A DNA stretch of 64,000 nucleotides from Lachnospiraceae bacterium (GTDB taxonomy: Bacteria; Bacillota; Clostridia; Lachnospirales; Lachnospiraceae). The notes under the pieces are model-generated. The model did no database searches, was not told the origin of the DNA, and worked only from the letters and a program-made list of their open reading frames with translations. Both the position numbers and the translations under genes were made by a program. The stretch covers positions 11,830 through 75,829 of the forward strand of contig JAGAQJ010000002.1 of NCBI GenBank assembly GCA_017622845.1, given 5' to 3'. Every line of letters starts with the position of its first letter. The stretch's first letter is position 1. Of the stretch, positions 1 through 64,000 are shown piece by piece.

Positions 1-1031
1 GACTTCGCGAGGATTTGTTGAAGATCGTGCACGCGGACGCACAGAAATACACTTCTGTTTTGTTTTGCGGCTCCGGTACCATTAATATTGACGTCTGCTT
101 AAATTCCCTGCTTCCGGCGGACAAAAAGATACTGATTGTCAATAACGGGGCTTACAGCACGCGTGCAGTGGAAATCTGCGAATATTACGGACTTCCGCAC
201 ATCAATCTGCAGTTTGCAGTAGACGAGCTTCCGGATTTGGAGCTGGTAGAGAAGACATTAAAAGAAAATCCTGATATTGCATTGGTGCACACGACACATA
301 ATGAAACCGGAACAGGCATCTTAAACCCGATTCGTGAGCTGGGTGCGCTTGCTCACAAGTACGGTGCAGTCTTTACGGTTGATACGACTTCAACCTTGGC
401 AATGCGTCCGATTGACATCGAAAAGGACAATATCGACTTTTGTATGGCATCGGCACAGAAGGGATTGATGGCGATGACAGGATTATCCTTTATCATCGGC
501 AACAGAGCAGTGATTGAGGCTTCAAAGGATTATCCGAAGCGTTCTTATTACTGCAATCTGTATCTGCAGTATCACTTTTTTGAGACAACAGGGGAGATGC
601 ACTTTACGCCTCCGGTACAGACCATCTATGCCGCGATGCAGGCATTAAAGGAATACTTTGCAGAGGGAGAAGAAGCAAAGTGGGCAAGACATACGCGTGT
701 ATTTGAAGCGATTCATAAGGGCTTGGATGAGCTGGGCTTCCGCGACGTGATTAAGCGCGAATGGCAGGCAGGGCTGGTGGTGTCAGCCATATATCCTGAT
801 GATCCGAACTGGGATTTTACAAAAGTGCATGATTATTGCTATGAGAGAGGCTTTACCATCTATCCGGGAAAGATTTCAACGACCAACACCTTCAGGCTGT
901 GCGCACTGGGGGCGATTGACGAGGAGGATATCACGGAATTTTTCAAGGTATTCCGTCAGGCGTTAGAGCAGAATCATATCGCTATTCCGGTGAGGTATTG
1001 TGACGAAAAAGGCACAGCAGGCTGCAGATAG
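1..1031 (+). CDS. phnW: 2-aminoethylphosphonate:pyruvate aminotransferase (class-V aminotransferase), 5'-truncated by the window edge
   Basis: The frame stays open from nt 3 to the stop at 1031. The TTG at 15 is only the first possible start in the track. Class-V aminotransferase blocks are present (VLFCGSGT, NNGAYSTR) with a PLP-lysine context CMASAQKGLMAMTG. It sits immediately upstream of PEP mutase and phosphonopyruvate decarboxylase. Confidence 0.8.
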   Translation, partial: LREDLLKIVHADAQKYTSVLFCGSGTINIDVCLNSLLPADKKILIVNNGAYSTRAVEICEYYGLPHINLQFAVDELPDLELVEKTLKENPDIALVHTTHNETGTGILNPIRELGALAHKYGAVFTVDTTSTLAMRPIDIEKDNIDFCMASAQKGLMAMTGLSFIIGNRAVIEASKDYPKRSYYCNLYLQYHFFETTGEMHFTPPVQTIYAAMQALKEYFAEGEEAKWARHTRVFEAIHKGLDELGFRDVIKREWQAGLVVSAIYPDDPNWDFTKVHDYCYERGFTIYPGKISTTNTFRLCALGAIDEEDITEFFKVFRQALEQNHIAIPVRYCDEKGTAGCR

Positions 1032-1068
1032 TTAAGAGCATCGTCTGAAAATTAATTATAGAGATAGT

Positions 1069-1098
1069 GTAACAGGAAGCCGAAGGCTGAACTGTTAC
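1069..1098 (+). repeat. 30-nt hairpin repeat (module 3)
   Basis: GTAACAGGAAGCCGAAGGCTGAACTGTTAC is identical to 9256-9285. The outer stem is GTAACAG/CTGTTAC and the inner stem is AGCC-GAA-GGCT. It lies between phnW and pepM. Confidence 0.8.
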
Positions 1099-1164
1099 GA
1101 GATTGTCACATAGGATATTGCACAGATTTGATTAGCGGCAAAGCAAAGAGAGGATTCAGGATAC

Positions 1165-2460
1165 ATGAAAAAAGTATATGCATGTTTTTGCACAGATGTG
1201 CTTCATGAAGGGCATCTGAATATTATTCATAAGGCGAAGGCATATGGAGACGTGATTGTGGGCGTTCTGACAGATGAGGCGATGATTCGGTATAACCGTT
1301 TTCCGACCATCAGCTTTGAGGAGAGAATGCAGCTATTTGAGGCGGTTGAGGAGGTCAGTTCGGTTGTCGTGCAAAATGATATTATGTATGACAATATCAT
1401 TGCACAGATTAAGCCGGACTATGTGATTCACGGAGATAACTGGCAGAAGGGACCGGAGGCAGCGATTCGCGCGAATGTAATTGAAGTCTTAAAGCGGGAG
1501 GGCGGAGAATTAATCGAGGTTCCCTATACTTACAATGAAAATGTCAAGCGTGTGGACGAGCGCTTGAAGGAAAAACTGGCAATGCCTGAGTTTCGCAGAA
1601 AGCGGCTGAGACAGTTAATCAAGATGCGTCCGATTGTAAAAACGATTGAGGTACACAGCGGTTTAACAGGTCTGATTGCAGAAAAGACAGTTGTAGAAAA
1701 TGACGGAGAGTTTGATCAGTTTGATGCGATGTGGATTAGCTCTCTGTGCGATTCGACAGCAAAGGGCAAGCCGGATATAGAGCTTGTTGATATGACCTCG
1801 CGCTGCCGGACGATTGATGATGTGATGGAGGTTACCACAAAGCCGATTATTTTTGACGGTGACACGGGCGGATTGACCGAGCACTTTGTCTATCTGGTGC
1901 GTACGCTGGAACGAATGGGTGTGTCAGCGATTATTATTGAAGATAAGACAGGACTCAAGAAAAACTCCCTCTTTGGAACGGAAGTGGAGCAGACGCAGGA
2001 CAGCATCGAGAATTTCAGTGCAAAGATTGCAGCAGGCAAGAAGGTACAGTTGACAGACGACTTTATGATTATAGCAAGAATCGAGAGTCTGATTTTAGAG
2101 CAAGGCATGGACGATGCTTTAACCAGAGCAAGGGCATTCCGCGATGCGGGGGCTGACGGCATTATGATTCACAGCCGCAAGAAAGACCCGGCAGAAATTC
2201 TGGAGTTCTGTGATAAGTTTCGTGCAGAGGACAAGGAAACGCCGATCGTGGTGGTTCCGTCTTCGTTTAACTCTATCACGGAGGCAGAGCTGGCGGAGCA
2301 CGGGGTAAATATCGTAATCTATGCAAATCAGCTGACTAGAAGCGCCTTTCCGGCGATGGAGCAGACTGCAAAGGATATTTTGAAATATCACCGCGCGCAG
2401 GAGGTGGACAGCCGCCTGATGCCGATTAAACAGATTTTGACACTGATTGATGAATTATAA
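1165..2460 (+). CDS. pepM: Bifunctional cytidylyltransferase-like (HxGH, TagD/Fom1-type) domain fused to phosphoenolpyruvate mutase
   Basis: The N-terminal ~130 aa read MKKVYACFCTDVLHEGHLNIIHKAKAYGD, the HxGH nucleotidyltransferase signature. The C-terminal domain carries the PepM-diagnostic EDKxxxxxNS motif (IIIEDKTGLKKNS) within an isocitrate-lyase-superfamily barrel. The architecture matches Fom1 of fosfomycin biosynthesis. Confidence 0.85.
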   Translation: MKKVYACFCTDVLHEGHLNIIHKAKAYGDVIVGVLTDEAMIRYNRFPTISFEERMQLFEAVEEVSSVVVQNDIMYDNIIAQIKPDYVIHGDNWQKGPEAAIRANVIEVLKREGGELIEVPYTYNENVKRVDERLKEKLAMPEFRRKRLRQLIKMRPIVKTIEVHSGLTGLIAEKTVVENDGEFDQFDAMWISSLCDSTAKGKPDIELVDMTSRCRTIDDVMEVTTKPIIFDGDTGGLTEHFVYLVRTLERMGVSAIIIEDKTGLKKNSLFGTEVEQTQDSIENFSAKIAAGKKVQLTDDFMIIARIESLILEQGMDDALTRARAFRDAGADGIMIHSRKKDPAEILEFCDKFRAEDKETPIVVVPSSFNSITEAELAEHGVNIVIYANQLTRSAFPAMEQTAKDILKYHRAQEVDSRLMPIKQILTLIDEL

Positions 2461-2471
2461 GGAGACAATCC

Positions 2472-3170
2472 ATGGAAATAGCAATTTTGATGGCGGCAGG
2501 CTTGGGAACGCGGATGCGTCCGCTTACGGAAACAATACCAAAACCCCTTGTAAAGGTTCACGGGACCCCGATGATTGAGACAGTAATTCAAGGCTTGCTG
2601 AGAAGGAAGGTCAGCAAAATCTATGTTGTTGTGGGCTATAAAAAAGAGCAGTTTGAATACCTTACAAATAAGTATGCAAACCTTGAACTGATTGAAAATA
2701 CGGAATACGAGACAATCAACAATATTTCCTCGATTCATGCGGTGGGAGATGTGTTAGGCAGTGCAGATTGTTTTATCTGTGAAGCGGATTTGTATATCTC
2801 GGATTTGACGATTTTTGATGCAAGGCTTGAGCAGTCCTGCTATTATGGCAAGATGGTAAAGGGATATTCCGACGACTGGGTATTTGATATGGAGGGTGAC
2901 AGGATTGTCCGCGTGGGAAAAGAGGGAACCGACTGCTATAATATGGTTGGCATCTCTTATTTTCAGCAAAAGGACGCGGCGCTTATCAGAGATGCAGTCG
3001 CTTTGGAATATGGAAAAGCGGGTTATGAAGGTCTTTATTGGGACGAAATCGTAGACAAGCAGTTGGACAAGCTGAATCTCACGATATATCCGGTAGGACA
3101 GGAGCAGATTGTTGAGATTGACTCCGTAAAAGAGCTGTGTGCGGTTGACAGCAGCTACATCAACGGATAA
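2472..3170 (+). CDS. LicC/PntC-like nucleotidyltransferase (candidate phosphonate or phosphocholine cytidylyltransferase)
   Basis: The N-terminal signature is AAGLGTRMRPLTETIPKPLV (GxGTRxxPxTxxxPK) and the size is ~230 aa as in LicC. An AAGGAG RBS lies upstream. It is located between pepM and ppd. Confidence 0.75.
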   Translation: MEIAILMAAGLGTRMRPLTETIPKPLVKVHGTPMIETVIQGLLRRKVSKIYVVVGYKKEQFEYLTNKYANLELIENTEYETINNISSIHAVGDVLGSADCFICEADLYISDLTIFDARLEQSCYYGKMVKGYSDDWVFDMEGDRIVRVGKEGTDCYNMVGISYFQQKDAALIRDAVALEYGKAGYEGLYWDEIVDKQLDKLNLTIYPVGQEQIVEIDSVKELCAVDSSYING

Positions 3171-3223
3171 CGTGATAGAGCATTACCCAAAAGGATAAAA
3201 ACGGAAATGGAGTGTAAGAGAAG

Positions 3224-4345
3224 ATGCAGGTTCAGACATTAACAGACATTATCGGTGCTGATTTTTATGCGGGAGTCCCTGATTCCCAGTTAAAGGCATT
3301 GTGCAATTATTTGATGAACACCTACGGAATCGATGCACAGCATCATGTGATAGCGGCGAATGAAGGGAATTGTGCTGCGTTGGCGGCAGGCTATCATCTG
3401 GCGACCGGAAAGGTTCCTGTTGTGTATATGCAGAATTCAGGAGAGGGCAATATTATCAATCCCGTGGCGTCTCTTTTGAATGAGAAGGTATATGCTATTC
3501 CGATGATTTTTATTATCGGATGGCGGGGAGAGCCGGGAATCCATGATGAGCCGCAGCATATTTATCAAGGTGAAGTAACCTTGAAATTGTTAGAGGATAT
3601 GGATATCAAGCCTTTTGTAATCGGAAAGGACACGACAGAGGATGAAGTGCGGACTGCCATGCAGGAATTTGAGCCGTTATTGGCGGCAGGGAAAAATGTT
3701 GCGTTTGTGATTCGCAAGGGTGCGCTTTCTTACGAGGAAAAGGTGGAATACAGCAACAACAATAACATGGTTCGTGAAGAAATTATCAGGCACATTACGG
3801 CAGCTTCCGGAGAAGACCCTGTTGTCTCTACCACAGGAAAGGCAAGCAGAGAGCTTTTTGAAATCAGGGAAGCAAACGGACAGAGCCACCAGTATGATTT
3901 CCTGACAGTAGGCTCGATGGGACACAGCTCCTCCATCGCACTTGGCATCGCAGTCAATAAGCCGGAAACAACAGTATGGTGCATTGACGGGGATGGTGCA
4001 GTTTTGATGCATATGGGAGCAATGGCGGTTATCGGGGCGAACAGTCCTGAGAATCTGGTTCATGTCGTGATTAACAACAGTGCACACGAAACCGTAGGAG
4101 GAATGCCGACGGTTGCAGGAAAGACAGACTTAGTGGCGGTTGCTAAAGCGTGCGGATATCCGAATGCGGTCTGTGTGGACAGCTTTGAGGCGCTTGACAG
4201 CGCATTACAGCAGGCAAAGGAAAGCAGGCAGCTTAGCTTCATTGAGGTGAAATGCTCAATTGGCGCAAGGGATGATTTGGGCAGACCAACCACAACAGCA
4301 CGCGAAAATAAACAGAATTTTATGGAATATTTAAGACGAATTTAG
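3224..4345 (+). CDS. ppd: Phosphonopyruvate decarboxylase (ThDP-dependent)
   Basis: The ThDP-binding motif is GDGAVLMHMGAMAVIGANSPENLVHVVINNSAHE (GDG..NN). The ~370 aa size is typical of Ppd/AepY. It sits in a pepM context. Confidence 0.85.
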   Translation: MQVQTLTDIIGADFYAGVPDSQLKALCNYLMNTYGIDAQHHVIAANEGNCAALAAGYHLATGKVPVVYMQNSGEGNIINPVASLLNEKVYAIPMIFIIGWRGEPGIHDEPQHIYQGEVTLKLLEDMDIKPFVIGKDTTEDEVRTAMQEFEPLLAAGKNVAFVIRKGALSYEEKVEYSNNNNMVREEIIRHITAASGEDPVVSTTGKASRELFEIREANGQSHQYDFLTVGSMGHSSSIALGIAVNKPETTVWCIDGDGAVLMHMGAMAVIGANSPENLVHVVINNSAHETVGGMPTVAGKTDLVAVAKACGYPNAVCVDSFEALDSALQQAKESRQLSFIEVKCSIGARDDLGRPTTTARENKQNFMEYLRRI

Positions 4346-4465
4346 TTGTTATTTGCAGAAATAAGTGATATAATTCCATGGATTTGTAGATGCGGATAAG
4401 GTGGCGCGTTCATACAGGAGGGGTCATGGCGAATCAGAAGCATATGGATAAAGCGAGGGACAACA

Positions 4466-6373
4466 ATGGAAATAGTATATAAGGCTTTGGAATGGGTGAT
4501 GAATGGCTGTTATGCGCTCTGTCATAACTATGGGCTTGCGATTATCCTGTTTACCTTAGCGAGCAAAATCGTACTTTTGCCGGTTTCGGTATGGGTACAG
4601 AAAAATTCTATCAAAATGGTTAAAATGCAGCCGGAAATCAATTTTCTTACCGTAAAATATTATGGGGACAAGGATTCCATTGCAGAGGAACAGGCAAAGA
4701 TTTTTAAGCGGGAGAATTATCACCCGATGGCGTCGATTATTCCGCTGGTGATACAGCTATTGCTTTTGATGGGAGTCATAGAGGTTATCAAGCGTGGAAT
4801 TGCAAATCCTGCAATTGATATGAACTTTTTTGGTATCAACCTCAGCCTTGTGCCTTCCCGGACAGGCATTTCGCTGCTTTGGTCGCCATTGGTGGCAGGC
4901 GTTTCCGCGTGGATTCTCTGCGTTGCACAGAATGCAAGCAATGTTTTGCAGTCCGAGCAGTCAAACTGGAATAAATACGGCATGATGGCATTTTCTGTTG
5001 GATTATCACTGTATCTTGGCTGGTTTGTGTCTGTCGGGGTCGCACTATACTGGGTTGCAAGCAACCTGTTTGCTGTTGCACAGCTTTATCTTCTGAACTG
5101 GGCGATTAATCCCAAGAACTATGTAGATTATGAGGCGCTGGAGGAGAGCAAGAAGGCTCTGGAGGCGCTGGGAAATCTTGGCGGCAGAAAAAGGAGACGC
5201 TTTGGAGACCCTGATACGAAAAGGGAACGGCAGGATTACAAAAAATTCTTTTCCGTTGTCAACAAGCATCTGGTATTTTATTCGGAGGAAAGCGGATTTT
5301 ACAAGTATTATCGTGGAATCATAGAATACCTGTTAGAGAATACGAACCTGGTAATTCATTATATCACAAGCGACCCGGACGACCAGATATTTGAGCTGGC
5401 AAAGGTGCAGGATAAGATACGTCCTTATTATATTGGGGAAAAACGGCTTATTACTTTAATGATGAAAATGGACGCGGACGTTGTCGTGATGACGATGCCG
5501 GATTTGGAGAATTATCATATTAAGAGAAGCTATATCCGCAAGGATATCGAGTATATCTTTATTCCGCACAGCATGGACAGCCTGAATATGACAATGCGCA
5601 AGGGCTCTATGGACCATTATGACACGGTATTTTGCGTCGGAAAGCATCAAAAAGAGGAGATAGAAAAGACAGAGACTGCATACGGTCTTGAGAAAAAGAC
5701 CTTGGTTGACTGGGGATACTGCCTTCTTGACGATATGAGAAGGGAATATCAGGCTCTTTCCCATGAGAAGAGTACGACGAAGAAAATCCTGATTGCGCCT
5801 TCGTGGCAGCAGGACAATATCGTGGATAGCTGTCTGGAAGCGATTCTCGACAATCTGAAGGGAAAAGGCTATCAGGTTACGGTTCGTCCGCATCCCCAGC
5901 ATGTGCGGCATAAGGGCGAATTTATGGAGATGCTCAAGGAGAAGTATGCTTCTGATAAGGACGTGGAAATCCAGACAGACTTTTCCTCAAACAGTACGGT
6001 ATTTGAAGCGGATTTAATGATTACGGACTGGTCGGGAATTGCATATGAGTATGCATATACGACGCAGAAGCCGGTGCTCTTTATAAATACACCGATGAAA
6101 ATTATGAATCCTGAGTATCAGAAAATCGACACAGTACCGATTAATATTTTCCAGCGTGAGGAAATCGGCTGTGCACTCGACCTGAATGAACTGGATAAGC
6201 TCAGCGATAAGGTTGGTGAGCTGCTTGCACATAAGTCAGATTATTATGAGAAAATCGGTGAATTTGTAAAGGAATATACGTATAATCTCGGAACAAGCGG
6301 CGAGGTCGGCGCGAAATACATTATAAGTGCAGTGCAGAGAAAGATTCAGGAAAGAAAAGCACAAGGGAACTGA
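4466..6373 (+). CDS. Fusion protein: N-terminal YidC/Oxa1-type membrane insertase core and C-terminal TagB/TagF-family (CDP-glycerol-type) phosphotransferase
   Basis: Residues 1-215 match the YidC pattern (GLAIILFTLASKIVLLPVSVWVQKNSIKMVKMQPE..., NYHPMASIIPLVIQLLLL, GVALYWVASNLFAVAQ). Residues ~290-635 match TagF blocks (ILIAPSWQ, VRPHPQH, ADLMITDWSGIAYEYAYTTQKPVLFINTP). Confidence 0.7.
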   Translation: MEIVYKALEWVMNGCYALCHNYGLAIILFTLASKIVLLPVSVWVQKNSIKMVKMQPEINFLTVKYYGDKDSIAEEQAKIFKRENYHPMASIIPLVIQLLLLMGVIEVIKRGIANPAIDMNFFGINLSLVPSRTGISLLWSPLVAGVSAWILCVAQNASNVLQSEQSNWNKYGMMAFSVGLSLYLGWFVSVGVALYWVASNLFAVAQLYLLNWAINPKNYVDYEALEESKKALEALGNLGGRKRRRFGDPDTKRERQDYKKFFSVVNKHLVFYSEESGFYKYYRGIIEYLLENTNLVIHYITSDPDDQIFELAKVQDKIRPYYIGEKRLITLMMKMDADVVVMTMPDLENYHIKRSYIRKDIEYIFIPHSMDSLNMTMRKGSMDHYDTVFCVGKHQKEEIEKTETAYGLEKKTLVDWGYCLLDDMRREYQALSHEKSTTKKILIAPSWQQDNIVDSCLEAILDNLKGKGYQVTVRPHPQHVRHKGEFMEMLKEKYASDKDVEIQTDFSSNSTVFEADLMITDWSGIAYEYAYTTQKPVLFINTPMKIMNPEYQKIDTVPINIFQREEIGCALDLNELDKLSDKVGELLAHKSDYYEKIGEFVKEYTYNLGTSGEVGAKYIISAVQRKIQERKAQGN

Positions 6374-6445
6374 CAGGAAGTAATGAGGATACTGAATCGT
6401 TACAATTGCAGAATAAAACAGGTAATAGAAAGGAAGAACCATATT

Positions 6446-6721
6446 ATGAAGAAGGACATATTAAAGAAGAACATATTACGATTAGCATGTGCAGGTTATT
6501 TAGGGGCGGCAGGTATGCTGCTGTTTGGTGTCAATGCACAGGCATACATTGACCCGTCGGTTGCGACTTATGCGATTCAGGCGATTGCCGGTATTGCAAT
6601 TGCAGTTGGTGCAGCTGTTGGAATTTATTTCAGGCGTGCCAAAAAGAAGATTAATGAGAAGCTTGGCGTAGACGAAAACCGCAACAAAGAGGTTGAGTCA
6701 GATGATATTGAGATAAAATAA
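6446..6721 (+). CDS. Small exported/membrane protein (signal peptide, one TM helix, charged tail)
   Basis: I chose the internal ATG at 6446 because an AGGAAG RBS sits at 6431-6436. There is a predicted AXA cleavage site (VNAQA/YIDPS), a hydrophobic stretch AIQAIAGIAIAVGAAVGIYF, then a K/E-rich tail. I do not recognise a family. Confidence 0.45.
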   Translation: MKKDILKKNILRLACAGYLGAAGMLLFGVNAQAYIDPSVATYAIQAIAGIAIAVGAAVGIYFRRAKKKINEKLGVDENRNKEVESDDIEIK

Positions 6722-6735
6722 CAGGCAGCTTTTAT

Positions 6736-6772
6736 GCAATTCAAGTACGCGGGAGCGTACTTGAATTGTTTC
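6736..6772. terminator. Perfect 14-bp hairpin between convergent genes
   Basis: CAATTCAAGTACGC-GGGA-GCGTACTTGAATTG is followed by TTTC on the + strand. It lies between the stop at 6721 (+) and the stop at 6785 (-). The U-tract is present only for the + transcript. Confidence 0.7.
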
Positions 6773-6784
6773 ATGCATACAAGC

Positions 6785-7270
6785 TCATCGCGACGGCATC
6801 ACAGTGCCGATGATATCCTCATATTTTACAGGTCCGATGTCCGGGCAGCGGCTGTCTTTGCTTTCGCTGTAGTTGTCGCCAAGGACAAAATATTCATCTT
6901 CATGAAGCAAAAGCGGAGAAGAAGCGGTGCCTGCATACGAGATTTGGGCGTTTTCGGGCAGTACGGAGGAAGGCTCGTCATTTACATACAGGATATTTTC
7001 CTCGATAGAAACCATATCGTTTGGCTTGGCAACGACACGTTTGATCAGGGTTGTCGACAAGGTATCACTGGAAAAGACAATGACATCGCCGTAGTCAGGC
7101 TGCTTCACATGCTTGTTGATGATTACAAGCTCCAGATTATGATATGTGGGAAGCATGGAATCGCCTTGTATTAATGCAAGCTGAAAATGATATCTTGAGA
7201 GATAGCCTGTCATGAAAAGGATAGAAAGAGCAAGTATCAAATTTTTATGTTTCTGTATTATTTTCTTCAT
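6785..7270 (-). CDS. lepB: Signal peptidase I (S26 family)
   Basis: It has the catalytic Ser box GDSMLPT, the Lys box LIKRVVAKPND, and GDNYSESKDSR. A GGGAGG RBS is present on the minus strand. This is the only minus-strand gene I call in the window. Confidence 0.85.
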   Translation of the reverse strand: MKKIIQKHKNLILALSILFMTGYLSRYHFQLALIQGDSMLPTYHNLELVIINKHVKQPDYGDVIVFSSDTLSTTLIKRVVAKPNDMVSIEENILYVNDEPSSVLPENAQISYAGTASSPLLLHEDEYFVLGDNYSESKDSRCPDIGPVKYEDIIGTVMPSR

Positions 7271-7438
7271 AAAATCCTCCCTTGCAAAGATTATATCACA
7301 CTAAAAAATGAAAGCAATGAGAATGGAAATTTAAGAAAAGCCGGACTAAAATAATGCAGGAATTATCTGAAAGTATGTCTGTATGGAATAGCGGTAATGC
7401 CGCTTAATGTTTTCAGGCGGCAGAGAGGAAGCAATTTG

Positions 7439-9211
7439 ATGAAGCGCAAATGGATATTTTTATATGTCATAATAATGATTGCCTGTTCCCTTCCAATCAT
7501 GAATCATTTTCTGATACGCGGCCACGACATCTATTTTCATCTGATGCGGATAGAAGGTCTTGCGGAGGGGTTAAGGTGCGGACAGTTTCCGGTCAGAATC
7601 CAGCCGGTATGGTATGGAGATTTTGGTTATGCGGTTTCTGTTTTCTACGGTGATTTATTTGTATATTTTGCAGCGATTCTCCGATTGCTTGGCTTTTCCC
7701 TGCAGAATGCCTACAAAGGTTATCTGCTGCTCTGTAATGCGGCGACAGTCTGCATCGCAGGCTATAGCTTCGGGAAAATTTTTAAAAATGCTTATGTGGG
7801 AGTCTTTGGCAGCGCACTTTACAGTCTTGCGGTATACAGGCTGGTAAATCTGTATACACGCGGCGCCCTGGGAGAATATACAGGCATGGCATTTCTGCCT
7901 CTGATTCTCTATGCCTGCACCTTGCTGCTGGATAAGGAGCGAAAGAAAGAAAATCTGAAAAAAGGAAGTTTTCTGCTTGGCATAGGTATGGCGTTTATAC
8001 TGCAAAGCCACATTTTGACGGCAGAGCTTACCGTGCTGATGCTGTGCGGTGTGGTTTTACTGTTTGCTAAGCGCGTTTTTCGGAAGGAAGTGCTTCTAAA
8101 CGGACTGCGTGCAGTTCTGATTGCAGTGGGGCTTAGTTTGTGGTTTCTTGTGCCATTTGGCGATTATATGCTCAACGGGAGCTATCAGATTAATGCGGCG
8201 GAGAGCGAAGAACCGCTGATACAGAGAGTGGGAATTTTTTTCTCGCAGATATTTCCGCTTTTTGACAATGCAGTGGGGGAGAGCCTTGATTTGAGTGCCG
8301 GGCCACAGGGAGATTTTGCACAGGGTGTAGGTCTTGGACTGTTTCTGGCGCTTCCGGCGATTGTTATTTTGACTGCATTTTTGAATAAGAAACTATATCA
8401 GGAATCCGAATGGCGGATTGCAATTGCGGCGGCGCTGTTTGGAGGTGCGGCAGTCTGCTGCAGCACCATCTATTTTCCGTGGGATTTCTTATGCAGGATA
8501 AGCAGTGTATTGAACTATGTGATTGTCAATATTCAATTTCCGTGGAGATTTACAGGAATAGCAGCAGTGTGTCTGACCCTGCTTTGGTGCGCCCTGGTTG
8601 TCCTTATAGGCAGGCACATGGGAAGGAAGCAGGCATTGGCGGCATCGATAACGGTTGTCCTGCTCATGTCCTTGTCAGCAGGTCATTATGTTATCGATTT
8701 GCTGGAGCGGGGACAGCGTATTCAGGTCAGGACACAGTCGGATATGGACAGCTATGTGGCATCGGGTGAGGAGTATTTGCCGTTGGGAACAGAGCCGGAG
8801 GAGCTTACGCCGGAGAGCTTATTGCAGGAGGAGGGTCTGGAGATAACCCAATATCAAAAAAATGGCTCCAATGTGCAGTTTTACTGTCGGAATCATACTG
8901 ATGAAACGAAGATACTGGAGCTTCCCCTGCTGTACTATGATGGATATGAGGCATATGGAGTGTCGGAAACTGGGAAAAAGTCTGATATAAATGTAACAGC
9001 AGGGAATAATAATGCTGTAAGGCTTTTGATAGAACCGGATATGAAGGCAGAGGTCTTTGTGCATTTTAAAGAGCCGTGGTATTGGAGACTTTCGGAAGTC
9101 ATTTCATTGATGTCAGTGCTGCTTTTGGCTTCTGGGGTGCGAAACAGCAGTAATAGTTCAGCCCAGAGGTTTGCACTCGCTGCAAACCTCGTAAGAAAAC
9201 GCAGCGGCTGA
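7439..9211 (+). CDS. Polytopic membrane protein, YfhO-like / GT-C-fold glycosyltransferase candidate
   Basis: The start is taken at the ATG at 7439 (RBS AGAGGAAG). It has more than 10 predicted TM helices. The N-terminal motif is GHDIYFHLMRIEGL...FGYAVSVFYGD, as seen in YfhO-type proteins. A C-terminal ~150 aa soluble part follows. The last ~20 codons (AQRFALAANLVRKRSG) lie inside an intergenic-type repeat. Confidence 0.6.
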   Translation: MKRKWIFLYVIIMIACSLPIMNHFLIRGHDIYFHLMRIEGLAEGLRCGQFPVRIQPVWYGDFGYAVSVFYGDLFVYFAAILRLLGFSLQNAYKGYLLLCNAATVCIAGYSFGKIFKNAYVGVFGSALYSLAVYRLVNLYTRGALGEYTGMAFLPLILYACTLLLDKERKKENLKKGSFLLGIGMAFILQSHILTAELTVLMLCGVVLLFAKRVFRKEVLLNGLRAVLIAVGLSLWFLVPFGDYMLNGSYQINAAESEEPLIQRVGIFFSQIFPLFDNAVGESLDLSAGPQGDFAQGVGLGLFLALPAIVILTAFLNKKLYQESEWRIAIAAALFGGAAVCCSTIYFPWDFLCRISSVLNYVIVNIQFPWRFTGIAAVCLTLLWCALVVLIGRHMGRKQALAASITVVLLMSLSAGHYVIDLLERGQRIQVRTQSDMDSYVASGEEYLPLGTEPEELTPESLLQEEGLEITQYQKNGSNVQFYCRNHTDETKILELPLLYYDGYEAYGVSETGKKSDINVTAGNNNAVRLLIEPDMKAEVFVHFKEPWYWRLSEVISLMSVLLLASGVRNSSNSSAQRFALAANLVRKRSG

Positions 9212-9285
9212 AAGACTCAAGGCACCACGAAGTGGTTCTGCATGCCTTGAGTCCGGTAACAGGAAGCCGAAGGCTGAACTGTTAC
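9154..9285 (+). repeat. Composite modular hairpin repeat (modules 1+2+3)
   Basis: Module 1 (9154-9215) is ~80% identical to 51226-51288. Module 2 (9214-9253) has a perfect 11-bp stem GACTCAAGGCA/TGCCTTGAGTC enclosing CCAC-GAA-GTGG. Module 3 (9256-9285), GTAACAGGAAGCCGAAGGCTGAACTGTTAC, is identical to 1069-1098. Confidence 0.8.
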
Positions 9286-9391
9286 AAACAGCAGGAGAAT
9301 ATCCAAAGGTTGCCGTTGCGAATAACACAGCTTTGTTATACAATAATATATGGGCAGCTGTTGAGCAGGCATACACATTTCCTGTTGCCTG

Positions 9392-10507
9392 GTGAGAAAA
9401 CGGATATTCAGCAGGCGAAAATATATCACCCGGAGTGATTTGGCATGTATTTGTGTACGCACGATGAGGGTACAAAGCAGTTGCATATATGGACTAAAAG
9501 ATGGAAGGATTGGGACAGTGGACAAGAACAGAAAAAAGGGAACCTTGTACATTGTGGTTCCCTGCTACAATGAGGAGGAAGCACTGGAGCTGTCGGCAAA
9601 AACGCTGCTGGACAAGCTTGGTGAAATGCAGAAGCAGGAAGTTGTCTCCAAGGAGAGCCGGATTGTATTTGTCGATGACGGTTCAAAAGACAGAACATGG
9701 GAATTGATACAGCAGTTATATCAGCAAAACGAAAATATTATCGGGCTTCGGTTTGCACATAACAGAGGCCATCAGAATGCAATCCTTGCAGGAATGATGT
9801 ATGCGAAGGACTTTTGCGATTATACGATTACCATAGATGCGGATTTGCAGCAGGATATCAATGCGATGGAGCGTTTTATCGGGGAATATGAGAAGGGCAG
9901 CGAGGTTGTATACGGCGTGAGAAATTCGCGCAGTACGGATGGATTCTTTAAGAAGCTGTCGGCAACGCTGTTTTACAAAACCATGCGGATAATGGGCTGT
10001 GACATCTACGAAAATTCCGCGGACTACAGGCTGATGAGCGCGAAAGCTTTGGAGGCATTGTCTGAATACAGCGAAGTTAATTTATTCCTAAGAGGGATTA
10101 TACCGGATATCGGATTAAAGTCCTCTGTCGTACATTTTGATGTATTTCCGCGCATGCAGGGGCAGTCCAAGTACTCACTCTCAAAGATGCTTACTCTGGC
10201 GGCGGACGGTATCACATCCTTTAGCATCAAGCCAATCAGAATGGTGCTGGCGATGGGAGTACTGGCGCTTCTGGTAGGCTTTGGCATGGTGATACACATT
10301 ATTTATGAGCATTATTTTGGATATACAGTCAGCGGATGGTCTTCCATACTGATGTCCATATGGATATTGGGAGGCGCTGTTTTGATATCGCTTGGCATTA
10401 TCGGAGAATATGTCGGAAGAAATTATCTGGAAACAAAGCGCAGGCCAAGATATTATTTTTGGGAAGTCCTGTCAAGGGACGAGAGGTTCGAGCATCATGA
10501 AGTATGA
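9392..10507 (+). CDS. GtrB/CsbB-like GT2 polyprenyl-phosphate glycosyltransferase (two C-terminal TM helices)
   Basis: GT2 blocks are present: LYIVVPCYNEEEAL, VFVDDGSKDRT and TIDADLQQD (DXD). The C-terminal TM pair is followed by GEYVGRNYLETKRRPRY, typical of GtrB. The true start is probably downstream of 9392, at the ATG at 9464 or the GTG at 9518 (preceded by GGAAGGA). Confidence 0.8.
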   Translation: MRKRIFSRRKYITRSDLACICVRTMRVQSSCIYGLKDGRIGTVDKNRKKGTLYIVVPCYNEEEALELSAKTLLDKLGEMQKQEVVSKESRIVFVDDGSKDRTWELIQQLYQQNENIIGLRFAHNRGHQNAILAGMMYAKDFCDYTITIDADLQQDINAMERFIGEYEKGSEVVYGVRNSRSTDGFFKKLSATLFYKTMRIMGCDIYENSADYRLMSAKALEALSEYSEVNLFLRGIIPDIGLKSSVVHFDVFPRMQGQSKYSLSKMLTLAADGITSFSIKPIRMVLAMGVLALLVGFGMVIHIIYEHYFGYTVSGWSSILMSIWILGGAVLISLGIIGEYVGRNYLETKRRPRYYFWEVLSRDERFEHHEV

Positions 10508-11627
10508 TAAAATTATTATCGGTGCAGGCTTGTATGGGCTGTATGCGGCGTATTACTGTGCAAGCCGCGGCCAGCATGTGCTGGTGCTGGAATGTGAGGA
10601 TGCGCCGTTTAAACGTGCGACCTATATCAATCAGGCACGCGTTCATCAGGGGTATCACTATCCGCGCTCACTTTCAACCGCGATGAAATCGGCGGGATAT
10701 TTTGCGCGGTTTAATGAAGACTATGGATTTTGTATTAACCGCGAATTTCATAAGGTGTATGCGACCTCAAGTGAATATTCGTGGTCTGACGGCGCCCAAT
10801 TTAAAAAATTCTGTGAGGCGGCGCAGATTCCATGCGAGGAGCTTCATCCGGGGAAATTCTTTAAGGAGGGCATGTGCGACGGTGCATTTCTTACCAGAGA
10901 ATACACCTATGACGCCATGATTTTAAGGGATTTTTTTATGGAGAAGCTTGCAGAGTCCGGCAGCAGGGCAGAGCTTCACTTTAGCGCTGATATTGAAAGG
11001 ATTGAAAAGACGCAGGACGCCTACGAGCTGTATGTATCGGAAAATGGCAATCTGATGAAATACAGCACCGGATTTCTGCTGAATGCCGCTTACGCATCTG
11101 CCAATCAGATATTGGATATGCTGGGGTTTGACAAGTTTGGAATCAAATACGAACTGTGTGAGATTATCCTGTGTGATGTCAATGATAAGCTGAGGGAATA
11201 CGGCTTTACCGTGATGGACGGTCCTTTTTTTTCCATTATGCCTTTTGGAAAAACGGGACTGCACTCGCTGACTTCCGTTACCTTTACACCGCATGCTACA
11301 AGCTATGAGGCAGTTCCGCATTTTCCATGTCAGGCGGACAGCGGCGGATACTGCAGCAGACATCATCTTGGCAATTGCAATGACTGCAAGGCGAAGCCGC
11401 AGACAGCGTTTCCGTATATGGCAAATCTTGCACGCAAGTATCTGCGGGAGGAATATCAGTTTTCCTATCAGGGTTCGCTGTTTTCCATGAAGCCTATCCT
11501 GACAAGCTCGGAGATTGATGATTCCAGACCGACCGTGGTACGGACATATTCGGTCAATCCGACCTTCGTAGGCGTGCTGTCGGGAAAAATCAATACAGTG
11601 TATGATTTGGATGATGTGCTGCAATAA
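10497..11627 (+). CDS. FAD-dependent oxidoreductase (DAO/GlpD-like N-terminus)
   Basis: The start at ATG 10497 overlaps the upstream stop by 11 nt. The dinucleotide fold reads YDKIIIGAGLYGLYAAYYCASRGQHVLVLE. No TM helix is predicted. It does not look like UDP-galactopyranose mutase. Confidence 0.7.
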   Translation: MKYDKIIIGAGLYGLYAAYYCASRGQHVLVLECEDAPFKRATYINQARVHQGYHYPRSLSTAMKSAGYFARFNEDYGFCINREFHKVYATSSEYSWSDGAQFKKFCEAAQIPCEELHPGKFFKEGMCDGAFLTREYTYDAMILRDFFMEKLAESGSRAELHFSADIERIEKTQDAYELYVSENGNLMKYSTGFLLNAAYASANQILDMLGFDKFGIKYELCEIILCDVNDKLREYGFTVMDGPFFSIMPFGKTGLHSLTSVTFTPHATSYEAVPHFPCQADSGGYCSRHHLGNCNDCKAKPQTAFPYMANLARKYLREEYQFSYQGSLFSMKPILTSSEIDDSRPTVVRTYSVNPTFVGVLSGKINTVYDLDDVLQ

Positions 11628-11652
11628 CATAATCACATACTGGGGGTAACAC

Positions 11653-12591
11653 ATGACGAACAAAGAAAAAAATTTTATATCTGCCGTGATTTATGTGCAC
11701 AATGATGAGAAGAACATAGGCAGCTTTCTGCAGATAGTCATGAATATACTGGAAGAGCATTTTGAGCATTCGGAGATTATCTGCGTCAACGACTATTCAC
11801 AGGACAGCAGCGTGGAAATTGTGCGCCGCATCAGCAGTGAGGCAGAAACCACTACGGTAACAGTGCTGAATATGAGCTATTTTCACGGCGTAGAGGTTGC
11901 GATGAATGCCGGAATGGACTTAGCCATCGGAGATTTTGTACTGGAGTTTGATTCCTGTGTGCCTGATTTTGCGCCGCAGGAAATTATGAGGGTTTACAAG
12001 AAGGCGCTGGAGGGCTATGATATTGTCAGCGCTTCACCAGACAAAAAACAGCGTTTCACGTCCAATATCTTTTACAGCGTGTTCAACAGATTTACAGATT
12101 TTTCATATAAGCTGTATACAGAGCGTTTCCGCGTGCTCAGCCGCAGAGTCATCAACCGCATCAGCAGCATGAACAAGTCGGTGCCGTACAGAAAAGCAGT
12201 ATATGCAAACTGCGGTCTTAAGACGATGAATCTGAGATATCCGACCGTCGGCGGCTGCCTGGACAAGGAGGATAAGACAGAACGCAAGTACCGGGCGGAT
12301 CTTGCAGTTGACAGTATGATCCTGTTTACAGAGGTGGGATATCGGTTTTCTGTCACGATGACGGTGCTAATGATGCTTGTAGCGATATTTGTAGCGGTGT
12401 ATTCGGCAGTGATCTATCTGTTCAGTACGCCTGTTGCAGGCTGGACAACAACAATATTCTTTATGTCCTTTGCATTTTTTGGACTGTTTGGAATTCTGAC
12501 CATTATCATCAAGTATCTGCAGATATTGGTAGACCTCGTATTCAGGCGCAAAAAATACAGTTTTGAGAGCATCGAAAAGATAACAAAGTAG
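11653..12591 (+). CDS. GtrB-fold GT2-like membrane protein with apparently degenerate catalytic motifs
   Basis: It has a GT2-like N-terminus (ISAVIYVHNDEKNI, ICVNDYSQDSS) and a C-terminal TM pair as in GtrB. The position expected for DXD reads LEFDSCV. Confidence 0.55.
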   Translation: MTNKEKNFISAVIYVHNDEKNIGSFLQIVMNILEEHFEHSEIICVNDYSQDSSVEIVRRISSEAETTTVTVLNMSYFHGVEVAMNAGMDLAIGDFVLEFDSCVPDFAPQEIMRVYKKALEGYDIVSASPDKKQRFTSNIFYSVFNRFTDFSYKLYTERFRVLSRRVINRISSMNKSVPYRKAVYANCGLKTMNLRYPTVGGCLDKEDKTERKYRADLAVDSMILFTEVGYRFSVTMTVLMMLVAIFVAVYSAVIYLFSTPVAGWTTTIFFMSFAFFGLFGILTIIIKYLQILVDLVFRRKKYSFESIEKITK

Positions 12592-12626
12592 CAGGATAAA
12601 AGATAACAGGGAAAGAGGAAAAACAT

Positions 12627-13592
12627 ATGGTAGCATTGGTGGGTTATACAGGATTTGTAGGAAGCAATATTTATTCAAGAGCAAGGAACCGTATCGACGG
12701 AGTATTTAACTCGCAGAATATTGAGAAGGCATACGGATTGGAGCCGGAGGTGCTGATTTATGCAGGCCTGCGTGCAGAAAAGTATCTGGCGAACAGTGCG
12801 CCTGAGTGCGATTTGGAACTGATTCTGCAGGCGGAAGAAAATATCAGAAAAATCAATCCGCAGAAGCTGATACTGATTTCTACGATTGATGTGTACAAAA
12901 ATCCTGTCGGCGTGGACGAAAACGATTCGCCGCTGTCTGACGGAGAGGGCGGAAAGGGAAGCGTAATGCTTCCGTATGGGCTGAACAGGTATTATTTGGA
13001 AGCGTGGGTCAGAAAGCACTATCCTGATGCGCTGATTGTACGCCTTCCGGCGCTTTACGGACACAATATCAAGAAGAATTTTATCTATGACTTTATCAAT
13101 GTCATACCTTTTATGCTGAAAAAGGAGAAATATGAGGAACTGAAGGCGCTTGAGAAGGCAGGCGACGATATTCTGCTTGATGAATGTTATGAGGCGCTTG
13201 ATAACGGCTTTTACAGATGCATGAAGCTTGACAGGGACAAGAAGGAGCTTCTGCAGAAAAAGTTTAAAAAGCTTGGTTTTACGGCACTGAATTTTACGGA
13301 CAGCCGAAGCATATTTCAGTTTTATCCTTTGAGCCGTTTGTGGGAGGATATACAGACAGCCTTTCGGGAGGAAATCACACTGCTGAATCTTGCAACAGAG
13401 CCGATTTCGGCAGGTGAGCTGTATAAGAGCCTTACCGGAGAGAGCTTTAAAAATGAATTAGCCGGGACTCCTGCAAAATATGATTTCAGAACAATCCATG
13501 CAGAGAAGTTCGGCGGAAAGTCAGGCTATATCTGCGGCAAGGCTGAAATTATGGAGGATATCAGACAGTATGTGGAGGGCAGTCAGGTATAG
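12627..13592 (+). CDS. NAD(P)-binding SDR-fold protein, RmlD-like reductase family
   Basis: It has the Rossmann motif VGYTGFVGSN. The block order is like RmlD (LILISTIDVY ... PYGLNRYYLEAWV ... LIVRLPALYGHN). The YxxxK position reads YGLNR. Confidence 0.55.
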   Translation: MVALVGYTGFVGSNIYSRARNRIDGVFNSQNIEKAYGLEPEVLIYAGLRAEKYLANSAPECDLELILQAEENIRKINPQKLILISTIDVYKNPVGVDENDSPLSDGEGGKGSVMLPYGLNRYYLEAWVRKHYPDALIVRLPALYGHNIKKNFIYDFINVIPFMLKKEKYEELKALEKAGDDILLDECYEALDNGFYRCMKLDRDKKELLQKKFKKLGFTALNFTDSRSIFQFYPLSRLWEDIQTAFREEITLLNLATEPISAGELYKSLTGESFKNELAGTPAKYDFRTIHAEKFGGKSGYICGKAEIMEDIRQYVEGSQV

Positions 13593-13747
13593 ACCTGGCT
13601 TCCGGTGAAAATGATTCATGGCAGCTCAGATTAGTCCGGGCTGTTATGATGATTTTGAGCTGCAGCAGACAAAATGGATTCAAAATCAGGCAGGACGCGA
13701 ATAGTAACGCGGTTTTGATACATGAATGAAAAGGTGTAAAAATGAAG

Positions 13748-13777
13748 TTGACAATGAAGTTCAGACAAACATATAAT
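13748..13777 (+). promoter_or_regulatory. Near-consensus sigma-A promoter (TTGACA-18 nt-TATAAT)
   Basis: TTGACA lies at 13748-13753 and TATAAT at 13772-13777. The predicted transcript start is ~170 nt upstream of the cotH-like start. Confidence 0.55.
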
Positions 13778-13850
13778 CATTTACAGACAGACAGACAGAA
13801 CTGGAGTTCTCTAGTGCTCTTTTTTATGTGGAATATTGCAGAAATGAGAA

Positions 13851-13904
13851 GAAGGCAGAGCAATGCATTGTATTTTAGCAGTGCATTCACTGCCTTTCTT
13901 TTTG
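13851..13904 (+). terminator. Intrinsic-terminator-like hairpin in the leader of the CotH operon
   Basis: The outer stem is AAGGCAG/CTGCCTT and the inner stem is AATGCA/TGCATT, followed by TCTTTTTGTG. It lies between the promoter at 13748 and the start codon at 13954. Confidence 0.55.
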
Positions 13905-13953
13905 TGTTGATTGTCAGACAGTAATATTCTATATCAGAAAAGGATTAAAAGAG

Positions 13954-15678
13954 ATGGGATTTCATAATAGAAATTATATAAGAGCGCTGGTAATGACAGC
14001 AATGGCGTCTGTCGTCCTTGCGATGGGAATCGTTGAGGAGACAAAAAGCAGCAATGCGAAAATCGAACAAATGCAGACAGAGGAGAGCGGCGGTCAGGAG
14101 TTTGGCTTATATGTATGGATGAATCATCAGCAGAAAATAAAGAGCTGGTACAATCAGCAGGATAACAGCTATTATCTTTTTATTCCCGGTGCAATGGAGG
14201 GAAAAAAGCTGAATCTGACGTTTCTTGGGGCGGAATCTCTTTCTATTGATGACAGGAAAGTGGGCAATGGAGACAAGTGCCGGCTGAAAGAGGGACACCA
14301 CATCATTAGAACCGGAGAGCCGCAAGACAGTAAGGCATATGATTTAGAGGTGATGTATACATCGGGAATTGCATCACTGTTTTTGGAAACGGAGTCCGGA
14401 ACGCTTAAATTTATCCATGAATCAAAGGAAAATGAGGAATCGGGCAGCATGTATATCATGGACAGCCGGGGCAGCAAGTATTATGAAGGAACGATTGAGG
14501 ATATTCATTGCCGCGGAAATTCGTCCTATGAGGATACGGACAAGAAATCTTACTCGATTAAGCTGAGCAAAAAGGCTGATTTGTTTGGAATGGGGGAGGA
14601 CAGAAAGTGGATTCTCACAGCGAATGCCTTTGACGATACCCTTCTTAGGAATACGATAGCCTTTGATATTGCCGAGTCGCTTAAGCTTGCATATACGCCT
14701 GAGACTGAGTATGCAGATGTGTGGGCAAACGGTGAATTTATCGGAAATTATCTGTTATCCGAGAAGATAGAGGTTGGGAAAAACAGAGTCAATATTGGGA
14801 ATCTTGAAGATGATACGATGGAGCTTAACGGCAGCCCTGAGCCGGAGACGCTCGAGTTTTTTATGGAACAGCAGGGAAGACTGTTCAGCACAAAAGGTTA
14901 TAAGTATGAGAAAGAGCCGGACAATACAGAAGGAGGGTATTTGCTGGAATTGGAAACAAGCGACCGGTATGGTTTGGAGGCAAGCGGATTTCTGACCTCA
15001 AGAATGCAGCCTGTCGTGTTTGCAAGCCCGAAATATGCTTCTTATGACCAAGTGTCTTATATCGCAAATCGTTATCAGGATTTTGAGGATGCAGTATTTT
15101 CCGAGGATGGCTATAGTCCATATACGGGAGCAGTTTACAGCGATTATATTGACATGGATTCCTTTGCGCGCAAGTACCTGATGGAGGAGCTTACCAAAAA
15201 TCTGGACGCTTCTTTCACAAGCCAGTACCTATATAAGTATGCAGACAGCATCAGCAGGAAGTTTTATGCAGGTCCGTGCTGGGATTATGATAAGTCAATC
15301 GCAGCGTCCGGAATAACGGAGGACGGCATTGACCTGCATGACCCGGTTGGTCTGTATGCAGCTGTTCAGAAGAAGGATTCCGATATATGGTATGCCTTAT
15401 ACCAGCATGAGGATTTCAGAAGGCTGGCTGCCAAAATCTTTTTTGAGGAGCTGGAACCGCAGCTAAGGGCAGATGCCAGAGAGCTGATTGAAGGCTATGC
15501 ATCGCTTATCAGTGCGTCCAACGACTGCAATATGATGCGGTGGAACACCTTCCCGCAGGCTGAGGAGCTGTCGGAGAAAAAAGAGCTGCATCAGGATAAG
15601 GTGGACGAGCTTGCAGAGTTTCTTGACAAACGTCTTGACTTTTTGGAGAGTGAGTGGGGAGATTTGTATAATGAGTAA
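13954..15678 (+). CDS. CotH kinase-family protein with an N-terminal signal anchor
   Basis: The CotH family block is CRGNSSYEDTDKKSYSIKLSKKADLFGMGEDRKWILTANAFDDTLLRNTIAFDIAE...WANGEFIGNYLLSEKIEV. One N-terminal TM helix is predicted (ALVMTAMASVVLAMGIV). Confidence 0.8.
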   Translation: MGFHNRNYIRALVMTAMASVVLAMGIVEETKSSNAKIEQMQTEESGGQEFGLYVWMNHQQKIKSWYNQQDNSYYLFIPGAMEGKKLNLTFLGAESLSIDDRKVGNGDKCRLKEGHHIIRTGEPQDSKAYDLEVMYTSGIASLFLETESGTLKFIHESKENEESGSMYIMDSRGSKYYEGTIEDIHCRGNSSYEDTDKKSYSIKLSKKADLFGMGEDRKWILTANAFDDTLLRNTIAFDIAESLKLAYTPETEYADVWANGEFIGNYLLSEKIEVGKNRVNIGNLEDDTMELNGSPEPETLEFFMEQQGRLFSTKGYKYEKEPDNTEGGYLLELETSDRYGLEASGFLTSRMQPVVFASPKYASYDQVSYIANRYQDFEDAVFSEDGYSPYTGAVYSDYIDMDSFARKYLMEELTKNLDASFTSQYLYKYADSISRKFYAGPCWDYDKSIAASGITEDGIDLHDPVGLYAAVQKKDSDIWYALYQHEDFRRLAAKIFFEELEPQLRADARELIEGYASLISASNDCNMMRWNTFPQAEELSEKKELHQDKVDELAEFLDKRLDFLESEWGDLYNE

Positions 15679-16357
15679 ATACAGACATGAATACAAATAC
15701 ATCTGTTCGGATACACAGCTGGTCCTGCTGAGAAACAGGCTTGAGGGGCTGATGGAATACGATAAATATGCAGGACAGGACGGAACCTATATGATTCGGA
15801 GCCTGTACTTTGACGATTACCTTGACAGCTGCCTCCGGGACAATATCAATGGTACGGACCCCAGAGAGAAATTCAGGCTTCGGCTCTATAACGGCGATGC
15901 CTCCTATATCAGACTGGAGCTGAAAAGGAAGGAACGCGGAAAGACACTCAAATCCTCCTGCAGAATCGACGAGGAATTGTGTGAAAAAATGGTACGGGGA
16001 GTTCCGCTGAAGATGGATGCGGTTGATTCAAAAGTTTACCGCAAGTTTTGTCTGATGCAGCATACCAGGCTGCTGAAGCCCAAGGTGATTGTAGAATATG
16101 ACCGTGTGCCGTATGTCTACAGGGATGGCAATGTCAGAGTCACCTTTGACAGGAATATCAGAAGCGGAGCGGCAATAGAACGCTTTATGGAAAAAAATGT
16201 GATAACAAGACCTGTCATGTCCTGTGGTCAGCATGTTTTAGAAGTGAAATTTGACGAGCTGATTCCGGATTTTATATATTCTGCCATACAGATTGAAAAG
16301 CTGCAGCAGACAACATACTCCAAATACTATATATGCCGGAAATACAGTTTAGGATAG
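15671..16357 (+). CDS. VTC-domain (polyphosphate-polymerase-like, triphosphate-tunnel) protein
   Basis: The start ATG at 15671 overlaps the cotH stop (ATGAGTAA). VTC blocks are present: YRHEYKY, YMIRSLYFDD, REKFRLRLY, IRLELKRKERGKTLK. No TM helix is predicted. Confidence 0.75.
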   Translation: MSKYRHEYKYICSDTQLVLLRNRLEGLMEYDKYAGQDGTYMIRSLYFDDYLDSCLRDNINGTDPREKFRLRLYNGDASYIRLELKRKERGKTLKSSCRIDEELCEKMVRGVPLKMDAVDSKVYRKFCLMQHTRLLKPKVIVEYDRVPYVYRDGNVRVTFDRNIRSGAAIERFMEKNVITRPVMSCGQHVLEVKFDELIPDFIYSAIQIEKLQQTTYSKYYICRKYSLG

Positions 16358-16383
16358 GAAGTACAGTTCAGGAGGAAATCAAT

Positions 16384-17058
16384 ATGAGTTTTAAGGACGT
16401 GTTAAAAAAATCATTTGTGAATAATTTCACAACAGCCGATATGACTTTTACAGAGGTGCTGTTGATACTGGCAATTACACTGCTTTTTGCGTTGTATATC
16501 TTTTTCATTTACAGGATATTAACAAGGAAAAATTTCTACAATAAAAACTTTAATATCTCGCTTGCAGCGATTGCAATGATTACTGCTGCCGTAATTATTA
16601 CGATTCAGTCAAGCATTGTCGTTTCGCTTGGTATGGTAGGCGCGCTGTCTATTGTGAGATTTCGGACGGCAGTGAAGGACCCGCTTGACCTTGTATTTAT
16701 GTTCTGGGCGTTGGCAGTCGGCATTATATGCGGTGTCGGCCTGTTTTACATTGCAGGAATACTGTCAATTCTTGTGACGATAACGATATTCATACTGGAT
16801 AAGCTTCCGGCGGCACAGGCGCCTATGATTCTGATGGTGCAGGCTGTGTACTGTGATATGGAGGGCGATATCAGCAGCGTGGTATCGGAGTTTACAAAGT
16901 ATTACAAGGTGAAATCAAGAAATATTACACCGGAGAGGACCAGCATCGTGATGGAGCTTCGGGTGAAAGACGGAGGAAGCCTCGTACAGAAATTAAGCGG
17001 CATGGACGGAGTGGAATATGTATCCATCATTGACCATGACGGGGAAGTGACATACTGA
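16384..17058 (+). CDS. DUF4956-family membrane protein
   Basis: The start ATG at 16384 follows an AGGAGGA RBS. The signature is LGMVGALSIVRFRTAVKDPLDLVFMFWALAVGIICGVG. It has 4-5 TM helices and a ~70 aa soluble C-terminus. Confidence 0.7.
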   Translation: MSFKDVLKKSFVNNFTTADMTFTEVLLILAITLLFALYIFFIYRILTRKNFYNKNFNISLAAIAMITAAVIITIQSSIVVSLGMVGALSIVRFRTAVKDPLDLVFMFWALAVGIICGVGLFYIAGILSILVTITIFILDKLPAAQAPMILMVQAVYCDMEGDISSVVSEFTKYYKVKSRNITPERTSIVMELRVKDGGSLVQKLSGMDGVEYVSIIDHDGEVTY

Positions 17059-17077
17059 TGAAGGAATGAAGGGCGTA

Positions 17078-17167
17078 TATGGTTTCACTGAACAGAAAAC
17101 GGCAGCCGGAGGGATATTATCTGACGTTTTCGTCCGGATAAGAATGCATAAAAAGCTGAACTGTAAC
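17078..17167 (+). repeat. ~90-nt intergenic repeat (module 4 plus a half module 3)
   Basis: TATGGTTTCACTGAACAGAAAAC-[hairpin]-GTTTTCGTCCGG..AATGCATAAAA(A/G)GCTGAACTGT(T)AC is shared with 33279-33361. The internal 11-bp stem shows a compensatory G-C to U-A change between the two copies. Confidence 0.75.
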
Positions 17168-17278
17168 GAAAGGCAATTAAAACTTGCTATCGTGCTTGTT
17201 AAATTCAGATAAATAGATTACTATAATTGTATTGCCGCAGCAAGGGTTTCTATGATATAGAAGTAAAGAGGAGTAAAC

Positions 17279-20200
17279 ATGTTTCAAGTACGCGCAAAAA
17301 CGATAGCAATTGATATCATACTGATTCTGTCATTCGTACTGACAGGCTGCGGCAGCAATGGGGTTTTGTCATGGAGCGGCAAGACTTCCGGCTGCCGGAT
17401 TACAGGGCTTACCGTCAATTATGAAGAAAATCCCATAGGCATCGAAACGCAGCCCTTGTTTGGATGGCGCATGGAGTCTGATGAGAAGAATCAGCTTCAG
17501 ACAGCGTACAGAATTGTAGTAGCGAAGTCTCCTGAACATCTGGAAAAGAAGGATTATGTGTGGGACAGCGGAAAAACAGAATCAGACCGCTCAGTGGCGA
17601 TACCATATGAGGGAGAAGCGCTGGCAGCAGGAGAAAGCTACGTGTGGAGGGTTTCTGTGTGGGACCGGGACGAAAGAGAAGCTGAGAGCAGTGAGGCATC
17701 GTTTGAGATGGGATTGACGGACGGTGACTGGAGCGGCGCGTCATGGATTGGGGTCAGAGCACCTGAAAAGGAAAAGCAGGTTCATAATCCCCAAAATTAC
17801 ACGATTGCGTATGATGTGAAGCTTGGAAAGACGCATTCCGGCTTCATATGGGGCATGGATACCAATCAGTACGGCACATATTACCGCTGTGATATCAACA
17901 CATTGGGAGAGAACCTTGAGCTTTCGGTTTCTGAATTTTGCAATACGGAGCTGGTAGATGAGAATGCAATGATGGTTCGCCTTGATGAGGCATTTCCGGA
18001 AGTCTTTCCAAGTGCGGAGGAATTCTGCGGCAGGGAGCACCATGTTATGCTGCAGGGAAACAGTACGGGTATTCGTGTTGTGGTGGACGGTACTGAGGTA
18101 CTTGTGTTTGCAGTGAATCAGGTCAGGGCATTGGAAAATATCGGACTTTGGACGGCAAGAGGAGCTTATTATGCGTACTATGACAATATAAGAATCACAG
18201 ATGACCAGGACGGAAGCGTGATTTATGAGGAAGACTTTGAGGATAAATCCAGCCATCTGTTTTCGCCGTATTATATCAGGACCGTGGACGGATGGTGCGA
18301 GGCGTCCTCCGGCTTCCTGCTTACACCTGGCGTTGAGGAACCGGCGCCGATGCTGCGGCGTGAATTTGAGAAGGACAGCAGTCAGCAGGTGGTATCGGCG
18401 AGACTGTATGCGACAGCGCTTGGCGATTACAGGATTTATCTGAATGGAACGGATATCTGTGGGGAATATCTGACACCCGGCCGTTCGATATACAGCAAAG
18501 AGACGTATTACAGGACCTATGATGTGACACCGCTTTTAAACGATGGCGGAGAAGCTGACGTGATTGGCGTTATCCTCGGTCATGGAAGGTATGATAAAGC
18601 AAACGCTGACTGGGGAGAGCAGATAGCGTTTCAGGCAAAGCTTGTCCTGCAGTACGCAGACGGCAGGAAGCAAGTGGTTGTCACGGATGATACATGGCAG
18701 GCATTTACAGATGGACCGATTCGAAATGATGACATGTTTTTGGGAGAATATTATGATGCTGCAAAGGAACAAAGCGGATGGTGCGAAGCCGGATATTTGG
18801 CTGTTGCATGGCAGCAGGCAGAGGTTTTTCATGAATATGACAGCCTTGAGAAAAAAGCCGGTAAAGCTTCGGCGGTAAAATGCATCGGAACACGTGCAGC
18901 AGTCAGCGTGTCAGAGCCGGTGGAAGGTCAGTATGTATATGATTTTGGACAGAATTTCAACGGAAACTGTCAAATCACTTTAAAAAATACCGGGGGAAAA
19001 AGGGGACAGGCGGTTACAATCCGGTATGCAGAGGCTTTAAACCAGCCGGATATGTCCTGCCGTGATGATGAAGTCGGAACGATATGGACACAGAACCTGT
19101 ATATGGCGGATAATACGGATTATTATATTATGAGCGGTTCCGGGGAGGAAACCTACACGCCGAGTCTTGTGTGCAGAGGCTTTCGGTATGTGCAGATATC
19201 AGGTATTGATGAACCGATACCGCTTGAGGATATCAGCGGACTTGTTATCACCTCTGAGCAGAAGCGGACAGGATATTTTACCTGCTCTGACGAGCAGATA
19301 AACCGGCTTTACGAGAGCATTTATTGGACACAGCTTAGTAATTATTTAGATGTGCCGACAGACTGCCCCCAGAGAGATGAACGCTTTGGCTGGGCAGGCG
19401 ATGCGCAGGTTTTTGCCCATACGGCAGACTATAATGCCGATATTTATAATTATATGCTCCAATACACGCAAATGCTGTTAGACGGACAATGCGACAACGG
19501 AGCACTGCCTGAAATCGCGCCAGGCAATCACATGGATAGCGGTGCGAACGGCTGGAGCGACGCAGGCATTATCTTAATATGGGAGCTGTACCAGCAATAC
19601 GGAAACGAGGCAATAATCAGAGAAAATCTTGATGCCATGTGCCGGTATGTAGATTATCTGGTTGATACAAGTGAGGATTATGTGCGCCGGCAGCATAATT
19701 ACAGCGACCACAATGCGGTGTCCGGCCTTGATGATGAGATAGCAAATACGGCACAATGCGCCTATGTGTCGCTGCTGCTGTCCAAAATGAGCAGGGCTGT
19801 CGGAGAAAATGACATTGCCAATCGGTACGATATGGTTTACAATCAATACAAGAATGCATGGCAGAGCCATTACATCAATGAGGATGGTTCGATAGACTGC
19901 TGGCTCCAGTCTGCGTATGCGATGGGACTGGCATTTGAGCTGTATCCTGAGGAGCTTAAGGAAAAAGGGGCAGCATGTTTGAATAATGCGGCGGCAGCAA
20001 ACGATTATCATTTGAATACCGGATATATCGCCACACAGCTATTGCTGCCTGTGCTGTGCGAATACGGGTATGTCGATACGGCGTATAAGATATTGCAGCA
20101 GGATACATATCCTTCCTGGAATGATATGCTTTCGAGGGACCAGACCACCATTACGGAGGCATGGTATACGTATTATGATACCGGAGATGGAACATATGCG

Positions 20201-20527
20201 ATTAACGGTTCCCTGAATCATTTTGCATTAGGTTCTGTGGGACAATGGATGTACAGCGACATGCTTGGCATCAGGCGTGATGAGAACTATCCCGGATATC
20301 AGCATTTTTTTATAGAGCCGCAGCCAGGCGGAGGACTGACCTATGCGTCGGGAAGCTATGAAAGCGTGTATGGAACGATAGAGAGCAGCTGGCAGGTGGA
20401 GGGCAGTGAGCTGGTATTTCGTTTTACGATTCCTGCCAATACGACAGCGACAGTCTCGCTTCCAAATGCACAGTACCGGGATATGGAGCTTGGCTCCGGC
20501 ACATATGAGTATCGTATTACGCCGTGA
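17279..20527 (+). CDS. GH78 alpha-L-rhamnosidase, lipoprotein
   Basis: The lipobox is FVLTGCGS. The GH78 hallmark is DVPTDCPQRDERFGWAGDAQVF, followed by a six-hairpin domain. It is 1082 aa with extra N-terminal beta-sandwich modules. Confidence 0.85.
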   Translation: MFQVRAKTIAIDIILILSFVLTGCGSNGVLSWSGKTSGCRITGLTVNYEENPIGIETQPLFGWRMESDEKNQLQTAYRIVVAKSPEHLEKKDYVWDSGKTESDRSVAIPYEGEALAAGESYVWRVSVWDRDEREAESSEASFEMGLTDGDWSGASWIGVRAPEKEKQVHNPQNYTIAYDVKLGKTHSGFIWGMDTNQYGTYYRCDINTLGENLELSVSEFCNTELVDENAMMVRLDEAFPEVFPSAEEFCGREHHVMLQGNSTGIRVVVDGTEVLVFAVNQVRALENIGLWTARGAYYAYYDNIRITDDQDGSVIYEEDFEDKSSHLFSPYYIRTVDGWCEASSGFLLTPGVEEPAPMLRREFEKDSSQQVVSARLYATALGDYRIYLNGTDICGEYLTPGRSIYSKETYYRTYDVTPLLNDGGEADVIGVILGHGRYDKANADWGEQIAFQAKLVLQYADGRKQVVVTDDTWQAFTDGPIRNDDMFLGEYYDAAKEQSGWCEAGYLAVAWQQAEVFHEYDSLEKKAGKASAVKCIGTRAAVSVSEPVEGQYVYDFGQNFNGNCQITLKNTGGKRGQAVTIRYAEALNQPDMSCRDDEVGTIWTQNLYMADNTDYYIMSGSGEETYTPSLVCRGFRYVQISGIDEPIPLEDISGLVITSEQKRTGYFTCSDEQINRLYESIYWTQLSNYLDVPTDCPQRDERFGWAGDAQVFAHTADYNADIYNYMLQYTQMLLDGQCDNGALPEIAPGNHMDSGANGWSDAGIILIWELYQQYGNEAIIRENLDAMCRYVDYLVDTSEDYVRRQHNYSDHNAVSGLDDEIANTAQCAYVSLLLSKMSRAVGENDIANRYDMVYNQYKNAWQSHYINEDGSIDCWLQSAYAMGLAFELYPEELKEKGAACLNNAAAANDYHLNTGYIATQLLLPVLCEYGYVDTAYKILQQDTYPSWNDMLSRDQTTITEAWYTYYDTGDGTYAINGSLNHFALGSVGQWMYSDMLGIRRDENYPGYQHFFIEPQPGGGLTYASGSYESVYGTIESSWQVEGSELVFRFTIPANTTATVSLPNAQYRDMELGSGTYEYRITP

Positions 20528-20624
20528 CAGTTCAGTTGATGGATACGCATGGCTCTGTGTTGTACAGATAGCAGTAAGGCGGCACTGCCGCATTCTGTCC
20601 AAAGAAAGAAAAAGGGGTATCAAT

Positions 20625-21422
20625 ATGAAGCTTTCAATTTCAAATATTGCATGGAATGCGCAGGAGGACTCTGCGGTTTATTCGATGATGAAAAAATATG
20701 GTTACACGGGACTCGAAATTGCGCCGACACGCATTATAGAACAGGCTCCGTATCAAAATCTCAAGGCTGCAGAGAGCTGGCGCGAGACACTTGATTTTGA
20801 TGTTCCCTCTATGCAGTCTATTTGGTTTGGAAAGACGCAGAAGCTGTTTGGAGGCGAAGCAGACAGACAGGAGCTTTTGGACTATACGAAGGCGGCGGTT
20901 GACTTTGCAAAGACTGTCCGGTGCGGCAATCTGGTCTTTGGAAGCCCGAAAAACAGAGCGCTTCCTGATACGGCGGACAAGAAATTGCGGCAGGCAGGCG
21001 TTGCTTTTTTTAGAGAGCTTGGGGATTATGCGGCACAAAATGGTACGGCAATCGGTATGGAGGCAAACCCTGCAATATACAGCACAAACTACATCAATAC
21101 GACACAAGAAGCGCTGAATCTCATCAGAGAGGTTGGCTCAGACGGCTTTCTGCTGAATCTTGATGTCGGAACGATGATTGAGAACAGGGAGTCCGTGGAG
21201 CTTCTTGAGGGGTATGCCGCGCAAATCAATCATGTGCATATCAGTGAACCGTTTTTGAAGCCTGTTGTCATCAGCCCTGAAAGGAGACAGCTTCATGGCG
21301 GGCTTGCAGCATTTTTGAGGGAAAATGATTATCAGGGATATGTCTCTGTCGAAATGGGCAGAACAGAGGAGCTTTCCGTTATTGAGGAAATTCTGGCATA
21401 TGTAAAGGAGATGTTTGCATGA
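20625..21422 (+). CDS. Xylose-isomerase-like TIM-barrel protein (sugar-phosphate isomerase/epimerase family)
   Basis: The start is taken at ATG 20625, because the track ORF start at 20406 overlaps the GH78 gene. The pattern fits AP-endonuclease-2/xylose-isomerase-like barrels: KLSISNIAW...GYTGLEIAP...GNLVFGSPKNR...GMEANP...HVHISE. Confidence 0.6.
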   Translation: MKLSISNIAWNAQEDSAVYSMMKKYGYTGLEIAPTRIIEQAPYQNLKAAESWRETLDFDVPSMQSIWFGKTQKLFGGEADRQELLDYTKAAVDFAKTVRCGNLVFGSPKNRALPDTADKKLRQAGVAFFRELGDYAAQNGTAIGMEANPAIYSTNYINTTQEALNLIREVGSDGFLLNLDVGTMIENRESVELLEGYAAQINHVHISEPFLKPVVISPERRQLHGGLAAFLRENDYQGYVSVEMGRTEELSVIEEILAYVKEMFA

Positions 21423-22213
21423 TTTATGAGGGAGGAAACGGCGTTCCTGCTTTTTCGTGTGAGGAGTATGCGCCTAAGACAAGCGATTATGCGGTGCTGA
21501 TTCCGGTTATCAATGAAGGAGAGCGCATTTTAAAGGAGCTTTACCGCGCGTATAAGCATGAAATTGCAAAGCATGCAGATATTGTAATCTGCGACGGCGG
21601 TTCGACGGATGGAAGCACGCAGGAGCGAAAGCTTAGAAAGCTTCAGGTGAATACGCTGCTTGTGAAAAAGGATAAGGGAAAGCAGGGCGCACAGCTTCGT
21701 ATGGGGATTTACTGGGCGCTGCAGAGAGGCTATCGGGGGATTATTACCATTGACGGAAATAACAAGGACAGTATCGAGGATATTCCGTGTTTTATCCGGA
21801 AGCTTGAAGAAGGGTATGATTTTGTGCAAGGCTCCCGCTTTATTAAGGGCGGACGTGCGATTAACACGCCTTTTATCAGAAATATATCGGTGCGATTGAT
21901 TCATGCGCCCGTGATTTCGCTCACTGCCGGACAGCGCTTTACCGATACCACGAATGCCTACAGGGCTTATTCGGCAAGATATCTAAGCGATGCAGAGGTT
22001 GCGCCGCTTCGGGACGTATTTATGACCTATGAGCTGCTTGCGTATTTATCGGTCAGGGCAACACAGCTTGGATATAAAGCATGTGAGATACCAGTTACAA
22101 GAGCCTATCCGAAAGCAGGAAAGACACCGACCAAAATCAGCTTTTTCAAGGGAAACAGCGAACTGCTGAAAATTTTGTTTAAAAATCTGTTTGGTGCATA
22201 TAATCCAAAATAG
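21419..22213 (+). CDS. Soluble GT2, Dpm1-like (polyprenyl-phosphate sugar synthase-like)
   Basis: It has an ATGA overlap with the upstream gene. Blocks are YAVLIPVINEGERI, ICDGGSTDGS, ITIDGNNKD and VQGSRFIKGG. Confidence 0.65.
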   Translation: MIYEGGNGVPAFSCEEYAPKTSDYAVLIPVINEGERILKELYRAYKHEIAKHADIVICDGGSTDGSTQERKLRKLQVNTLLVKKDKGKQGAQLRMGIYWALQRGYRGIITIDGNNKDSIEDIPCFIRKLEEGYDFVQGSRFIKGGRAINTPFIRNISVRLIHAPVISLTAGQRFTDTTNAYRAYSARYLSDAEVAPLRDVFMTYELLAYLSVRATQLGYKACEIPVTRAYPKAGKTPTKISFFKGNSELLKILFKNLFGAYNPK

Positions 22214-22243
22214 TGGCGGAAGGCTTTTGCATGAGGGAGTAAG

Positions 22244-23668
22244 ATGGAAAATATCAGAAGAAAAAACAAGATGATAGAGACTTACAGTGTGCTGCTGATA
22301 GATATTTTCAGTGTTGTTGTGTCATATGCACTGGCACTGTTTATAAGGTTTCGCCTGATTCATTATGAGAGCTATCCGGTGCAGTTTCACTTTATGGTCG
22401 GTGCCTATATTGTGGCGCTCTGTCTGCTGTACAATATGTTCCTGGATGCAAACAGCAACTTTTTTACCAGAGGATATTACCAGGAGTTCTATTATATTGT
22501 GCGGTATACCCTGATTCTTGTGGTCGGGTTGGTTGTGATTTTGTACCTTACGCAGCAGTCGTATGACTTTTCCCGTTCGGTCTATGTGATTTTTGCCGCA
22601 TTGAACATTGTAATTACATATGCAGCGCATATTGTGTTCAAGAAAAGCATGTGGAAATTTTACCGCAAAAGCACGAGTGCGACAAAAATGCTGGTGATAA
22701 CAAGGGACAGCATGGCGCAGGAAGTGCTTGAAAATCTGATTAAGGGCAATGAGTGGTACTATGAAGTGACTGCCGTGGCGCTCTACGATGCAGACAAAAA
22801 AGGGCAGCGTATTCAGGGGATTCCTGTGGCAGCGGGACACAGCGACTTGTATGAAACAGTGGTTCAGATGATGGTAGATGAGGTGTTTATCTGCCTGCCG
22901 GAAACTCCTGCCGCCGAGATTCGGGATATGATTCGGCAGTTTGAGGAAATGGGGCTGGTCTGCCATTATAATGTCGATTTATTCAGCAGGGACAATCCCA
23001 ATACGTATGTGCAGAAAATGGCAGGCTACAGCGTCATATCGTTTGCACTCAAAACGATGGATTCCAGGCGTCTTCTTGTGAAGCGCTGCATGGATATCAC
23101 AGGCTCTCTTGTGGGACTAGTCATTACGGCTGTGATAACACCGTTTGTGGCGCTGGCTATCAAGATTGATTCACCGGGACCTGTCTTCTTCTCACAGATA
23201 CGTATTGGAAAAAACGGCAGGCGTTTTAAAATCTGGAAGTTCCGCTCCATGTATATTGACGCGGAGGAGCGCAAAAAGGAGCTGGAGGAGCACAATGAGA
23301 TGAAAGGTCTGATGTTTAAAATGGAGGAGGACCCGCGCATCACAAAAGTAGGAAGATTTATCAGAAAGACAAGTATCGATGAGACGCCGCAGTTCTTCAA
23401 TATTTTTGTCGGCGATATGAGTCTGGTGGGAACGCGTCCGCCGACAGAGGACGAGTTCGAACAGTACAACGGCTACTACCGAAGGCGCATGAGCATCACG
23501 CCCGGACTGACAGGCATGTGGCAGGTAAGCGGCAGAAGCGATATACAGGATTTTGAGGAGATTGTGAAGCTGGACCTTGCCTACATCGACAACTGGTCTT
23601 TGGGACTTGACATCAAGATACTGTTTATGACTATATTTGCTGTTCTGGGAAAGAAAGGGTCTAAGTAG
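22244..23668 (+). CDS. Polyprenyl glycosylphosphotransferase (bacterial sugar transferase family, WbaP-like large form)
   Basis: The C-terminal catalytic domain reads SPGPVFFSQIRIGKNGRRFKIWKFRSM ... IDETPQFFNIFVGDMSLVGTRPP. The N-terminus has 4 TM helices plus a linker domain. Confidence 0.85.
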   Translation: MENIRRKNKMIETYSVLLIDIFSVVVSYALALFIRFRLIHYESYPVQFHFMVGAYIVALCLLYNMFLDANSNFFTRGYYQEFYYIVRYTLILVVGLVVILYLTQQSYDFSRSVYVIFAALNIVITYAAHIVFKKSMWKFYRKSTSATKMLVITRDSMAQEVLENLIKGNEWYYEVTAVALYDADKKGQRIQGIPVAAGHSDLYETVVQMMVDEVFICLPETPAAEIRDMIRQFEEMGLVCHYNVDLFSRDNPNTYVQKMAGYSVISFALKTMDSRRLLVKRCMDITGSLVGLVITAVITPFVALAIKIDSPGPVFFSQIRIGKNGRRFKIWKFRSMYIDAEERKKELEEHNEMKGLMFKMEEDPRITKVGRFIRKTSIDETPQFFNIFVGDMSLVGTRPPTEDEFEQYNGYYRRRMSITPGLTGMWQVSGRSDIQDFEEIVKLDLAYIDNWSLGLDIKILFMTIFAVLGKKGSK

Positions 23669-23683
23669 CAGTTGGATATAAGG

Positions 23684-23713
23684 TTGACGCAATTGCCGCA
23701 TCGGTGTTATAAT
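23684..23713 (+). promoter_or_regulatory. Candidate internal promoter with extended -10 (TTGACG-18 nt, ending in the TGn dinucleotide-TATAAT)
   Basis: TTGACG lies at 23684-23689 and TGTTATAAT at 23705-23713. The implied transcript start at ~23720 makes the ATG at 23739 a plausible alternative start for the next gene. Confidence 0.45.
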
Positions 23714-23726
23714 CGCTTATTGAAGG

Positions 23727-24497
23727 ATGACATATAGGATGGAAGATTTACAATACTGTACAATATTAAAGACAAGGATTAATGTGACCAGTATGCAGGA
23801 TACACTGGCGTATATTGATGCCCATCTTGACGAGCTGAGGGGCAGATACATCTGTGTGTCCAATGTACACACGACAGTGATGTCTTATGAAAATGAGCGT
23901 TACAGAGCCGTGCAAAATGGTGCGGCGATGGCGCTTCCTGACGGTGCGCCGCTGTCCAAGTACAGCAGAATGAAGGGATTTGCGGGCGCGCAGCGTGTGA
24001 CAGGTCCCGATTTGATGACAGAGCTGTTCAGGATTTCCGGTCAAAAGGGGTACAGGCATTTTTTTTATGGTTCTACGCAGGAAACGCTTGACGGCATGAA
24101 GGCAGCGCTCGCTCAGAATTATCCGGGCGCGGCGGTGGCAGGAATGTATGCTCCGCCGTTTCGGCCGCTTACAGAGGAAGAGGATCAAAAGATAATAGAA
24201 CAGATCAATCAGACAAAGCCGGACTTTATATGGGTGGGGCTTGGCGCTCCGAAGCAGGAGGAGTGGATGGCTGCCCATCAGGGGAAGCTGAATGCGCCTG
24301 CGGTAGGCGTGGGAGCCGGATTTGATTATCTTGCCGGAAATATTAAGAGAGCGCCGCGGTTTATGCAGGTACTCTGCCTGGAATGGCTGTACAGGCTTCT
24401 TCAGGACCCGAAGCGCTTATGGAAACGGTATGTGACGACCAATTTGAAATTTATCAAATATATTTTAAAAGAGGAAAGAAATAAAAAAAAGGGATAG
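23727..24497 (+). CDS. tagA: WecB/TagA/CpsF-family glycosyltransferase (GT26)
   Basis: Blocks are ALPDGAPL, GPDLMTELF, HFFYGSTQETL, PDFIWVGLGAPKQEEWM, VGVGAGFDYLAGNIKRAP and LEWLYRLLQDPKRLWKRY. The start is ambiguous (23727 or 23739). Confidence 0.8.
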   Translation: MTYRMEDLQYCTILKTRINVTSMQDTLAYIDAHLDELRGRYICVSNVHTTVMSYENERYRAVQNGAAMALPDGAPLSKYSRMKGFAGAQRVTGPDLMTELFRISGQKGYRHFFYGSTQETLDGMKAALAQNYPGAAVAGMYAPPFRPLTEEEDQKIIEQINQTKPDFIWVGLGAPKQEEWMAAHQGKLNAPAVGVGAGFDYLAGNIKRAPRFMQVLCLEWLYRLLQDPKRLWKRYVTTNLKFIKYILKEERNKKKG

Positions 24498-24500
24498 AAT

Positions 24501-25400
24501 ATGGAGAATCGTATCTGGTTTCATGCAGATGATTTTGGCGTGACAGCAGAACAGGCAAAAAGAATTTTAGACTGCTGTCAAAACGGCGTGCTCAACAGCA
24601 TCAGTGTAATGCCGAATACTCCGGCGCTTGCAGAATCGCTTGCGCTGCTTCGGGAAGCTGATCCGCAGGGAAATAAGATCAGGCGTGTGCTCCATTTGAA
24701 TTTTGTGGAGGGAAAGCCGCTTGCAGGGGCAGAGAATGTACCGCTGTTAGTTGACAAGACAGGATATTTTAACAAGTCATTTATACAATTGTTTCAATGG
24801 AATTACAGTAAAAGAGGAGTCAAAAGGCAGCAGCTTGCAAGCCAGCTGAAACTGGAAATTGAAGCACAGCTTCGGGCAGTGGCGGTGGAGCACGATTACA
24901 AAATTACCGGAATCGACTCCCACCAGCATTACCATATGATTCCTGTTATATTCGACAGTCTGATGGAGGTTCTGGCAAAGCAGGAATTTGCACAGCTTCC
25001 TATCCGGCAGATACGGGTACCGGTAGACCCGACAGCCCCGCTTCGGCGGGATATCCGCATGCTGACGGGGGTGCCGAAGATAAACTGGGTGAAATGGTGT
25101 ATTCTGAAACAATACGCAGACAGAAATAGAAAAATACTGCAGAGCAGAGGGATAAAAGCACCTGTCTTTTTCGGGATTTTTTATACCTGTGAGATGAAAA
25201 AGGAAGTGGTAGAGGCACTGCTTCCCTCATACAGGGAATATGCTGATAAAAAGAGTGAGGATTTAGAGTTGATGTTTCACCCCGGAAATCTGACGGCCTC
25301 CTATGAGCTGTTGGATGAAAGGAGTAAGGAGCTTGCAGCATTTTATATGTCCGACAACAGATATTATGAAGCCGAATGTTTAAAGCTGCTGAAAATATAG
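24501..25400 (+). CDS. YdjC/ChbG-family carbohydrate deacetylase
   Basis: The N-terminal YdjC signature is IWFHADDFGVTAEQAKRILDCCQNGVLNSISVMPN. A downstream HQH metal-site-like block is present (IDSHQHYHMIP). Confidence 0.7.
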   Translation: MENRIWFHADDFGVTAEQAKRILDCCQNGVLNSISVMPNTPALAESLALLREADPQGNKIRRVLHLNFVEGKPLAGAENVPLLVDKTGYFNKSFIQLFQWNYSKRGVKRQQLASQLKLEIEAQLRAVAVEHDYKITGIDSHQHYHMIPVIFDSLMEVLAKQEFAQLPIRQIRVPVDPTAPLRRDIRMLTGVPKINWVKWCILKQYADRNRKILQSRGIKAPVFFGIFYTCEMKKEVVEALLPSYREYADKKSEDLELMFHPGNLTASYELLDERSKELAAFYMSDNRYYEAECLKLLKI

Positions 25401-25423
25401 TACAATAAAAGTGAGGAGAAGTT

Positions 25424-26581
25424 ATGAAAAAGAAATCTATGGTGGCAGTTTTGGCAGCAGCAGCATTGACTGCTGTGCTGATTTCGGGCTGCGGAGAGAG
25501 AACGGACGGGAATGTGGCTGTGGAGGAGTCTGAGGTTTGGACAGGGTGTGTGGAAGGCTGTGCCTGTACAAACTGCATCTGCTGTGGGACGACGCAGCAA
25601 AGTGCTCCTGTGGAGGCTGCCGCAGAGTCAGAGCCGGAGAGTACACTTGTGCAGCAGCCGGAAAGCACGGACATAAGCGCGCAGGAGCAGCCGGATACGC
25701 AGGAGACACAGGCTGAGACAGGAGAAGGAAAGGAGACACCGGAGAAGATATCGGAGCTGTCTGAGGGAGAACTTCAGGCAAGGAGAGAACAGCAGGCTAA
25801 TTTTGCCGAGGCGCGCGAGACGCTGTACGGGCTTGCGGATTCACAGGATAAAACAACGAAAATCAATCAGATGGACAGGCAGATTCTTGCCAATAATGCC
25901 TATGATTTCAGTCAGAAAAATATTGTATTTATCGGAGACAGCATTACGGAGGGCATTACCAGTGCAGTGGATGACAACGGCAATTTTGTAAGCTATGTTA
26001 CATATGTCAACTCTTACCTTCATTTTAACAGGGTGCTTAATCATGGTAAGGGAGGCAGGATGTTTGCCGATTATGCGGACGCGGAGCTGTCGCTTGCTTT
26101 GAATTTCAGCAATGTCACGAACAACAGTTCGGATATTATTGTTGTGTTTGCAGGTGTGAATGATTTTCTGAGTGCGCCGGAAAATAAACGTTTCGGCAAT
26201 ATCGATGATACGGTGAGCACAGCAGGCTACTGCGGCGCCGTTCGGTATTTTATGAGGCAGCTTAAGGAGACATACGGAGACAAGGAAATCTTTTTTGTGA
26301 CAATGTATAATATATCAAAAACAGCGCCGTGCACTTATTCTGACTATGACGGCCAGCCGACGCTGGGGGATTATATGGAGGTGCAGCGCAGGCTTGCCGG
26401 GGAATACGGCTTCCATATTATAGAGCTGTACGATATCGGATTTATGGACTGCTCGACGCAGGAGTCCTCCGATTATTATCTGAGAGACGGGCTTCACCCC
26501 AAGGATAACGGAAATATTGTGCTGGGTGAGCATATTGCGGCTGAGCTGTCGCTTTATTTCAGCCAGAAGGAAAGTAACTGA
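25424..26581 (+). CDS. Lipoprotein with an SGNH/GDSL hydrolase domain
   Basis: The lipobox is VLISGCGE. A low-complexity E/Q/T linker follows. SGNH block I is IVFIGDSITEG and block V-like is RDGLHPKDNG. Confidence 0.7.
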   Translation: MKKKSMVAVLAAAALTAVLISGCGERTDGNVAVEESEVWTGCVEGCACTNCICCGTTQQSAPVEAAAESEPESTLVQQPESTDISAQEQPDTQETQAETGEGKETPEKISELSEGELQARREQQANFAEARETLYGLADSQDKTTKINQMDRQILANNAYDFSQKNIVFIGDSITEGITSAVDDNGNFVSYVTYVNSYLHFNRVLNHGKGGRMFADYADAELSLALNFSNVTNNSSDIIVVFAGVNDFLSAPENKRFGNIDDTVSTAGYCGAVRYFMRQLKETYGDKEIFFVTMYNISKTAPCTYSDYDGQPTLGDYMEVQRRLAGEYGFHIIELYDIGFMDCSTQESSDYYLRDGLHPKDNGNIVLGEHIAAELSLYFSQKESN

Positions 26582-26597
26582 TAGGAGAAATAATCAG

Positions 26598-27644
26598 GTG
26601 GAGATTATAAGGTGGGCAATACTGCTGGTTCTGGTCCTGCCGGTACCATTTTTTCTGGGATTTATACCTGTAAAGCATATGAATAGCTTACAAAGGACAC
26701 CCGCAATGACTTATGTCTGCGGGTGGTTTGTGAGCTTTTTTCTGTTTGAAGTGACAGCAGTTCCTTTTATTTTGCTTGAGAAGAGCTTTACTATGGTAGT
26801 GGCTGTGTATACGTGCATCATCGCAGTGCTGCTTTTGATTTCCTTGTGGCAGGGGAGGGAGTTGTGGAAGGATTATGCCCAGACTGTCAGGAGGGCTTTG
26901 GAATTGCCCGGATATGTGAAGCTTGGCTGGGCGGTTGTCGTGCTGCTGATTCTTTTCCAGATGTTCTATGCTGTAAGGTATGAGTATTATGACGGCGATG
27001 ATGCGTATTATATTGCGACCTCTGTCCTTACGGATACATTTGATTCCATGTATCTGAGAGACGCATATACCGGATACCTTTATCCGCTGGATATAAGACA
27101 TGCCTTTTCGCCGACCCCAATCTATCAGGCATGGCTGTCAAGACTCAGCGGCATTGCTCCGGCTGTGGTGGCGCACACGGTGCTGGCGCCTGTCTGGCTC
27201 CTGTTTATGTACTGCATTTATGCACAGATTGGCAACAGGCTTCTGTGGAACAAAAGAAGCTACAGACCTGTATTTATGCTGCTGATTACCCTGTGGTTTT
27301 CATTTGGAAACATCTCGCTGTATACGTCTGAGACTTTTGCCATGACGAGAACATGGCAGGGAAAGGGACTGATGGCAGGCATGGTGGTTCCGGCTCTGTT
27401 CCTGTGTCTGATTTATCTGGCACAGGAGAAGGCAAGCCGCGGAATCTGGATGCTGTTTGTATGTGTCTGTCTGTCGGCGGTTTTTGCAACAAGCGTATCA
27501 TTTATGCTGATACCGACAGTGACAGGCGCAGCCGCAGTACTGACAGGCGTCAGGAACAGGAGCCTGCGCCATGCCGCAAAAGTGTTTGCATGCTGCATTC
27601 CGTGCCTGCTTCTGGCAGTGTGTTATTTGCTGGCTGCCCGATAG
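26598..27644 (+). CDS. Polytopic membrane protein, GT-C-like candidate (family not securely recognised)
   Basis: The start is taken at GTG 26598 (AGGAG 9 nt upstream), because the track start at 26517 overlaps the previous gene. It has ~10 TM helices and an acidic loop motif YYDGDDAYYIATS after TM helices 3-4. Confidence 0.5.
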   Translation: MEIIRWAILLVLVLPVPFFLGFIPVKHMNSLQRTPAMTYVCGWFVSFFLFEVTAVPFILLEKSFTMVVAVYTCIIAVLLLISLWQGRELWKDYAQTVRRALELPGYVKLGWAVVVLLILFQMFYAVRYEYYDGDDAYYIATSVLTDTFDSMYLRDAYTGYLYPLDIRHAFSPTPIYQAWLSRLSGIAPAVVAHTVLAPVWLLFMYCIYAQIGNRLLWNKRSYRPVFMLLITLWFSFGNISLYTSETFAMTRTWQGKGLMAGMVVPALFLCLIYLAQEKASRGIWMLFVCVCLSAVFATSVSFMLIPTVTGAAAVLTGVRNRSLRHAAKVFACCIPCLLLAVCYLLAAR

Positions 27645-27682
27645 CATGCCGGTATAGTATGCTGAATGCCGCATGCAAATAA

Positions 27683-28579
27683 TTGCATACGCAAGACAGT
27701 CTGATGGTTTGTTCATCAAGGAGAGGGGAACAATTCTTGGATAGGATATGGAATAATATGGTTTCAGCGATGAAAACAATTATCGAGGATGTAATTTTAT
27801 ATAACAACAAGAGTTTTTTGATACCGCTGTTTTTGATTGCATTGTTATTTTTGTGGATTACGGAGAAAGACAAAAAGCTGCGGGTGGCACTTGTGTATCT
27901 TGCGGCAGCGCTTACCGCAGTCTTTTTATGTCCGCTGTATGCATGGATTGGAATGAAGGTGGATGAGGAAATTTATTACCGCGTGATATGGGCGCTTCCC
28001 ATCGGCGTGCTTGTCTGCTATAGTGCAGTAAAGCTGATGATTCGTTTTCGTTCGCTTGTGTCAAAATCAATTGTATTTGTATTGACTGTTCTGGTCATTA
28101 TCATAAACGGTGACTGTGTGTATACCAATACGCTTCATTTCAAGTCGGTCAATGAGTACCATATTCCGCAGCAGGTCATTGATGTGGCAGATGCACTCAG
28201 GCTTGACAATTATAAGCCGATTGCAGTCCTTCCGGCAGAATTGCTGCCGTTTTTCCGGCAGTATACGGCAGATATTTTTACGCCCTATGGCAGAAATATT
28301 CTGGAGCCTGCATGGAGCTTCCGGAGTGATTTATACGATGCCATGGAAGGCGATAGTACTGCATATGATGTGGAAGAAGTGGCAAGATGTGCCCGCAATA
28401 ACCATTGCGCATTTGTCGTGCTTTCCTGTGCAAAGCAGATGAAAGGAAGCATGGAGGAGCAGGGATATTTCCTGTTCAAATTTGTTCAGGGATATTATAT
28501 CTATATGGACTATAATTATTACTGGGTATACAAGGAGCAGGGGCTTCTTGACGCAGATGTGCTTGAGGCAGGAGGATGA
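27683..28579 (+). CDS. Membrane protein (about 4 TM helices) with a ~180 aa soluble C-terminal domain
   Basis: The likely true start is TTG 27737 or ATG 27758, after the AAGGAGAGGGG RBS. The hydrophobic N-terminus is followed by a globular part (HIPQQVIDVADALRLDNYKPIAVLP...). Together with the previous ORF it resembles the TM-plus-globular layout of a GT-C. Confidence 0.45.
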   Translation: MHTQDSLMVCSSRRGEQFLDRIWNNMVSAMKTIIEDVILYNNKSFLIPLFLIALLFLWITEKDKKLRVALVYLAAALTAVFLCPLYAWIGMKVDEEIYYRVIWALPIGVLVCYSAVKLMIRFRSLVSKSIVFVLTVLVIIINGDCVYTNTLHFKSVNEYHIPQQVIDVADALRLDNYKPIAVLPAELLPFFRQYTADIFTPYGRNILEPAWSFRSDLYDAMEGDSTAYDVEEVARCARNNHCAFVVLSCAKQMKGSMEEQGYFLFKFVQGYYIYMDYNYYWVYKEQGLLDADVLEAGG

Positions 28580-28583
28580 TACT

Positions 28584-28964
28584 GTGAAGAAGCTGAAAAA
28601 AGTGAAAAATGTGGTTTTGCTGCAGGGTGTCATTATGATTTATACCATTTCAAGCGTTATGTCGAAGGAAGCGTCTGCCAGTAAGGGAGATGCCGTTCGT
28701 TTTTTGTTCTTTTTCGGCATGGAGTTTGTGATTCTTGGAATCTATGCTGTTTTGTGGCAGCAGATGATCAAAAGATTTGAGCTTTCTGTCGCCTATGCAA
28801 ACCGTTCCATGGCAGTCGTATGGTCTATGGTATGGGCAGTTATCTTTTTTCATGATACCATCACAATAAAAAATGCCGTCGGCGTTTTGCTTGTTGTGAC
28901 AGGGACTGTTATTATCAATACAGATACAGACAATATTGCTGAAAAGGAGAGAGCAGATGATTAG
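28584..28964 (+). CDS. Small 4-TM EamA/SMR-like protein, ArnE/ArnF-type flippase subunit candidate
   Basis: The GTG start at 28584 follows a GGAGGA RBS. It is 126 aa with four hydrophobic helices and is paired with a second similar gene. Confidence 0.55.
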   Translation: MKKLKKVKNVVLLQGVIMIYTISSVMSKEASASKGDAVRFLFFFGMEFVILGIYAVLWQQMIKRFELSVAYANRSMAVVWSMVWAVIFFHDTITIKNAVGVLLVVTGTVIINTDTDNIAEKERADD

Positions 28965-29295
28965 CAGATTTATGCTTGTTATGTTTTTGTCAGTAATTTT
29001 GGCGTCAGTGTCACAGGTACTTCTGAAAAAGAGTGCAATGAGCCGCTACAACAGTGTGATTAGAGAATATTTGAATTGGAAGGTGACAGGCGGGTATGGA
29101 CTGCTTTTCTGCTCCATGCTTTTGACAATCTATGCCTACAGCGGCATGGAGTACAAAAACGGTCCTGTTATTGAGTCGCTTGGCAATGTGATTGTACTGG
29201 TTTTGAGTTATTTTATCTTTGGGGAGAAGATTAACGGCAGAAAGCTTGCAGGGATTGCGTGCATTATGGCAGGAATTGTGGTTTTCAATTTGTAA
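28957..29295 (+). CDS. Small 4-TM EamA/SMR-like protein, second subunit candidate
   Basis: The ATG at 28957 overlaps the upstream stop, after an AAGGAGAG RBS. It is 112 aa. The text SVSQVLLKKSA...GEKINGRKLAGIACIMAGIVVF is typical of half-EamA proteins. Confidence 0.55.
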   Translation: MISRFMLVMFLSVILASVSQVLLKKSAMSRYNSVIREYLNWKVTGGYGLLFCSMLLTIYAYSGMEYKNGPVIESLGNVIVLVLSYFIFGEKINGRKLAGIACIMAGIVVFNL

Positions 29296-29484
29296 CGCTG
29301 CCAGGTTACTGTTCACACCCAATTTTATTTCGAACATGTATCTGTGTTGTCGGTGTGAACAGCAACATTTATGCACACAAAATGCTAAAGAGCAAGCATT
29401 TTGGCGCATGATTCTCTCTGCTTTGATGTACAAGTGAACAGTAACGCTACCAAAACTTACATATGAATATATGCAAAAAACAAG

Positions 29485-29513
29485 TTGAGAGATGAGGACG
29501 GTTTTGCTATAAT
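29485..29513 (+). promoter_or_regulatory. Sigma-A-type promoter (TTGAGA-17 nt-TATAAT)
   Basis: TTGAGA lies at 29485-29490 and TATAAT at 29508-29513, about 90 nt upstream of the muramidase start at 29600. Confidence 0.5.
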
Positions 29514-29514
29514 T

Positions 29515-29534
29515 GTTACGTAAAAGTTACGTAA
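29515..29534 (+). promoter_or_regulatory. Tandem palindromic operator-like sites GTTACGTAA x2 (11-bp period)
   Basis: GTTACGTAA occurs at 29515-29523 and 29526-29534. Each contains the perfect palindrome TTACGTAA. The sites overlap the predicted transcription start. Confidence 0.4.
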
Positions 29535-29599
29535 CTGTTAAATAGGCACGCATTTTAGGGAAAATCGAAGAGAAGGAGGAGAGCCGGACGGCATAGGTA

Positions 29600-32500
29600 A
29601 TGAAAAACAAAAAGAAATTTGGGTTATTTGGAACAAATAAAAGAAAAGCAGTAAGAAACACTGATCAATATACAGAAGAATTTTATGATGAAGATTTCCG
29701 GGAGCAGGAGGACAATGAGGCAGAGCATGATGAAGACGAGTATATCGTGGATTATCCAGGCACCAGGGAATATGATGCCGATGACATACAGGATCATGCC
29801 GATAACGCATATGATGCTGAACGCGGAGCAGAAGAATGCGGACAGGATCAGTTCGAAGCAGAAGAATATGAGCAGGACAGCTTTGAGGCGGAAGAATACG
29901 AGCAGGACAGCTTTGAGACAGAGGCGTACGAGCAGACTGTATTTGAATCAGAAACATATGAGCAGGACAGCTTCGAACAGGAAGAGGACGAAGCCTCATT
30001 TGATACACAGGTGTATTTGGGGCAGCAGTACCAGGCGCAAGATTATGCTGAGGACACAGAAAGCTATTACGAAGATACTGAGGAGGACGATGATAATCAG
30101 GAGGAAGATTATGAGTCCGATGCATATTATGATGATGAATATGATGACGATGAATATGATGATGACACTTATGATACGTCATATGGTGATGTGAACGGCA
30201 ATTATGATGATGATATTGCCGCTTTCGGGTCATCTCATACGGCGGCAGGGAGCATGGAGGCTTTTGGAACAAAGATTAAGAACTGGATAAGCAATATGAC
30301 AGCTTTTGATGCGGTTCTTGCATCGACCGGTGTTGTTCTGGTGGTGGCGGCTGTTGTGATTTTCAGTATGTTTCTGCAGTCAAGGCACATTAATAAGCAG
30401 ATTGAAGCGATTGCACCCTTAGGCAGTGAACTGACAAGCATAGGGGTAGTCGGTGAAGAGGGACTTCTTGCCATGGCAGATGCGGCGCTCTCCGGCAATT
30501 TTGAGGAGGAGTTAAGCACAGAGGAGCTTTCTTCGCTGGAAGTGATGGATGATACAGAGTCAAGCAAGGTGAATGTAAGCTTTGTGTCCGTAGAAAAGGA
30601 TTTAAAGATACGGTTTACTGATGCAGCAACAGGAGAACTGATTACGGGTACTGCTTTTGAGGTTACACTGACGAATGCAAAAGGAAAAAAGCTTGTGCTG
30701 ACAGATGATGACATGGACGGCGTGATTTATGCACAGAATGTCAATGCAGGAGTGTTTGACGCGATAGTGACTTCAACAGATAAGTATAAGTTCCCTTCCG
30801 TGGCACAGCAGGTTACCGTCAAGGATAAGGTTGAGTATGTGGTAATCAATGTGCAGGACGAAGTCAAAAAAGAGACACAGGTAAATGTGGCGGCAGAGGA
30901 TACGCAGAAAAATGACGCAGCAAATGAGGCGGAGACGCTTAAGGACACGGTTGAGTGGGTGGAATCCACCAAGACACCCGTAAGCGGCTCGGAAAGTTAT
31001 CTGCTTGTGGATAAGACGACCATTGCAGACCCGTCACAGACATCAAAGGCGGCAGCCAGAATGCTGTTTGATACCCTGAATGTTTCTCTTGACAAGTCTG
31101 AGGTTACGCTGAGCGTAGGAGCAGGCACAGAGTTGAAGGGAACAGAGTTTACGGATTCCAAGGACGGCGATGTGGAATATCAGTATACAACCGAATGGAA
31201 GTCGTCGGATGATGCAGTGGCGTCAGTAAGCGGCGGCAAGGTGACGGCAAAAGCCGAAGGAACAGCGACCATCACTTACACGGTTACCAGAAAGACCATT
31301 ACCACAACGTCTGACAACACAGCGCCGGTAGAGGAAACTTTGGAGATTTCGATTGATAAGTATGATAAGCTGCCAGGCGGGGAACAGGCAAACTGTACGC
31401 CAATCAAGAATGAAGAAGGGCAGGTGACAGGCTACTCTTACAGGAAGGTAACACAGCCTGATAAAAAGACAAGCGAGACGACAGAGACTGCAAGCGCGGA
31501 ATGCAAAGTGACAGTCGAAGCAGCTAAGATTACTTCGGGAAGCCTTGAGCTTTCCAAAAGCGCTGACAGCTGTGCGGCCGGAGCTTCATTGACGGTAAAG
31601 CCTTCTAAGCTTGTATATACAAAGCAGGACGGAAGTACACAGACAGTGACAGATAATTTCCCGGCTATAAAATGGGAGAGCAGCGATAAGTCTGTTGCAA
31701 CGGTTGATGATAAGGGCGTAGTGACTGGAGTGAAGGCAGGAAAGGCGACCATTACAGGAAAGGTTTCCGGTGTCAAGGGAGCTGACGGCAATGAGCTTAA
31801 CATCAGCAGCAGCGCAGAGGTCAGCATTACAGATGCGGATGAACTTGCGCTTGCACTGGACAGGACAAAGGATGTATATCTTGCTGTAGGAGGTACAACG
31901 ACGCTTGTCGCAACCGTATCAAATTATAAGTCTGATTCCGGTGTTACATGGGAGACATCAGATTCGAAGGTGGCGACAGTTGATGAGAAGGGTACTGTGA
32001 CAGGCGTTGCAGCAGGAAGCGCAACGATTACTGCTGTAACAAAAGAGAAAAATGCGGCAGGAAATCAGGTGAAAGCAGCCTGTGTGGTTACAGTCAACTC
32101 CAATGCGTCAAGCGATACAACGACAAAGCTCAAAGATAAGAACGGCAATCAGATTTATATTAAAAACGAAGACGGAACCTACAAGGAAGCCGTTTATGCG
32201 GATTATTTCACGAATTCCGAGTTTTATATCATGTCGCAGGCAAAGTATTTTTATACAGGCTGGCAGACAATTGACGGAAAGACTTACTTCTACGATAAAA
32301 ACGGAAATCCTGTTACAGGAACGCAGATTATTCAGGGAGTTACGTACAACTTCGGCGCTGACGGCGCCATCGCAACAACAGTAAACGGTTCCACATTCGG
32401 CATTGACGTATCAAGACATAACGGAACGATTGACTGGAATGCGGTAAAGGCATCAGGTGTTGACTATGTGATTATCCGCTGCGGTTACAGAGGTTCTTCG

Positions 32501-32983
32501 ACAGGCGCCTTGATTGAGGATCAGAATTTCAGAGCCAATATCAAAGGAGCTACGGCAGCAGGATTAAAGGTGGGAGTATATGTATTCTCGCAGGCAGTCA
32601 ATGAAGTTGAGGCGGTGAAGGAAGCATCGCTTGCAGTAAGCCTTGTAAAAGGATACAATCTTACATATCCGATTTTCATTGATACGGAGTCCAGCGGCGG
32701 AAGAGCGGATAAGATTGACAAGGCAACACGTACTGCCGTGGTAAATGCGTTCTGCCAGACCGTTGCAAGTGCAGGCTACAAACCAGGTATCTATGCATCA
32801 AAAACATGGTTTGAGGACAAACTGAATATGGGAGCAATCGGAAATTACAAGATATGGCTCGCACAGTATTCGTCAGCGCCTACTTATAAGGGCAGATATG
32901 ATATGTGGCAGTATTCATGCAAGGGAAAAATCAGCGGAATCAAAGGAGATGTCGACTTAAATTACAGCTATCTCGGATATTAA
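29600..32983 (+). CDS. Large membrane-anchored cell-wall hydrolase: acidic repeat-rich N-terminal tail, TM helix, Big_2-type Ig domains, cell-wall-binding repeats, C-terminal GH25 muramidase
   Basis: Residues 1-235 are D/E/Y-rich. The TM helix is FDAVLASTGVVLVVAAVVIFSMF. Repeated Ig-like blocks follow (SSD..VATVD.KGVVTGV.AG.ATIT). The CW_binding_1-like repeat is YFYTGWQTIDGKTYFYDKNGNPVTG. The GH25 domain reads [32 protein letters not shown]...DMWQYS...GDVDLNYSY. Confidence 0.85.
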   Translation: MKNKKKFGLFGTNKRKAVRNTDQYTEEFYDEDFREQEDNEAEHDEDEYIVDYPGTREYDADDIQDHADNAYDAERGAEECGQDQFEAEEYEQDSFEAEEYEQDSFETEAYEQTVFESETYEQDSFEQEEDEASFDTQVYLGQQYQAQDYAEDTESYYEDTEEDDDNQEEDYESDAYYDDEYDDDEYDDDTYDTSYGDVNGNYDDDIAAFGSSHTAAGSMEAFGTKIKNWISNMTAFDAVLASTGVVLVVAAVVIFSMFLQSRHINKQIEAIAPLGSELTSIGVVGEEGLLAMADAALSGNFEEELSTEELSSLEVMDDTESSKVNVSFVSVEKDLKIRFTDAATGELITGTAFEVTLTNAKGKKLVLTDDDMDGVIYAQNVNAGVFDAIVTSTDKYKFPSVAQQVTVKDKVEYVVINVQDEVKKETQVNVAAEDTQKNDAANEAETLKDTVEWVESTKTPVSGSESYLLVDKTTIADPSQTSKAAARMLFDTLNVSLDKSEVTLSVGAGTELKGTEFTDSKDGDVEYQYTTEWKSSDDAVASVSGGKVTAKAEGTATITYTVTRKTITTTSDNTAPVEETLEISIDKYDKLPGGEQANCTPIKNEEGQVTGYSYRKVTQPDKKTSETTETASAECKVTVEAAKITSGSLELSKSADSCAAGASLTVKPSKLVYTKQDGSTQTVTDNFPAIKWESSDKSVATVDDKGVVTGVKAGKATITGKVSGVKGADGNELNISSSAEVSITDADELALALDRTKDVYLAVGGTTTLVATVSNYKSDSGVTWETSDSKVATVDEKGTVTGVAAGSATITAVTKEKNAAGNQVKAACVVTVNSNASSDTTTKLKDKNGNQIYIKNEDGTYKEAVYADYFTNSEFYIMSQAKYFYTGWQTIDGKTYFYDKNGNPVTGTQIIQGVTYNFGADGAIATTVNGSTFGIDVSRHNGTIDWNAVKASGVDYVIIRCGYRGSSTGALIEDQNFRANIKGATAAGLKVGVYVFSQAVNEVEAVKEASLAVSLVKGYNLTYPIFIDTESSGGRADKIDKATRTAVVNAFCQTVASAGYKPGIYASKTWFEDKLNMGAIGNYKIWLAQYSSAPTYKGRYDMWQYSCKGKISGIKGDVDLNYSYLGY
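29831..29980 (+). repeat. Five tandem 30-nt (10-aa) coding repeats, consensus EEYEQDSFEA
   Basis: The units are 29831-29860, 29861-29890, 29891-29920, 29921-29950 and 29951-29980. The middle units are nearly identical (GAAGAATAYGAGCAGGACAGCTTTGAG...). Confidence 0.85.
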
Positions 32984-33026
32984 ATATACCAGCATAAGCC
33001 GTATGGATTATTTTAGCCGGGACGAA

Positions 33027-33251
33027 GGTCGGCAGTCCTATGCTGGTACAGGCGATTGGACTCCGAATGCGAATTTTCTAATGGGTGATGCCAAAGTCTT
33101 TGAATGCGTCCGCGACCGGACTCTACGCGCCGTCCATGGACGCGTTTCGTCCTAAATCCGCGTCCATGCGGATTTTTGCGTGTGTATCGAATCACCCATA
33201 AGAAAATGTCAGCATTCTCCGCCAGCCTGTACTGGCATAGGACTGCCGACC
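33027..33251 (+). ncRNA. ~225-nt long imperfect hairpin / structured noncoding element of unknown class
   Basis: The 26-nt arms are GGTCGGCAGTCCTATGCTGGTACAGG (33027-33052) and CCTGTACTGGCATAGGACTGCCGACC (33226-33251). They pair perfectly if two G-U pairs are allowed, which works only on the + strand RNA. Further inner pairing exists (ATGGGTGAT/ATCACCCAT). An internal terminator-like hairpin lies at 33154-33177. The ORFs here look non-coding. Confidence 0.4.
33154..33177 (+). terminator. Terminator-like hairpin inside the structured element
   Basis: AAATCCGC-GTCCAT-GCGGATTT is followed by TT(G). Confidence 0.4.
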
Positions 33252-33278
33252 TTCTGTGTACTGACAACTGTTCCATTT

Positions 33279-33361
33279 TATGGTTTCACTGAACAGAAAA
33301 CTGCAGGATACTATCTGCAGTTTTCGTCCGGCTGGAAATGCATAAAAGGCTGAACTGTTAC
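33279..33361 (+). repeat. ~83-nt intergenic repeat (module 4 plus a half module 3)
   Basis: This is the second copy of the element at 17078-17167. It has a perfect 11-bp stem GAAAACTGCAG/CTGCAGTTTTC and ends in GGCTGAACTGTTAC. Confidence 0.75.
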
Positions 33362-33391
33362 ACATTAAATACGATTCTGCGCTATATGTGC

Positions 33392-33420
33392 TTGCATTAT
33401 TCCTGATTTTGGGATAAAAT
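33392..33420 (+). promoter_or_regulatory. Candidate promoter for the rfb operon (TTGCAT-17 nt-TAAAAT)
   Basis: TTGCAT lies at 33392-33397 and TAAAAT at 33415-33420, 40 nt upstream of the rfbB start. Confidence 0.45.
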
Positions 33421-33459
33421 TAGGCAAGCGATACAATACATGTTGGAGGTATATATTTC

Positions 33460-34536
33460 ATGAGAACTTATTTGGTAACCGGAGGTGCAGGTTTCATTGG
33501 GTCAAATTATATTCACTATATGTTCAGAAAATATGATAATGAAATCAGGATTATCAACGTGGATGCCCTGACTTATGCCGGCAATCTGGAAAATCTTAAG
33601 GACATTGAGGACAGGGAAAATTACACCTTTGTGAAAGCTGATATCACGGATAAGGAAGCCATTGCAAAGATTTTTGCTGAAAATGATATTGACAGGGTCG
33701 TGCATTTTGCCGCAGAGAGCCATGTTGACAGAAGCATCAGAAATCCTGAGGTTTTCGTGCAGACCAATGTACTTGGTACGGCTGTAATGCTCAACTGCGC
33801 CAAGGCAGCTTGGGAACAGGAGGACGGAAGCTTTCAGGAAGGGAAGAAATTCCTCCATGTATCGACAGACGAGGTATATGGCTCTCTGGAAAACGAGGGC
33901 GAGTATTTCTATGAGACAACTCCGTATGCGCCGCACAGCCCTTATTCCGCAAGCAAGGCATCTTCGGACATGCTTGTGAAGGCTTACATGGATACCTATA
34001 AGTTTCCTGCAAATATTACAAACTGCTCAAACAATTACGGACCGTATCAGTTTCCGGAGAAGCTGATTCCCCTGATTATCAATAATGCACTGCAGGGCAA
34101 GAAGCTTCCGGTGTATGGAGACGGCAAGAATGTGCGTGACTGGCTTTATGTTGAGGATCATGCAAAGGCAATCGATATGGTACAGGAAAAGGGCAGACTG
34201 TTTGAGACCTACAATGTTGGCGGACACAATGAGAAACAGAATATTGAGATTATCAATATTATCATTGAGACGCTTCAGGAGCAGCTTTCTGATGATGACC
34301 CGAGAAAGAAGCTTGTTTCAAAGGACCTGATCACCTATGTTGCGGACAGAAAGGGGCATGACAGACGTTATGCGATTGCTCCGGACAAGATTAAGGCTGA
34401 GATTGGCTGGGAGCCGGAGACGATGTTCAAGGACGGCATCAGGCAGACAATTAAATGGTACTTTGAACATGAGGACTGGATGAAGAATGTCACAAGTGGA
34501 GATTATCAGAAGTACTATGCAGAGATGTACAAGTAA
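33460..34536 (+). CDS. rfbB: dTDP-glucose 4,6-dehydratase
   Basis: Signatures are VTGGAGFIGSNYI, the catalytic YSASKASSD, and the typical C-terminus WYFEHEDWMKNV. Confidence 0.95.
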   Translation: MRTYLVTGGAGFIGSNYIHYMFRKYDNEIRIINVDALTYAGNLENLKDIEDRENYTFVKADITDKEAIAKIFAENDIDRVVHFAAESHVDRSIRNPEVFVQTNVLGTAVMLNCAKAAWEQEDGSFQEGKKFLHVSTDEVYGSLENEGEYFYETTPYAPHSPYSASKASSDMLVKAYMDTYKFPANITNCSNNYGPYQFPEKLIPLIINNALQGKKLPVYGDGKNVRDWLYVEDHAKAIDMVQEKGRLFETYNVGGHNEKQNIEIINIIIETLQEQLSDDDPRKKLVSKDLITYVADRKGHDRRYAIAPDKIKAEIGWEPETMFKDGIRQTIKWYFEHEDWMKNVTSGDYQKYYAEMYK

Positions 34537-34695
34537 TAGAAATCATTCCAATACAGGGAACGTCAATGCCGTTAAGGCAGGGGCGTTCCCGCTTTGGCGT
34601 AAAATAATAAACGAATAACAAAATACAGACAGCGGCTGTCCGGTATGACGATTCTCAGAACAAAAGAACCCGGATAGCCGGGATGGAGGGTGAAA

Positions 34696-35565
34696 ATGAA
34701 AGGGATTATATTAGCAGGCGGTTCGGGGACAAGACTGTATCCGCTGACAAAAGCGATTTCAAAGCAGATTATGCCGGTGTATGACAAGCCGATGATTTAT
34801 TATCCGCTGTCAACGCTGATGCTTGCCGGAATCAGGGACATTCTGATTATCTCGACGCCGAGAGACCTGCCGGTATTTGAAGAGCTGTTCGGCACAGGAG
34901 AGCAGCTTGGACTTCGTATGGAATACGCAGTTCAGGAACAGCCAAGAGGTCTTGCCGACGCATTTATCATTGGTGCGGAGTTTATCGGTTCGGATTCCGT
35001 AGCGCTTGTGCTTGGAGATAACATTTTCTATGGACAGAGCTTTTCAAAGCTTCTTCAGAGAGTGGCAGCAAAGGAAAGCGGAGCGACCATATTCGGATAT
35101 TATGTAAGGGACCCGAGAGAATACGGCGTTGTAGAATTTGACAAGGACGGAAAGGCAATTTCCATCGAGGAGAAGCCGGAGAAGCCCAAGAGTAATTACG
35201 CGGTTCCCGGACTTTACTTTTATGATAATGATGTTGTTGAGATTGCTAAGAATGTTAAGCCTTCTGCAAGAGGAGAGATTGAGATTACAAGCATCAACAA
35301 TGAGTATCTGAAACGCGGCACACTGACCGTTGAGACAATGGGACGCGGCTTTGCATGGCTCGATACCGGAAATCATGACTCTCTTTTGGACGCTGCTGAT
35401 TTTGTGTGCGCTTTCCAGAAAAGACAGGGACTTTATATCTCATGTATTGAGGAAATTGCATACAAGAGAGGTTTTATCACAAGAGAGCAGTTGTTAAAGC
35501 TTGCGGAACCGCTTATGAAGACTGAATATGGAAAATATCTTGTAGAGGTTGCAAATGGACTCTAA
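34696..35565 (+). CDS. rfbA: Glucose-1-phosphate thymidylyltransferase
   Basis: The sequence reads [40 protein letters not shown] prefer the ATG at 34696 (GGAGG 6 nt upstream) to the GTG at 34690. Confidence 0.95.
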
Positions 35566-36862
35566 GGGAAAGAGAGCCGCGGTCTTGATTGTACTCTGCT
35601 CTCTGCTGGCAGTGATGGCAGGCGTTGCGGCGGTGAACTATAACCGTCTTATGGGAAACGGGAAAAAAGAGCCGGATGTACAGGATACGGCAGACGTTTC
35701 CAGTCAGGTCATTGAGCCGGATGGAAAAGTACACGGAGCTGATTTGTCGGCATTTTTGAGGGACAATGACTTTTTTGACCCACAGGAGGCGGACAGCTCC
35801 GGTCAGACTGCATCGGACGAAAATAGCACAGAGAGCGTGTCTGTGCGCAGTCTCACGATTCTTGCAAGCTCTGTGGAGCGCGATATTCGTGTTAAGATTG
35901 TCGATGACGAAGGAGAACCGGTTTCCGGCCAGGACTTTATGGTGGAGGTCGCTGATACCGGAGTCTATGTTGACGAGGACAAGGACGGTGTGCTCCTCAT
36001 ATCGGATATCAAGCCGGGCGAATACAGCCTGACATTAAATGAACAGGAAGGATTTGAGGTGCCTGCAGACCCGGTGCATGTCAGGGTAAAATCCATCGTT
36101 TCTTATACCGTGATAGATGATATCGATTTCTTTGTACATTCGGAGTCGGAGGTAGATATCTTAAAAGACGATACCGAAGCGGCAGATATCGACAGCGGGG
36201 ACGAGGATGATACGCAGTACACGTCGCTGCTTGATCTGGATGAGGAGCGTGAGAATGCTGTTGCGCTCGGCATTGATGTGTCAAAATGGAACGGAGACAT
36301 TGACTGGGAGGTTGTAAAAGCCGAGGGTGTTGATTTTGCAATTATCCGCTGCGGCTACAGAGGCTCATCCTCCGGATGGCTGATAGAAGACCCTTATTTT
36401 TATCGGAATCTGCAAGGCGCTCAGAAAGCAGGCATTCAGGTAGGCGTGTATTTCTTTACACAGGCGACGGACCTTGTGGAGGCTGTTGAGGAAGCAAGTA
36501 TGGTTGTGTCGCTGCTTGGAGACGTTCCGCTTGATTATCCTGTATTTATTGACACAGAAGGGGCTGGAGGAAACGGAAGGGCAGATAATCTGGACCCCGG
36601 CACGCGTACCGCGGTTGTGAATGCGTTCTGCCAGACCATTCAGAATGCAGGCATGGAGGCAGGCGTCTACGCAAGCCGCAACTGGTATCTTAACAATCTG
36701 AATCTTGATGAGCTGGACGCACCGAAGGTCTGGCTTGCTGAGTACAGACAGACGCCGCAGTATGAGGGACGCTATGACATGTGGCAGTATACCTCCAGCG
36801 GTTCCGTTGCAGGCATTGAGGGACGGGTTGACCTGAATATCAGCTACCTTGGGATTGAATAG
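35555..36862 (+). CDS. Membrane-anchored GH25 muramidase with an Ig-like middle domain
   Basis: I prefer the ATG at 35555 (AGAGG 6 nt upstream). The signal anchor is [20 protein letters not shown]. The GH25 domain reads [32 protein letters not shown]...DMWQYTS...GRVDLNISY and is paralogous to the C-terminus of the 29600 gene. Confidence 0.85.
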
Positions 36863-36921
36863 CCTTGCGGAAATGATATGGAAGGAATTTAGAGAAAGGA
36901 ATTAGAAAGGATTTAAGAAAA

Positions 36922-37488
36922 ATGGGAAAAATTACAGTAGAGGAATGTATGGCTGACGGAATGGTCATAGAGGGATTAAAGGTGATTACTCCTCAGGTAT
37001 TTGGAGATAACAGAGGTTATTTTATGGAGACCTACAATTACAATGATTTTAAGGAAGCAGGGATTGATCAGGTATTCGTACAGGACAACCAGTCTGCATC
37101 AAAGAAGGGCGTGCTCAGAGGACTTCATTTCCAGAAGGAATTTCCGCAGGACAAGCTTGTCCGTGCAGTAAGGGGAGAGGTATTTGATGTGGCAGTGGAC
37201 TTAAGAGAAGGCTCTAAGACTTATGGGAAGTGGTTTGGAGTGCTGCTGTCAGAGGAGAACAAGAAGCAGTTTTTTATTCCGAAGAATTTTGCGCATGGTT
37301 TTCTTGTTCTTTCCGATTATGCGGAGTTCTGCTATAAATGTACGGATTTCTACCATCCGAATGATGAGGGCGGACTTTTATGGAATGATCCTGATATTGG
37401 AATTGCATGGCCGATACCCGATGGAATGGAGCTTACATTCTCGGATAAGGATACGAAGTGGGGCGGAATAAAGGAATTTAAGAGATGA
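36922..37488 (+). CDS. rfbC: dTDP-4-dehydrorhamnose 3,5-epimerase
   Basis: Signatures are VITPQVFGDNRGYFMETYN, RGLHFQ and AHGFLVLSD. Confidence 0.95.
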   Translation: MGKITVEECMADGMVIEGLKVITPQVFGDNRGYFMETYNYNDFKEAGIDQVFVQDNQSASKKGVLRGLHFQKEFPQDKLVRAVRGEVFDVAVDLREGSKTYGKWFGVLLSEENKKQFFIPKNFAHGFLVLSDYAEFCYKCTDFYHPNDEGGLLWNDPDIGIAWPIPDGMELTFSDKDTKWGGIKEFKR

Positions 37489-38486
37489 AAAAGGGATTAT
37501 CCAAGGGTGCGGTAAAGCTCCTTGTCACATTTGCAGCAGCAGTGCTTGCTGCAACAATTATCATTCACCATAATCCGCTGGCAGACCAGCAGGAGGAGCT
37601 GGTCAAGAAGGTGGCAGCCTGCCTGATTATTGTCGGTGCATTGGCGATTTTCTACAGATTTTATGACAGGCTTGTGACATTACCGGTGGAATTATGGCAG
37701 TCACGTGCTTTAATCTGGAAGCTTGCCAAAAATGATTTTAAGAACCGTTATGCAGGCTCTTATCTGGGACGGGTGTGGGCATTTACACAGCCTGTTGTCA
37801 CGGTGCTGCTGTATTGGTTTGTGTTCGGCCATTTGATGATGGCGGACAAAAAGGAAGTTTTGACAGCCGGTGTGGAGGCGCCGTATGTATTGTGGCTGAC
37901 AGCCGGACTCGTTCCATGGTTTTATTTTAGCGAGGCGTTTAGCAACGGTACGACATCGCTTCTTGAGTACAGCTACCTTGTGAAAAAGGTCGTATTTAAG
38001 ATTAGCATTATTCCGATTGTGAAGCTGATTGCGGCATCGTTTATCCACATTTTCTTTGTTGGCTTTATGCTTGTAGTTTACTTCTGCTACGGATATAAGC
38101 CTGACATTTATCTGCTGCAGCTTATTTATTTCAGTTTCTGTCTGTTTATGCTTGTGCTGGCGCTCAGCTATGCAACATGTGCGATTGCAGTCTTTTTCAG
38201 GGATTTGATGCAGATTATTAATATCTGCTTACAGATTGGAATGTGGGCAACACCGATTCTATGGAATATTTCTATGCTTGACAATGAGCCTGTACTCCAA
38301 TGGATTATTAAATGCAATCCGATTTTTTATGTCGTAAATGGATATCGCGACGCGATGTTTACGAAAACATGGTTTTGGCAGGACTTTTATTCGACGGCAT
38401 ATTTCTGGATTGTCACAGTCGTGCTGTTTGGCTTGGGGGCATTAATATTCCGCAGGCTGAAGGTACACTTTGCAGATGTGTTGTAG
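37485..38486 (+). CDS. ABC-2-type polysaccharide/teichoic-acid exporter permease (Wzm/TagG-like)
   Basis: It has an ATGA overlap with rfbC. The signature is LIWKLAKNDFKNRYAGSYLGRVWAFTQPVVTVLLYWFVFG. It has six TM helices plus an extra N-terminal helix. Confidence 0.85.
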   Translation: MKKGLSKGAVKLLVTFAAAVLAATIIIHHNPLADQQEELVKKVAACLIIVGALAIFYRFYDRLVTLPVELWQSRALIWKLAKNDFKNRYAGSYLGRVWAFTQPVVTVLLYWFVFGHLMMADKKEVLTAGVEAPYVLWLTAGLVPWFYFSEAFSNGTTSLLEYSYLVKKVVFKISIIPIVKLIAASFIHIFFVGFMLVVYFCYGYKPDIYLLQLIYFSFCLFMLVLALSYATCAIAVFFRDLMQIINICLQIGMWATPILWNISMLDNEPVLQWIIKCNPIFYVVNGYRDAMFTKTWFWQDFYSTAYFWIVTVVLFGLGALIFRRLKVHFADVL

Positions 38487-38499
38487 TAGTGGTTGAGAA

Positions 38500-38590
38500 G
38501 TCTCAAGCCAGGATACGTGGATTTGATGCCGCGAAGCGGTCTGGCGTGGCTTGGGGTCTGTAACAGGAAGCCGCATGGCTGAATTGTTAC
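38500..38590 (+). repeat. Composite hairpin repeat (modules 2+3) between the permease and ATPase genes
   Basis: The outer stem is TCTCAAGCCA/TGGCTTGGGG, enclosing CCGC-GAA-GCGG. It is followed by GTAACAGGAAGCCGCATGGCTGAATTGTTAC. Base pairs are compensated relative to the copy at 9214-9285. Confidence 0.75.
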
Positions 38591-38611
38591 GTTTCAATAA
38601 TGGAGAAATGT

Positions 38612-39979
38612 ATGGAAGATAAAAAAGAAGAGATTGCGATAGCGGTGGAGCATGTCTGCAAGGTCTATAAGCTTTATGACAAGCCGTCAGACAGACTCAA
38701 GGAGGCGCTGAAGCTTACCAGAAAGCAGAAATATCATGAATCTCATGCGCTGTCAGATGTAAGCTTCGATATCAAACAAGGCGAATGCGTCGGAATTATT
38801 GGAACGAATGGTTCCGGTAAATCGACGATATTAAAAATAATAACAGGTGTTCTTAATCCCACCAGCGGAAATGTCAGGGTAAACGGAAGAATTTCCGCGC
38901 TTTTGGAGCTGGGTGCAGGCTTTAATCAGGAATATTCCGGCATGGAGAATATTTATCTGAACGGAACCATGAACGGATTCTCTAAGGAGGAGATTGATGC
39001 AAGACTACAGGATATCCTTGACTTTGCGGATATCGGCGACTATGTTTATCAGCCGGTAAAGACTTATTCAAGCGGTATGTTTGTGCGCCTTGCGTTTTCT
39101 GTGGCAATCAATATTGATCCGGAGATTTTGATCGTCGATGAGGCGCTCTCTGTCGGGGATGTATTCTTTCAGGCAAAGTGCTATCACAAGTTTGAAGAAT
39201 TCAAGAAAATGGGCAAAACGATTATGATTGTCAGCCATGATTTGAGCAGCATTGCGAAGTATTGCGACCGGGTTATCCTGCTGAATCAGGGCGTGAAGCT
39301 CGGGGAAGGTTCTCCCAAGGAAATGATTGATGATTTCAAGCGGGTTCTTGTGGGACAGTACGAACTGCCGGAAGCAAGGTCTGAAAAAAGCCTTTTAAAT
39401 GATGCTGAGGTTCAGGAGGCAGTACAGACAAAGGCTGCTGCCCAGAAGCGTGCACGCGAGCATGGCGATGACCAGTCCAAGACGCTTGAGTATGGTACGA
39501 AGGAAGCGGAGATTGAGGAAATCTATATCACAGATGACCGTGGGACGAAGACCAATGCCATCATCAAAGGGCTGGAATTCGGCATTCATATGAGGGTAAG
39601 ATTTCATCAGGATTTGCCGGCGCCTATTTTTGCTTTCTCTATAAAGACAGCAAAGGGCACGGAAATCACAGGCACGAATACCATGTTTGAGAAGGCATTT
39701 TTAGAGCCTGTGAAAGCAGGCGCTGTCAAGGAAATCAGCTTCACGCAGAAAATGTCGCTCCAAGGAGGAGAGTACCTGATTTCCTTTGGCGTGACAGGCT
39801 ATGAGGGCAATGATTTTAAGGTATATCACAGACTGTATGATGCCCTTGATGTGACCGTCGTATCAGATAAAAATACGGTGGGCTATTATGATATGGATTC
39901 TAAGGTTGTGGTCAAAGATGCCAAAAAACAGGAGGACGGTACGATTATAGAATTTAAAAGCAGCAGTTCAGCCATGTAA
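38612..39979 (+). CDS. ABC exporter ATPase (Wzt/TagH-like) with a C-terminal Wzt_C-type glycan-binding domain
   Basis: It has Walker A GTNGSGKST, the signature YSSGM and Walker B ILIVDEALS. A ~150 aa beta-rich C-terminal domain follows (EIEEIYITDDRG...ISFGVTGYEG...YHRLYDALDVTV). I prefer the ATG at 38612 (GGAG 6 nt upstream) to 38600. Confidence 0.85.
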   Translation: MEDKKEEIAIAVEHVCKVYKLYDKPSDRLKEALKLTRKQKYHESHALSDVSFDIKQGECVGIIGTNGSGKSTILKIITGVLNPTSGNVRVNGRISALLELGAGFNQEYSGMENIYLNGTMNGFSKEEIDARLQDILDFADIGDYVYQPVKTYSSGMFVRLAFSVAINIDPEILIVDEALSVGDVFFQAKCYHKFEEFKKMGKTIMIVSHDLSSIAKYCDRVILLNQGVKLGEGSPKEMIDDFKRVLVGQYELPEARSEKSLLNDAEVQEAVQTKAAAQKRAREHGDDQSKTLEYGTKEAEIEEIYITDDRGTKTNAIIKGLEFGIHMRVRFHQDLPAPIFAFSIKTAKGTEITGTNTMFEKAFLEPVKAGAVKEISFTQKMSLQGGEYLISFGVTGYEGNDFKVYHRLYDALDVTVVSDKNTVGYYDMDSKVVVKDAKKQEDGTIIEFKSSSSAM

Positions 39980-40019
39980 AAGGGCATTATAAATAAAAAG
40001 AAGCAGGTGGAGAGGGAGT

Positions 40020-42140
40020 ATGGAAGAAAGCAGGGAGAGAATTTTAGAAAAGATAGGCAGTGTCACAATGGACCTTACCTATTATCCGGGAGAGGATTTT
40101 TATACGGACGGAACCATAGAAGATGAGATGCTTGAGATTGCCATGAATAATCCGCCGGAGCATTTTCCAAGGATCATAGAGGAACGAAAAAGCTGGCCGA
40201 TATTTTATCATCTCTCACCATTTCGGACAAATATCATTGACTGGATTCCTTTTAAAAAGACGGACAAGGTGCTCGAAATCGGCGCCGGATGCGGTGCGAT
40301 AACGGGTGCGCTTGCAAGGAATGCGGGCAGTGTCACCTGCGTCGACCTGTCCAAAAAGAGAAGCATGGTGAATGCTTACAGAAACAGAAATTATGATAAT
40401 ATCACGATTATGGTCGGCAATTTTAAGGATATCGAGCCGTATCTTGAACAGGATTATGACTATGTACTGCTCATCGGAGTGTTTGAGTACGGACAGGCAT
40501 ATATCGGCGGCGCTTCTCCCTATGAAGATTTTATGCGCATCTGCAACTGTCATCGTAAGCCGGACGGACGGCTGGTGATTGCTATTGAGAATAAGTTCGG
40601 ACTGAAATATTGGGCAGGCTGCCGTGAGGACCATCTTGGAACTTATTTTTCGGGGCTTGAGGGCTACCGCGAGGGCGGCGCGGCAAGAACGTTCACAAGA
40701 CACGGACTTGAGCAGATTCTTGAGAAGACCGGAATCCACGAGTATTCGTTTTATTATCCGTATCCTGACTACAAGTTTATGACTGCAGTCTACTCAGACA
40801 GGTATCTGCCCCGAAAGGGAGAGCTGACGAATAACCTCAGGAATTTTGACAGGGACAGAGTAGTGCTGTTTGATGAAAAACAGGTGTTCGACCAGGTTAT
40901 AGATGAGAAGGAGTTTCCTCTTTTTTCCAACTCGTATCTGCTTGTAGTCGGAGAAGCGCCTGATGTAATTTATACGAAATTCTCAAATGACAGAGCGCCT
41001 GAGTGGGCAATACGGACTGCTATCGTGCAGGAGGCGTCCGGGGAGCTTCATGTGGAGAAGAAGCCGGATACGCAAGCAGCATGCGGGCATCTTATGAACA
41101 CTAAGAATGCTTATGAGCGCCTTTCAGAGCGATATGAGGGCACGAAAATTGACATCAGCCGGTGTACTGTAATCGATGGTGATATCAATCAGGGGCTTTC
41201 GTTTGCATTTTGCGGCGGTACAACGCTGGAGGCGCTGCTCGACGAATGCCTTGCAAAGGCGGATGAAGCAGGCTTTCAGGCGCTGATTGACGAGTATATG
41301 CAGTGGCTCTGTTATCGTGAGGAGGAATGCGCTGTCAGCAATGTTGACTTTATCTTTCCGAATATTCTTGTCGACGGCGGCAAATGGCACGTGATTGATT
41401 ATGAATGGACGTTTGATAAGCATATTCCGGCAAAGGAAATTGCTTTTCGGGCATTTTATAATTATATGCTCGGCGGCGAAGCCAGAAAAGCGTGTGAGGG
41501 GCTTCTCATGAGGGATATACTGGGTCTTGCCGGGGAGCAGCTTCAGGAAGCTGTTGCGCAGGAGCAGCGTTTTCAGAAGCGTATTACGGCAGACCATGCC
41601 TCTGTGGAAAAAATGCGTGAGCTGATTGGAAACAAAGCATTTGAATTTGGCGGTATCATGGAATACTGCAAGTATGCGGACAGCAAATTTGTTGCCCAGC
41701 TCTATATCGACTATGGTGAGGGCTTCAGCGAGGAGCATATCGTCATACTGAAGGACTGCTATGCGGAGGAGAAGTATCTGCGGTTTGCATATGATATTCC
41801 TGACCATGCAGTCAGGGTGAGAATTGACCCGTGTACCTATCCCTGCGCGGTGATTGTCCGTGAGATTAAGGCAGGAGACAGGATTTATCCGGCAGCTTCG
41901 CTTGCAACGAGCGGAAGCATGCAGGAGTGCGGCGTACTGGTATTTGGAGACAACGATCCGAATCTCACGGTAGAGGCAGAGGGCGGACAGACACTCACGG
42001 TTGATTTGGAGGTTATGGAGCTTCCGCCTGTGCTGGCGGAGCAGCTTGTGCAGGATGCACGGGAGAAGGAGGCAGCGGCTGTTGAGGCGGAGCGTTCCGG
42101 AGTAAAGCGTCTCTGGCATAAAATAAAGGACAGGACATAG
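40020..42140 (+). CDS. Class-I SAM-dependent methyltransferase with a ~450 aa C-terminal extension of unknown function
   Basis: Motif I is VLEIGAGCGAITGALARNAGSVTCVDLS. The post-I/II blocks are NITIMVGNFKDIE and YVLLIGVFEY. The remainder is not recognised. The C-terminus is E/A-rich and helical. Confidence 0.7.
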   Translation: MEESRERILEKIGSVTMDLTYYPGEDFYTDGTIEDEMLEIAMNNPPEHFPRIIEERKSWPIFYHLSPFRTNIIDWIPFKKTDKVLEIGAGCGAITGALARNAGSVTCVDLSKKRSMVNAYRNRNYDNITIMVGNFKDIEPYLEQDYDYVLLIGVFEYGQAYIGGASPYEDFMRICNCHRKPDGRLVIAIENKFGLKYWAGCREDHLGTYFSGLEGYREGGAARTFTRHGLEQILEKTGIHEYSFYYPYPDYKFMTAVYSDRYLPRKGELTNNLRNFDRDRVVLFDEKQVFDQVIDEKEFPLFSNSYLLVVGEAPDVIYTKFSNDRAPEWAIRTAIVQEASGELHVEKKPDTQAACGHLMNTKNAYERLSERYEGTKIDISRCTVIDGDINQGLSFAFCGGTTLEALLDECLAKADEAGFQALIDEYMQWLCYREEECAVSNVDFIFPNILVDGGKWHVIDYEWTFDKHIPAKEIAFRAFYNYMLGGEARKACEGLLMRDILGLAGEQLQEAVAQEQRFQKRITADHASVEKMRELIGNKAFEFGGIMEYCKYADSKFVAQLYIDYGEGFSEEHIVILKDCYAEEKYLRFAYDIPDHAVRVRIDPCTYPCAVIVREIKAGDRIYPAASLATSGSMQECGVLVFGDNDPNLTVEAEGGQTLTVDLEVMELPPVLAEQLVQDAREKEAAAVEAERSGVKRLWHKIKDRT

Positions 42141-42146
42141 GGCTTA

Positions 42147-44270
42147 TTGGGGTTGGAGAGTATGTTAGGTAAGATAAAAGATGCCGTGCAGGGCAGATTA
42201 TATAAGAACTGTATCAAAGAATATGAAAGGGAGCTTCGCTATCAGACAGACCCATATCTTTTATGGATTAAGGAAAACGAGAAGTGCAGTGCGCAAGAGG
42301 CAAAGGAAGATTCCGGTCCGGCAGTCGGAGTGGTGTATATGGAAAACTGCGGCAGAAATTTTTCTCTGTCAAAATGCAATAAGGAATATCTGGTCTTTGC
42401 ATCGGAGAATGGAAAGATTGCTGCCAATGCCTTTTGTGAGATTGCGCAGTATTTCGATACCCATCAGGATGTCAGCATCGTCTATGCCGATGAAGATGTA
42501 TGGATGCTGGAGGAGGAAAATGCAGCAGGCGGCGGTTCCAAAAGACGCAGTGAAATTGCCGATGACGAGGAAAATGCACACAGGATATTTCCATGGACAA
42601 AGCCTGTGTGGTCTCCGGATACACTCCTTTCTTTTCTTTATTTCGGAAACATCTTTGCTGTCCGCAGGAAGGCTTTTTTGGAGCTTGCATGGCTTGGCAG
42701 CGATGATTATAAAAAGAATCTTTATGATTTTGTGCTGAAAGCAACGGAGGATGGCAGGCATCCGGGCCATATTGAAAAAATATTATTCCATGCGTACAGG
42801 CGAGGGAAAAACAGAGCTGCGATTGAAGAAGAAATCATGCATGACACAGATTTTATCGGGGTCGGCAGTTCATATGACTTTATTCGGGAAAGTGCATTTG
42901 CAAGGCGCGGACTGCGCGCAGCAATGGCGGTTGATGAGAAGACAGGCATTTCTTATCCGGTGTATGAGATACCGGACAAGCCGCTTGTCAGCATTATTAT
43001 TCCTTCCAAGGACAATGAGAGCGTACTAAAGCAGTGTATCCGTTCCATCTATGAACATACGGACTATCCCAATTATGAGATTGTGGTTATTGACAATGGA
43101 AGCAAAGAGCAGGTCCGCACCGGATTGGAGCAGTTCCGGCAGGAGTGTGCGTTTACCTATCTGTACCAGCCGATGGATTTTAATTTTTCCCGCATGTGCA
43201 ATCTTGGCGTGAAGGAGTCAAAAGGGGAATATATCCTGCTGCTGAATGATGACATGGAGGCAATTGAGGCTTCCTGGCTCACCCGAATGGTAGGACAGGC
43301 GTCTTTAAAGCATGTAGGCGCAGTCGGTGCGAAGCTTTTGTATCCTGATTCGACAAAGATACAGCATGTCGGCATCAGCAACACGGTATATGGTCCGGGA
43401 CATAAGCTCAGGCATCTTGACGATACGCTGTCCTATTATTACGGCAGAAACCGTTTTGTATATGATATGATTGGCGTTACGGCCGCATGCCTGCTGATGC
43501 GCAGGGATGATTTCACTGCGCTGGACGGTCTGTTTGAGGGGCTTGCCGTGGCGTATAATGATGTGGATTTGTGTTTCCGGCTGTGTGATAAGGGCTTGTA
43601 TAATGTACAGAGAAATGATGTTGTTCTTTACCATCATGAGTCGCTCAGCCGCGGCGATGATATGCAGGACGAAAATAAAATGAAACGTCTGATGAAAGAG
43701 AGAAACGTCCTTTACCGGAGACATGCAAAACTTTACAGGCAGGACCCGTTTATCGGTACGCTGATGAACAGCGGAGAGCCGGAGTATCAGTGCCGGTGGC
43801 TGGAGGGATATGAGCTGGTCAATATAGACAACGGTGACAGCAGAATTGAGGAAGCAAAGAAACTTCCAAATCCGGACTCCATGAATCAGGCAATTATGAT
43901 TGTAGTTGAAGACTGCGGAAAAGAAAACTTTGTGAAGACGGCTGCCGGGAAAGGAAAGGAGAAGAAAGCGTATTATCTGATTAAGGGCTGGGCATATGTG
44001 CCCGGAGCAGACAATGCCCGTTATCAGTTTAAGCTTCTTCTGGTCAACAGTCAGGGCAAGGTGTGGGCGCTTCCTCTGCAGAAGCGGTTCCGCAAAGATG
44101 TTGCCGCAATCCTGCCTGATGAGACGAATGTGGAGCTGACCGGGTTCTGCGGCTGGATTTTTGAAGGAACGCTTCCGCCTGACACGTATGAGCTGTGGAT
44201 GACGGCAAAGGACGGCTGTTCCAGACAGCGGCTGTATCGATATACGGAAAAGAAACTGACAGTAGAATGA
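42147..44270 (+). CDS. Multi-domain GT2 glycosyltransferase (rhamnan-type polymerising GT candidate)
   Basis: The central GT2 domain reads LVSIIIPSKDNESVLKQCIRSI..YEIVVIDNGS...YILLLNDDMEA...VGAVGAKLLYPD. An N-terminal partial GT-like region is present (VYADEDVWM...WSPDTLLSFLYFGNIFAVRR). The start codon is ambiguous (TTG 42147, TTG 42153 or ATG 42162). Confidence 0.8.
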   Translation: MGLESMLGKIKDAVQGRLYKNCIKEYERELRYQTDPYLLWIKENEKCSAQEAKEDSGPAVGVVYMENCGRNFSLSKCNKEYLVFASENGKIAANAFCEIAQYFDTHQDVSIVYADEDVWMLEEENAAGGGSKRRSEIADDEENAHRIFPWTKPVWSPDTLLSFLYFGNIFAVRRKAFLELAWLGSDDYKKNLYDFVLKATEDGRHPGHIEKILFHAYRRGKNRAAIEEEIMHDTDFIGVGSSYDFIRESAFARRGLRAAMAVDEKTGISYPVYEIPDKPLVSIIIPSKDNESVLKQCIRSIYEHTDYPNYEIVVIDNGSKEQVRTGLEQFRQECAFTYLYQPMDFNFSRMCNLGVKESKGEYILLLNDDMEAIEASWLTRMVGQASLKHVGAVGAKLLYPDSTKIQHVGISNTVYGPGHKLRHLDDTLSYYYGRNRFVYDMIGVTAACLLMRRDDFTALDGLFEGLAVAYNDVDLCFRLCDKGLYNVQRNDVVLYHHESLSRGDDMQDENKMKRLMKERNVLYRRHAKLYRQDPFIGTLMNSGEPEYQCRWLEGYELVNIDNGDSRIEEAKKLPNPDSMNQAIMIVVEDCGKENFVKTAAGKGKEKKAYYLIKGWAYVPGADNARYQFKLLLVNSQGKVWALPLQKRFRKDVAAILPDETNVELTGFCGWIFEGTLPPDTYELWMTAKDGCSRQRLYRYTEKKLTVE

Positions 44271-46624
44271 GGCGGTCAATGATCGGGAGTGGAAACAGGA
44301 TGAGCTATCAACAGGAACTTTTCGCCCAGAAGACACCATACCTGCAATGGCTGAAGGAGCAGGAGCAGCGGGGAAACCAACCGGAAGCTCTAGGGAAGCA
44401 TATCCAAACGCTTCCCTTTTCTTCGTGTATGGATACGATTCCCTGTGCAGACAATATGGAGGCGGACGGTATTTATCTCTGCGTGAAGACGAACGGCATA
44501 TTGACAATGGGCGCAGCGGCAGAGATACAAAGAGCATTTTTGGAACAGAAAGATACGGTATTGGTCTATGCGGATGAGGATTATAGGGGAAGCCTCAGGG
44601 AGCTGTATGGAATAGAAGATGGTGTGTTTGACGAAGAAATTACAGAGCCGTACCGCTTTGGAGATGCTGTGCATTACCGGGGAAATCCTTGGTTTAAGCC
44701 TGATTTTTCGCCGGATACGCTCGCGTCTTTTTTCTATATCGGAAGCATTTTTGCCATCAGGGGCGACGCATTTAGAGAGACTGCCGCGGAATATGGGAAG
44801 GATATCAGTTTCTATGAGCTTGTGTATCATATTTTTACCAGGGAACTGCAAAGAAAGCTGGAACAGGGGCGGCACGGAATTGTCCACCTGCCAAGGGTTC
44901 TCTACACAAACAATAATCTTGATGAGGAGCACAGGCTGGAAAGCTCCGATCGAATCAAAGCGTTATTTGCAAACCAGACATCATGGAAAAAGCAAGCAGA
45001 ATATGGAAATAAAATAACGGCTGATATTTTTGGAAATCCAAGTCAGCATGCAAAGGGGAAGGTATCTGTTATTATTCCAAGTAAGGATAACGCGCAGGTG
45101 CTGTACAAATGCATTGCTTCTTTGAATCAATATACGGCATATCACAACTACGAGCTGATTCTTGTGGATAACGGAAGCAGTCCGGAGCAAAGAATGTGGA
45201 TAAATCAGTACATTGACAGACTGAAAACAGAAAGCAGTGGCAAGGAGGTTCCTCTTGAAGTCACATATCTTTATGAGGAGATGGACTTTAATTTTTCGAA
45301 GATGTGCAATCTCGGCGCAAGAGCGGCAAAGGGAGATTACCTGCTTTTTCTGAATGATGATATTGAGATTATGGACACCGAACAAGGGCATAAATGGCTG
45401 GATTACATGCTGTTTTACGCAGCAAAATGCCACGTTGGGGCAGTCGGAGCCAAGCTGTATTATCCTGAGCCGGAGCAGATACTCTGTGAGACTGCTGAGA
45501 CAGAGTCTGTTTCCGGTGAGTCTTCCGGCTTGGAAAGCACTGAAATGAAAAGCACTGAAATGAAAAGCGCTGGCACGAAAATTTCAGACAGGAGGGAAGA
45601 TGAAAGGAAAGCATGTTACAGAATCCAGCACGCAGGCATCACCAACATGGGTATCGGACCGGCGCATAAGCTTGGCGGTATGCCGGACTTAGGCTGCCTT
45701 TATCATGGACACAATACCCAAAACTATGATATGCTTGCCGTGACAGGAGCGTGTATGCTGATGAGGCGGTCTGTCTTTGAGGAGGCTGCGGGCTTTGACG
45801 AGTCGCTTGCGGTGGCATATAATGATGTGGAGCTTTGTTTTCGCTTATATGAAGCAGGATTTTTCAATGTACAGGTCAATGATGCGGCGCTGATTCACCA
45901 TGAATCGCTTAGCCGTGGGGCGGATACCTCACAGGAAAAGCAAAAACGTCTGAACATCGAGAAGCAAAGACTGTATGAAAAGCACCCGGCGCTGAAAAAT
46001 AAAGACCCGTTTTACAGTCCGAATCTGGTGCAGTGGAAAAAAGACACGGATTATAACACAGCTTATCTGTACGAATGCGACAAAATTGCAAAACCGAGGC
46101 TGCTGGGCGCGAAAGAAAAACAGGCGGTATTAAAACAGTATGATTTCCGGAGAAGCCTGGATTGTCATTGCAAGCCGGTCAGAAAGTTGTATGATAAGCT
46201 TAAAAAATATCATCTGCTGCAGTATAATATTGAGCATATAGAAGAATCAGACGGTTTGATTATGATAACAGGGTGGCATCTGGAGCTGAATCGTGATAAT
46301 GCGGATTTGCCGAAAAAGCTTTGGCTGATGGATATGACGCGGAACGAGAATTACAGAACTGTATATGAATTTGACGTCATGCCGAAGCTTCGCGAAGACG
46401 TGGCAGCAGTTTTTTCTGAAGGTGCATGCAATGAAAAGACAAAAAATACAGCGCTTTCCGGAATACAGCTTTGCTTTGAAAAAACACAGCTTCATCAGGG
46501 AAGCTATGCGATTGGGATACTGACAGACAAAAAACGTCTGATATGCATAGAGCAGACAGGTGACGAAAAAGCGTATGTGGAAATGAATTATATACAGAAA
46601 GGTGTGATACAGGATGGCAGATGA
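44267..46624 (+). CDS. Multi-domain GT2 glycosyltransferase, paralog of the preceding gene, with a low-complexity insertion
   Basis: It has the same block order as 42147..44270 (PYLQWLKEQE, VYADEDYRG, FSPDTLASFFYIGSIFAIR, VSVIIPSKDNAQVL, YLLFLNDDIEI). The start is ambiguous (ATG 44267, 44279 or 44300). Confidence 0.75.
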   Translation: MRRSMIGSGNRMSYQQELFAQKTPYLQWLKEQEQRGNQPEALGKHIQTLPFSSCMDTIPCADNMEADGIYLCVKTNGILTMGAAAEIQRAFLEQKDTVLVYADEDYRGSLRELYGIEDGVFDEEITEPYRFGDAVHYRGNPWFKPDFSPDTLASFFYIGSIFAIRGDAFRETAAEYGKDISFYELVYHIFTRELQRKLEQGRHGIVHLPRVLYTNNNLDEEHRLESSDRIKALFANQTSWKKQAEYGNKITADIFGNPSQHAKGKVSVIIPSKDNAQVLYKCIASLNQYTAYHNYELILVDNGSSPEQRMWINQYIDRLKTESSGKEVPLEVTYLYEEMDFNFSKMCNLGARAAKGDYLLFLNDDIEIMDTEQGHKWLDYMLFYAAKCHVGAVGAKLYYPEPEQILCETAETESVSGESSGLESTEMKSTEMKSAGTKISDRREDERKACYRIQHAGITNMGIGPAHKLGGMPDLGCLYHGHNTQNYDMLAVTGACMLMRRSVFEEAAGFDESLAVAYNDVELCFRLYEAGFFNVQVNDAALIHHESLSRGADTSQEKQKRLNIEKQRLYEKHPALKNKDPFYSPNLVQWKKDTDYNTAYLYECDKIAKPRLLGAKEKQAVLKQYDFRRSLDCHCKPVRKLYDKLKKYHLLQYNIEHIEESDGLIMITGWHLELNRDNADLPKKLWLMDMTRNENYRTVYEFDVMPKLREDVAAVFSEGACNEKTKNTALSGIQLCFEKTQLHQGSYAIGILTDKKRLICIEQTGDEKAYVEMNYIQKGVIQDGR
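45536..45580 (+). repeat. 15-bp tandem duplication inside a GT2 coding region
   Basis: AGCACTGAAATGAAA occurs at 45536-45550 and 45551-45565, followed by a degenerate third unit. It encodes STEMKSTEMKS. Confidence 0.8.
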
Positions 46625-48620
46625 CAGGACAGACATTCAGGGGTCTGACAATGGGCAGACTGCAGAATTTTATAAGCAGGCGTATGAGCAGGAAAAGGCG
46701 CGTGCGGCTTCTCTTGCAGGCAGGCTTGCTGACGCAAAGAATGAGGCGGACAATCTGCAGTTTCAGCTTGACCGCATCAAAAACAATCCGGTATGGAAGG
46801 CATCAAAGCCCTTGAGACAGACCATGCACTGGGGAATTAGAAATTACAGACGCGTGCGGAATCTGGGCGGACCCAAGGGCATTGTAAGAAAGCTAAAGCA
46901 GAAGAAAATTGAATCCGAGGCAAAGAAGCTCCACGGTACGGCAAGCTTTCCGACGCCCGAACAAGCGAAGCAGCAGAAGAACACGAAGTTTGAACGTATG
47001 GTAAAAATCAGTATTCTTGTGCCGTTGTATAACACGCCGTTACAGTTTCTCGATGAGATGATACAGTCCGTGCTTCATCAGACCTATCAGAACTGGGAGC
47101 TGTGCCTTGCGGACGGTTCCGACAAGGACCATAATGAGGTGGAGGCGCGCTGCCGTGAATTTATGGCAGACGATCAGCGCATAATATATAAAAGGCTTGC
47201 AAAGAATGAGGGTATTTCCGGAAATACAAACGAGTGTTATGCGATGGCAACAGGAGAGTATATCGGACTTTTTGACCATGATGATGTGCTGCACCCTGCC
47301 GTATTGTATGAATATGTCAAGGTTATCAATGAACAGGGAGCTGATTATATTTACTGTGATGAGACAACGTTTAAGGGCGACAGCATTGACAATATGATTA
47401 CGCTCCACTTTAAGCCCGATTTTGCGCCGGATAATCTCAGGGCAAACAATTATATCTGCCATTTCAGCGTCTTTTCAAGGGAGCTTCTGGAGGGAACAGA
47501 GCTTTTCAGAAGCGGCTTCGACGGGAGTCAGGACCACGATATGATTCTGCGGCTCACGTCCAGCGCAAAGAAGGTGGTACATGTGCCAAAGCTTTTGTAT
47601 TACTGGCGTTCCCACAAGGGAAGCGTGGCGAGTGACATCAGTGCAAAGCCCTATGCCATCGCAGCAGCAAAGGGGGCGGTGGCAGATCATCTGACCAGGT
47701 GCGGCTTCAAGAATTTTGAGATTAAAAGCACCAGAGCCTTTGACACGATTTTTGAAATTAAGTATGAGATTCTAAGCGAGGATAAAATCTCCATACTGAT
47801 ACCGAATAAGGATCACATTGACGATTTGAGGCGCTGCATTGATTCGATTAGAGAGCGCAGTACCTATGAGAATTATGAGATTATCGTCATTGAAAATAAC
47901 AGTGAGCAGCAGGCAACCTTTGATTACTATAAAACATTAGAAGAACAGGAAAATATAACGGTTGTTATTTATAAGGGCGCATTTAATTATTCCAGGATCA
48001 ACAATTTTGGAGCAGGCTTTGCCACAGGAAAATATCTGCTGTTATTGAATAACGATACGCAGGTTATTTCAATGAATTGGCTGGAGTCTATGCTCATGTA
48101 CGCACAGCGCCCTGATGTGGGAGCAGTCGGAGCAAAGCTTTACTATGGCGACAGAACCATACAACATGCAGGCGTAGTTGTAGGACTTGGTGCGCACAGG
48201 ACGGCAGGGCACACGCATTACAGAATTAACTATGATAATCTGGGCTATATGGGAAAACTGTGTTATGCGCAGAATGTATCAGCAGTCACGGGAGCCTGTC
48301 TGATGGTGAAAAAGAGTATTTACGATGCGCTTGGCGGACTGGATGAGGCATTTCAGATTGCATTAAATGATGTAGACTTCTGTCTGCGCATCAGGGAAAA
48401 AGGATATCTGAACGTCTTTACGCCGTTTGCAGAGCTGTACCACTTTGAGTCGGCATCGCGCGGTATTGATGCGGTCAACGAGGCTAAGGCAAAGCGCTAT
48501 GAGGAGGAATGTGCGCTGTTCCGCGAGCGCTGGAAGGAGCTGCTCGCAAAGGGTGACCCGTATTACAATCCGAATTTCTCGCTTGACCGCAGTGACTACT
48601 CGCTGAGGGTGAACAAATGA
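46614..48620 (+). CDS. Dual-GT2-domain glycosyltransferase with an N-terminal coiled-coil
   Basis: The N-terminal helical segment is AEFYKQAYEQEKARAASLAGRLADAKNEADNLQFQLDRIKNN. GT2 domain 1 reads ISILVPLYNTPLQFL...GLFDHDDVLHP. GT2 domain 2 reads ISILIPNKDHIDDL...LLLLNNDTQVI...VGAVGAKLYY. Confidence 0.8.
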   Translation: MADDRTDIQGSDNGQTAEFYKQAYEQEKARAASLAGRLADAKNEADNLQFQLDRIKNNPVWKASKPLRQTMHWGIRNYRRVRNLGGPKGIVRKLKQKKIESEAKKLHGTASFPTPEQAKQQKNTKFERMVKISILVPLYNTPLQFLDEMIQSVLHQTYQNWELCLADGSDKDHNEVEARCREFMADDQRIIYKRLAKNEGISGNTNECYAMATGEYIGLFDHDDVLHPAVLYEYVKVINEQGADYIYCDETTFKGDSIDNMITLHFKPDFAPDNLRANNYICHFSVFSRELLEGTELFRSGFDGSQDHDMILRLTSSAKKVVHVPKLLYYWRSHKGSVASDISAKPYAIAAAKGAVADHLTRCGFKNFEIKSTRAFDTIFEIKYEILSEDKISILIPNKDHIDDLRRCIDSIRERSTYENYEIIVIENNSEQQATFDYYKTLEEQENITVVIYKGAFNYSRINNFGAGFATGKYLLLLNNDTQVISMNWLESMLMYAQRPDVGAVGAKLYYGDRTIQHAGVVVGLGAHRTAGHTHYRINYDNLGYMGKLCYAQNVSAVTGACLMVKKSIYDALGGLDEAFQIALNDVDFCLRIREKGYLNVFTPFAELYHFESASRGIDAVNEAKAKRYEEECALFRERWKELLAKGDPYYNPNFSLDRSDYSLRVNK

Positions 48621-48899
48621 TGCTTTGTAACTGTGCAGTACGGCACAGCGCTATCTGCAATGGACATCGGAGATGCTCGTTTGGAATGCGTGAGAAGGCG
48701 TACCGGACATGCCCAATGGTATAAAAGACCGAAAATGCTTAAAATTGAGACTAAAGCAGAACAATACAGTTAAAAATGACTTAAATTTGGCTAAATTTGC
48801 TTATAATCTTGAAAAAAGCTTATATATTTGATTTAATAGAAATGGAATATGGTGTTTCAGAAAACACTGATTTTAATGTATTTATGTGGAGGTAGCAAT

Positions 48900-50627
48900 A
48901 TGAGTTTTATGGACGAATTTAACTTCTGGCTGAATGATGATTATTTTGACCAGGCGACAAAGGATGAGCTCTTAAAGATTAAGGACAATGAGAGCGAAAT
49001 CGAGGAACGTTTTTACAAGGAACTTGAGTTTGGTACGGGAGGACTTCGCGGCGTAATCGGCGCAGGCACTAACCGTATGAACATCTACACTGTAAGAAAG
49101 GCTTCACAGGGTCTTGCAAACTACATTATCAAGGCAAACGGACAGAAGAAGGGTATTGCTATCGCATACGATTCACGTTTTATGTCGCCGGAGTTTGCTG
49201 ATGAGGCAGCTTTATGCATGGCGGCAAACGGCATTAAAGCTTATGTATTTGAGTCTTTAAGACCGACGCCTGAGCTTTCCTTCGCACTGAGAACACTTGG
49301 CTGCATTTCCGGTATCGTAATCACAGCAAGCCACAATCCGCCTGAGTATAACGGCTACAAGGTATATTGGGAGGACGGCGCACAGATTACAGCGCCGAAG
49401 GATAAGGAAATTATCAATGAAGTTAAGGCTGTGACAGACTATCATACCGTAAAGACGATGGACAAGCAGGAGGCAGTGAACGCCGGATTATATCAGGTTA
49501 TCGGCAAGGAAATTGACGATGCCTACATGGTTGAGTTAAAGAAGCAGATTATCCACCCTGATGTAATTAAAGAAGTAGCAGACGATATTAAGATTGTATA
49601 CACACCGCTCTGCGGTACCGGCAACAAGCCCGTCAGAAGAATCCTTTCTGAGCTTGGCTTCAAGAATGTTTATGTCGTACCGGAGCAGGAAAATCCGGAC
49701 CCGAAGTTTACAACCCTGGATTATCCGAATCCGGAAGACCCGAAGGCATTTACATATGCCTTAAAGCTTGCCCGGGAGAAGAATGCAGACATCGTGCTTG
49801 CAACCGACCCCGATGCAGACAGACTTGGCATCTACGCACTTGACACAAAGAGCGGAGAGTACAAGGCATTTACAGGCAATATGTCAGGTATGCTTATTGC
49901 AGAGTATATCCTGAGAGAGAGAACCGCTACAGGAACAATGCCTGAAAATCCGGCTCTCGTTACAACAATTGTAACAACCAACATGACAGCGCCCATTACA
50001 AAAGCTTACGGCGTTAAGTTAATCGAAGTTCTTACCGGCTTTAAGTTTATCGGTGAGCAGATTAAGCTGTTTGAGCAGACAGGCTCCAACAATTATGTGT
50101 TCGGTCTTGAGGAGAGCTATGGCTGCCTTGCAGGTACACATGCAAGAGATAAGGACGCAGTTGTGGCAGTTATGTGCTTGTGTGAGGTTGCCGCATGGTG
50201 CAAGAAGAACGGCAAGACATTATATGATATGATGCTTGAAATCTATGAGAAGTACGGCTACTATAAGGAGACACAGTATGCCATCACGATGAAGGGCATC
50301 GACGGTTCTAAGCAGATTGCTGCATTGATGGAGAAGCTTAGAAGCAATCCGCCTAAAAAGTTTGGCGAGTTAGACGTTGTCCGCTTAAGAGATTATGAGA
50401 ATGACGTGATTACGGAGCTTGAGACAGGAAAGACCTATCCTACAGGACTTCCGAAGTCCAATGTTCTTTATTTTGACCTTACAAATGATTCATGGTGCTG
50501 TGCAAGACCTTCCGGTACAGAGCCTAAGATTAAGTTCTACATGGGCGTGAAAGGAACAAGCCTTGAAGATGCACAGAAGAAGGTAGAGGACTTAACAAAC
50601 GAGGTTAAGGCTGTAATTGAACAGTAA
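48900..50627 (+). CDS. Alpha-D-phosphohexomutase (phosphoglucomutase/phosphomannomutase, PgcA-like)
   Basis: The start ATG at 48900 follows a GGAGG RBS. It has GTGGLRG, the active-site loop ITASHNPPEYNGYK, the metal loop TDPDADR, and GLEESYG. Confidence 0.85.
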   Translation: MSFMDEFNFWLNDDYFDQATKDELLKIKDNESEIEERFYKELEFGTGGLRGVIGAGTNRMNIYTVRKASQGLANYIIKANGQKKGIAIAYDSRFMSPEFADEAALCMAANGIKAYVFESLRPTPELSFALRTLGCISGIVITASHNPPEYNGYKVYWEDGAQITAPKDKEIINEVKAVTDYHTVKTMDKQEAVNAGLYQVIGKEIDDAYMVELKKQIIHPDVIKEVADDIKIVYTPLCGTGNKPVRRILSELGFKNVYVVPEQENPDPKFTTLDYPNPEDPKAFTYALKLAREKNADIVLATDPDADRLGIYALDTKSGEYKAFTGNMSGMLIAEYILRERTATGTMPENPALVTTIVTTNMTAPITKAYGVKLIEVLTGFKFIGEQIKLFEQTGSNNYVFGLEESYGCLAGTHARDKDAVVAVMCLCEVAAWCKKNGKTLYDMMLEIYEKYGYYKETQYAITMKGIDGSKQIAALMEKLRSNPPKKFGELDVVRLRDYENDVITELETGKTYPTGLPKSNVLYFDLTNDSWCCARPSGTEPKIKFYMGVKGTSLEDAQKKVEDLTNEVKAVIEQ

Positions 50628-50642
50628 TAATGTGTAAAATGA

Positions 50643-50677
50643 GAAACCGGACGGCTATTGCTTAGCTGTCTGGTTTC
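50643..50677 (+). terminator. Hairpin downstream of the phosphohexomutase gene (weak U-tract)
   Basis: GAAACCGGACGGC-TATTGCTTA-GCTGTCTGGTTTC forms a 13-bp stem including two G-U pairs that work only on the + strand RNA. Confidence 0.4.
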
Positions 50678-50711
50678 ATTCATGCACATAGACAGAGAAG
50701 ATGGAGTTTTT

Positions 50712-51155
50712 ATGAAAAAATTATTTGCCCAGATAATTAAATTCGGTTTTGTCGGCGGTCTTTGCTTTTTAATTGATTTTGTAATTTCCACGGTATTATT
50801 TCATCTGCTGATTCATGCGGTTTCCAGAAATATGGCTACGGCAGTCGGCGGATTTTTTGGCTTCACCATTTCCGTGATTGTCAATTATGTCCTCAGCATG
50901 AAGTTTGTGTTTGAGCGCAAGGAGGACATGAGCAGAAAAAAAGAATTTGTCATCTTTATCATATTGAGCGTGATTGGACTTGGAATCAATGAGGTGATCC
51001 TGCTTGCATGCAGCGCTATGTATGAGGGCAGTGCTGTCCTTATGGCGGCCTTTGGAGATACATTGTGGTTTGCAGTTTCTAAAGTGATTGCGACAGCAAT
51101 AGTAATGGTTTATAATTTTATCAGCAGAAAGATTTTTTTAGAGAAGAAATCCTGA
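50712..51155 (+). CDS. GtrA-family membrane protein (candidate polyprenyl-P-sugar flippase)
   Basis: The sequence reads MKKLFAQIIKFGFVGGLCFLIDFVIST...VNYVLSMKFVF...YNFISRKIF. It is 147 aa with four TM helices. Confidence 0.8.
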   Translation: MKKLFAQIIKFGFVGGLCFLIDFVISTVLFHLLIHAVSRNMATAVGGFFGFTISVIVNYVLSMKFVFERKEDMSRKKEFVIFIILSVIGLGINEVILLACSAMYEGSAVLMAAFGDTLWFAVSKVIATAIVMVYNFISRKIFLEKKS

Positions 51156-51225
51156 CAGGAAGAATGATAGTATAAAGAAAATCTAATATAAAGAAAATAT
51201 AGTTTAAAAAGTTTAGTAATAAATT

Positions 51226-51288
51226 GTTACAGTTCAGCCGGAAATTTGCGCTTGCTGCAAACCTTGTAAAAACATAGCGGCTGAAAGA
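51226..51288 (+). repeat. Intergenic repeat (module 1, preceded by an inverted half of module 3)
   Basis: GTTACAGTTCAGCCGGAAATTTGCGCTTGCTGCAAACCTTGTAAAAACATAGCGGCTGAAAGA is ~80% identical to 9154-9215. It contains the hairpin TTTGC(G)/(T)GCAAA. Confidence 0.7.
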
Positions 51289-51311
51289 AATTTTAAAATT
51301 TGGAGTGAACA

Positions 51312-52664
51312 ATGTCACTGGCACAAAATATTAAAAAGACGATTAACTACAGCAGGAAAAACGGTTACGGAGAGGCATTTTTTGCAGCATGGGAGCGCGT
51401 AACAGCAAAATATTATGCCGATTACAGCTATCAGGCTCCTGACAAGGCTGTCCTGGAAAAACAAAAAACAGACACCAGCGTATCGGATATTAAGTTTTCC
51501 ATATTAGTGCCCGCCTACGAGACGCAGAAGGTCTATATGGAGGCGCTGATAGAGAGCTGTCTTGCACAGACTTATGCCAACTGGGAGCTGATTATAGCAG
51601 ACGGAAGCGCAAGCAGTATTGTAAAGGAAACCGTGGACCGCTATCAGGACGAGCGAATCCTTTATGCCAGGCTTGCGGGGAATGAAGGCATAGCCGAAAA
51701 TACCAACAAAGCAATCGAGCTTGCCTCGGGAGACTATTTCGGACTGCTTGACCATGATGATATGCTGACAGCGGATGCCCTCTATGAGATGGCACATGCT
51801 GTCTGTGAGAAAAGACCTGTTTTTGCATATTCTGATGAGGACAAATGCGATTCTTCGGGAAAGCGTTTTTATGACCCTCATTTTAAACTGGATTTTAATT
51901 TGGACCTGCTGCTCACAAATAACTACATTTGCCATTTTACGGTCATTCAGGCGGAGGCGCTCAAAAAGCTCAGGATTAGGAGAGAATATGACGGCTCTCA
52001 GGATTATGACCTGATTCTCAGGATTGTGAGCGGTCTGCTTTTAAAGGAGAAGGAGAATAAAGAGGCAAAGCCTGTGGAGGAATCCGTTGTCCATGTGCCG
52101 AAGGTTCTTTATCATTGGCGCTGCCATGAAAATTCCACGGCAGACAATCCGCAGAGCAAGATGTACGCGTATGAGGCAGGAAAGAAGGCGCTGATTGATT
52201 TTGCGGCACGCATGGGCTGGAAGGTTGATGTGCGCCACAACAAGCACCTTGGCTTTTACCGCATCGAGTACAGAAACAATGTGCTGGCGCACAGGCCGGA
52301 TTTGGCAGCAGTCGGCGGCTTTGCGGCAAAGCATGGAAAGGTGGCATCAGGAACATACAAGGGACAGCCGTTGATTTATGCCGGTTATATGAACCGAATG
52401 GACTTGTTTCAGAACACGGAATTTCTGGATATCAGGAATCTGGCAGTCAATAAAGACTGTCAGAGAATTTACGAGGAAGTGACAGGGCATCCATACGAGA
52501 GTACGCTTATCACTGACAATAAGGAACTGCCGCAGTGGATTAAGGATATGGAGAAAACGGCAGAGGGAAGGGAGCAGCTTATAAAGCTGAGCAAAAAGCT
52601 GAGCAAAAGCCTGTTAAAGACTGGCAGGAGGCTCTTGCTTGACCCGGTCTGCGTCAGGAAATAG
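51312..52664 (+). CDS. GT2 glycosyltransferase with a C-terminal extension
   Basis: Blocks are FSILVPAYETQKVYMEALIESCLAQTYANWELIIADGS and GLLDHDDMLTADAL. Its GT2 domain is paralogous to domain 1 of 46614..48620. Confidence 0.8.
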   Translation: MSLAQNIKKTINYSRKNGYGEAFFAAWERVTAKYYADYSYQAPDKAVLEKQKTDTSVSDIKFSILVPAYETQKVYMEALIESCLAQTYANWELIIADGSASSIVKETVDRYQDERILYARLAGNEGIAENTNKAIELASGDYFGLLDHDDMLTADALYEMAHAVCEKRPVFAYSDEDKCDSSGKRFYDPHFKLDFNLDLLLTNNYICHFTVIQAEALKKLRIRREYDGSQDYDLILRIVSGLLLKEKENKEAKPVEESVVHVPKVLYHWRCHENSTADNPQSKMYAYEAGKKALIDFAARMGWKVDVRHNKHLGFYRIEYRNNVLAHRPDLAAVGGFAAKHGKVASGTYKGQPLIYAGYMNRMDLFQNTEFLDIRNLAVNKDCQRIYEEVTGHPYESTLITDNKELPQWIKDMEKTAEGREQLIKLSKKLSKSLLKTGRRLLLDPVCVRK

Positions 52665-52697
52665 TATCAATTTTATCATAGTAAATGAAAGAAAGGC

Positions 52698-53687
52698 ATG
52701 GTCAGCGGTATGGTAAAATCAACCATTGTAATCCCCAACTATAATGGAATCAGGTATATTCAGGCGTGCCTTGAAAGTCTCTATGGGGGGACGACGAAGG
52801 AAATCGAGGTCATTGTGGTGGACAATGCGTCAACGGACGGGAGCATGGAGCTTGTCAGGGATCGATTTCCGCAGGTGCGGCTGATTGTCAATCAGGAGAA
52901 CACAGGCTTTAGCTATGCGGTCAATCAGGGAATACAGGCAAGCACGACGCCCTATGTAATCCTTTTAAACAATGACACGCAGGCGGAGCTGTCTTTTGTG
53001 CATGAGCTTGAGAAGGTGATGGACAATGACAGGGGAAAACGAATCTTTTCTGCCGGCGCTAAGCTTGTATCGCTGTATGATAAGGATAAGACAGATGATG
53101 CAGGAGATTATTACTGTGCGCTGGGCTGGGCTTTTGCAAGGGGAAAAGGAAAGCCTCCTGAGAATTATGATCAAGACTGTGATATATTTGCTTCCTGTGC
53201 AGGAGCAGCGATATACCGCCGGGAACTGCTGGACGAAAATAAGGTAGGATTGTTTGATGTGGAACATTTTGCCTATTTTGAGGACACAGATATCGGCTAT
53301 CGGGCAAAAATTCATGGATATAGAAACCGATTTGTGGCAAACTCTATAGTATACCATGCAGGAAGCGCTGCGAGCGGCTCCCGGTATAATGCCTTTAAGA
53401 CGGCGCTGGCATCAAGAAACAGCATTTATATCATCTATAAAAATATGCCGTTTCTGCAGATGATTATCAACCTGCCGTTTCTGCTTGCGGGATTTTTGAT
53501 AAAAACCCTGTTTTTTATGAAAAAAGGAATGGGAAAGGATTATGTGTCAGGACTGATAAAGGGCATAAAGCTCTCCGCAAGTCCTGCAGGAAGAAGGCAT
53601 AAGCAGAAATTTCATGTAAGGAACATCAAAAACTATATCCTGATACAGCTTTTGCTTTGGAGAAATATGCTGCGGATTCTTGAGTAA
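52698..53687 (+). CDS. GT2 glycosyltransferase (rhamnosyltransferase-like)
   Basis: Blocks are STIVIPNYNGIRYIQACLESL, VIVVDNASTDGS, ENTGFSYAVNQG and ILLNNDTQAE, plus a C-terminal amphipathic/TM region. Confidence 0.8.
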   Translation: MVSGMVKSTIVIPNYNGIRYIQACLESLYGGTTKEIEVIVVDNASTDGSMELVRDRFPQVRLIVNQENTGFSYAVNQGIQASTTPYVILLNNDTQAELSFVHELEKVMDNDRGKRIFSAGAKLVSLYDKDKTDDAGDYYCALGWAFARGKGKPPENYDQDCDIFASCAGAAIYRRELLDENKVGLFDVEHFAYFEDTDIGYRAKIHGYRNRFVANSIVYHAGSAASGSRYNAFKTALASRNSIYIIYKNMPFLQMIINLPFLLAGFLIKTLFFMKKGMGKDYVSGLIKGIKLSASPAGRRHKQKFHVRNIKNYILIQLLLWRNMLRILE

Positions 53688-53697
53688 TGACAATTTC

Positions 53698-53787
53698 GGA
53701 ATGGCATGGTGCGTCTGAACTGAAAATTTAAGTTGTACTTTTTGCTCAAATATTGTAAAATAAAAGATACAGTTCAGTTTTCATTCC
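53698..53787 (+). promoter_or_regulatory. Inverted repeats (GGAATG..CTGAACTG / CAGTTCAG..CATTCC) bracketing a candidate promoter TTGTAC-17 nt-TAAAAT
   Basis: CTGAACTG lies at 53715-53722 and CAGTTCAG at 53770-53777. GGAATG lies at 53698-53703 and CATTCC at 53782-53787. The -35 box is at 53733-53738 and the -10 box at 53756-53761. Confidence 0.4.
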
Positions 53788-53807
53788 ATTGAATAAAGGT
53801 GAGATGA

Positions 53808-55217
53808 TTGATAAGAGATAATCAGAAGTATTTTAACAGACTGCTGGTTTTGCTCGATGCACTGGTCATAGCAGCCTGCTACTGGCTTTCATGGTTTTTG
53901 TGGCTTAGCGGATATGTTAAGCGGACCGAGCCGGGGATAGGTATTCTGCCAATAGAAACCTATTTCGTTGCATTTGCTGCCATTGTACCGGGATATCTGA
54001 TTTTGTATAATACGTTTGATATGTACTCGTCAAAGCGTACTGCGAAGACAGCATATGAGGTCTTTAATATTATCAAGGCGAATACGGTAGGGCTTTTGGC
54101 TGTCATGGTAGTGCTGTTTGCCATCAACATACCGGATTTCTCGCGGGGAATGGTCGGCGTTTTCTATGTGGTCAACATTGCAGCCGAAACATTGATGCGC
54201 AAGACAGTCAGACGCGGTCTGAGGCATATGCGCAAAAAGGGCTATAATATCAAACATATACTGCTGGTGGGCTACTCGCGCACTGCGGAGGAGTACATCA
54301 ATAAGATTAAGGCAAATCCCGAATGGGGATATGAGGTGTGCGGCATTCTTGACGACCATGTTCCGTGCGGAGCAGTTTACAAGGGGGTCAAGGTCATCGG
54401 CGATATCGAAAATCTGCGCATGATCCTGCCGGAGAACAAATTAGATGAAATCGGCATAACACTTTCCCTGTCAGACTATGACAGATTGGAGCAGATAGTC
54501 AATATATGCGAGAAATCAGGTGTGCATACAAAATTCATACCGGATTATAACAGCGTGATTCCAAGCAGGCCGTATCTGGAGGATGTAGACGGGCTTGCCG
54601 TGGTGAATATCAGGAGGGTTCCGCTTACTAACACGGTTAATATGATGATGAAGCGACTGGTGGATATTGTGGGAGCTTTATGCGCCATTATTCTGTTTTC
54701 GCCGGTTATGCTTGCGGCGGCTGTCGGAGTTAAGACGACTAGCAAGGGACCGCTTATTTTTAAGCAGGAAAGAGTCGGGCTTCACAATAAACCGTTTCAA
54801 ATGTACAAATTCCGCAGTATGGAGGTTCAGACGGACGCTGATGAAAAGAAGGGCTGGACAACCAAAAATGATCCGAGAGTGACAAGGATAGGCAGGATAC
54901 TCAGAAAGACAAGTATTGATGAGCTTCCGCAGTTTTTTAATGTATTGAAGGGTGATATGAGTCTGATTGGTCCGCGTCCGGAGAGACCTTTATTTGTTGA
55001 GAAATTTAAAGAGGAAATACCAAGGTATATGATAAAGCATCAGGTGCGGCCCGGAATTACAGGCTGGGCCCAGGTCAATGGTTACAGAGGAGACACCTCC
55101 ATCAGAAAAAGGATTGAGTATGATCTTTATTACATTGAAAACTGGTCGATGGCATTTGACTTTAAAATTTTGTTCCTTACTTTTTTTAAGGGCTTTATCA
55201 ATAAAAATGCCTATTAG
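53808..55217 (+). CDS. Polyprenyl glycosylphosphotransferase #2 (WcaJ/CpsE-like bacterial sugar transferase)
   Basis: The TTG start at 53808 follows AAAGGTGAG. The catalytic domain reads SKGPLIFKQERVGLHNKPFQMYKFRSM...IDELPQFFNVLKGDMSLIGPRPERP. The N-terminus has TM helices and a Rossmann-like linker. Confidence 0.85.
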   Translation: MIRDNQKYFNRLLVLLDALVIAACYWLSWFLWLSGYVKRTEPGIGILPIETYFVAFAAIVPGYLILYNTFDMYSSKRTAKTAYEVFNIIKANTVGLLAVMVVLFAINIPDFSRGMVGVFYVVNIAAETLMRKTVRRGLRHMRKKGYNIKHILLVGYSRTAEEYINKIKANPEWGYEVCGILDDHVPCGAVYKGVKVIGDIENLRMILPENKLDEIGITLSLSDYDRLEQIVNICEKSGVHTKFIPDYNSVIPSRPYLEDVDGLAVVNIRRVPLTNTVNMMMKRLVDIVGALCAIILFSPVMLAAAVGVKTTSKGPLIFKQERVGLHNKPFQMYKFRSMEVQTDADEKKGWTTKNDPRVTRIGRILRKTSIDELPQFFNVLKGDMSLIGPRPERPLFVEKFKEEIPRYMIKHQVRPGITGWAQVNGYRGDTSIRKRIEYDLYYIENWSMAFDFKILFLTFFKGFINKNAY

Positions 55218-55237
55218 AAAATAGGAGAGTAAATGAA

Positions 55238-56758
55238 ATGCAGAATTATAGCGATAATGAGCAAAACAGCAATCAAATAAACAGTCAGAGAAGAAATGTG
55301 AGAAGGGCTTCCGGTACGCCGGACAGCCGGACAGGACGTACCGCACAGGGAGCGCAGACCGGAGCGGCCTCACAGACAAGACGCAGCGGTCAGACCGGAG
55401 CAAACGGACAGGCAAGGCGTACCGCACAGGGAACGCAGGCAGGAGTAAACGGACAGGCAAGACGCAGCGGTCAGACCGGAGCAAACGGACAGACAAGGCA
55501 TACCGCACAGGGAGCGCAGGCAGGAGCAAACGGACAGGCAAGACGTACCGGACAGACAAGGCGTGCGCCGCAGGAGGCGCCGGCCGGACAAAGACCCGGC
55601 AGACAGACGGGCGGCAGACCGCCGAAGAAAAATGCGAAAAAAAATCTGACGCCGAAGCAGGCAGCAAAGAAAAAGAGGAGAAAAATCGTATTGTTTATTG
55701 CCGAGATTTTTCTGCTTCTGATATTGGTGGGAGCATTATGGGCAGTAAATAAAACGCAGAAGATTCAGTATGTCAATATTAAAGACGAAGATGTGGGAAT
55801 CAATGAGCAGGTGAAGGAGTCGATAGAGCAGGGAACCAGCAGCATGCAGGGTTACAAAAACATTGCGCTGTTTGGCGTGGACTCGCGTGATAAGGAGCTG
55901 GAAAAAAGCACACGTACCGATACGATTATGATTGCATCGATTAATCTCGACACAAAGGAAGTCAAGCTGATATCGGTGCTGCGCGATACCTGGCTGAATC
56001 TGAGCACGGATTCCTATAATAAGGCAAATGCCGCGTACGCCAAGGGCGGTCCGAAGCAGGCGATTAGTATGCTCAACATGAATCTTGATTTGGATATCAC
56101 TGATTTTGTGACGGTTGGCTTTGACGGTCTGATTGATGTGATTGATGCGGTCGGCGGCATTGAGATTGATGTCAAGGAATCAGAAATTGTCCACCTGAAC
56201 AGTTATCAGGTTTCTATGGTGGGAGAACCGACTGGAACGCTGAACGATGCAGGCGAGCCGAACTATTATGCGGAACCTTATGTCGAATATACACCGGTGG
56301 AGCGTTCCGGCCTTCAGAAGCTAAACGGCCTTCAGGCGACAGCCTATGCACGTATCCGTTATGTCGGAAATGACTTCGAACGCACCTCAAGGCAGAGAAC
56401 GGTCCTGACACAGGTTGCCAGGAAGGCGATGACCTTAAATCCTGCGACCCTGAATGAGATTGCGGAGGCTGTGTTCCCGGAGATTGCGACTTCTCTGGAC
56501 ATGTCGGAGATTTTGTCTCTGCTTTCAGGCATTGCAAGCTATGAGATCGGTGAGACAGCAAGCTTCCCGTTCGACGGATATGTACAGACCGGGCGCGTGG
56601 GACAGGCAAGTGTGGTCATTCCCGTTGACCTTACGAAAAATGTTTCGGTGCTTCACGAATTTTTGTTTGAGGAGCAGGATTATACACCGTCTGATACGGT
56701 AAAGAAGTGCAGCCAGAAGATATCCTCGGACACAGGCGTGAGCTATAGTGGAGAATAA
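55238..56758 (+). CDS. LytR-CpsA-Psr (LCP) family glycopolymer-peptidoglycan ligase with a long basic repeat-rich cytoplasmic tail
   Basis: The LCP domain reads NIALFGVDSRDKELEKSTRTDTIMIASINLDTKEVKLISVLRDTW...GFDGLIDVIDAVGGIEIDV. The TM helix is IVLFIAEIFLLLILVGALWAV. The N-terminal ~145 aa are R/Q/G/T/A-rich repeats. Confidence 0.85.
   Translation: MQNYSDNEQNSNQINSQRRNVRRASGTPDSRTGRTAQGAQTGAASQTRRSGQTGANGQARRTAQGTQAGVNGQARRSGQTGANGQTRHTAQGAQAGANGQARRTGQTRRAPQEAPAGQRPGRQTGGRPPKKNAKKNLTPKQAAKKKRRKIVLFIAEIFLLLILVGALWAVNKTQKIQYVNIKDEDVGINEQVKESIEQGTSSMQGYKNIALFGVDSRDKELEKSTRTDTIMIASINLDTKEVKLISVLRDTWLNLSTDSYNKANAAYAKGGPKQAISMLNMNLDLDITDFVTVGFDGLIDVIDAVGGIEIDVKESEIVHLNSYQVSMVGEPTGTLNDAGEPNYYAEPYVEYTPVERSGLQKLNGLQATAYARIRYVGNDFERTSRQRTVLTQVARKAMTLNPATLNEIAEAVFPEIATSLDMSEILSLLSGIASYEIGETASFPFDGYVQTGRVGQASVVIPVDLTKNVSVLHEFLFEEQDYTPSDTVKKCSQKISSDTGVSYSGE
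55328..55573 (+). repeat. Tandem 81-nt (27-aa) coding repeats in the LCP tail
   Basis: The full units are 55380-55460 and 55461-55541 (~90% identical), with partial units on both sides. The peptide unit is RRSGQTGANGQARRTAQGxQAGxNGQA. Confidence 0.85.
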
Positions 56759-56770
56759 AGGAACCAATGA

Positions 56771-56796
56771 GGGACCGCAGAACCGGTCCCTTTTTG
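56771..56796 (+). terminator. Rho-independent terminator after the LCP gene
   Basis: GGGACCG-CAGAAC-CGGTCCC is followed by TTTTTG. Confidence 0.7.
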
Positions 56797-56832
56797 CCAT
56801 TGTCAATATATGAAGGATTAAAGGGGAAAAAT

Positions 56833-57765
56833 ATGCAGTATAGTGTAGATGTCATATTGCTGACCTATAAGCCCCAAAAGCAGGTGCTGGAGCTGATTAA
56901 GGCGTTGGAAGGGCAGACCTTGCCCATACAGAAAATTATTATTATGAATACTGAGGAACGGTACTTTGAGGAGCTTTTTTATGGGACATGCTTTCTTGAA
57001 AGGTACAAGAACTTAGAGGTGCATCATCTCTCTGCAAAAGAGTTTGACCATGGCAGGACGAGGGCAAAAGCAGTCCAGTATTCTAAGGCGGATATTTTTG
57101 TGTGTATGACGCAGGATGCGGTTCCGGAGGATTGTCTGTTAATTCAGCGGCTTGTGGAAGCGCTGACGCAAAAAGATGATATCGCAGCCGCCTATGCAAG
57201 GCAGCTTCCGCTGCCGGACTGCCGCGAGATTGAGAAGTATACCAGAAGCTTTAATTATCCGGATCATTCGTCGCTAAAGTCGATTGCAGACATTGACAGA
57301 CTGGGAATCAAGACCTTTTTCTGTTCGAATGTATGTGCGGCTTATAACAGGGAAATTTATGAGTCCCTTGGCGGATTTGTAAAAAAAGCGATTTTTAATG
57401 AAGATATGATTTATGCAGGACATGCGGTTCAGGCAGGATACCGCATCGCATATGCAGCAAAGGCGCTGGTGCGTCATTCACACAACTATACATGTATGCA
57501 GCAGTTTCACAGAAATTTTGATCTGGGTGTTTCGCAGGCTGACCACCCGGAGGTGTTTGATATCGTATCTTCGGAGAGTGAGGGCATGAAGCTTGTCCTG
57601 GATACGGCAAAGCATCTGAGCAAGATAAAAAAGAAAAGGCTGATACCGTATCTGTTCGTGTCAAGCGGCTGCAAATTTGCAGGATATCAGTTGGGAAAGC
57701 ATTATAAAAGCCTTTCCAACGGCATGGTAAGGCGGTGCAGCTCCAACAAGGCATACTGGGATTAA
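56833..57765 (+). CDS. GT2 glycosyltransferase (rhamnosyltransferase-like)
   Basis: The start ATG at 56833 lies downstream of the terminator. Blocks are VDVILLTYKPQKQVLELIKAL, FDHGRTRA, VCMTQDAVP and FCSNVCAAYNREIYESLGGF...FNEDMIYA. Confidence 0.7.
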   Translation: MQYSVDVILLTYKPQKQVLELIKALEGQTLPIQKIIIMNTEERYFEELFYGTCFLERYKNLEVHHLSAKEFDHGRTRAKAVQYSKADIFVCMTQDAVPEDCLLIQRLVEALTQKDDIAAAYARQLPLPDCREIEKYTRSFNYPDHSSLKSIADIDRLGIKTFFCSNVCAAYNREIYESLGGFVKKAIFNEDMIYAGHAVQAGYRIAYAAKALVRHSHNYTCMQQFHRNFDLGVSQADHPEVFDIVSSESEGMKLVLDTAKHLSKIKKKRLIPYLFVSSGCKFAGYQLGKHYKSLSNGMVRRCSSNKAYWD

Positions 57766-57783
57766 GAAAGAGGAGGATTCAAT

Positions 57784-59610
57784 ATGTGCGGAATAGTAGG
57801 CTATATCGGAAAGCATGAAGCGGCGCCTGTTATATTGGAAGGCTTATCCAAGCTCGAGTACCGGGGTTATGATTCGGCAGGAATGGCTGTGTTTGACGGT
57901 GAGAAAATTAAAATAAAGAAGTCCGTAGGAAGGCTCAAGGTGCTTGAGGAGCTTACGCATGGCGGAGAAATCATGCCCGGAAATATCGGAATCGGGCATA
58001 CCAGATGGGCGACACACGGCGCCCCGAGTGACGTTAATTCGCATCCTCATTACAATGCGGAGGAAACGATTGCAGTGGTGCACAACGGCATTATCGAAAA
58101 TTACCTGCCGTTAAAGGAAAAGCTGATTTCAAAGGGCTACCGCTTTGTGTCTGATACGGATACAGAGGTGCTTGCACATCTGATTGATTATTATTATAAG
58201 GGAAATCCGCTGGAGGCAATCACAAAGGTTATGCACCGTGTGCAAGGCTCTTATGCACTGGGCATCTTGTTTGCAGAGCACCCTGACCAGATTTTTGCAG
58301 TCAGAAAGGACAGTCCTCTGATTGTCGGACAGAATGAGGACGGCTGCTTTATCGCATCGGACGTGCCTGCCATCTTAAAGTATACCAGAAAAGTTTACTT
58401 TATCGAAAATCAGGAGGTGGTGCGCCTCCGTGCCGACCATATGCATTTTTATACGGTTGATGAGGAGGAAATCACCAAGGAGCCTGTCACGATTGAGTGG
58501 GATGCCAATGCGGCTGAAAAGGGCGGCTATGAGCATTTCATGCTGAAGGAAATGTATGAGCAGCCAAAAACCGTGACCGATACGCTGATGCCCAGAATCA
58601 AGGATAATGATATTGTGATTGACGAGCTTGGCATGTCTGATGAGGATATCAAAGCAATAAAAAAGATTTTTATTGTGGCGTGCGGCTCCGCATATCACAC
58701 CGGAGTGACAGGTAAATATATTATTGAAGGAATCGCGCGTATTCCTGTGGAGGTTGAGGTGGCAAGCGAATTCCGCTATCGGAATCCGATTCTTGAGGAG
58801 GGCACGATGGTGGTGGTTATCAGCCAGTCCGGCGAGACGGCTGACACGCTTGCGGCGCTCAGGGAGTCACAGAAGCTCGGACATAAGGTGCTTGGCATCG
58901 TCAATGTTGTCGGAAGCTCGATTGCAAGAGAGGCGGACAATGTGATGTATACATGGGCAGGACCCGAGATTGCCGTTGCCACCACAAAGGCATACAGTGC
59001 CCAGTTAATCGCACTATATCTGCTTGCAATGAAATTCGGCAGGGTGCGGGGAAAGCTTGAAGACGCTGCTTTTACGGATATGCTTGAGGATTTGAAGAAG
59101 CTTCCGGGGCAGATAGAGATGCTTCTCTCAAACAAGAAGCGGATACAGCGGTTTGCGAACCGTTATGTGGGTGCAAAGGACGTATTTTTTATCGGCAGAG
59201 GCATTGATTATGCAATCTCCATGGAAGGCTCGCTGAAGCTCAAGGAAATATCTTATATTCATTCAGAAGCATATGCGGCAGGCGAGCTGAAGCATGGAAC
59301 GATTTCGCTGATTGAGAAGGGTACGCTTGTTGCAGCAGTGGCTACACAGGATTTCCTGTTCCAAAAGACACTCAGCAATATGGTTGAAGTCAAGGCAAGA
59401 GGCGCTTTTGTGCTTGCGGTGACCAATGAGGGAAATACGGATATTGAAAAGGCGGCGGATTATGTGATTTATATTCCGAAGACAAACAGGTATTTTACGA
59501 ATTCGCTGGCAATTATACCGCTGCAGCTCTTTGGATATTATGTGGCTGTCGGGAAGGGCTGTGATGTAGACAAGCCAAGAAATCTCGCAAAATCCGTTAC
59601 GGTAGAGTAG
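57784..59610 (+). CDS. glmS: Glutamine--fructose-6-phosphate aminotransferase
   Basis: It has the MCGIVGY N-terminal nucleophile, two SIS domains, and the C-terminal DKPRNLAKSVTVE. Confidence 0.97.
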   Translation: MCGIVGYIGKHEAAPVILEGLSKLEYRGYDSAGMAVFDGEKIKIKKSVGRLKVLEELTHGGEIMPGNIGIGHTRWATHGAPSDVNSHPHYNAEETIAVVHNGIIENYLPLKEKLISKGYRFVSDTDTEVLAHLIDYYYKGNPLEAITKVMHRVQGSYALGILFAEHPDQIFAVRKDSPLIVGQNEDGCFIASDVPAILKYTRKVYFIENQEVVRLRADHMHFYTVDEEEITKEPVTIEWDANAAEKGGYEHFMLKEMYEQPKTVTDTLMPRIKDNDIVIDELGMSDEDIKAIKKIFIVACGSAYHTGVTGKYIIEGIARIPVEVEVASEFRYRNPILEEGTMVVVISQSGETADTLAALRESQKLGHKVLGIVNVVGSSIAREADNVMYTWAGPEIAVATTKAYSAQLIALYLLAMKFGRVRGKLEDAAFTDMLEDLKKLPGQIEMLLSNKKRIQRFANRYVGAKDVFFIGRGIDYAISMEGSLKLKEISYIHSEAYAAGELKHGTISLIEKGTLVAAVATQDFLFQKTLSNMVEVKARGAFVLAVTNEGNTDIEKAADYVIYIPKTNRYFTNSLAIIPLQLFGYYVAVGKGCDVDKPRNLAKSVTVE

Positions 59611-59652
59611 CAGGGGAACAGGATGGAGAGCGTAGAAGGAGGTTGCCGATAA

Positions 59653-61281
59653 ATGGGAAGGAAGAAGCATTCAGCATTCAAAAATATAGCGGCTGTACTG
59701 TGCTGTACCGTTTTTGCAGGCGCGTATGGATTTGGCGGATATTATCTGGTAAATGCCGTTGTCAATAACGGCGGAGCAGATGCGGTTCCTGCATGGCTTA
59801 ACAAAGTGGAAATCCGCGTCAATGAGCAGGCAGCGCTTGCACAGAATGCTGCAAAGGGAGAACAGATTGCCTCGGATCAGGCAGGACAGGAGCAGAACAG
59901 CAGCAGCCAAAATAACGGAGATGACAGCTTTTCTGATAACATGCTTCCCGAGCCGCGTTTCAAGGAGGAGGAAGCTGAGACAGAAACCATAACGGAAGAG
60001 CAGACACAGGAGCCTGAGACAGAAGCACCGGAAACGGACGGAAATGAGGAGAAGACTTCCGCAGAGGAAAAAGAGTCCGGGAAAAAGAATAACGAGAAAA
60101 AAGGTTCTGAGACAGAAGCGTCCAATACAGAAGAAACAGAAGCCGGAGAAACAGAGACTGAAGAAGCGGAATCAGAAGAAACAGAGGAATCAGAAACCGA
60201 AACACAGAACGAAGAGAAGAGCAGAGAACCGCAGGTTACGGTCAGGCGCGTGGAGGTGCTTGAGCAGGAAGAGGTGCCTGCCGCTGCCGCAGCAGGTGTA
60301 ACCGCTGTTGTGAAGGCAGCCATGCCCTGCGTCGTATCCATCACAAATGAATATACGGCATATGACTACTGGTATGATGAGGAAGTAGACGAGGAGGCAA
60401 ATGGTTCCGGCATCATTGTGGCACAGAGCGAGGAGGAGCTTTTGATTGTCACCAACTATCACGTGATAGAGGACAATAACAGCTTGTATGTACAGTTCAT
60501 TGATGATGAGGAAACGGCAGCTTATGTCAAGGGAGTTTCACCGGAAAATGATCTGGCGATTGTCTCTGTCTTTTTGGAGGATATGCAGGAGGAAACACTG
60601 GAAAGCATAGCGATTGCAGCGCTGGGCGATTCAGACAGCCTGCAGGTCGGAGAACCGGCAATCGCCATCGGCAACTCGCTTGGCTATGGGCAGTCCGTGA
60701 CAACAGGCGTTATCAGCGCACTCAACAGAGATATCTTTGGAGAAGATGCAGATACAAGCCAGGGATATTTGATACAGACTGATGCTGCAATCAATCCGGG
60801 CAATTCGGGCGGAGCGCTTTTGAATGTCAGAGGAGAGGTTATCGGTATCAATTCCAGCAAGATTGCAGATTATGTGATTGAGGGAATGGGATATGCCATA
60901 CCAATCTCTACGGCAAAACCGATTATTGAAGATTTGATGCAGAAAGAGACAAGAAAGAAGGTTGCCGCCGAGGATCGTGCATTTCTTGGAATATCAGGCA
61001 CCGATGTGACAGAAGATGTAGCAGGGCGGTTTGAAATGCCGGAGGGTGTATATGTATCAAAGGTTCTTGAGGGCACTGCCGCCGAGGAAGCAGGCATCCT
61101 CAAGGGCGATATCATTACTTACATAGACGGTGAAAAGACCAGACAAATGGCAGGACTTCAGAATTTGCTGGAATATTATGCAGCAGGGGCAAAAGTTGAA
61201 GTGGTTCTTATGAGGCAGAGTGACGGAGAGTACAGAGAACTGACAATTGAGGTAACACTTGGACAGAAGGAAAATGAATGA
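59653..61281 (+). CDS. htrA: HtrA/DegP-family serine protease with a TM anchor, acidic linker and PDZ domain
   Basis: The catalytic triad contexts are TNYHVIED, NDLAIVSV and TDAAINPGNSGGALLN. The C-terminal PDZ domain contains LGISGTDV...GILKGDIITYIDGEK. The linker is E/T-rich. Confidence 0.85.
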   Translation: MGRKKHSAFKNIAAVLCCTVFAGAYGFGGYYLVNAVVNNGGADAVPAWLNKVEIRVNEQAALAQNAAKGEQIASDQAGQEQNSSSQNNGDDSFSDNMLPEPRFKEEEAETETITEEQTQEPETEAPETDGNEEKTSAEEKESGKKNNEKKGSETEASNTEETEAGETETEEAESEETEESETETQNEEKSREPQVTVRRVEVLEQEEVPAAAAAGVTAVVKAAMPCVVSITNEYTAYDYWYDEEVDEEANGSGIIVAQSEEELLIVTNYHVIEDNNSLYVQFIDDEETAAYVKGVSPENDLAIVSVFLEDMQEETLESIAIAALGDSDSLQVGEPAIAIGNSLGYGQSVTTGVISALNRDIFGEDADTSQGYLIQTDAAINPGNSGGALLNVRGEVIGINSSKIADYVIEGMGYAIPISTAKPIIEDLMQKETRKKVAAEDRAFLGISGTDVTEDVAGRFEMPEGVYVSKVLEGTAAEEAGILKGDIITYIDGEKTRQMAGLQNLLEYYAAGAKVEVVLMRQSDGEYRELTIEVTLGQKENE

Positions 61282-62918
61282 TACATCAAACGGAGGACAG
61301 CATGTTAGATAAGGATAACAATTTTGACAACAACGAAGAGATGGATGTACTGGATGTGACAGACGACAAGTCAAAATCCGGCGATGATGACAAGTCGGAG
61401 TCAGAGCGTCCGGACGCAGAGAAGTATGGTGAGGATAAGGAAAGCGAATATGAAGATGTCTGCTTTATCTGCAGGCGTCCGGAAAGCAAGACAGGAAGAA
61501 TGTTTAAGCTCCCAAACCATATTTCCGTTTGTCCGGACTGTATGCACAAGACAATGGATACCGTAAGCCAGTTTGACTATCAGGGCTTGCTGAACAATAC
61601 AAATATGAATCTGGATCAGGATAATGGCAAAGAGGGCAAGAGACGCTTCCCGAATATCAGTTTTGTCAATATCGCGGACTTGCAGGGAGACGGCGGAATT
61701 CCAAACCGCCAGAAGCTTAAGAAGAAAAAGCCGAAGGAGAAGAAAGAGGAGGCTGTATTTAACATTAACAGTCTTCCGGCGCCGCACAAGATTAAGGCAC
61801 AGCTCGACGATTATGTGGTAGGGCAGGATTATGCAAAGAAAGTGATCTCGGTAGCAGTCTATAACCATTATAAGCGCGTGACTACAGGCACGATGGACGA
61901 TATTGAGATTGAAAAGTCCAATATTCTGCTTCTGGGACCGACTGGATGCGGTAAGACTTATATGGTCAAGACGCTTGCAAGACTGCTGGACGTTCCTCTT
62001 GCGATTGCAGATGCCACCTCACTGACAGAGGCAGGATATATTGGTGATGACATTGAGTCTGTGATTTCCAAGCTTCTGGCTGCAGCCGATAATGACGTGG
62101 AAAAGGCAGAGCAGGGCATTGTCTTTATTGATGAGATTGATAAGATTGCAAAGAAAAAGAACACGACCTCGCGCGATGTGAGCGGTGAGTCCGTACAGCA
62201 GGGAATGCTGAAGCTCTTAGAAGGGGCAGATGTGGAGGTGCCGGTAGGGGCAAACAGCAAGAATGCGATGGTGCCCTTGACAACCATCAATACCAGAAAT
62301 ATCCTGTTTATCTGCGGCGGAGCTTTTCCGGATTTGGAGGAGATTATCAAGCAGCGTCTTACCAGGCAGTCTTCTATCGGATTTAATGCAGAACTGAAGG
62401 ATGCCTTTGATAAAGAGAAAAATCTCCTGAAAAAGGTAACTGTTGAGGACATTAAAAAGTTTGGAATGATTCCTGAGTTTATCGGCCGTCTGCCTATCAT
62501 ATGCCCGATGGACAGCTTAACACAGGAGAGCTATGTCAAAATATTAAAAGAGCCGAAAAATGCCATTTTAAAACAATATCAAAAGCTTCTTGAGCTGGAT
62601 GAGGTAAAATTGAATTTTGATGACAGCGCTTTGGAAGCAATTGCAAAAAAGGCGATGGAGAGAGACACCGGAGCACGTGCACTGAGGGCCATCATAGAGG
62701 AGTTCATGCTTGACATTATGTATGAGATACCAAAAGATGACAATATCGGAGAGGTAACGATTACAGGGGATTATATCAACGGCACAGGCGGTCCTGTGAT
62801 TGACATTCGAACCGACAATGTACATGCAAAGCAGAATCTGCAGGTATCTGCCGGGGAGAAAAAGGCAGCACCGGAGACGCCCAAAAAGCCGGAGGAGCAC
62901 AATTTTTATGAATTTTAA
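61278..62918 (+). CDS. clpX: ClpX-type AAA+ unfoldase, long form with an acidic N-terminal extension
   Basis: It has an ATGA overlap with htrA. The zinc-ribbon cysteine pattern is CFICRRP...CPDC. It has Walker A LLLGPTGCGKT, the pore loop TEAGYIGDD, Walker B IVFIDEIDK and an IGF loop (SSIGFNA). Confidence 0.85.
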   Translation: MIHQTEDSMLDKDNNFDNNEEMDVLDVTDDKSKSGDDDKSESERPDAEKYGEDKESEYEDVCFICRRPESKTGRMFKLPNHISVCPDCMHKTMDTVSQFDYQGLLNNTNMNLDQDNGKEGKRRFPNISFVNIADLQGDGGIPNRQKLKKKKPKEKKEEAVFNINSLPAPHKIKAQLDDYVVGQDYAKKVISVAVYNHYKRVTTGTMDDIEIEKSNILLLGPTGCGKTYMVKTLARLLDVPLAIADATSLTEAGYIGDDIESVISKLLAAADNDVEKAEQGIVFIDEIDKIAKKKNTTSRDVSGESVQQGMLKLLEGADVEVPVGANSKNAMVPLTTINTRNILFICGGAFPDLEEIIKQRLTRQSSIGFNAELKDAFDKEKNLLKKVTVEDIKKFGMIPEFIGRLPIICPMDSLTQESYVKILKEPKNAILKQYQKLLELDEVKLNFDDSALEAIAKKAMERDTGARALRAIIEEFMLDIMYEIPKDDNIGEVTITGDYINGTGGPVIDIRTDNVHAKQNLQVSAGEKKAAPETPKKPEEHNFYEF

Positions 62919-63552
62919 TGATATGAAATGCTTTGCACGTCCGCCGAAATTCAAACAGCGCATGATTATGATGATGTGCGGAGTGACAGTGCAGGGTATG
63001 GGGTTATCCGTGCTGAGGGCAATCAACTTAGGCACGGACCCTTGTTCCTGCCTGACACAGGGAGTCACGAATTTTGTTCCGCTGAGCTTCGGCACCTGCC
63101 AGCTTTTGTGCCATCTGGTTACATTTCTCTTTGTAATCAAATATGACCTTGGCATGATCGGCTTCGGCACGATTGGAAATATGTGCTTTCTTGGCTATAT
63201 TTCTGATTTTTTTCAGTGGATTTGGTCACTGCTTCTGCCGGCAGGCTTCTTTGAGACTGCTGTGAACCGATACATACTGCTTCTGCCGGCGCTTGCCGTG
63301 TTTTTGCTGGGCGCTTCGGCATACATGTGTGCGGGGCTTGGTTCCTCGCCTTATGACGCTCTGCCGTTTATTATATCAGCTCATGTGAAAAAAGTGCCCT
63401 TTAAGGCAATCCGTATGATCTGGGACTGCAGCTTTATGGCAGCAGGCTTTCTTCTTGGCGGTGATGTTGGAATCGTTACGATTCTTGTGGCATTTTTTCT
63501 CGGACCCATTATTACGTGGATGCAGAAAAAGATGGAGGTACTGATTGCATAA
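62908..63552 (+). CDS. YczE/YitT-like integral membrane protein
   Basis: The ATG at 62908 follows a GGAGGAG RBS and overlaps the clpX end by 11 nt. It has five or six TM helices. The pattern LGTDPCSCLTQG...IGFGTIGNMCFLGYISDFF resembles YczE-type proteins. Confidence 0.5.
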   Translation: MNFNDMKCFARPPKFKQRMIMMMCGVTVQGMGLSVLRAINLGTDPCSCLTQGVTNFVPLSFGTCQLLCHLVTFLFVIKYDLGMIGFGTIGNMCFLGYISDFFQWIWSLLLPAGFFETAVNRYILLLPALAVFLLGASAYMCAGLGSSPYDALPFIISAHVKKVPFKAIRMIWDCSFMAAGFLLGGDVGIVTILVAFFLGPIITWMQKKMEVLIA

Positions 63553-64000
63553 ATGACAGAACTTGAGGAATATTACAACAAATTTAACGAGGAGAAGCGG
63601 TTGAATTCCCGCCATGGACAGGTGGAGTACCGTGTCTCCATGAAATATATCCACGAGTACCTTGATGAGGCAGCGGCAAAAGTGAACAATGCTGCTGCCT
63701 CAGTTAGCGAAGTGAAACTGCTGGATATCGGCGCTGGAACCGGACGCTACAGTGTTGCGCTTGCAGAGGAAGGGTATGATGTGACGGCAGTCGAGCTTGT
63801 AAAATATAATCTGGGTATTCTGAAGCAGAAAGCAAGCAGTGTCAGGGCGCTGCATGGAAATGCCATGAATCTGAAAAAGCTGGAAAATGACAGCTTTGAC
63901 GTCACTCTTTTATTTGGACCAATGTATCATCTGTTTGGGTTTGAGGACAAGAGGAAGGCGCTTGGCGAGGCAAAGCGCGTTACGAAGCCGGGGGGCGTAA
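63553..64000 (+). CDS. Class-I SAM-dependent methyltransferase, 3'-truncated by the window edge
   Basis: The ATG at 63553 immediately follows the upstream stop, and the frame stays open to the window end. My own translation gives MTELEEYYNKFNEEKRLNS...LLDIGAGTGRYSVALAEEGYDVTAVELV...FDVTLLFGPMYHL. This ORF is not listed in the track because it has no stop in the window. Confidence 0.75.
   Translation, partial: MTELEEYYNKFNEEKRLNSRHGQVEYRVSMKYIHEYLDEAAAKVNNAAASVSEVKLLDIGAGTGRYSVALAEEGYDVTAVELVKYNLGILKQKASSVRALHGNAMNLKKLENDSFDVTLLFGPMYHLFGFEDKRKALGEAKRVTKPGGV

Follow-up and report, generated by a model that had tools for sequence, protein, structure and literature searches.

A predicted cassette for making and activating 2-aminoethylphosphonate in a Lachnospiraceae wall-glycopolymer locus, and a candidate YidC-TagF transferase beside it

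Introduction

What does a phosphonate pathway with two cytidylyltransferase modules do among the cell-wall glycan genes of a gut Lachnospiraceae bacterium, and which enzyme could pass its product on? We examined this question in a stretch of 64,000 nt (the window), where the cassette occupies positions 1-4345 and all four of its genes lie on the + strand, as the initial annotation had placed them. Judged from sequence, these four adjacent genes probably make 2-aminoethylphosphonate (AEP) and activate it as CMP-AEP, most likely for the decoration of a cell-wall polysaccharide.

Results

Four adjacent genes for AEP synthesis and activation

The first gene (1-1031, ORF 3-1031) encodes an AepZ/PhnW type 2-aminoethylphosphonate:pyruvate transaminase (AEPT), which scored 421.7 bits against TIGR03301 PhnW-AepZ (cut-off 360.8) and also matched Pfam Aminotran_5 (PF00266). 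Its 5' end is cut by the window edge, leaving the first ~41 codons outside. The full-length protein of 384 aa was read in L081 (100% identity to window positions 1-12460). The second gene (1165-2460) encodes a fusion of a Fom1-type HxGH cytidylyltransferase (CyTase) domain (1165-1600) with a PEP phosphomutase (Ppm) domain (1600-2460). The Ppm domain scored 408.8 bits against TIGR02320 (cut-off 319.55), matched PDB 5unc and 1m1b in the structural database (E~1e-38 to 1e-40), and carries the EDKxxxxxNS motif as EDKTGLKKNS (nt 1939-1968, residues 259-268). Next come a gene for a LicC-fold nucleotidyltransferase (2472-3170), starting 11 nt past the ppm stop, and the gene for the ThDP enzyme phosphonopyruvate decarboxylase, Ppd (3224-4345). 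Ppd scored 466.6 bits against TIGR03297 (cut-off 312.5), matched PF02775 and PF02776, and has the ThDP motif GDG-x24-NN at nt 3989-4078.

AEPT, Ppm and Ppd lie on one strand within 4.3 kb, and all exceed their curated cut-offs. Together with the motifs read directly, these scores uphold the complete pathway proposed by the initial annotation, from PEP through phosphonopyruvate and phosphonoacetaldehyde to AEP. Based on this equivalog-level family membership and the published biochemistry of Ari-PntC, we infer four steps: the Ppm domain would convert PEP to phosphonopyruvate, Ppd would decarboxylate it irreversibly to phosphonoacetaldehyde, the class-V transaminase would turn this into AEP, and a PntC of the A. 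rimae/O. uli subfamily would form CMP-AEP from AEP and CTP.

The LicC-fold enzyme as a predicted PntC

The LicC-fold protein matched PF00483 (NTP_transferase) and PF12804 and aligned over its full length (residues 4-222) with S. pneumoniae LicC (PDB 1jyk, E=3e-29). Its GxG(T/S)Rx8PK loop is present as GLGTRx8PK in GLGTRMRPLTETIPK (nt 2499-2543). At nt 2775-2789 it carries ICEAD; it has 'FICEAD' in common with the PntCs, whereas LicC has 'VIDAD'. ICEAD, DDWxFD and VGKxG...MVGISxF are signatures that it has in common with Ari/Oul-PntC. In its C-terminal, substrate-side half, the identity is 42-46% to Ari/Oul-PntC vs 25% to Spn/Hin LicC, percentages that are approximate because the Ari/Oul-PntC sequences were taken from the OCR text of a supplementary figure. 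Ari-PntC (Ari1348) has a 440-fold preference for AEP over phosphocholine by experiment, and kinetic AEP preference with CMP-AEP as product is established for the homologues Ari1348 and Tde1415 (PMC6697681).

The T. denticola PntC-AEPT fusion Tde1415 (PDB 6pd1/6pd2) has in common with the window protein the LicC fold, the GxGTRx8PK loop and a Glu at the Tde E104 position. However, the similarity is weak (E=4e-11), with only the N-terminal ~110 residues aligned; PntC and AEPT are separate genes in the window; and the window protein has Asp (YWD) as its second determinant, like LicC and Ari-PntC, in place of the Glu of Tde1415.

The gene and domain content of the window and of the 8.8 kb upstream of it, recovered from L081, includes no choline kinase or choline transporter, and there is likewise no lic context (no PF01633 and no LicD). 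Given this, the resemblance of the substrate-side half to Ari/Oul-PntC and the Glu of ICEAD, we predict that the protein is a PntC; its sequence clearly places it in the A. rimae/O. uli (Atopobium/Olsenella) subfamily rather than with the T. denticola type. The separate PntC-like enzyme in the initial annotation is present, with the refinement that its likeness to the T. denticola enzyme is weak.

The HxGH domain fused to Ppm

The N-terminal part of the Ppm fusion matched PF01467 (E=6e-13, residues 11-95) and the CyTase of Streptomyces wedmorensis Fom1 (PDB 5x3d, E=5.5e-31, residues 4-136, ~50% identity over 133 residues). The latter match confirms the suspected Fom1-type domain at the PepM N-terminus, and by sequence the domain is a genuine Fom1-type CyTase relative. 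It has the two-domain CyTase-Ppm architecture of Fom1 and keeps HxGH as HEGH (nt 1204-1215, residues 14-17), with H14, G16 and H17 invariant in 75 homologues. The suspicion of divergence, raised by the lack of an RTxGISTT-type motif, was also correct: where Fom1 has PYTPGISSTR, the window domain has PYTYNENVKR (nt 1522-1551), which keeps the PYT start. The PYTYNExVK variant is kept in all 75 clade members, whereas in most of 90 wider representatives the motif reads PYTxG(I/V)SST. This conservation of the replaced GISST motif suggests that the domain is under selection. The clade-specific replacement tracks with the presence of PntC, and the HxGH fusion itself is a hallmark of the whole Ppm clade, irrespective of the downstream genes.

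Unlike Fom1, whose substrate is HEP, the window fusion sits in an AEP tailoring context with neither fosfomycin genes nor a reductase for HEP at the locus. The domain may have a job different from that in Fom1. We think it most likely that the domain cytidylylates a 2-substituted ethylphosphonate, as a second or auxiliary activity; an altered or non-catalytic role is possible. In the full-flank set, 4 AEPT+ loci have the fused domain alone, with no PntC within 10 kb. These loci suggest that the fused CyTase alone is enough for AEP activation, which would leave open how the two modules divide the labour.

Distribution of the cassette

We counted 553 species-level genomes with a relative of the fused Ppm. 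In about 46 of the best 80 of these 553, AEPT, CyT-Ppm, PntC and Ppd form an uninterrupted run, and both nucleotidyltransferase modules occur in 29/33 full-flank AEPT+ related loci. In the literature, 23.6% of Ppm enzymes are fused to PF01467, and clusters with a fused and a separate enzyme have already been shown (Rice et al. 2019, PMC6697681). The locus does have two cytidylyltransferase modules, but this layout has been published before and gut anaerobes commonly have it, so the rarity that the initial annotation implied is not supported.

The cassette resembles the A. rimae/O. uli Pnt clusters (Rice et al. 2019, Nat Commun 10:3698), which also contain AEPT, a nucleotidyltransferase-fused Ppm and Ppd, with a LicC-like PntC encoded separately, at a distance of one or two genes, and cell-wall glycan neighbours. 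It differs from them in its host, which belongs to the Lachnospiraceae and not the Coriobacteriia, and in having a YidC-TagF fusion in the expected place of the transferase, with no LicD-like or lic genes near. In the closest genome, Lachnospira intestinalis (L001, Ppm 92% identical), the same four genes lie between housekeeping genes, and neither a transferase nor a glycan gene occurs within 10 kb. Therefore, the position in a glycan locus is not fixed for the cassette. It is best explained as a self-contained, horizontally mobile CMP-AEP supply unit of the phosphonyl-tailoring (Pnt) kind.

Wall-glycopolymer genes on both flanks

The window contains an LCP (LytR-CpsA-Psr) ligase (55238-56758, + strand; PF03816, 109.8 bits), rmlB/A/C, a Wzm/Wzt ABC exporter, two Bac_transf initiating transferases, WecG/TagA and many GT2 genes. 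LCP ligases join wall glycopolymers to peptidoglycan. In the upstream 8.8 kb we found ADP-heptose genes, a GT9, DUF6311 and Glucos_trans_II, so that glycan or wall genes flank the cassette on both sides. When 32 LicD sequences taken from related loci were run against the window by tblastn, the best E was about 0.1, consistent with the initial report of no LicD there, and none is listed in the upstream 8.8 kb. The families of a fosfomycin-type context (HEP formation, Fom3/Fom4/FomD) were not found among the window or upstream genes. Glycan genes are abundant near the cassette and LicD is absent, with a TagF-like fusion present instead. The wall-decoration reading first drawn from the glycopolymer and LCP genes gains from the genes on both sides and from the upstream inspection, which returned no LicD, choline kinase or transporter, or antibiotic-type genes; this context speaks for the cell wall and not for an antibiotic.

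The activated phosphonate would then be placed on the wall glycopolymer that the genes around the cassette make (those for rhamnose, the ABC exporter and the LCP ligase). This is predicted to resemble S. pneumoniae LicC/LicD, where a LicC-fold enzyme activates a small zwitterionic phospho-head group with CMP before its transfer to a wall polymer. In contrast to that system, the head group here would be made de novo with a C-P bond, there is no LicA, LicB or LicD, and the LicC-fold enzyme has PntC signatures.

A YidC-TagF fusion as the candidate transferase

Downstream of ppd lies a gene (4466-6373, + strand) for a protein with a YidC-like membrane domain (residues 22-211; PF02096, 104 bits) and a TagF-like CDP-alcohol phosphotransferase domain (residues 265-602; PF04464, 46.7 bits, GA 22.1). 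Its AF2 model has a pLDDT of 79.5, and the top Foldseek matches are the TagF-like 8qoy and 3l7k (E~1e-10), in line with a GT-B-like TagF fold, and YidC 3wo7; a profile search of the PDB with the TagF-like domain returned nothing. Among known structures, the C-terminal domain is most like TagF/TarF/TarL and TagF-like capsule polymerases (3l7k, 8qoy, 8a0c), with which it has in common an RPHP-type His motif and a TDxS motif. H368, RPHPQ (474-478) and TDWSGIAYEY (520-529) are conserved, and H368 and H476 of RPHPQ, which may correspond to the catalytic His pair H444/H584 of TagF, are invariant in A1, A2 and A3. Unlike in TagF/TarF/TarL, this domain is joined to a YidC/Oxa1-type membrane domain of five helices, and the genes near it are not for CDP-glycerol or CDP-ribitol synthesis but for amino-alcohol-type head groups. 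This widespread fusion is now annotated as 'insertase YidC' only.

Next to it (6446-6721, + strand) is a gene for a small single-pass membrane protein with an AYIDPS...AIAG motif and no Pfam family match, which travels with the fusion. Its homologues lie beside the fusion in L003 and L027 (cluster 55) and are found in most of 80 metagenome loci (59-88% identity). These 80 loci carry the closest relatives of the fusion (61-85% identical). Elsewhere, the fusion adjoins LicC-type nucleotidyltransferases fused to choline kinase or to a CobD-like decarboxylase, and LicD appears in at most 2/80 loci, both weak matches.

The fusion lies directly beside the AEP cassette in the window, L003, L027, L047 and L157, which represent four or five lineages that differ in gene order. 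For a gene present in one or two copies, the probability of such adjacency by chance is about 0.1% per locus. These gene neighbourhoods make it the best candidate for transferring AEP from CMP-AEP to a glycan, which it would do at the cytoplasmic membrane face with CMP as the leaving group. Such a transfer is the same chemistry as that of TagF with CDP-glycerol. Since most of the 80 relatives lie in loci without a Ppm cassette, and 12/37 full-flank fusion loci have no nearby nucleotidyltransferase, the fusion may also be a general wall enzyme that is adjacent here by happenstance.

Discussion

We put forward, tentatively and at somewhat less than even likelihood, a joint proposal: that the fusion and its small partner are a previously unrecognised LicD-independent transferase for zwitterionic phospho- or phosphono-head groups, and that in PntC-carrying clades the Ppm-fused HxGH domain, having lost GISST, has shifted away from Fom1-like cytidylylation. 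The donor would be CMP-AEP here and a CDP-choline-like or CDP-amino-alcohol compound in sister Lachnospiraceae, supplied by the adjoining LicC-type fusions. The enzyme would put the head group on a lipid-linked wall polymer, and its YidC-type hydrophilic groove (Lys34) possibly holds or translocates this acceptor.

The fusion could instead be an ordinary CDP-glycerol or CDP-ribitol enzyme of the teichoic-acid type, with CMP-AEP used by a transferase elsewhere in the genome or for a phosphonolipid. We regard this as rather unlikely, although several observations fit it: PF04464 is the CDP-glycerol glycerophosphotransferase family, defined by CDP-glycerol/ribitol enzymes, most close homologues lie away from Ppm cassettes, 12/37 have no nucleotidyltransferase nearby, the L001 cassette is a free-standing island, and a promoter-like site (4346-4374) parts ppd from the fusion gene. 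On the other hand, a TagD-like gene occurs in 0/80 fusion loci, and the HxGH match in the window is the Ppm-fused domain alone. The repeated adjacency in varied gene orders also speaks against an ordinary teichoic enzyme, as does the mutual exclusion of LicD (10 loci) and the fusion (3 loci), which never occur together in the full-flank set. For the phosphonolipid route, no CDP-alcohol phosphatidyltransferase was seen in the window.

The labour of the two modules might also be reversed or doubled, with the fused CyTase activating the phosphonate (AEP, or HEP as in Fom1) and the LicC-fold enzyme activating phosphocholine, phosphoethanolamine or another compound, giving two head groups. The relatedness to the HEP-cytidylylating Fom1 domain (PMC6697681), the four loci with the fused domain alone, the full-length alignment with LicC and a choline-binding repeat on a GH25 lysin in the window are all compatible with this arrangement. 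It is nevertheless improbable: the LicC-fold gene sits between ppm and ppd, its product has ICEAD and a substrate-side half far nearer the AEP-specific Ari-PntC, GISST is lost from the fused domain, and the 64 kb and the upstream 8.8 kb contain neither a choline kinase nor LicB or LicD. A diffusible, antibiotic-type phosphonate in place of a surface decoration is very unlikely. Fosfomycin biosynthesis also begins with Ppm, Ppd and a Fom1-like CyTase (PMC6697681), but AEPT plus PntC is the signature of a tailoring cluster; no radical-SAM methyltransferase, epoxidase, ATP-grasp, NRPS or FomD-like hydrolase lies nearby, and glycan genes stand on both flanks.

Decoration of a wall polysaccharide with AEP, our preferred reading, makes this locus one further Lachnospiraceae case of AEP tailoring clusters, a class already in the literature. 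Among gut anaerobes the cassette is both very widespread and highly conserved, a result that bears on host-microbe surface chemistry and is not surprising. With the comparative data, two questions of the phosphonate field become more tractable: the role of the Ppm-fused HxGH domain when PntC is present, and which enzyme transfers the activated phosphonate without LicD, for which the YidC-TagF fusion is a concrete candidate. If the transferase proposal is true, many gut Firmicutes would gain an enzyme for the 'PntD' step that phosphonate tailoring has been missing.

Genes of the AEP cassette

Four genes, all in the same direction, take up the window's first 4.3 kb. The class-V aminotransferase gene (3-1031), an AepZ/PhnW equivalog, scored 421.7 bits against TIGR03301 (cut-off 360.8) and is followed by the gene for a 431-residue protein (1165-2460), in which a PF01467 cytidylyltransferase-like domain (residues 11-95) is joined to PEP mutase (Ppm; TIGR02320, 408.8 bits, cut-off 319.55). 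The third gene encodes a 232-residue NTP_transferase/MobA-like protein (2472-3170; PF00483, PF12804), and the fourth encodes phosphonopyruvate decarboxylase (Ppd, 3224-4345; TIGR03297, 466.6 bits, cut-off 312.5). The aminotransferase gene is cut off at its 5' end by the window edge, and its full form of 384 aa is found on the metagenome contig L081, which is 100% identical to positions 1-12460 and adds 8.8 kb of upstream sequence.

The initial annotation had read these genes as a 2-aminoethylphosphonate (AEP) pathway with two cytidylyltransferase modules, used in the decoration of a wall glycopolymer. We located all of its motifs, HEGH at 1204-1215, EDKTGLKKNS at 1939-1968 and GDG-x24-NN at 3989-4078. 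All four genes score above cut-offs, and the motifs and a glycan context are present; we regard the observation as confirmed and its interpretation as supported. AEP catabolism (PhnW/PhnX) was ruled out by the absence of phosphonatase and the presence of Ppm and Ppd. A promoter/terminator scan of positions 1-9500 gave 15 against 16.5 expected and 9 against 6.9, no better than shuffles; this same scan placed a possible promoter at 4346-4374.

The LicC-fold enzyme

The LicC-fold protein (2472-3170) matched 1jyk over its full length (E=3e-29) and PntC of Treponema denticola (Tde-PntC, a CTP:AEP cytidylyltransferase; 6pd1) in the N-terminal part only (E=4e-11). We compared it with PntC of Atopobium rimae and Olsenella uli (Ari-PntC, Oul-PntC) using the OCR text of the alignment in Rice et al. 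2019 Supplementary Fig. 15, so that identities are approximate. The substrate-side half is about 42-46% identical to Ari-PntC and Oul-PntC vs 25% to LicC of S. pneumoniae and H. influenzae. In the same OCR alignment, the window enzyme shares 'ENxEY..NNISSI....FICEAD' with both PntC proteins, where LicC has 'VIDAD'. The Glu of ICEAD falls at the position of Tde-PntC E104, one of two residues discussed as narrowing the pocket, and Ari-PntC prefers AEP over phosphocholine 440-fold (Rice et al. 2019, PMC6697681). Neither the window nor the 8.8 kb upstream codes for a choline kinase, LicB or LicD. From these likenesses, the substrate preference of Ari-PntC and the missing choline genes, we infer that the protein is probably a PntC making CMP-AEP.

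Distribution of the two-module cassette

The PF01467 fusion was reported in 23.6% of Ppm enzymes (Rice et al. 2019, PMC6697681), and our genome scan found relatives of the fused Ppm encoded by 553 species-representative genomes. The published figures and this survey show that the two-cytidylyltransferase architecture is not unusual and belongs to a published and common kind. Among the best 80 of the 553, the cytidylyltransferase-Ppm protein is 77-92% identical, and the Ppm domain alone 81-98%. Their hosts include Lachnospiraceae, Oscillospiraceae, Christensenellales, Treponema, Cloacibacillus and Gastranaerophilales MAGs, and the MAGs fall in Bacillota, Spirochaetota, Synergistota, Melainabacteria and Bacteroidota, the last possibly mis-binned. 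Such identity across phyla suggests that the cassette may have spread horizontally among gut anaerobes.

AEP transaminase, the Ppm fusion, PntC and Ppd are contiguous in ~46 of the best 80 loci, and a separate PntC is present in 29 of the 33 transaminase-containing loci whose flanks each extend 6 kb or more. The gene order of the window recurs in L001, L004, L010, L021-L023, L025, L047, L048 and L071. In the closest genome, Lachnospira intestinalis (L001, 92%), the same four genes form an island among housekeeping genes, flanked by a gdh-like gene and dnaX-ybaB-recR, and the nearest 10 kb hold no glycan genes. The glycan-locus setting is therefore not obligatory, and the cassette behaves as a mobile supply module for CMP-AEP.

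A subgroup of 13-14 loci carries the Ppm fusion and Ppd without the transaminase and PntC (L002, L006-L008, L015, L031, L034, L037, L039, L042, L052, L054, L059, L069). Upstream of its ppm lies a conserved set of four genes, for a metallophosphoesterase, an NAD epimerase/dehydratase, DUF6564 and a saccharopine-dehydrogenase-like protein; the DUF6564 protein begins with what resembles the GxG loop of an NTase. This subgroup probably makes a different, uncharacterised head group derived from phosphonoacetaldehyde.

The cytidylyltransferase domain fused to Ppm

The HxGH domain of the Ppm fusion matched the Fom1 cytidylyltransferase crystal structure 5x3d (E=5.5e-31, residues 4-136, ~50% identity), and its matches to ECT and TagD were far weaker. 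HxGH is unchanged across 75 homologues. The third motif of TagD is RTEGISTT; that of Fom1, PYTPGISSTR, is replaced by PYTYNENVKR in the window. Across the 75 homologues this replacement never varies at Y121 and T122, and hardly at Y123, N124, E125, V127 and K128. Among 90 alignable representatives from a library-wide domain search (35-47% identity), most keep PYTxG(I/V)SST. The divergence suspected in the initial annotation is thus borne out, as PYTYNExV(K/R) takes the place of GISST throughout the window's clade, and its conservation pattern identifies the replacement as a putatively selected, clade-level feature rather than decay. Triple fusions of a LicC-like domain, HxGH cytidylyltransferase and Ppm (P0141, P0228, P0191, P0247) carry another class, PY(S/A)xDxKY, also in place of GISST.

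These two non-canonical classes are exactly those accompanied by a LicC-type enzyme, which hints that the role of the fused domain has shifted where the two co-occur. Four loci with the transaminase have no PntC within 10 kb (L043, L049, L053, L061), which argues against simple inactivation. The HxGH domain is equally conserved in loci with PntC, in loci with the transaminase and no PntC, and in loci with neither. Such even conservation favours a function bound up with Ppm itself, or activity on a wide range of 2-substituted ethylphosphonates.

Wall-polymer genes around the cassette

Downstream of the cassette the window is one long locus for a wall polymer. GtrB/PgfS-like GT2 genes occur there alongside a large polytopic membrane protein, together with WecG/TagA and two initiating transferases of the Bac_transf family. 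The locus also has rmlB (33460-34536), rmlA (34690-35565) and rmlC (36922-37488), a Wzm/Wzt exporter that carries a Wzt_C domain, GtrA, several large GT2 proteins and an LCP ligase (55238-56758). Upstream, L081 encodes an LtaS-like sulfatase-family protein, a split ADP-heptose pathway, a GT9 heptosyltransferase, DUF6311 and Glucos_trans_II. The ADP-heptose set (L081 1-8700) comprises a PfkB kinase, a 163-aa HxGH-type adenylyltransferase, an epimerase, SIS/GmhA and HAD/GmhB. Together with GT9, these genes suggest that the wall polymer of this Gram-positive Lachnospiraceae member may contain heptose.

Glycan genes on both flanks support the wall-decoration reading. An antibiotic-type cluster upstream would have weakened it, and nothing similar was found in the window or the 8.8 kb of L081. 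The same 8.8 kb hold no LicD, which the initial annotation had rightly reported as missing from the window.

The glycan locus also encodes a CotH kinase, VTC-domain protein and DUF4956 trio (13954-17058) and, in addition to the dTDP-rhamnose genes, a 1082-aa GH78 alpha-L-rhamnosidase (17279-20527). There are two GH25 muramidases (29600-32983 and 35549-36862), the larger with three Big_2 domains and a choline-binding-type repeat that could recognise a zwitterionic wall decoration.

A YidC-TagF-like fusion as candidate transferase

Directly after ppd, positions 4466-6373 encode a fusion of a YidC/Oxa1 membrane domain (PF02096, 104 bits) and a TagF-like domain (PF04464, 46.7 bits, gathering score 22.1). 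Its AlphaFold model (pLDDT 79.5) best matched the TagF-like capsule polymerase 8qoy and TagF 3l7k (E~1e-10), and the N-terminal part matched YidC 3wo7. A PDB search with the whole sequence found YidC alone (TarL at E=0.28), and one with a C-terminal-domain profile gave no match at E<=1; the TagF-like assignment comes from the Pfam match and Foldseek. H368, RPHPQ (474-478) and TDWSGIAYEY (520-529) are invariant in homologues down to 48% identity. The groove Arg of YidC is replaced by an invariant Lys34.

The family is very large in Lachnospiraceae, with at least 7,561 database hits and both domains in all 120 of the best, and is annotated, where named, only as 'membrane protein insertase YidC'. 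The closest relatives (61-85% identical, in 80 gut-metagenome loci that are not independent) mostly occur without Ppm, which rules out a protein specific to phosphonate clusters. The small single-pass membrane protein that follows the fusion in the window (6446-6721) also lies beside them, with a signal peptidase in many loci and LtaS-like proteins in 64 of the 80. LicC-type NTases nearby come as fusions, with either a choline/ethanolamine kinase (PF01633) or, at 177 bits and under the TIGR01140 cut-off, a CobD-like threonine-phosphate decarboxylase fold. Such an NTase lies within three genes in 19 of the 37 loci with enough sequence on both sides, and none is present in 12.

The fusion may act as a head-group phosphotransferase whose donor would be set by the adjoining activation module, the AEP cassette being one such module; we consider this the simplest reading. 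Attack at the distal phosphorus releases CMP from CMP-AEP and CDP-glycerol alike, so the chemistry would be compatible with TagF-like transfer of AEP. Homologues directly adjoin the AEP cassette in L003, L027 and L047, upstream of the transaminase, in other gene orders and with another PntC class, and one lies beside the transaminase on the metagenome contig L157. Of the 80 related loci, 23 have LicD genes (PF04991, representative E=3.5e-48) next to the cassette; in the set with both flanks, LicD is found in 10 loci and the fusion in 3, and no locus has both.

An ordinary CDP-glycerol enzyme that just happens to adjoin the AEP cassette seems to us less likely, though plausible. TagD is absent from the 80 fusion loci, and LicD is almost never present. 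The fused cytidylyltransferase was rejected as a CDP-glycerol source for the TagF-like domain, as it occurs in 80/80 Ppm loci and the TagF-like fusion in only 3/80. For CMP-AEP transferases, and for PF01467 domains of AEP clusters, we found no literature beyond Rice et al. 2019 and Li & Horsman 2022 (PMC8942020).

Taken together, the two-module architecture belongs to a known kind, the finding as first stated is of modest interest, and the parts worth pursuing are the YidC-TagF fusion and the motif classes of the cytidylyltransferase domain.

Follow-up and report, generated by a model that had tools for sequence, protein, structure and literature searches.

A YidC-like core fused to a TagF-like phosphotransferase domain in a candidate envelope-decoration system

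Enzymes of the TagF family act at the membrane surface on lipid-linked acceptors, and GacH decorates rhamnose polysaccharide from the outside. Three-component glycosylation (GtrB/CsbB, GtrA/GtcA and GtrC/YfhO) proceeds by lipid loading inside, flipping and transfer outside, with outer enzymes that are multiplied or exchanged between strains. The capture of YidC substrates via the charge of the groove is established in the YidC literature. The protein cd0244 of Clostridioides difficile is presumably annotated as a TagF-family glycerophosphotransferase. The cluster cd0240-cd0244 places N-methylthreonine-phosphate onto GlcNAc of type A flagellin, a glycan that also bears 2-aminoethylphosphonate (AEP) (PMC8861647). 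DltX carries D-alanine between DltB and DltD, and in related systems its shuttle motif either stands alone or is joined to the MBOAT partner (PMC12148441). Insertases of the YidC type scramble lipids via the same groove (10.1101/2023.09.01.555937, PMC11997395). AEP is activated as CMP-AEP, for which the downstream transferase is unknown; the biochemistry of PntC and a fusion class of cytidylyltransferase and PEP mutase have been described (PMC6697681).

Here we analyze a 64,000-nt stretch of a Lachnospiraceae genome (the window), in which one ORF joins a YidC-like core to a TagF-like domain (Table 1). We read this ORF as a bifunctional membrane protein that is the platform subunit of a conserved envelope-decoration machine, with a relay mechanism that we infer, and assign this reading a probability of about 0.45. 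The fusion belongs to a widespread gene set of gut bacteria, together with a tiny membrane protein and usually an LtaS-like outer enzyme, which probably decorates the cell surface with small phosphate or phosphonate groups that bear an amine.

Table 1. Features of the fusion gene and its surroundings, in window coordinates
Feature	Coordinates	Strand	Remarks
Class-V aminotransferase, AEP transaminase-like	15..1031	+	Pfam Aminotran_5, E=2.7e-29
Cytidylyltransferase-like domain + PEP mutase (Fom1-type fusion)	1165..2460	+	Pfam CTP_transf_like, PEP_mutase; C-P bond former
LicC/PntC-like nucleotidyltransferase, likely CMP-AEP maker	2472..3170	+	Pfam NTP_transferase, NTP_transf_3
Phosphonopyruvate decarboxylase-type TPP enzyme	3224..4345	+	Pfam TPP_enzyme_N, TPP_enzyme_C
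Promoter-like site TTGTTA-17-TATAAT, TG upstream	4346..4374	+	Consensus scan 10/12; consensus match only
YidC–TagF fusion ORF	4466..6373	+	Uninterrupted, ATG start, 635 aa
YidC/Oxa1-like five-TM core + cytoplasmic helical hairpin	4466..5110	+	aa 1-215
Basic linker, low confidence	5111..5251	+	aa 216-262, contains GGRKRRRFGDPDTKRERQDYKK; pLDDT <50 at aa 236-243
TagF/TarL-family GT-B phosphotransferase domain	5252..6373	+	aa 263-635; Pfam Glyphos_transf, GT-B fold
Microprotein, 91 aa	6446..6721	+	Signal peptide (ends in AQA), YIDPSVATYAIQ, single TM helix, RRAKKK, tail KLGVDENRNKEVESDDIEIK
Signal peptidase I, 161 aa	6785..7270	-	Pfam Peptidase_S26, E=6.3e-28; convergent with microprotein gene
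GT-C-like polytopic membrane protein, 590 aa	7439..9211	+	No curated family; called at 590 aa in the parent contig

Architecture and distribution of the fusion protein

The fusion protein matches Pfam 60KD_IMP at residues 22-211 (E=1.1e-29; 104 bits against a cut-off of 35) and Pfam Glyphos_transf at residues 265-602 (E=2.8e-12; 46.7 bits against 22.1), the latter match spanning positions 11-347 of the 367-position model. It also scores 97.1 bits for NCBIfam TIGR03592 (yidC_oxa1_cterm), above the cut-off of 84.3. The first-pass annotation, made from the letters of the window, had proposed a YidC core with five transmembrane helices and a TagF-type domain in a single ORF, and the three families above their cut-offs bear out the domains. 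The AlphaFold2 model, with a mean pLDDT of 78.5, bears out the helices: it consists of the five transmembrane helices and a cytoplasmic helical hairpin, with helices at residues 22-36, 38-64/69-82 (the hairpin), 87-112, 139-158, 167-187 and 190-214. All motif blocks quoted in that annotation are present, except that one of them, 'NP..IIPLVIQ', was misread and in fact reads HPMASIIPLVIQ.

Structural similarity search using Foldseek revealed that the N-terminal part resembles Bacillus halodurans YidC (3wo6/3wo7), with a TM-score of 0.70-0.73 on the target. The core matches YidC chains in the PDB at E=8e-10 and shares about 24-28% identity with Gram-positive YidC insertases of the YidC2 / SpoIIIJ type. 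Its groove residue is Lys34 (codon at nt 4565-4567), which aligns with the TM1 arginine of B. halodurans ILIRLALLP and the arginine of E. coli FIVRGIMYP, residues that we take to be R72 and R366, respectively. The conserved groove arginine that had been named earlier as the mark of an intact groove is kept as a positive charge, in the form of a conservative lysine instead of the canonical Arg. Among 73 orthologues, position 34 is Lys in 71 and Arg in one, and remoter members also have Lys or Arg. Residues Q97, N156, Q162, Q165 and N200 are invariant in the same set, and Q155 is found in 71 of the 73. The mean pairwise identity of these orthologues is 65% for the YidC core versus 61% for the TagF part, while the linker, with 54%, is the least conserved region but keeps its length. 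The linker places the following domain in the cytoplasm, as does the YidC topology (N-out, C-in).

The TagF-like domain has the invariant residues K353, R354, H368, APS444-446, RPHP474-477, DWS521-523 and E528. Foldseek ranked the TagF-like capsule polymerase 8a0m first for the C-terminal part, followed by many GT-B enzymes (probability 1.00). A single-sequence search of the TagF-like part against solved TagF-family enzymes gave no match, and its family profile matched TarL (8va1; E=5.3e-7) in an alignment that includes the APSW, RPHP and DWS..E motifs; the profile/TarL pairs are APsW/APTF, RpHP/KMHP and itDwSgialEyA/ISDYSSLIYEYA. Taking the single-sequence and profile searches together, residue-level alignment to a solved enzyme covers the C-terminal subdomain and no part of the N-terminal subdomain. 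His368 is found in every one of 20 fused and 33 stand-alone relatives; the catalytic histidine (general base) in the N-terminal subdomain of the TagF family is one that we take to be His444 in S. epidermidis TagF.

Full-length fusions occur in at least 148 species-level genomes of Lachnospiraceae, Oscillospiraceae, Erysipelotrichaceae, Bacilli and Candidatus Saccharibacteria. Full-length orthologues with 49-86% identity were found in 80 species-level genomes, cultured isolates among them, and both domains are present in all of the best 120 clusters listed (73-100% identity). An identical protein is encoded on seven contigs from several samples. Databases name it only 'YidC/Oxa1 family membrane protein insertase', and a full-text literature search on the YidC–TagF architecture found no paper, in line with the earlier remark that no characterised enzyme of this kind was known.

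Donor cassettes and linked genes

The four genes immediately upstream form a cassette for a CMP-activated phosphonate. The aminotransferase gene is clipped at its 5' end by the window edge and encodes 384 residues in the parent contig (L081); the Fom1-type protein scores 408.8 bits for TIGR02320 (PEP_mutase; cut-off 319.55); and the nucleotidyltransferase belongs to neighbourhood cluster 4, which is present in 24 loci. The promoter-like site lies within the 120-nt gap 5' of the fusion gene. The first-pass annotation had placed the fusion directly behind CMP-phosphonate genes, and it was right about these upstream neighbours; the rest of the linked context, namely the microprotein, the signal peptidase and the LtaS-like partners described below, had escaped it. 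CMP-AEP is the obvious donor for the cytoplasmic TagF-like domain at this locus. No stand-alone tagD-like gene was seen beside the fusion, and the LicD domain (PF04991) is absent from the fusion ORF, the scanned window genes and the Pfam-annotated parent contig.

The suggested linkage of the fusion to pepM across genomes largely fails: only 7 of 80 related loci have pepM/ppd within about 10 kb, which makes the phosphonate link local and not general. Elsewhere the neighbours are choline genes (BCCT, LicA/LicC), threonine-phosphate-decarboxylase-like (CobD-like) genes or other amino-alcohol activation cassettes, and the closest orthologues, at 86% identity, adjoin a different donor cassette. Since pepM linkage is mostly missing and cassettes differ even among the 86% orthologues, the fusion appears to be a generic platform, not a phosphonate-specific enzyme. 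No recognisable donor cassette lies nearby in 37 of 81 loci, the window counted. The self-contained Solobacterium module consists of a BCCT choline transporter, LicC-LicA, an NTP transferase, the fusion and a microprotein-LtaS-like protein; LicD, glycosyltransferases and any other flippase are absent from it.

A microprotein gene, called at 91 residues in L081-L083, follows the fusion gene. A family HMM found the microprotein in 76 of 80 related loci, nearly always immediately 3' of the fusion. The microprotein has a YIDPSVxTYAIQ motif, one transmembrane helix and a basic cluster; the extracellular motif is the best-conserved part, with Y, D, P, S, Y and Q invariant in 27 diverse members. From YIDPS onward, the mature microprotein is an N-out single-pass helix like the Pf3 coat protein or M13 procoat, an architecture by which it is a plausible insertase substrate of the YidC-like core. 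The window microprotein has no match to Inovirus major coat protein B (PF05356) at E<=0.01; 5 of 27 family members match this model weakly (best E=2.3e-5), and one member scores 20.7 bits against a cut-off of 23.5. A phage context was likewise rejected, the single matching 'phage' record being a misfiled bacterial contig. The signal peptidase scores 104.9 bits for TIGR02227 (cut-off 47), and such genes accompany only the microproteins that bear a signal peptide (28/46 versus 0/31; Fisher p=4e-9). A plus-strand ORF at 6734..7174 has no family match and was discarded as a gene, the real gene being that of the minus-strand signal peptidase.

LtaS-like ectoenzyme genes are present in 56 of 81 loci, often in two or three copies. 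The partner in related loci scores 40.6 bits for Pfam Sulfatase (cut-off 25) and has four strong predicted transmembrane segments within residues 26-185, followed by an extracellular Sulfatase-fold domain. Its profile is closest to S. aureus LtaS (2w5q; E=8.5e-7), with H..H.P and DHG aligned; D218, H401, H406, D457 and H458 are invariant, and T255 is near-invariant. Natural fusions occur in the orders Sulfatase-YidC-TagF (P0121, P0131 and P0138) and YidC-TagF-Sulfatase (P0122 and P0137), the latter class having an AxA|YIDPS module between the TagF and LtaS-like parts, such that single ORFs in other genomes fuse all four modules. The microprotein is also fused to the LtaS-like N-terminus in about 11 loci. 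A tblastn search of the 64-kb window with 12 family members revealed no LtaS-like gene, none was found in the 10 kb upstream on the parent contig, and one is also missing in 3 of the 7 other pepM-linked loci.

The window as a whole is a locus for a wall polymer: it carries rml genes and encodes Bac_transf, a TagA/WecG-family transferase and a Wzm/Wzt exporter. The GT-C-like protein has nine hydrophobic segments and a Pfam PTPS_related score of 22.9 bits, below the cut-off of 26.4. It has no relative in the 80 related loci and is possibly an extracytoplasmic transferase peculiar to this locus. GT-C genes are abundant in fusion loci.

A possible head-group relay and its alternatives

We propose that the TagF-like domain would take a CMP- or CDP-activated aminoalkyl phosph(on)ate, here CMP-2-aminoethylphosphonate from the four upstream genes, and move the head group onto an acceptor that is embedded in the membrane at its inner face and would most likely be a lipid or a lipid-linked glycan. 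The YidC-like groove might then shift or present the loaded head group across the bilayer, with the microprotein helix docked in or beside it so that the invariant Asp36 would face Lys34. Outside, an alkaline-phosphatase-fold transferase, LtaS-like in most genomes, might hand the head group to a wall polymer. At this window the GT-C-like protein or an unlinked gene may replace the LtaS-like enzyme, and the polymer encoded farther on in the window, a rhamnose-type polysaccharide or one like teichoic acid, would be the likely target. As no LtaS-like gene lies in the window or in the 10 kb upstream, the outer-transfer step is unsupported for this genome.

With the donor in the cytoplasm and the last enzyme outside, something must cross the membrane; elimination and analogy suggest passage via the YidC groove. 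The other first-pass suggestion, that the groove has been co-opted for a substrate embedded in the membrane, may be right and receives indirect support. That a YidC-fold protein has here been recruited beyond membrane-protein biogenesis, its groove and microprotein serving the trans-bilayer passage of a head group (on lipid or on the microprotein) that the TagF-like domain loads and the LtaS-like enzyme unloads outside, is a tentative proposal.

It is also conceivable, though doubtful, that the decoration is completed in the cytoplasm. The TagF-like domain would then add AEP or phosphocholine to an undecaprenyl-linked glycan in the manner of LicD, with export by an ABC or Wzx system, and the YidC module would be a private insertase that inserts the microprotein and helps to assemble the LtaS-like partner but carries no head group. 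The microprotein indeed has the architecture of classical YidC-only substrates, in its leaderless and its leader-plus-signal-peptidase forms alike, and a groove lysine with an invariant Asp in the translocated tail fits the idea of substrate capture. The window itself, which lacks an LtaS-like gene, offers a cytoplasmic lipid-linked acceptor and conventional export through its TagA/WecG-family transferase and Wzm/Wzt exporter. However, this arrangement leaves without a role the LtaS-like ectoenzymes, which in several lineages form one polypeptide with the fusion and in others occur in multiple copies, and gives no reason why a microprotein with an invariant extracellular motif needs an insertase fused to a transferase. 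The compact modules, which have no exporter or acceptor-building genes, also speak against it.

A covalent shuttle like that of the Dlt system is less likely. The head group would ride on the hydroxyl of Tyr34, Ser38, Thr41 or Tyr42 of YIDPSVxTY, the groove would carry or present it outside, and the LtaS-like enzyme would pass it to the polymer. The conservation of the extracellular motif above all other parts of the microprotein, the occurrence of the microprotein both free-standing and fused to the outer enzyme (compare the DltX motif), and its universal linkage to the fusion are all consistent with such a carrier; but the TagF-like active site is soluble and cytoplasmic, whereas the motif finally lies outside. 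Repeated re-entry of an N-terminal tail has no known precedent, and if each molecule were loaded just once, ahead of its insertion, the cost would be very high.

The 'recruited membrane anchor' of the first-pass annotation, a functionless YidC core that merely tethers a TagF-like AEP or glycerol-phosphate transferase in place of the TagF amphipathic helices, is very improbable. Any fused membrane domain would keep a TagF-family enzyme at the membrane surface, but an inert one would hardly be better conserved than the enzyme that it carries (65% against 61% identity), with near-invariant groove residues. This one retains the charge of the groove, the cytoplasmic hairpin and six invariant polar residues within the membrane, its scores still exceed the curated YidC cut-offs, and it co-evolves with a microprotein that resembles a YidC substrate. 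An artefact, in which two adjacent genes were merged by sequencing, assembly or frameshift error, is refuted by the same unbroken ORF on the seven independent contigs from several samples, in the 80 genomes with their cultured isolates and in the best 120 clusters listed, as well as by a linker of preserved length at 54% identity, so that the junction flagged for checking is a real join.

As the putative platform of a decoration machine, the fusion is a testable candidate, in Bacillota, for the transferase step after CMP-AEP, a step explicitly left open (PMC6697681). If true, the groove relay would be a third route of envelope decoration, Gram-positive and Saccharibacterial, beside the Gtr-type and Dlt-type routes. 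The four-module system is conserved in lineages that are common in the gut and rumen (Lachnospira eligens, Waltera, Oscillospiraceae, Solobacterium and Saccharibacteria), where its modules are currently annotated as 'YidC insertase', 'hypothetical protein' and even 'major capsid protein'. Host recognition of commensals is shaped by zwitterionic surface groups, phosphocholine and AEP among them, and a platform with swappable donors would account for strain-level variation. Moreover, a YidC paralogue with its own apparent substrate and signal peptidase provides a natural test of the claim that insertase grooves move lipids.

Comparison with known systems

The enzyme half shares with TagF, TagB, TarF and TarL (PF04464) the GT-B fold, the APSW, RPHP and DWS..E motifs, and the position of a cytoplasmic enzyme that works at the membrane on nucleotide-activated phospho-donors. 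Compared to TagF and TarL, it is very divergent and sits on an integral YidC core instead of being peripheral, and gene context suggests amino-alcohol phosph(on)ates (AEP, choline and others) as its donors rather than CDP-glycerol or CDP-ribitol. As choline and AEP are not polymerisable, single transfers are expected. The membrane half has the five-TM core, the hairpin, the polar groove with a positive charge in TM1 and the basic C-terminal stretch of YidC2 / SpoIIIJ-type insertases (PF02096, TIGR03592); however, it lacks a lipoprotein signal, has Lys for the groove Arg, and bears a 370-aa catalytic domain. Unlike those insertases, it is also encoded in envelope-decoration loci together with its own substrate-like microprotein and a signal peptidase.

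The Lic (LicA, LicC, LicD) and Pnt (PntC) pathways likewise activate a small zwitterionic head group by cytidylyl transfer for surface glycans. In contrast to the Lic pathway, LicD is absent from this locus and a TagF-like domain borne by a YidC core takes its place as transferase candidate; the system at large also has an outer LtaS-like step. The LtaS-like partners resemble GacH, LtaS and EptA in their N-terminal transmembrane bundle, extracellular Sulfatase fold, metal-binding and His/Asp motifs and near-invariant Thr. The known enzymes of this group use bulk phospholipids (PG, PE), whereas the genetic welding of the LtaS-like partner to a cytoplasmic CDP/CMP-dependent transferase implies a dedicated donor. 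The C. difficile protein cd0244 is, in contrast to the fusion, soluble and without a YidC core, microprotein or LtaS-like partner.

Similar to the Dlt system, the machinery here combines cytoplasmic activation, a polytopic membrane protein, an outer transferase and a microprotein whose extracellular end carries an invariant motif. The families are nevertheless unrelated (MBOAT, SGNH and a carrier protein in Dlt), the transfer is phosphoryl here and acyl there, and the motif is located at the C-terminus of DltX but at the N-terminus of the YIDPS microprotein. The Gtr system differs in the fold used at each step and carries a sugar in place of the phospho(no) head group proposed here, for which the loader and presumed flipper are one polypeptide. 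Neither the Dlt families (MBOAT, SGNH and DltX with FxYxxF) nor the Gtr families (GT2, GtrA and GT-C, with one cargo) are core modules here. Altogether, the resemblance to Dlt and Gtr is one of logic only, and the core consists of the YidC, TagF-like, LtaS-like and YIDPS microprotein modules.

Domain architecture and distribution of the fusion

The fusion is encoded by a single open reading frame of 635 codons without interruption. Pfam assigned residues 22-211 to 60KD_IMP (E=1.1e-29, 104 bits; cut-off 35) and residues 265-602 to Glyphos_transf (E=2.8e-12, 46.7 bits; cut-off 22.1), and the protein exceeds the NCBIfam YidC core model TIGR03592 (97.1 vs a cut-off of 84.3 bits). The AlphaFold2 model, computed from 26 orthologues (mean pLDDT 78.5), comprises five transmembrane (TM) helices, a cytoplasmic hairpin and a two-Rossmann domain, in addition to a basic linker that is disordered (residues 236-243 at pLDDT <50). 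Structural similarity search using Foldseek revealed that the N-terminal part resembles Bacillus halodurans YidC (3wo6/3wo7), with a TM-score of 0.70-0.73 and an rmsd of ~3.4 Å, and that the C-terminal part resembles GT-B enzymes, with the TagF-like capsule polymerase 8a0m as the top match. Both domains are bona fide members of their respective superfamilies, and these four analyses bear out the first-pass annotation, which had read a YidC core and a TagF-family domain in one ORF; a membership test showed that the fusion is not a LicD protein. The motif blocks listed there are all present, the one given as NP..IIPLVIQ being in fact HPMASIIPLVIQ. The positive charge of the expected groove arginine is also kept, but the residue is Lys34, which aligns with the TM1 arginine of B. 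halodurans YidC2 (ILIRLALLP) and E. coli YidC (FIVRGIMYP), which we take to be R72 and R366, respectively. A subgroup of longer fusions (~690-737 aa; proteins P0124, P0132, P0134 and similar, from loci L022-L032 and L043-L080) carries a ~65-residue insertion in its YidC core, within the extracellular loop that links TM2 to TM3.

For the TagF-like domain a single-sequence search of PDB sequences returned only noise, mostly T-cell receptor chains, so that a family profile was required. The profile, built from this domain and its stand-alone relatives, matches TarL (8va1, E=5.3e-7) and pairs the APSW, RPHP and DWS..E motifs. The residues of these motifs, together with K353, R354 and H368, are invariant. 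The N-terminal subdomain gave no residue-by-residue alignment, and H368 is therefore a candidate catalytic base by inference.

When one genome per species was scanned, the fusion turned up in at least 148 genomes, from which 80 loci with a full-length fusion (49-86% identity) were retained for comparison. The fusion occurs, among others, in Lachnospiraceae (with Lachnospira eligens, Waltera and strain COE1 as cultured examples), Oscillospiraceae, Ruminococcus, Solobacterium/Erysipelotrichaceae, Bacilli and Candidatus Saccharibacteria/Nanosyncoccus; a plasmid search matched solely ordinary YidC genes. In ten Saccharibacteria/Nanosyncoccus loci the fusion (~55-60% identity) is accompanied by TagGH-like ABC genes, a microprotein of the leaderless form and a separate donor cassette, suggesting that genes have moved horizontally between gut Bacillota and these epibionts with reduced genomes. 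One contig titled Paludibacteraceae (CAVGED010000123.1), from a bin labelled Bacteroidota, encodes a 73%-identical fusion within a 1257-aa ORF, reflecting either mis-binning or recent transfer.

Database names for these fusions are limited to "YidC/Oxa1 family membrane protein insertase" and "CDP-glycerol glycerophosphotransferase family protein". The first-pass annotation knew of no characterised enzyme of this architecture, and a full-text literature search likewise found no description of the fusion, of YidC with TagF or LtaS, or of a CMP-AEP (activated 2-aminoethylphosphonate) transferase of such kind. What is new here is the architecture and the conserved gene set, built from known kinds of domain.

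Donor cassettes and genomic surroundings

The four genes upstream of the fusion constitute the known route from PEP through phosphonopyruvate, phosphonoacetaldehyde and AEP to CMP-AEP. The first-pass annotation had placed the fusion right behind genes forming a CMP-phosphonate; its choice of CMP-AEP as the likely donor in the window is judged correct. The step following CMP-AEP in phosphonate surface tailoring is still open in the literature (PMC6697681), and the window locus has no LicD-type transferase. The cassette contains two cytidylyltransferase-type enzymes, a Fom1-like domain and a LicC/PntC-like protein; the choline cassettes of other loci likewise have a second nucleotidyltransferase beside LicC-LicA.

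Features of the window and its parent contig
Position	Strand	Feature	Remarks
15..1031		Class-V aminotransferase	Upstream of fusion; truncated by window edge
1165..2460		Cytidylyltransferase-like (Fom1-like)-PEP mutase fusion	Upstream of fusion; TIGR02320, 409 bits
2472..3170		LicC/PntC-like nucleotidyltransferase	Upstream of fusion
3224..4345		TPP decarboxylase	Upstream of fusion
4466..6373	+	YidC-TagF fusion	
6446..6721	+	Microprotein, 91 aa	Downstream of fusion
6734..7174	+	146-aa ORF	Rejected as spurious
6785..7270	-	Signal peptidase I	Convergent with microprotein gene
7439..9211		Family-less GT-C-like membrane protein	Downstream of fusion; start also called 7397 (604 aa)
13954..17058		CotH kinase-like, VTC-domain and DUF4956 proteins	In series, directly past glycosyltransferase genes
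22244..24497 and 33460..39979		Bac_transf, TagA/WecG-family transferase, rmlA/rmlC-type genes, GDP-mannose-dehydratase-fold enzyme, Wzm/Wzt (Wzt_C) ABC exporter	
29600..32983		GH25 muramidase, 1127 aa	Big_2 domains and choline-binding repeat
1..5358 of parent contig		SIS and HAD phosphatase (heptose-pathway-like), family-9 glycosyltransferase (heptosyltransferase family), DUF6311 and GtrII proteins	Upstream of AEP genes

Open reading frames of the 80 loci were called and clustered and the cluster representatives annotated, and the window AEP genes were searched against the loci by tblastn. PepM/Ppd lie near the fusion in only seven of the 80 related loci (8/81 with the window), so the linkage to pepM that the first-pass annotation had put up for checking is rejected as a family-wide property. 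Instead, 16 loci carry a fusion of a nucleotidyltransferase with a CobD-like threonine-phosphate decarboxylase, eight carry LicC-LicA together with a BCCT choline transporter, and Saccharibacteria carry an aminotransferase with a cytidylyltransferase-oxidoreductase; further cassettes hold a class-V aminotransferase, DUF2284 and a nucleotidyltransferase, or a methyltransferase. The AEP, choline, CobD-like and aminotransferase cassettes point to small amine-bearing phosph(on)ates carried on a cytidine nucleotide, a reading that excludes the DUF2284 and methyltransferase cassettes, whose chemistry is not readable from annotation. The nearest orthologues of the window fusion (L001 and L002, 86% identity) adjoin a CobD-type cassette, and AEP-linked fusions are dispersed across the family rather than grouped; the fusion transferase therefore appears to be a platform beneath which donor cassettes are swapped, and the earlier assumption of phosphonate specificity was wrong.

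The region downstream of the fusion is a wall-polymer region, as it encodes glycosyltransferases, a TagA/WecG-family transferase, a Bac_transf initiating transferase, rhamnose-nucleotide enzymes and a Wzm/Wzt exporter. Two gene groups in it suggest that a wall polysaccharide of the rhamnose type is made here, and this pathway may be the source of the acceptor. The GH25 muramidase could dock onto wall polymer that adjacent genes produce and that bears aminoalkyl-phosph(on)ate groups, and the CotH/VTC/DUF4956 trio looks polyphosphate-related. The heptose-type content of the parent contig is unusual for a Lachnospiraceae genome.

The microprotein and the LtaS-like partners

The microprotein gene nearly always lies 0-50 bp downstream of the fusion, and its HMM matches 76 of the 80 related loci; in two of the other four, the contig ends at the fusion gene. 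The conserved core reads YIDPSVxTYAIQAxAGxxIAxGAxxGIYxRKAKKK...KLGIDENKNKEVESDDI, with invariant Y, D, P, S, Y, Q, G, A, R, K and E among 27 diverse members. It occurs in two forms: one has a signal peptide that ends in A-x-A right before YIDPS, as in the M13 procoat, and the other is leaderless and starts 4-15 residues ahead of YIDPS, as in the Pf3 coat. A signal peptidase I gene accompanies 28 of 46 leader-bearing vs none of 31 leaderless microproteins (Fisher p=4e-9). In the window, the ORF overlapping this gene was discarded, having no family and facing signal peptidase I on the opposite strand.

A phage origin of the microprotein was rejected, since Pfam Phage_Coat_B matched five of 27 members, weakly and sporadically, and did not match the window protein, and tblastn of 50,697 phage records gave a single match, a bacterial contig with the same locus. 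GenBank MT838376.1 (5.3 kb), filed as "UNVERIFIED: Bacteriophage sp.", is actually a bacterial contig on which a 63%-identical fusion lies together with the microprotein and a pair of LtaS-like genes. Family members are named "hypothetical" or, wrongly, "major capsid protein"; some of them (such as P0346 and P0359) have a precomputed Phage_Coat_B match in Pfam and at least P0359 bears the capsid name at NCBI, probably a compositional false positive that spreads a wrong name.

The LtaS-like partners consist of a TM bundle and an extracellular Sulfatase-fold domain, with Staphylococcus aureus LtaS as the closest solved relative (E=8.5e-7), and are encoded in 56 of 81 loci, frequently in two or three copies. 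In ~11 loci the microprotein forms the N-terminus of the LtaS-like protein. Natural proteins also join the modules as Sulfatase-YidC-TagF or YidC-TagF-Sulfatase; the latter class has an A-x-A|YIDPS module between its TagF-like and LtaS-like parts, and its module order equals the gene order of other loci. The predicted topologies agree, with the TagF-like domain and the basic cluster inside, and YIDPS and the LtaS-like domain outside. A search of the window and of the adjoining 10 kb upstream in the parent contig found no LtaS-like gene; the last, outer step in this genome may fall to the GT-C-like membrane protein, which has no relative in the other loci, or to an unlinked gene. Overall, the four-module system around the fusion is the result of greater interest.

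A proposed head-group relay

We propose, at a probability of roughly 0.45, a relay in which the TagF-like domain would take the CMP- or CDP-activated head group produced at the locus (CMP-AEP in the window) and pass it, on the inner face, to an acceptor embedded in the membrane. The intermediate would then cross the bilayer via the YidC-like core with the microprotein, and the LtaS-like catalytic domain would act outside, after crossing. Such a crossing would be required because the donor resides in the cytoplasm and the catalytic domain of the LtaS-like protein outside the cell. Compact modules hold only the functions for taking up and activating choline, the fusion, and a protein joining microprotein and LtaS-like parts, so that the YidC-like core with the microprotein is the sole candidate for the crossing agent. 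The relay agrees with reports that insertase grooves scramble lipids (10.1101/2023.09.01.555937, PMC11997395). That the YidC fold represents a new mechanism class, a head-group conduit, is less likely than not.

Alternatively, decoration might be cytoplasmic, and the YidC part might serve the coat-protein-like microprotein as its private insertase or assembly factor; we consider this unlikely. It is quite improbable that the microprotein itself is the covalent carrier of the head group. More improbable still is an inert anchor merely tethering the TagF-like domain, an idea of the first-pass annotation that conservation makes doubtful. Over 73 orthologues, mean pairwise identity is higher in the YidC core than in the TagF-like domain (65% vs 61%), reaching 77% in TM1 and 71% in the cytoplasmic hairpin, with 54% in the linker. 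At position 34, 71 of the 73 orthologues have K and one has R, and more distant members (34-47% identity) likewise have K or R; Q97, N156, Q162, Q165 and N200 do not vary, and Q155 is kept in 71/73. Given these regional identities and the retained charge and polar residues, the sequence pattern is not that of a decayed anchor. Finally, an assembly or frameshift artefact has virtually no probability and was rejected: the junction, which the first-pass annotation wished to see checked, is genuine, as the identical protein was read on seven contigs from several samples, both domains occur in all of the best 120 clusters listed (73-100% identity), and the 80 orthologues across species are full-length.

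The proposed relay parallels the load-flip-transfer logic of Gtr-type systems. Similar to the YIDPS microprotein, the DltB-DltX-DltD relay employs a microprotein with an invariant extracellular motif, either free or fused (PMC12148441).

Follow-up and report, generated by a model that had tools for sequence, protein, structure and literature searches.

A candidate cassette for epimerization of a carrier-bound hexose beside a lineage-specific decoration pair in a Lachnospiraceae bacterium

Epimerization of a sugar at the level of its lipid carrier has precedents. One is the DprE1/DprE2 pair, and another is the SDR epimerase ORF13 of Und-P-pentofuranose three-component systems (PMC11127046). The first-pass annotation of a 64,000-nucleotide stretch of Lachnospiraceae DNA (the window) had suggested a possible DprE1/DprE2 logic for five consecutive genes. 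These five plus-strand reading frames are real (7439–13592), but they do not form the conserved unit. The region instead consists of a lineage-specific decoration pair, encoding a GT-C-like protein and the synthase GtrB1, plus part of a conserved mobile cassette whose core comprises FAD, GT2b, SDRl, TIM and GT2s (Table 1). The last two genes, overlooked in the annotation, lie 7 kb downstream, and a CotH–VTC–DUF4956–rhamnosidase block is inserted within the core, splitting it. The cassette is widespread and, as our literature search turned up no account of it, apparently undescribed. We propose, with a probability of roughly one half, that through it a carrier-bound hexose is oxidized, epimerized at the neighboring carbon and reduced again, then flipped and transferred.

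Table 1. Coordinates of the decoration pair, the cassette core and the candidate flippase in the window.
Feature	Coordinates	Strand	Evidence
Polytopic membrane protein, GT-C-like	7439..9211	+	PF10131 sub-threshold; 8 or more hydrophobic segments
Canonical GtrB/CsbB/PgfS-type polyprenyl-phosphate sugar synthase (GtrB1)	9518..10507	+	PF00535, PgfS, ArnC
FAD-dependent dehydrogenase, DAO/GlpO family (FAD)	10497..11627	+	PF01266 at 1.2e-13
Membrane-anchored GtrB-fold GT2 (GT2b)	11653..12591	+	PF00535 8.3e-13; PgfS 5.9e-25
RmlD-like extended SDR, Tyr-x3-Arg motif (SDRl)	12627..13592	+	AlphaFold/Foldseek; sub-threshold Epimerase/RmlD Pfam
Xylose-isomerase-like TIM barrel, ketose 3-epimerase/3-keto-glucoside 4-epimerase type (TIM)	20625..21422	+	PF01261 7.3e-16
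Soluble DPM1/PpgS/AglJ-like GT2 (GT2s)	21419..22213	+	PF00535 at 5.5e-7
GtrA-family 4-TM protein	50658..51155	+	PF04138 at 1.2e-16

Synteny was counted in 63 related loci that extend at least 7 kb downstream. GT2b directly follows the FAD gene in all 63. A reductase is present in 61 (58 RmlD-like SDRs and 3 aldo-keto reductases), TIM and a large polytopic protein in 57 each, and GT2s in at least 52, a lower bound because large insertions push GT2s beyond the counting range in some loci. The co-occurrence that the annotation had put forward as a test, linking FAD and SDR genes to genes of the GtrB fold, was found, although the conserved partner is GT2b and not the canonical synthase, which adjoins the FAD gene in only 13 of the 63 loci. 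In Paenibacillus, Francisella and Acetothermia the five core genes sit side by side. The full set also occurs on plasmids of Psychrobacter and Azospirillum, where GT2b scores weakly; a Cereibacter plasmid has four unambiguous members, its GT2b candidate being marginal. The route had been suggested for Firmicutes, but the system is not specific to them. The cassette is horizontally mobile, and on a 10.8-kb Psychrobacter plasmid it is the sole cargo besides replication and mobilization genes.

Fusions join several of the components. TIM–FAD proteins occur (in hhalign, E 1.5e-5 across 195 columns, among which the catalytic ones coincide), as do Gfo/Idh/MocA–FAD proteins, a GT2b–GT2s protein on a Psychrobacter plasmid, and a GT2s–PMT_2 protein in Cereibacter, where PMT_2, a GT-C family, scores 29.1 bits (cut-off 26.1). 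These fusions support a single pathway. Two functions show non-orthologous displacement, the reductase (SDR, AKR or GFO) and the flippase (an EamA pair resembling ArnE/ArnF, GtrA or SMR).

The first gene of the region encodes a protein of 590–604 residues. Its single Pfam match, to PTPS_related (PF10131, E 3.5e-5), reaches 22.9 bits against a 26.4-bit cut-off; we take this family to belong to the GT-C clan. No YfhO match was found in Pfam, and neither NCBIfam nor PDB sequences gave a match. With one match below cut-off and none to YfhO, "GT-C-like" is plausible, whereas the original label "YfhO-like" is unsupported; the other four of the five domain calls hold. GtrB1 is indeed a canonical synthase, matching PF00535 (9.6e-26) and, among NCBIfam models, PgfS best (3.5e-62) and ArnC (2.9e-38). 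It contains a DAD motif, and its orthologs have two C-terminal TM segments. It probably starts at the GTG at 9518, with a GGAAGGA ribosome-binding site just before that codon. The GT-C-like protein is probably the partner of this synthase, as a lineage-specific neighbor, and its gene is outside the conserved cassette.

In its original form, the proposal was a plain two-step inversion of DprE1/DprE2 type, in which one carbon of a GtrB1-made Und-P-sugar would be inverted for use by the upstream GT-C. The ATG of the FAD gene (10497) does overlap the GtrB1 stop (10505–10507), by 11 nt in the window, as annotated, and by 8 nt in locus L001, and phage and viral FAD with a reductase alone suggest a two-step inversion as the minimal unit. 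We nevertheless consider this explanation very improbable. Besides the infrequent adjacency of GtrB1, which marks that synthase as a lineage-specific addition, nothing equivalent to the window's GT-C occurs close to FAD in any of the 80 related loci, and a hairpin (9214–9253, 11-bp stem) and a promoter-like site (9316–9344) set the GT-C gene apart from the rest. TIM and GT2s, on the other hand, are found with FAD at most loci and in different phyla. Their presence in the conserved core makes oxidation, neighbor-carbon epimerization and reduction more likely than a plain two-step inversion.

The FAD protein is DAO-type and not VAO-type, as first called, which makes its relation to DprE1 one of analogy rather than homology. 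It represents a distinct family of 499 clusters (50% identity, E < 1e-30) with the signature NQARVHxGYHYPRS, and identity across the 80 loci is 69–87%. The invariant His50 aligns with catalytic His51 of Mycoplasma pneumoniae GlpO (PDB 4x9m), the base that removes the proton of the hydroxyl group. At pLDDT 52, the AlphaFold model of this enzyme is too poor to give active-site geometry, a point against our best reading. We propose that it oxidizes a ring CH–OH of a sugar to a ketone. Many of the carriers are strict anaerobes, an observation that bears on the electron acceptor of the flavoenzyme and was counted against our best reading.

SDRl gave an AlphaFold model with pLDDT 92, whose top Foldseek matches are GalE, GDP-4-keto-6-deoxymannose reductase and RmlD (E about 1e-10, TM about 0.6). 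This extended SDR fold, together with PF04321 in many homologs, agrees with the initial assignment as an SDR/RmlD-like reductase. GxxGxxG, S85-T86 and Y117-G-x-x-R121 are invariant, and SDRl is proposed to be an NAD(P)H-dependent keto-reductase. The reductase partner of FAD comes in three folds: SDR or, in its place, aldo-keto reductase, both encoded next to FAD, and Gfo/Idh/MocA, present as a fused domain. The pairing of FAD enzyme and reductase is very robust. The nearest solved relatives of TIM are ketose 3-epimerases and the 3-keto-glucoside 4-epimerase YcjR; its family profile matches D-tagatose 3-epimerase (8xiv, 6.7e-7) and YcjR (6wn6, 6e-5). The metal and catalytic residues E147, D181, H206 and E244 are invariant, and TIM is a putative epimerase of the carbon adjoining the keto group.

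These three enzymes could instead, as the annotation itself had allowed, act on a soluble nucleotide sugar, for example turning UDP-glucose into a rare UDP-hexose before GT2 loading, flipping and GT-C transfer. We regard this as possible but doubtful. The top 50 Foldseek matches of SDRl are almost all nucleotide-sugar enzymes (GalE, RmlB, RmlD, GDP-keto-sugar reductases), the remaining few being uncharacterized SDR-family proteins; this neighborhood was also counted against our best reading. Gfo/Idh/MocA enzymes include UDP-sugar 3-dehydrogenases, and it is this fold that occurs fused to the FAD domain. Phage versions lie among nucleotide-metabolism genes without genes for GT2b, GT2s or a flippase, which fits a nucleotide-sugar substrate in phages. 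Within DNA-replication modules of large-phage contigs, FAD occurs together with SDRl or as TIM–FAD, and neither GT2b nor GT2s lies within 10 kb. Gfo/Idh/MocA–FAD fusions occur in 37 of the 80 best viral loci, where no GT2b- or GT2s-type gene is adjacent and a few show weak generic GT2 matches. However, nucleotide-sugar keto chemistry is normally carried out by SDRs with bound NAD, and we know of no DAO-type flavoenzyme that oxidizes a nucleotide sugar. The closest relatives of TIM use free ketoses or simple 3-keto-glycosides, short SDRl forms (259–263 aa) have a reduced C-terminal domain, and the cassette contains no nucleotidyltransferase. Moreover, the FAD gene always has the membrane-anchored GT2b beside it, often with translational coupling between the two (overlaps of 1–4 nt in L081 and L083–L085). 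In the cassette the redox steps would take place on the lipid-linked sugar, as had been suggested; the phage versions, lacking GT2b and GT2s, show that the redox enzymes can work in other contexts and that a lipid carrier is not required in all of them.

The two GT2 proteins differ in their features. GT2b was correctly called a second GtrB-fold protein; it matches PF00535 and PgfS, and its orthologs have two C-terminal TM segments. Its DXD-equivalent position reads E-F-D in the window and varies in distant members, with degenerate forms in some lineages, such as NLN in Psychrobacter and LLD in Azospirillum. GT2s, whose reading frame shares 4 nt with the end of TIM, is strongly conserved (71–86% identity across loci), with D-G-N replacing DXD; its best NCBIfam matches are dolichyl-phosphate hexose transferase, AglJ, PpgS and ArnC. 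We propose that GT2s is the catalytic subunit of a polyprenyl-phosphate sugar synthase and that GT2b is either such a synthase or its anchor subunit. The need for two such synthase-like proteins is left unexplained by our best reading. Their atypical metal-binding motifs would fit a different arrangement, in which both are ordinary glycosyltransferases of another acceptor (a cytoplasmic glycolipid, a growing lipid-linked polymer or glycosylated phage DNA) and the redox trio remodels the sugar once it is there. YcjR-type epimerization accepts plain glycosides with any aglycone, and in one large-phage family the gene just upstream of FAD encodes an uncharacterized 364-aa protein, which a single contig shows fused to FAD; this is compatible with a transferase followed by remodeling on its product. 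This arrangement is nonetheless improbable for the cassette, given that both proteins best match polyprenyl- or dolichyl-phosphate sugar synthases, that a Cereibacter protein combines GT2s with a GT-C domain, and that three families of flippase-type genes are embedded in the cassette.

Flippase-type and GT-C-type genes accompany the cassette in related loci, where a GtrA, SMR or EamA (ArnE/F-like) gene lies inside it. In the window, the GtrA protein is the sole flippase-type candidate, and we tentatively assign it to the cassette system. For most of the large polytopic proteins within the cassette no Pfam or PDB relative was found, so their GT-C nature is only putative. Elsewhere, the window encodes RmlA, RmlB, RmlC, Wzm/Wzt, multidomain GT2 proteins, an LCP ligase and a rhamnosidase.

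The sequences show the gene content with its synteny and fusions, the folds, and the conservation of catalytic residues; from these we infer the chemical steps of the following scheme, together with its sugar, the division of labor between the GT2 proteins and an electron acceptor for the flavoenzyme. GT2s, anchored or assisted by GT2b, would transfer a common hexose from its nucleotide-linked form to undecaprenyl phosphate on the cytoplasmic side of the membrane. The flavoenzyme would then turn one ring hydroxyl into a ketone, with His50 as the base, and the metal-dependent TIM barrel would invert the adjoining carbon through an enediolate. SDRl with NAD(P)H, or in other lineages an aldo-keto reductase or the fused Gfo/Idh/MocA domain, would reduce the ketone. 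The resulting rare hexose epimer, still carrier-bound, may be flipped by the small GtrA, SMR or ArnE/F-type transporter, and a large polytopic, GT-C-type transferase would place it on a rhamnan-type wall polysaccharide, presumably the product of the window's own ABC-transporter pathway.

Such a cassette may account for the diversity of surface sugars among many gut bacteria. Its proposed chemistry follows the same logic as both DprE1/DprE2 and YcjQRS, with folds unrelated to either.

The flavoenzyme gene of the window (FAD) belongs to a conserved gene cassette that is widespread and mobile. When an alignment of FAD homologues was used to scan genomes, one per species, at least 578 species genomes matched. 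In the best 80 loci, FAD is 69–87% identical, and the record titles include Lachnospiraceae, Oscillospiraceae, Erysipelotrichaceae, Treponema and Flexilinea. Gene order across these 80 loci, determined by tblastn and ORF clustering, is recurrent: FAD, a membrane-anchored GT2 (GT2b), an RmlD-like SDR (SDRl), at least one large polytopic protein, a 265-aa TIM barrel (TIM; PF01261) and a soluble 264-aa GT2 (GT2s). The cassette often ends with two EamA proteins of ~110 aa, which in NCBIfam match ArnE and ArnF best. Partners were counted at the 63 loci where 7 kb or more of sequence follows the FAD gene. GT2b was present at all 63 and a reductase at 61 (58 SDRl and three aldo-keto reductases), TIM and a large polytopic protein occurred at 57 each, and GT2s at 52 or more, with further copies just beyond the counting range. 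Genetic linkage of the redox pair to GtrB and GT-C genes had been proposed for the window; it is borne out for GT2b and SDRl, but a canonical GtrB lies at only 13 of the 63 loci, and tblastn and ORF clustering found no counterpart of the window GT-C-like protein near the FAD gene in any related locus.

The first-pass annotation had boxed five genes as a lipid-linked sugar epimerisation module. All five ORFs are found in the window, whose cell-envelope genes form a single long array on the + strand. The canonical GtrB-type synthase (GtrB1) matches PF00535 at 9.6e-26, has D-A-D as its DXD motif and most likely starts with GTG at position 9518; the reported 11-nt overlap between its stop and the FAD start is real. 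FAD matches the DAO family (PF01266, 1.2e-13), and GT2b, described as a second GtrB-fold protein, matches PF00535 at 8.3e-13. For both GtrB1 and GT2b, the leading NCBIfam matches are PgfS and ArnC, and orthologues show two C-terminal TM segments. The reductase assignment stands on structural matches to extended SDRs, although its Pfam Epimerase and RmlD scores are below threshold. The protein called a YfhO-like GT-C is polytopic, but the YfhO label was not sustained: for 7397-9211, no YfhO family match was obtained, the Pfam scan gave PF10131 alone, below cut-off, and NCBIfam gave nothing. Directly 3' of this gene is a hairpin with a perfect 11-bp stem (GACTCAAGGCA...TGCCTTGAGTC) that lacks a T-run and is followed by a promoter-like site, and the two probably mark a transcription-unit boundary inside the box. 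As a functional unit, the five-gene box does not hold. GtrB1 and the GT-C-like protein are lineage-specific neighbours outside the unit, while TIM and GT2s had been left out. In the window, a block of CotH, VTC, DUF4956 and rhamnosidase genes lies between SDRl and TIM and splits the cassette; in the closest relatives of the window locus, TIM and GT2s come directly after SDRl, and in L006–L008 the block is upstream of the GtrB gene. Because this insertion displaces TIM and GT2s in the window, both were missed.

Coordinates of the cassette genes and associated features in the window and in the compared loci
Feature	Location	Coordinates	Remarks
2-Aminoethylphosphonate genes	window	15-6373	class-V aminotransferase, cytidylyltransferase–PEP mutase fusion, nucleotidyltransferase, TPP-dependent decarboxylase; then YidC–CDP-glycerol glycerophosphotransferase fusion
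First-pass five-gene box	window	7439-13592	
GT-C-like protein	window	7439-9211	
Hairpin	window	9214-9253	
Promoter-like site	window	9316-9344	
GtrB1	window	9518-10507	
FAD	window	10497-11627	
Cys insertion of FAD	window	11328-11387	residues 278-297
GT2b	window	11653-12591	
SDRl	window	12627-13592	
Sigma-70 consensus	window	13748-13777	TTGACA-18-TATAAT
CotH–VTC–DUF4956 trio and rhamnosidase, with sigma-70 consensus	window	13748-20527	
CotH–VTC–DUF4956–rhamnosidase block	window	13954-20527	
TIM	window	20625-21422	
GT2s	window	21419-22213	
GH25 muramidase genes flanking rmlB and rmlA	window	29600-36862	
GtrA-family gene	window	50658-51155	
TIM–FAD fusion	L082	10001-11785	P0393, 594 aa
Phage block X-FAD-SDRl-Y-Z	L086	10001-14493	X fused to FAD
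Phage block X-FAD-SDRl-Y-Z	L090	6904-11324	
Phage block X-FAD-SDRl-Y-Z	L091	6914-11307	
Phage block X-FAD-SDRl-Y-Z	L092	6905-11285	
GT2b–GT2s fusion	L087 (plasmid pA22P4)	5410-7188	592 aa; gene table gives 6403-7188
GT2s–PMT_2 fusion	L089 (Cereibacter sphaeroides plasmid)	10555-13074	839 aa

Distant FAD homologues (26–40% identity), whose loci were searched with profiles from the Lachnospiraceae cassette proteins, retain the same partners. All five core proteins adjoin in Paenibacillus sp. V4I9. They also lie side by side in Francisella sp. SYW-2, together with a GtrA gene, and on a Candidatus Acetothermia contig, together with an EamA gene. Plasmids of Psychrobacter and Azospirillum each carry the five, with GT2b scoring weakly, while four are clear on a plasmid of Cereibacter sphaeroides, where the GT2b candidate is marginal. 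Apart from genes for its replication and mobilisation, the Psychrobacter plasmid pA22P4 (10.8 kb) carries nothing but the cassette: SDRl, TIM, an SMR transporter, FAD, a GT2b–GT2s fusion and a 479-aa protein with seven TM segments. The loci of the window, Paenibacillus, Acetothermia and Azospirillum are of the ABC-transporter polysaccharide type, and rhamnose genes are present in the window and the Paenibacillus locus. Flippase-type genes of three families (an EamA pair, GtrA or SMR) lie inside the cassette in other loci; the window offers a single candidate, a GtrA-family gene ~37 kb off. No specific NCBIfam model exists for any of the five core proteins, and no account of the cassette, nor any mention of the plasmid name pA22P4, turned up in our literature searches.

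FAD has an N-terminal GxGxxG Rossmann motif, and a relative matches PF01266 at 7.8e-25 over profile positions 1-335 of 353. No VAO/PCMH-type FAD-binding domain was found with Pfam, NCBIfam or PDB profiles; the first-pass remark that the flavoenzyme is of DAO type instead of VAO type, and the relation to DprE1 therefore one of analogy, is thus upheld. The family is distinct, with 499 clusters (50% identity) at E < 1e-30 against the family profile, and the best solved relative of that profile is the glycerophosphate oxidase (GlpO) of M. pneumoniae. The family signature NQARVHxGYHYPRS contains the invariant His50, which, by alignment alone, corresponds to chain position 85 of 4x9m_A, His51 of mature GlpO. 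His51 is proposed to take the proton off the substrate hydroxyl, and L2HGDH has an equivalent histidine (PMC10726252). This correspondence appears to place FAD in the alcohol-oxidising branch of the DAO family. The AlphaFold model of FAD was poor (pLDDT 52, from a shallow alignment of 23 sequences at 75–91% identity) and was not used for fold search. FAD carriers include both strict anaerobes and aerobes.

Other assignments of FAD were considered. A non-redox enzyme resembling UDP-galactopyranose mutase fits only at the N-terminal Rossmann motif, the full length fitting DAO, and is also contradicted by the conservation of a reductase partner in three folds. The match to polyprenyl or geranylgeranyl reductases is limited to the N-terminal 35 residues. 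FAD also carries a Cys-x7-Cys-x7-Cys-x2-Cys insertion, which is conserved in Clostridia, Treponema, Flexilinea, Francisella, Paenibacillus, Acetothermia and L085 members. Its absence from the Psychrobacter, Azospirillum, Cereibacter and phage members excludes an essential redox centre, and the insertion is probably a structural metal site.

The proposed oxidase and reductase logic is supported by the reductase partner, which comes in three folds: SDRl, an aldo-keto reductase or a fused Gfo/Idh/MocA domain. The AlphaFold model of SDRl (pLDDT 92) matches the extended SDRs GalE, GDP-4-keto-6-deoxymannose reductase and RmlD, with Foldseek probability 1.00 to GalE, RmlD and RMD. A G6-x-x-G9-x-x-G12 motif and a Ser-Thr pair are invariant, and Thr86 and Tyr117 are conserved. 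The catalytic Lys of RmlD- and GalE-type extended SDRs was not found in SDRl, which has Tyr-Gly-x-x-Arg instead, with Arg121 invariant at the usual Lys position in all members, phage ones included. With its extended fold and Tyr-x3-Arg, SDRl also differs from the classical ~250-aa SDRs of DprE2 type, which have Tyr-x3-Lys. We rejected SDRl as the RmlD missing from the rhamnose genes of the window, since its occurrence follows that of the FAD gene rather than of rml genes, and a canonical RmlD exists in Paenibacillus in addition to SDRl. An aldo-keto reductase replaces SDRl in four loci (three among those counted). In a variant cassette (L020, L052, L021 and L079), an aldo-keto reductase and an extra GtrB-like GT2 replace SDRl and GT2s; L020 and L052 are two copies within one Pseudobutyrivibrio MAG.

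TIM is xylose-isomerase-like (PF01261, 7.3e-16), and its profile matches include ketose 3-epimerases (8xiv, 6.7e-7) and the 3-keto-D-glucoside 4-epimerase YcjR (6wn6, 6e-5). Its metal and catalytic set, E147, D181, H206 and E244, is invariant. YcjR and two dehydrogenases interconvert gulosides and glucosides via 3-keto-glycosides, as cited in PMC11543891. TIM and FAD also occur as one polypeptide. The N-terminal domain of these ~590–625-aa proteins aligns with TIM over 195 columns (hhalign E 1.5e-5), the Glu, Asp, His and Glu columns coincide, and one member has a weak PF01261 match. The protein P0265, in the reverse order FAD–TIM, was rejected as a true fusion and left out as evidence because it appears to be a deletion or assembly join within both domains. 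A second fusion joins Gfo/Idh/MocA to FAD: in P0350, PF01408 scores 6.6e-14, and the N-domain of viral fusions of 565–620 aa, with the signature GxGxxG...EKP, aligns with this part of P0350 at E 5e-11.

Of the two GT2s, GT2s is the more conserved (71–86% identity) and has an invariant D-G-N at the DXD position. The equivalent in GT2b is E-F-D in the window and E-I-E, Q-F-E, L-L-D or N-L-N elsewhere. The GT2b motif is lost in Psychrobacter, where both proteins are fused in one continuous ORF that includes the TM helices and reads N-L-N; the gene table gives its 3' part alone. As a working guess, GT2b would be the membrane subunit of a heteromeric synthase and would also pass the product to the flavoenzyme. 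The Cereibacter fusion of GT2s has ~10 TM segments and a PMT_2 domain (a GT-C family) that scores over the Pfam cut-off, so synthase-like and transferase-like parts lie in one polypeptide. Some of the polytopic proteins of the cassette are DUF6020-related, and most are without a Pfam or PDB relative: the Pfam scan of families c4, c13, c21, c27 and c17 gave nothing, and the PDB profile search found no relative of c13 and c21. Most are therefore putative, unproven GT-C proteins.

These fusions and displacements are difficult to account for other than by a single pathway for all the parts, in which a keto intermediate would be made and reduced and the carrier-bound sugar delivered across the membrane. 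The most economical chemistry would oxidise one ring carbon, epimerise its neighbour and then reduce. The sugar is probably a hexose. Butyrivibrio polysaccharide is reported to contain L-altrose, which is D-galactose epimerised at C5; we speculate that a 4-keto route of this type could yield it.

The redox steps could act on the lipid-linked sugar or on a nucleotide sugar. The latter would agree with SDRl, whose solved relatives all use such substrates. That version fits poorly with the invariable adjacency and frequent translational coupling of FAD and GT2b, with a cassette that carries no nucleotidyltransferase and with the preference of TIM relatives for plain glycosides; moreover, we know of no DAO-type enzyme acting on nucleotide sugars. 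On these grounds, we consider the nucleotide level rather unlikely and infer, at about even odds, that the substrate in cells is a lipid-linked sugar.

Viral contigs add a second setting. Scanning IMG/VR with the alignment of FAD relatives found them on 146 contigs, of which the best 80 were examined (L100–L172 among them). Gfo/Idh/MocA–FAD fusions were present in 37 of these best 80 loci, the full cassette (a GtrB-like GT2, FAD, SDRl, TIM and GT2s) in two (L097 and L098), and FAD, SDRl and TIM in another two (L095 and L168). In a family of large phages (contigs of 20–172 kb, GC 35–40%), a block of an uncharacterised protein X (~364 aa), FAD, SDRl and the likewise uncharacterised proteins Y (~315 aa) and Z (~124 aa) lies between DNA polymerase and SNF2 helicase genes, near topoisomerase II and dUTPase genes. 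The PDB profile search found no relative of X or Y, and neither GT2b nor GT2s was found within 8–10 kb on either side of the block. The 198-kb contig of L082 encodes a TIM–FAD protein whose cluster comprises 318 sequences; its neighbours are phage genes for replication (RecJ-like exonuclease, helicase, primase and thymidylate kinase). Since these contexts are without GT2b and GT2s, the redox enzymes seem able, at least there, to act beyond lipid-linked sugar, and the phage block may serve to alter a sugar carried by a nucleotide or by modified DNA. A further-reaching reading, to which we give a probability of about 0.35, is that FAD, TIM and the reductase form an undescribed portable glycoside epimerisation unit. 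In cells it would act at the membrane on Und-P hexose within a self-contained, mobile seven-gene decoration cassette, as a hexose-level counterpart of DprE1/DprE2, and in large phages on a nucleotide or glycosylated-DNA sugar.

Other genes of the window also concern the cell envelope. Next after the 2-aminoethylphosphonate synthesis and activation genes comes an unusual gene that fuses YidC-type insertase and CDP-glycerol glycerophosphotransferase domains; together they suggest that phosphonate or phosphodiester groups decorate the same wall polymer. The CotH kinase-like, VTC-domain and DUF4956 membrane protein trio stands behind a perfect sigma-70 consensus, and a 1082-aa GH78 alpha-L-rhamnosidase with a lipoprotein-like N-terminus comes after it. 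Within the polysaccharide locus, two GH25 muramidase genes flank rmlB and rmlA; the product of the first has 1127 aa and contains Big_2 domains and choline-binding repeats.

If the proposed mechanism is correct, it would be the first hexose-level route based on GT2 synthases that remakes a sugar on or next to the lipid carrier before its addition to a surface glycan, extending a principle known for pentofuranoses (DprE1/DprE2 and the Und-P-ribose systems). Carriers include many Lachnospiraceae, which are abundant in the gut and whose largely uncharted wall glycans are potential immune ligands and phage receptors. The presence of the cassette on plasmids and viral contigs suggests a role resembling serotype conversion, and the phage versions raise the separate question of whether phages remodel sugars as part of their DNA metabolism. 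DprE1, of which the flavoenzyme would be an analogue, is a validated drug target, and the cassette enzymes could serve for making rare hexose glycosides.

The closest functional parallel is DprE1/DprE2, in which a flavoenzyme oxidises the carrier-bound sugar and a separate NAD(P)H reductase reduces the keto intermediate (PMC11127046). Homologues act in D-Araf glycosylation of Pseudomonas pilin. The DprE genes lie near a small flippase-type gene and GT-C transferases (PMC11127046). Both systems pair a flavoenzyme with a reductase for a product used outside the membrane. However, DprE1 is VAO-type and DprE2 a classical SDR, whereas the cassette has a DAO/GlpO-type enzyme (PF01266) and an extended, RmlD-like SDR with Tyr-x3-Arg. 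The DprE donor is made from PRPP by a UbiA-type enzyme, while the synthases of the cassette are GT2-type, and its TIM-barrel epimerase and second GT2 are extra relative to the DprE system. The three-component Und-P-pentofuranose systems of Citrobacter youngae O1/O2 likewise use auxiliary epimerases in side-chain decoration; there, cytoplasmic epimerisation of a monosaccharide already attached to the carrier is proposed to precede its flipping and its transfer by a GT-C (Kelly et al. 2024, PMC11127046). They rely on a PRPP-dependent polyprenyl phosphoribose synthase, a MATE-type flippase and either the GalE-like SDR ORF13 or DprE1/E2, with nothing resembling the trio of FAD, TIM and reductase. 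The authors of that work know no other epimerases in side-chain glycosylation systems (PMC11127046).

The Arn pathway (ArnC, ArnD, ArnE/ArnF and ArnT) shares an ArnC-like GT2 and a small EamA pair like ArnE/ArnF. There, ArnD deformylates Und-P-L-Ara4FN, a modification of the sugar on undecaprenyl phosphate, and a GT-C then transfers it. In contrast to the proposal for the cassette, ArnA and ArnB carry out the redox steps at the nucleotide-sugar level and deformylation alone takes place on the lipid; neither flavoenzyme nor TIM barrel is involved. E. coli YcjQ, YcjR and YcjS follow the chemical logic proposed for the cassette, oxidising a glycoside hydroxyl, epimerising its neighbour with a xylose-isomerase-like TIM barrel and reducing the product. 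Both of their redox steps use NAD-dependent dehydrogenases, one Gfo/Idh/MocA-type and one zinc-dependent MDR-type, whereas a flavoenzyme would perform the oxidation in the cassette; YcjQRS is also catabolic and soluble, the cassette biosynthetic and membrane-linked. In GtrA/GtrB/GtrV, CsbB/YfhO and GacI/J/K/L, a GT2 polyprenyl-phosphate sugar synthase that has C-terminal TM helices works with a small flippase and a polytopic GT-C. Like the cassette, which occurs on plasmids and viral contigs, classical gtr cassettes are mobile. Oxidoreductases and epimerases go unmentioned in a 2021 review of the multi-component glycosylation systems of Gram-positive bacteria. Those systems move the sugar unchanged, whereas the cassette carries three remodelling enzymes and a second GT2.
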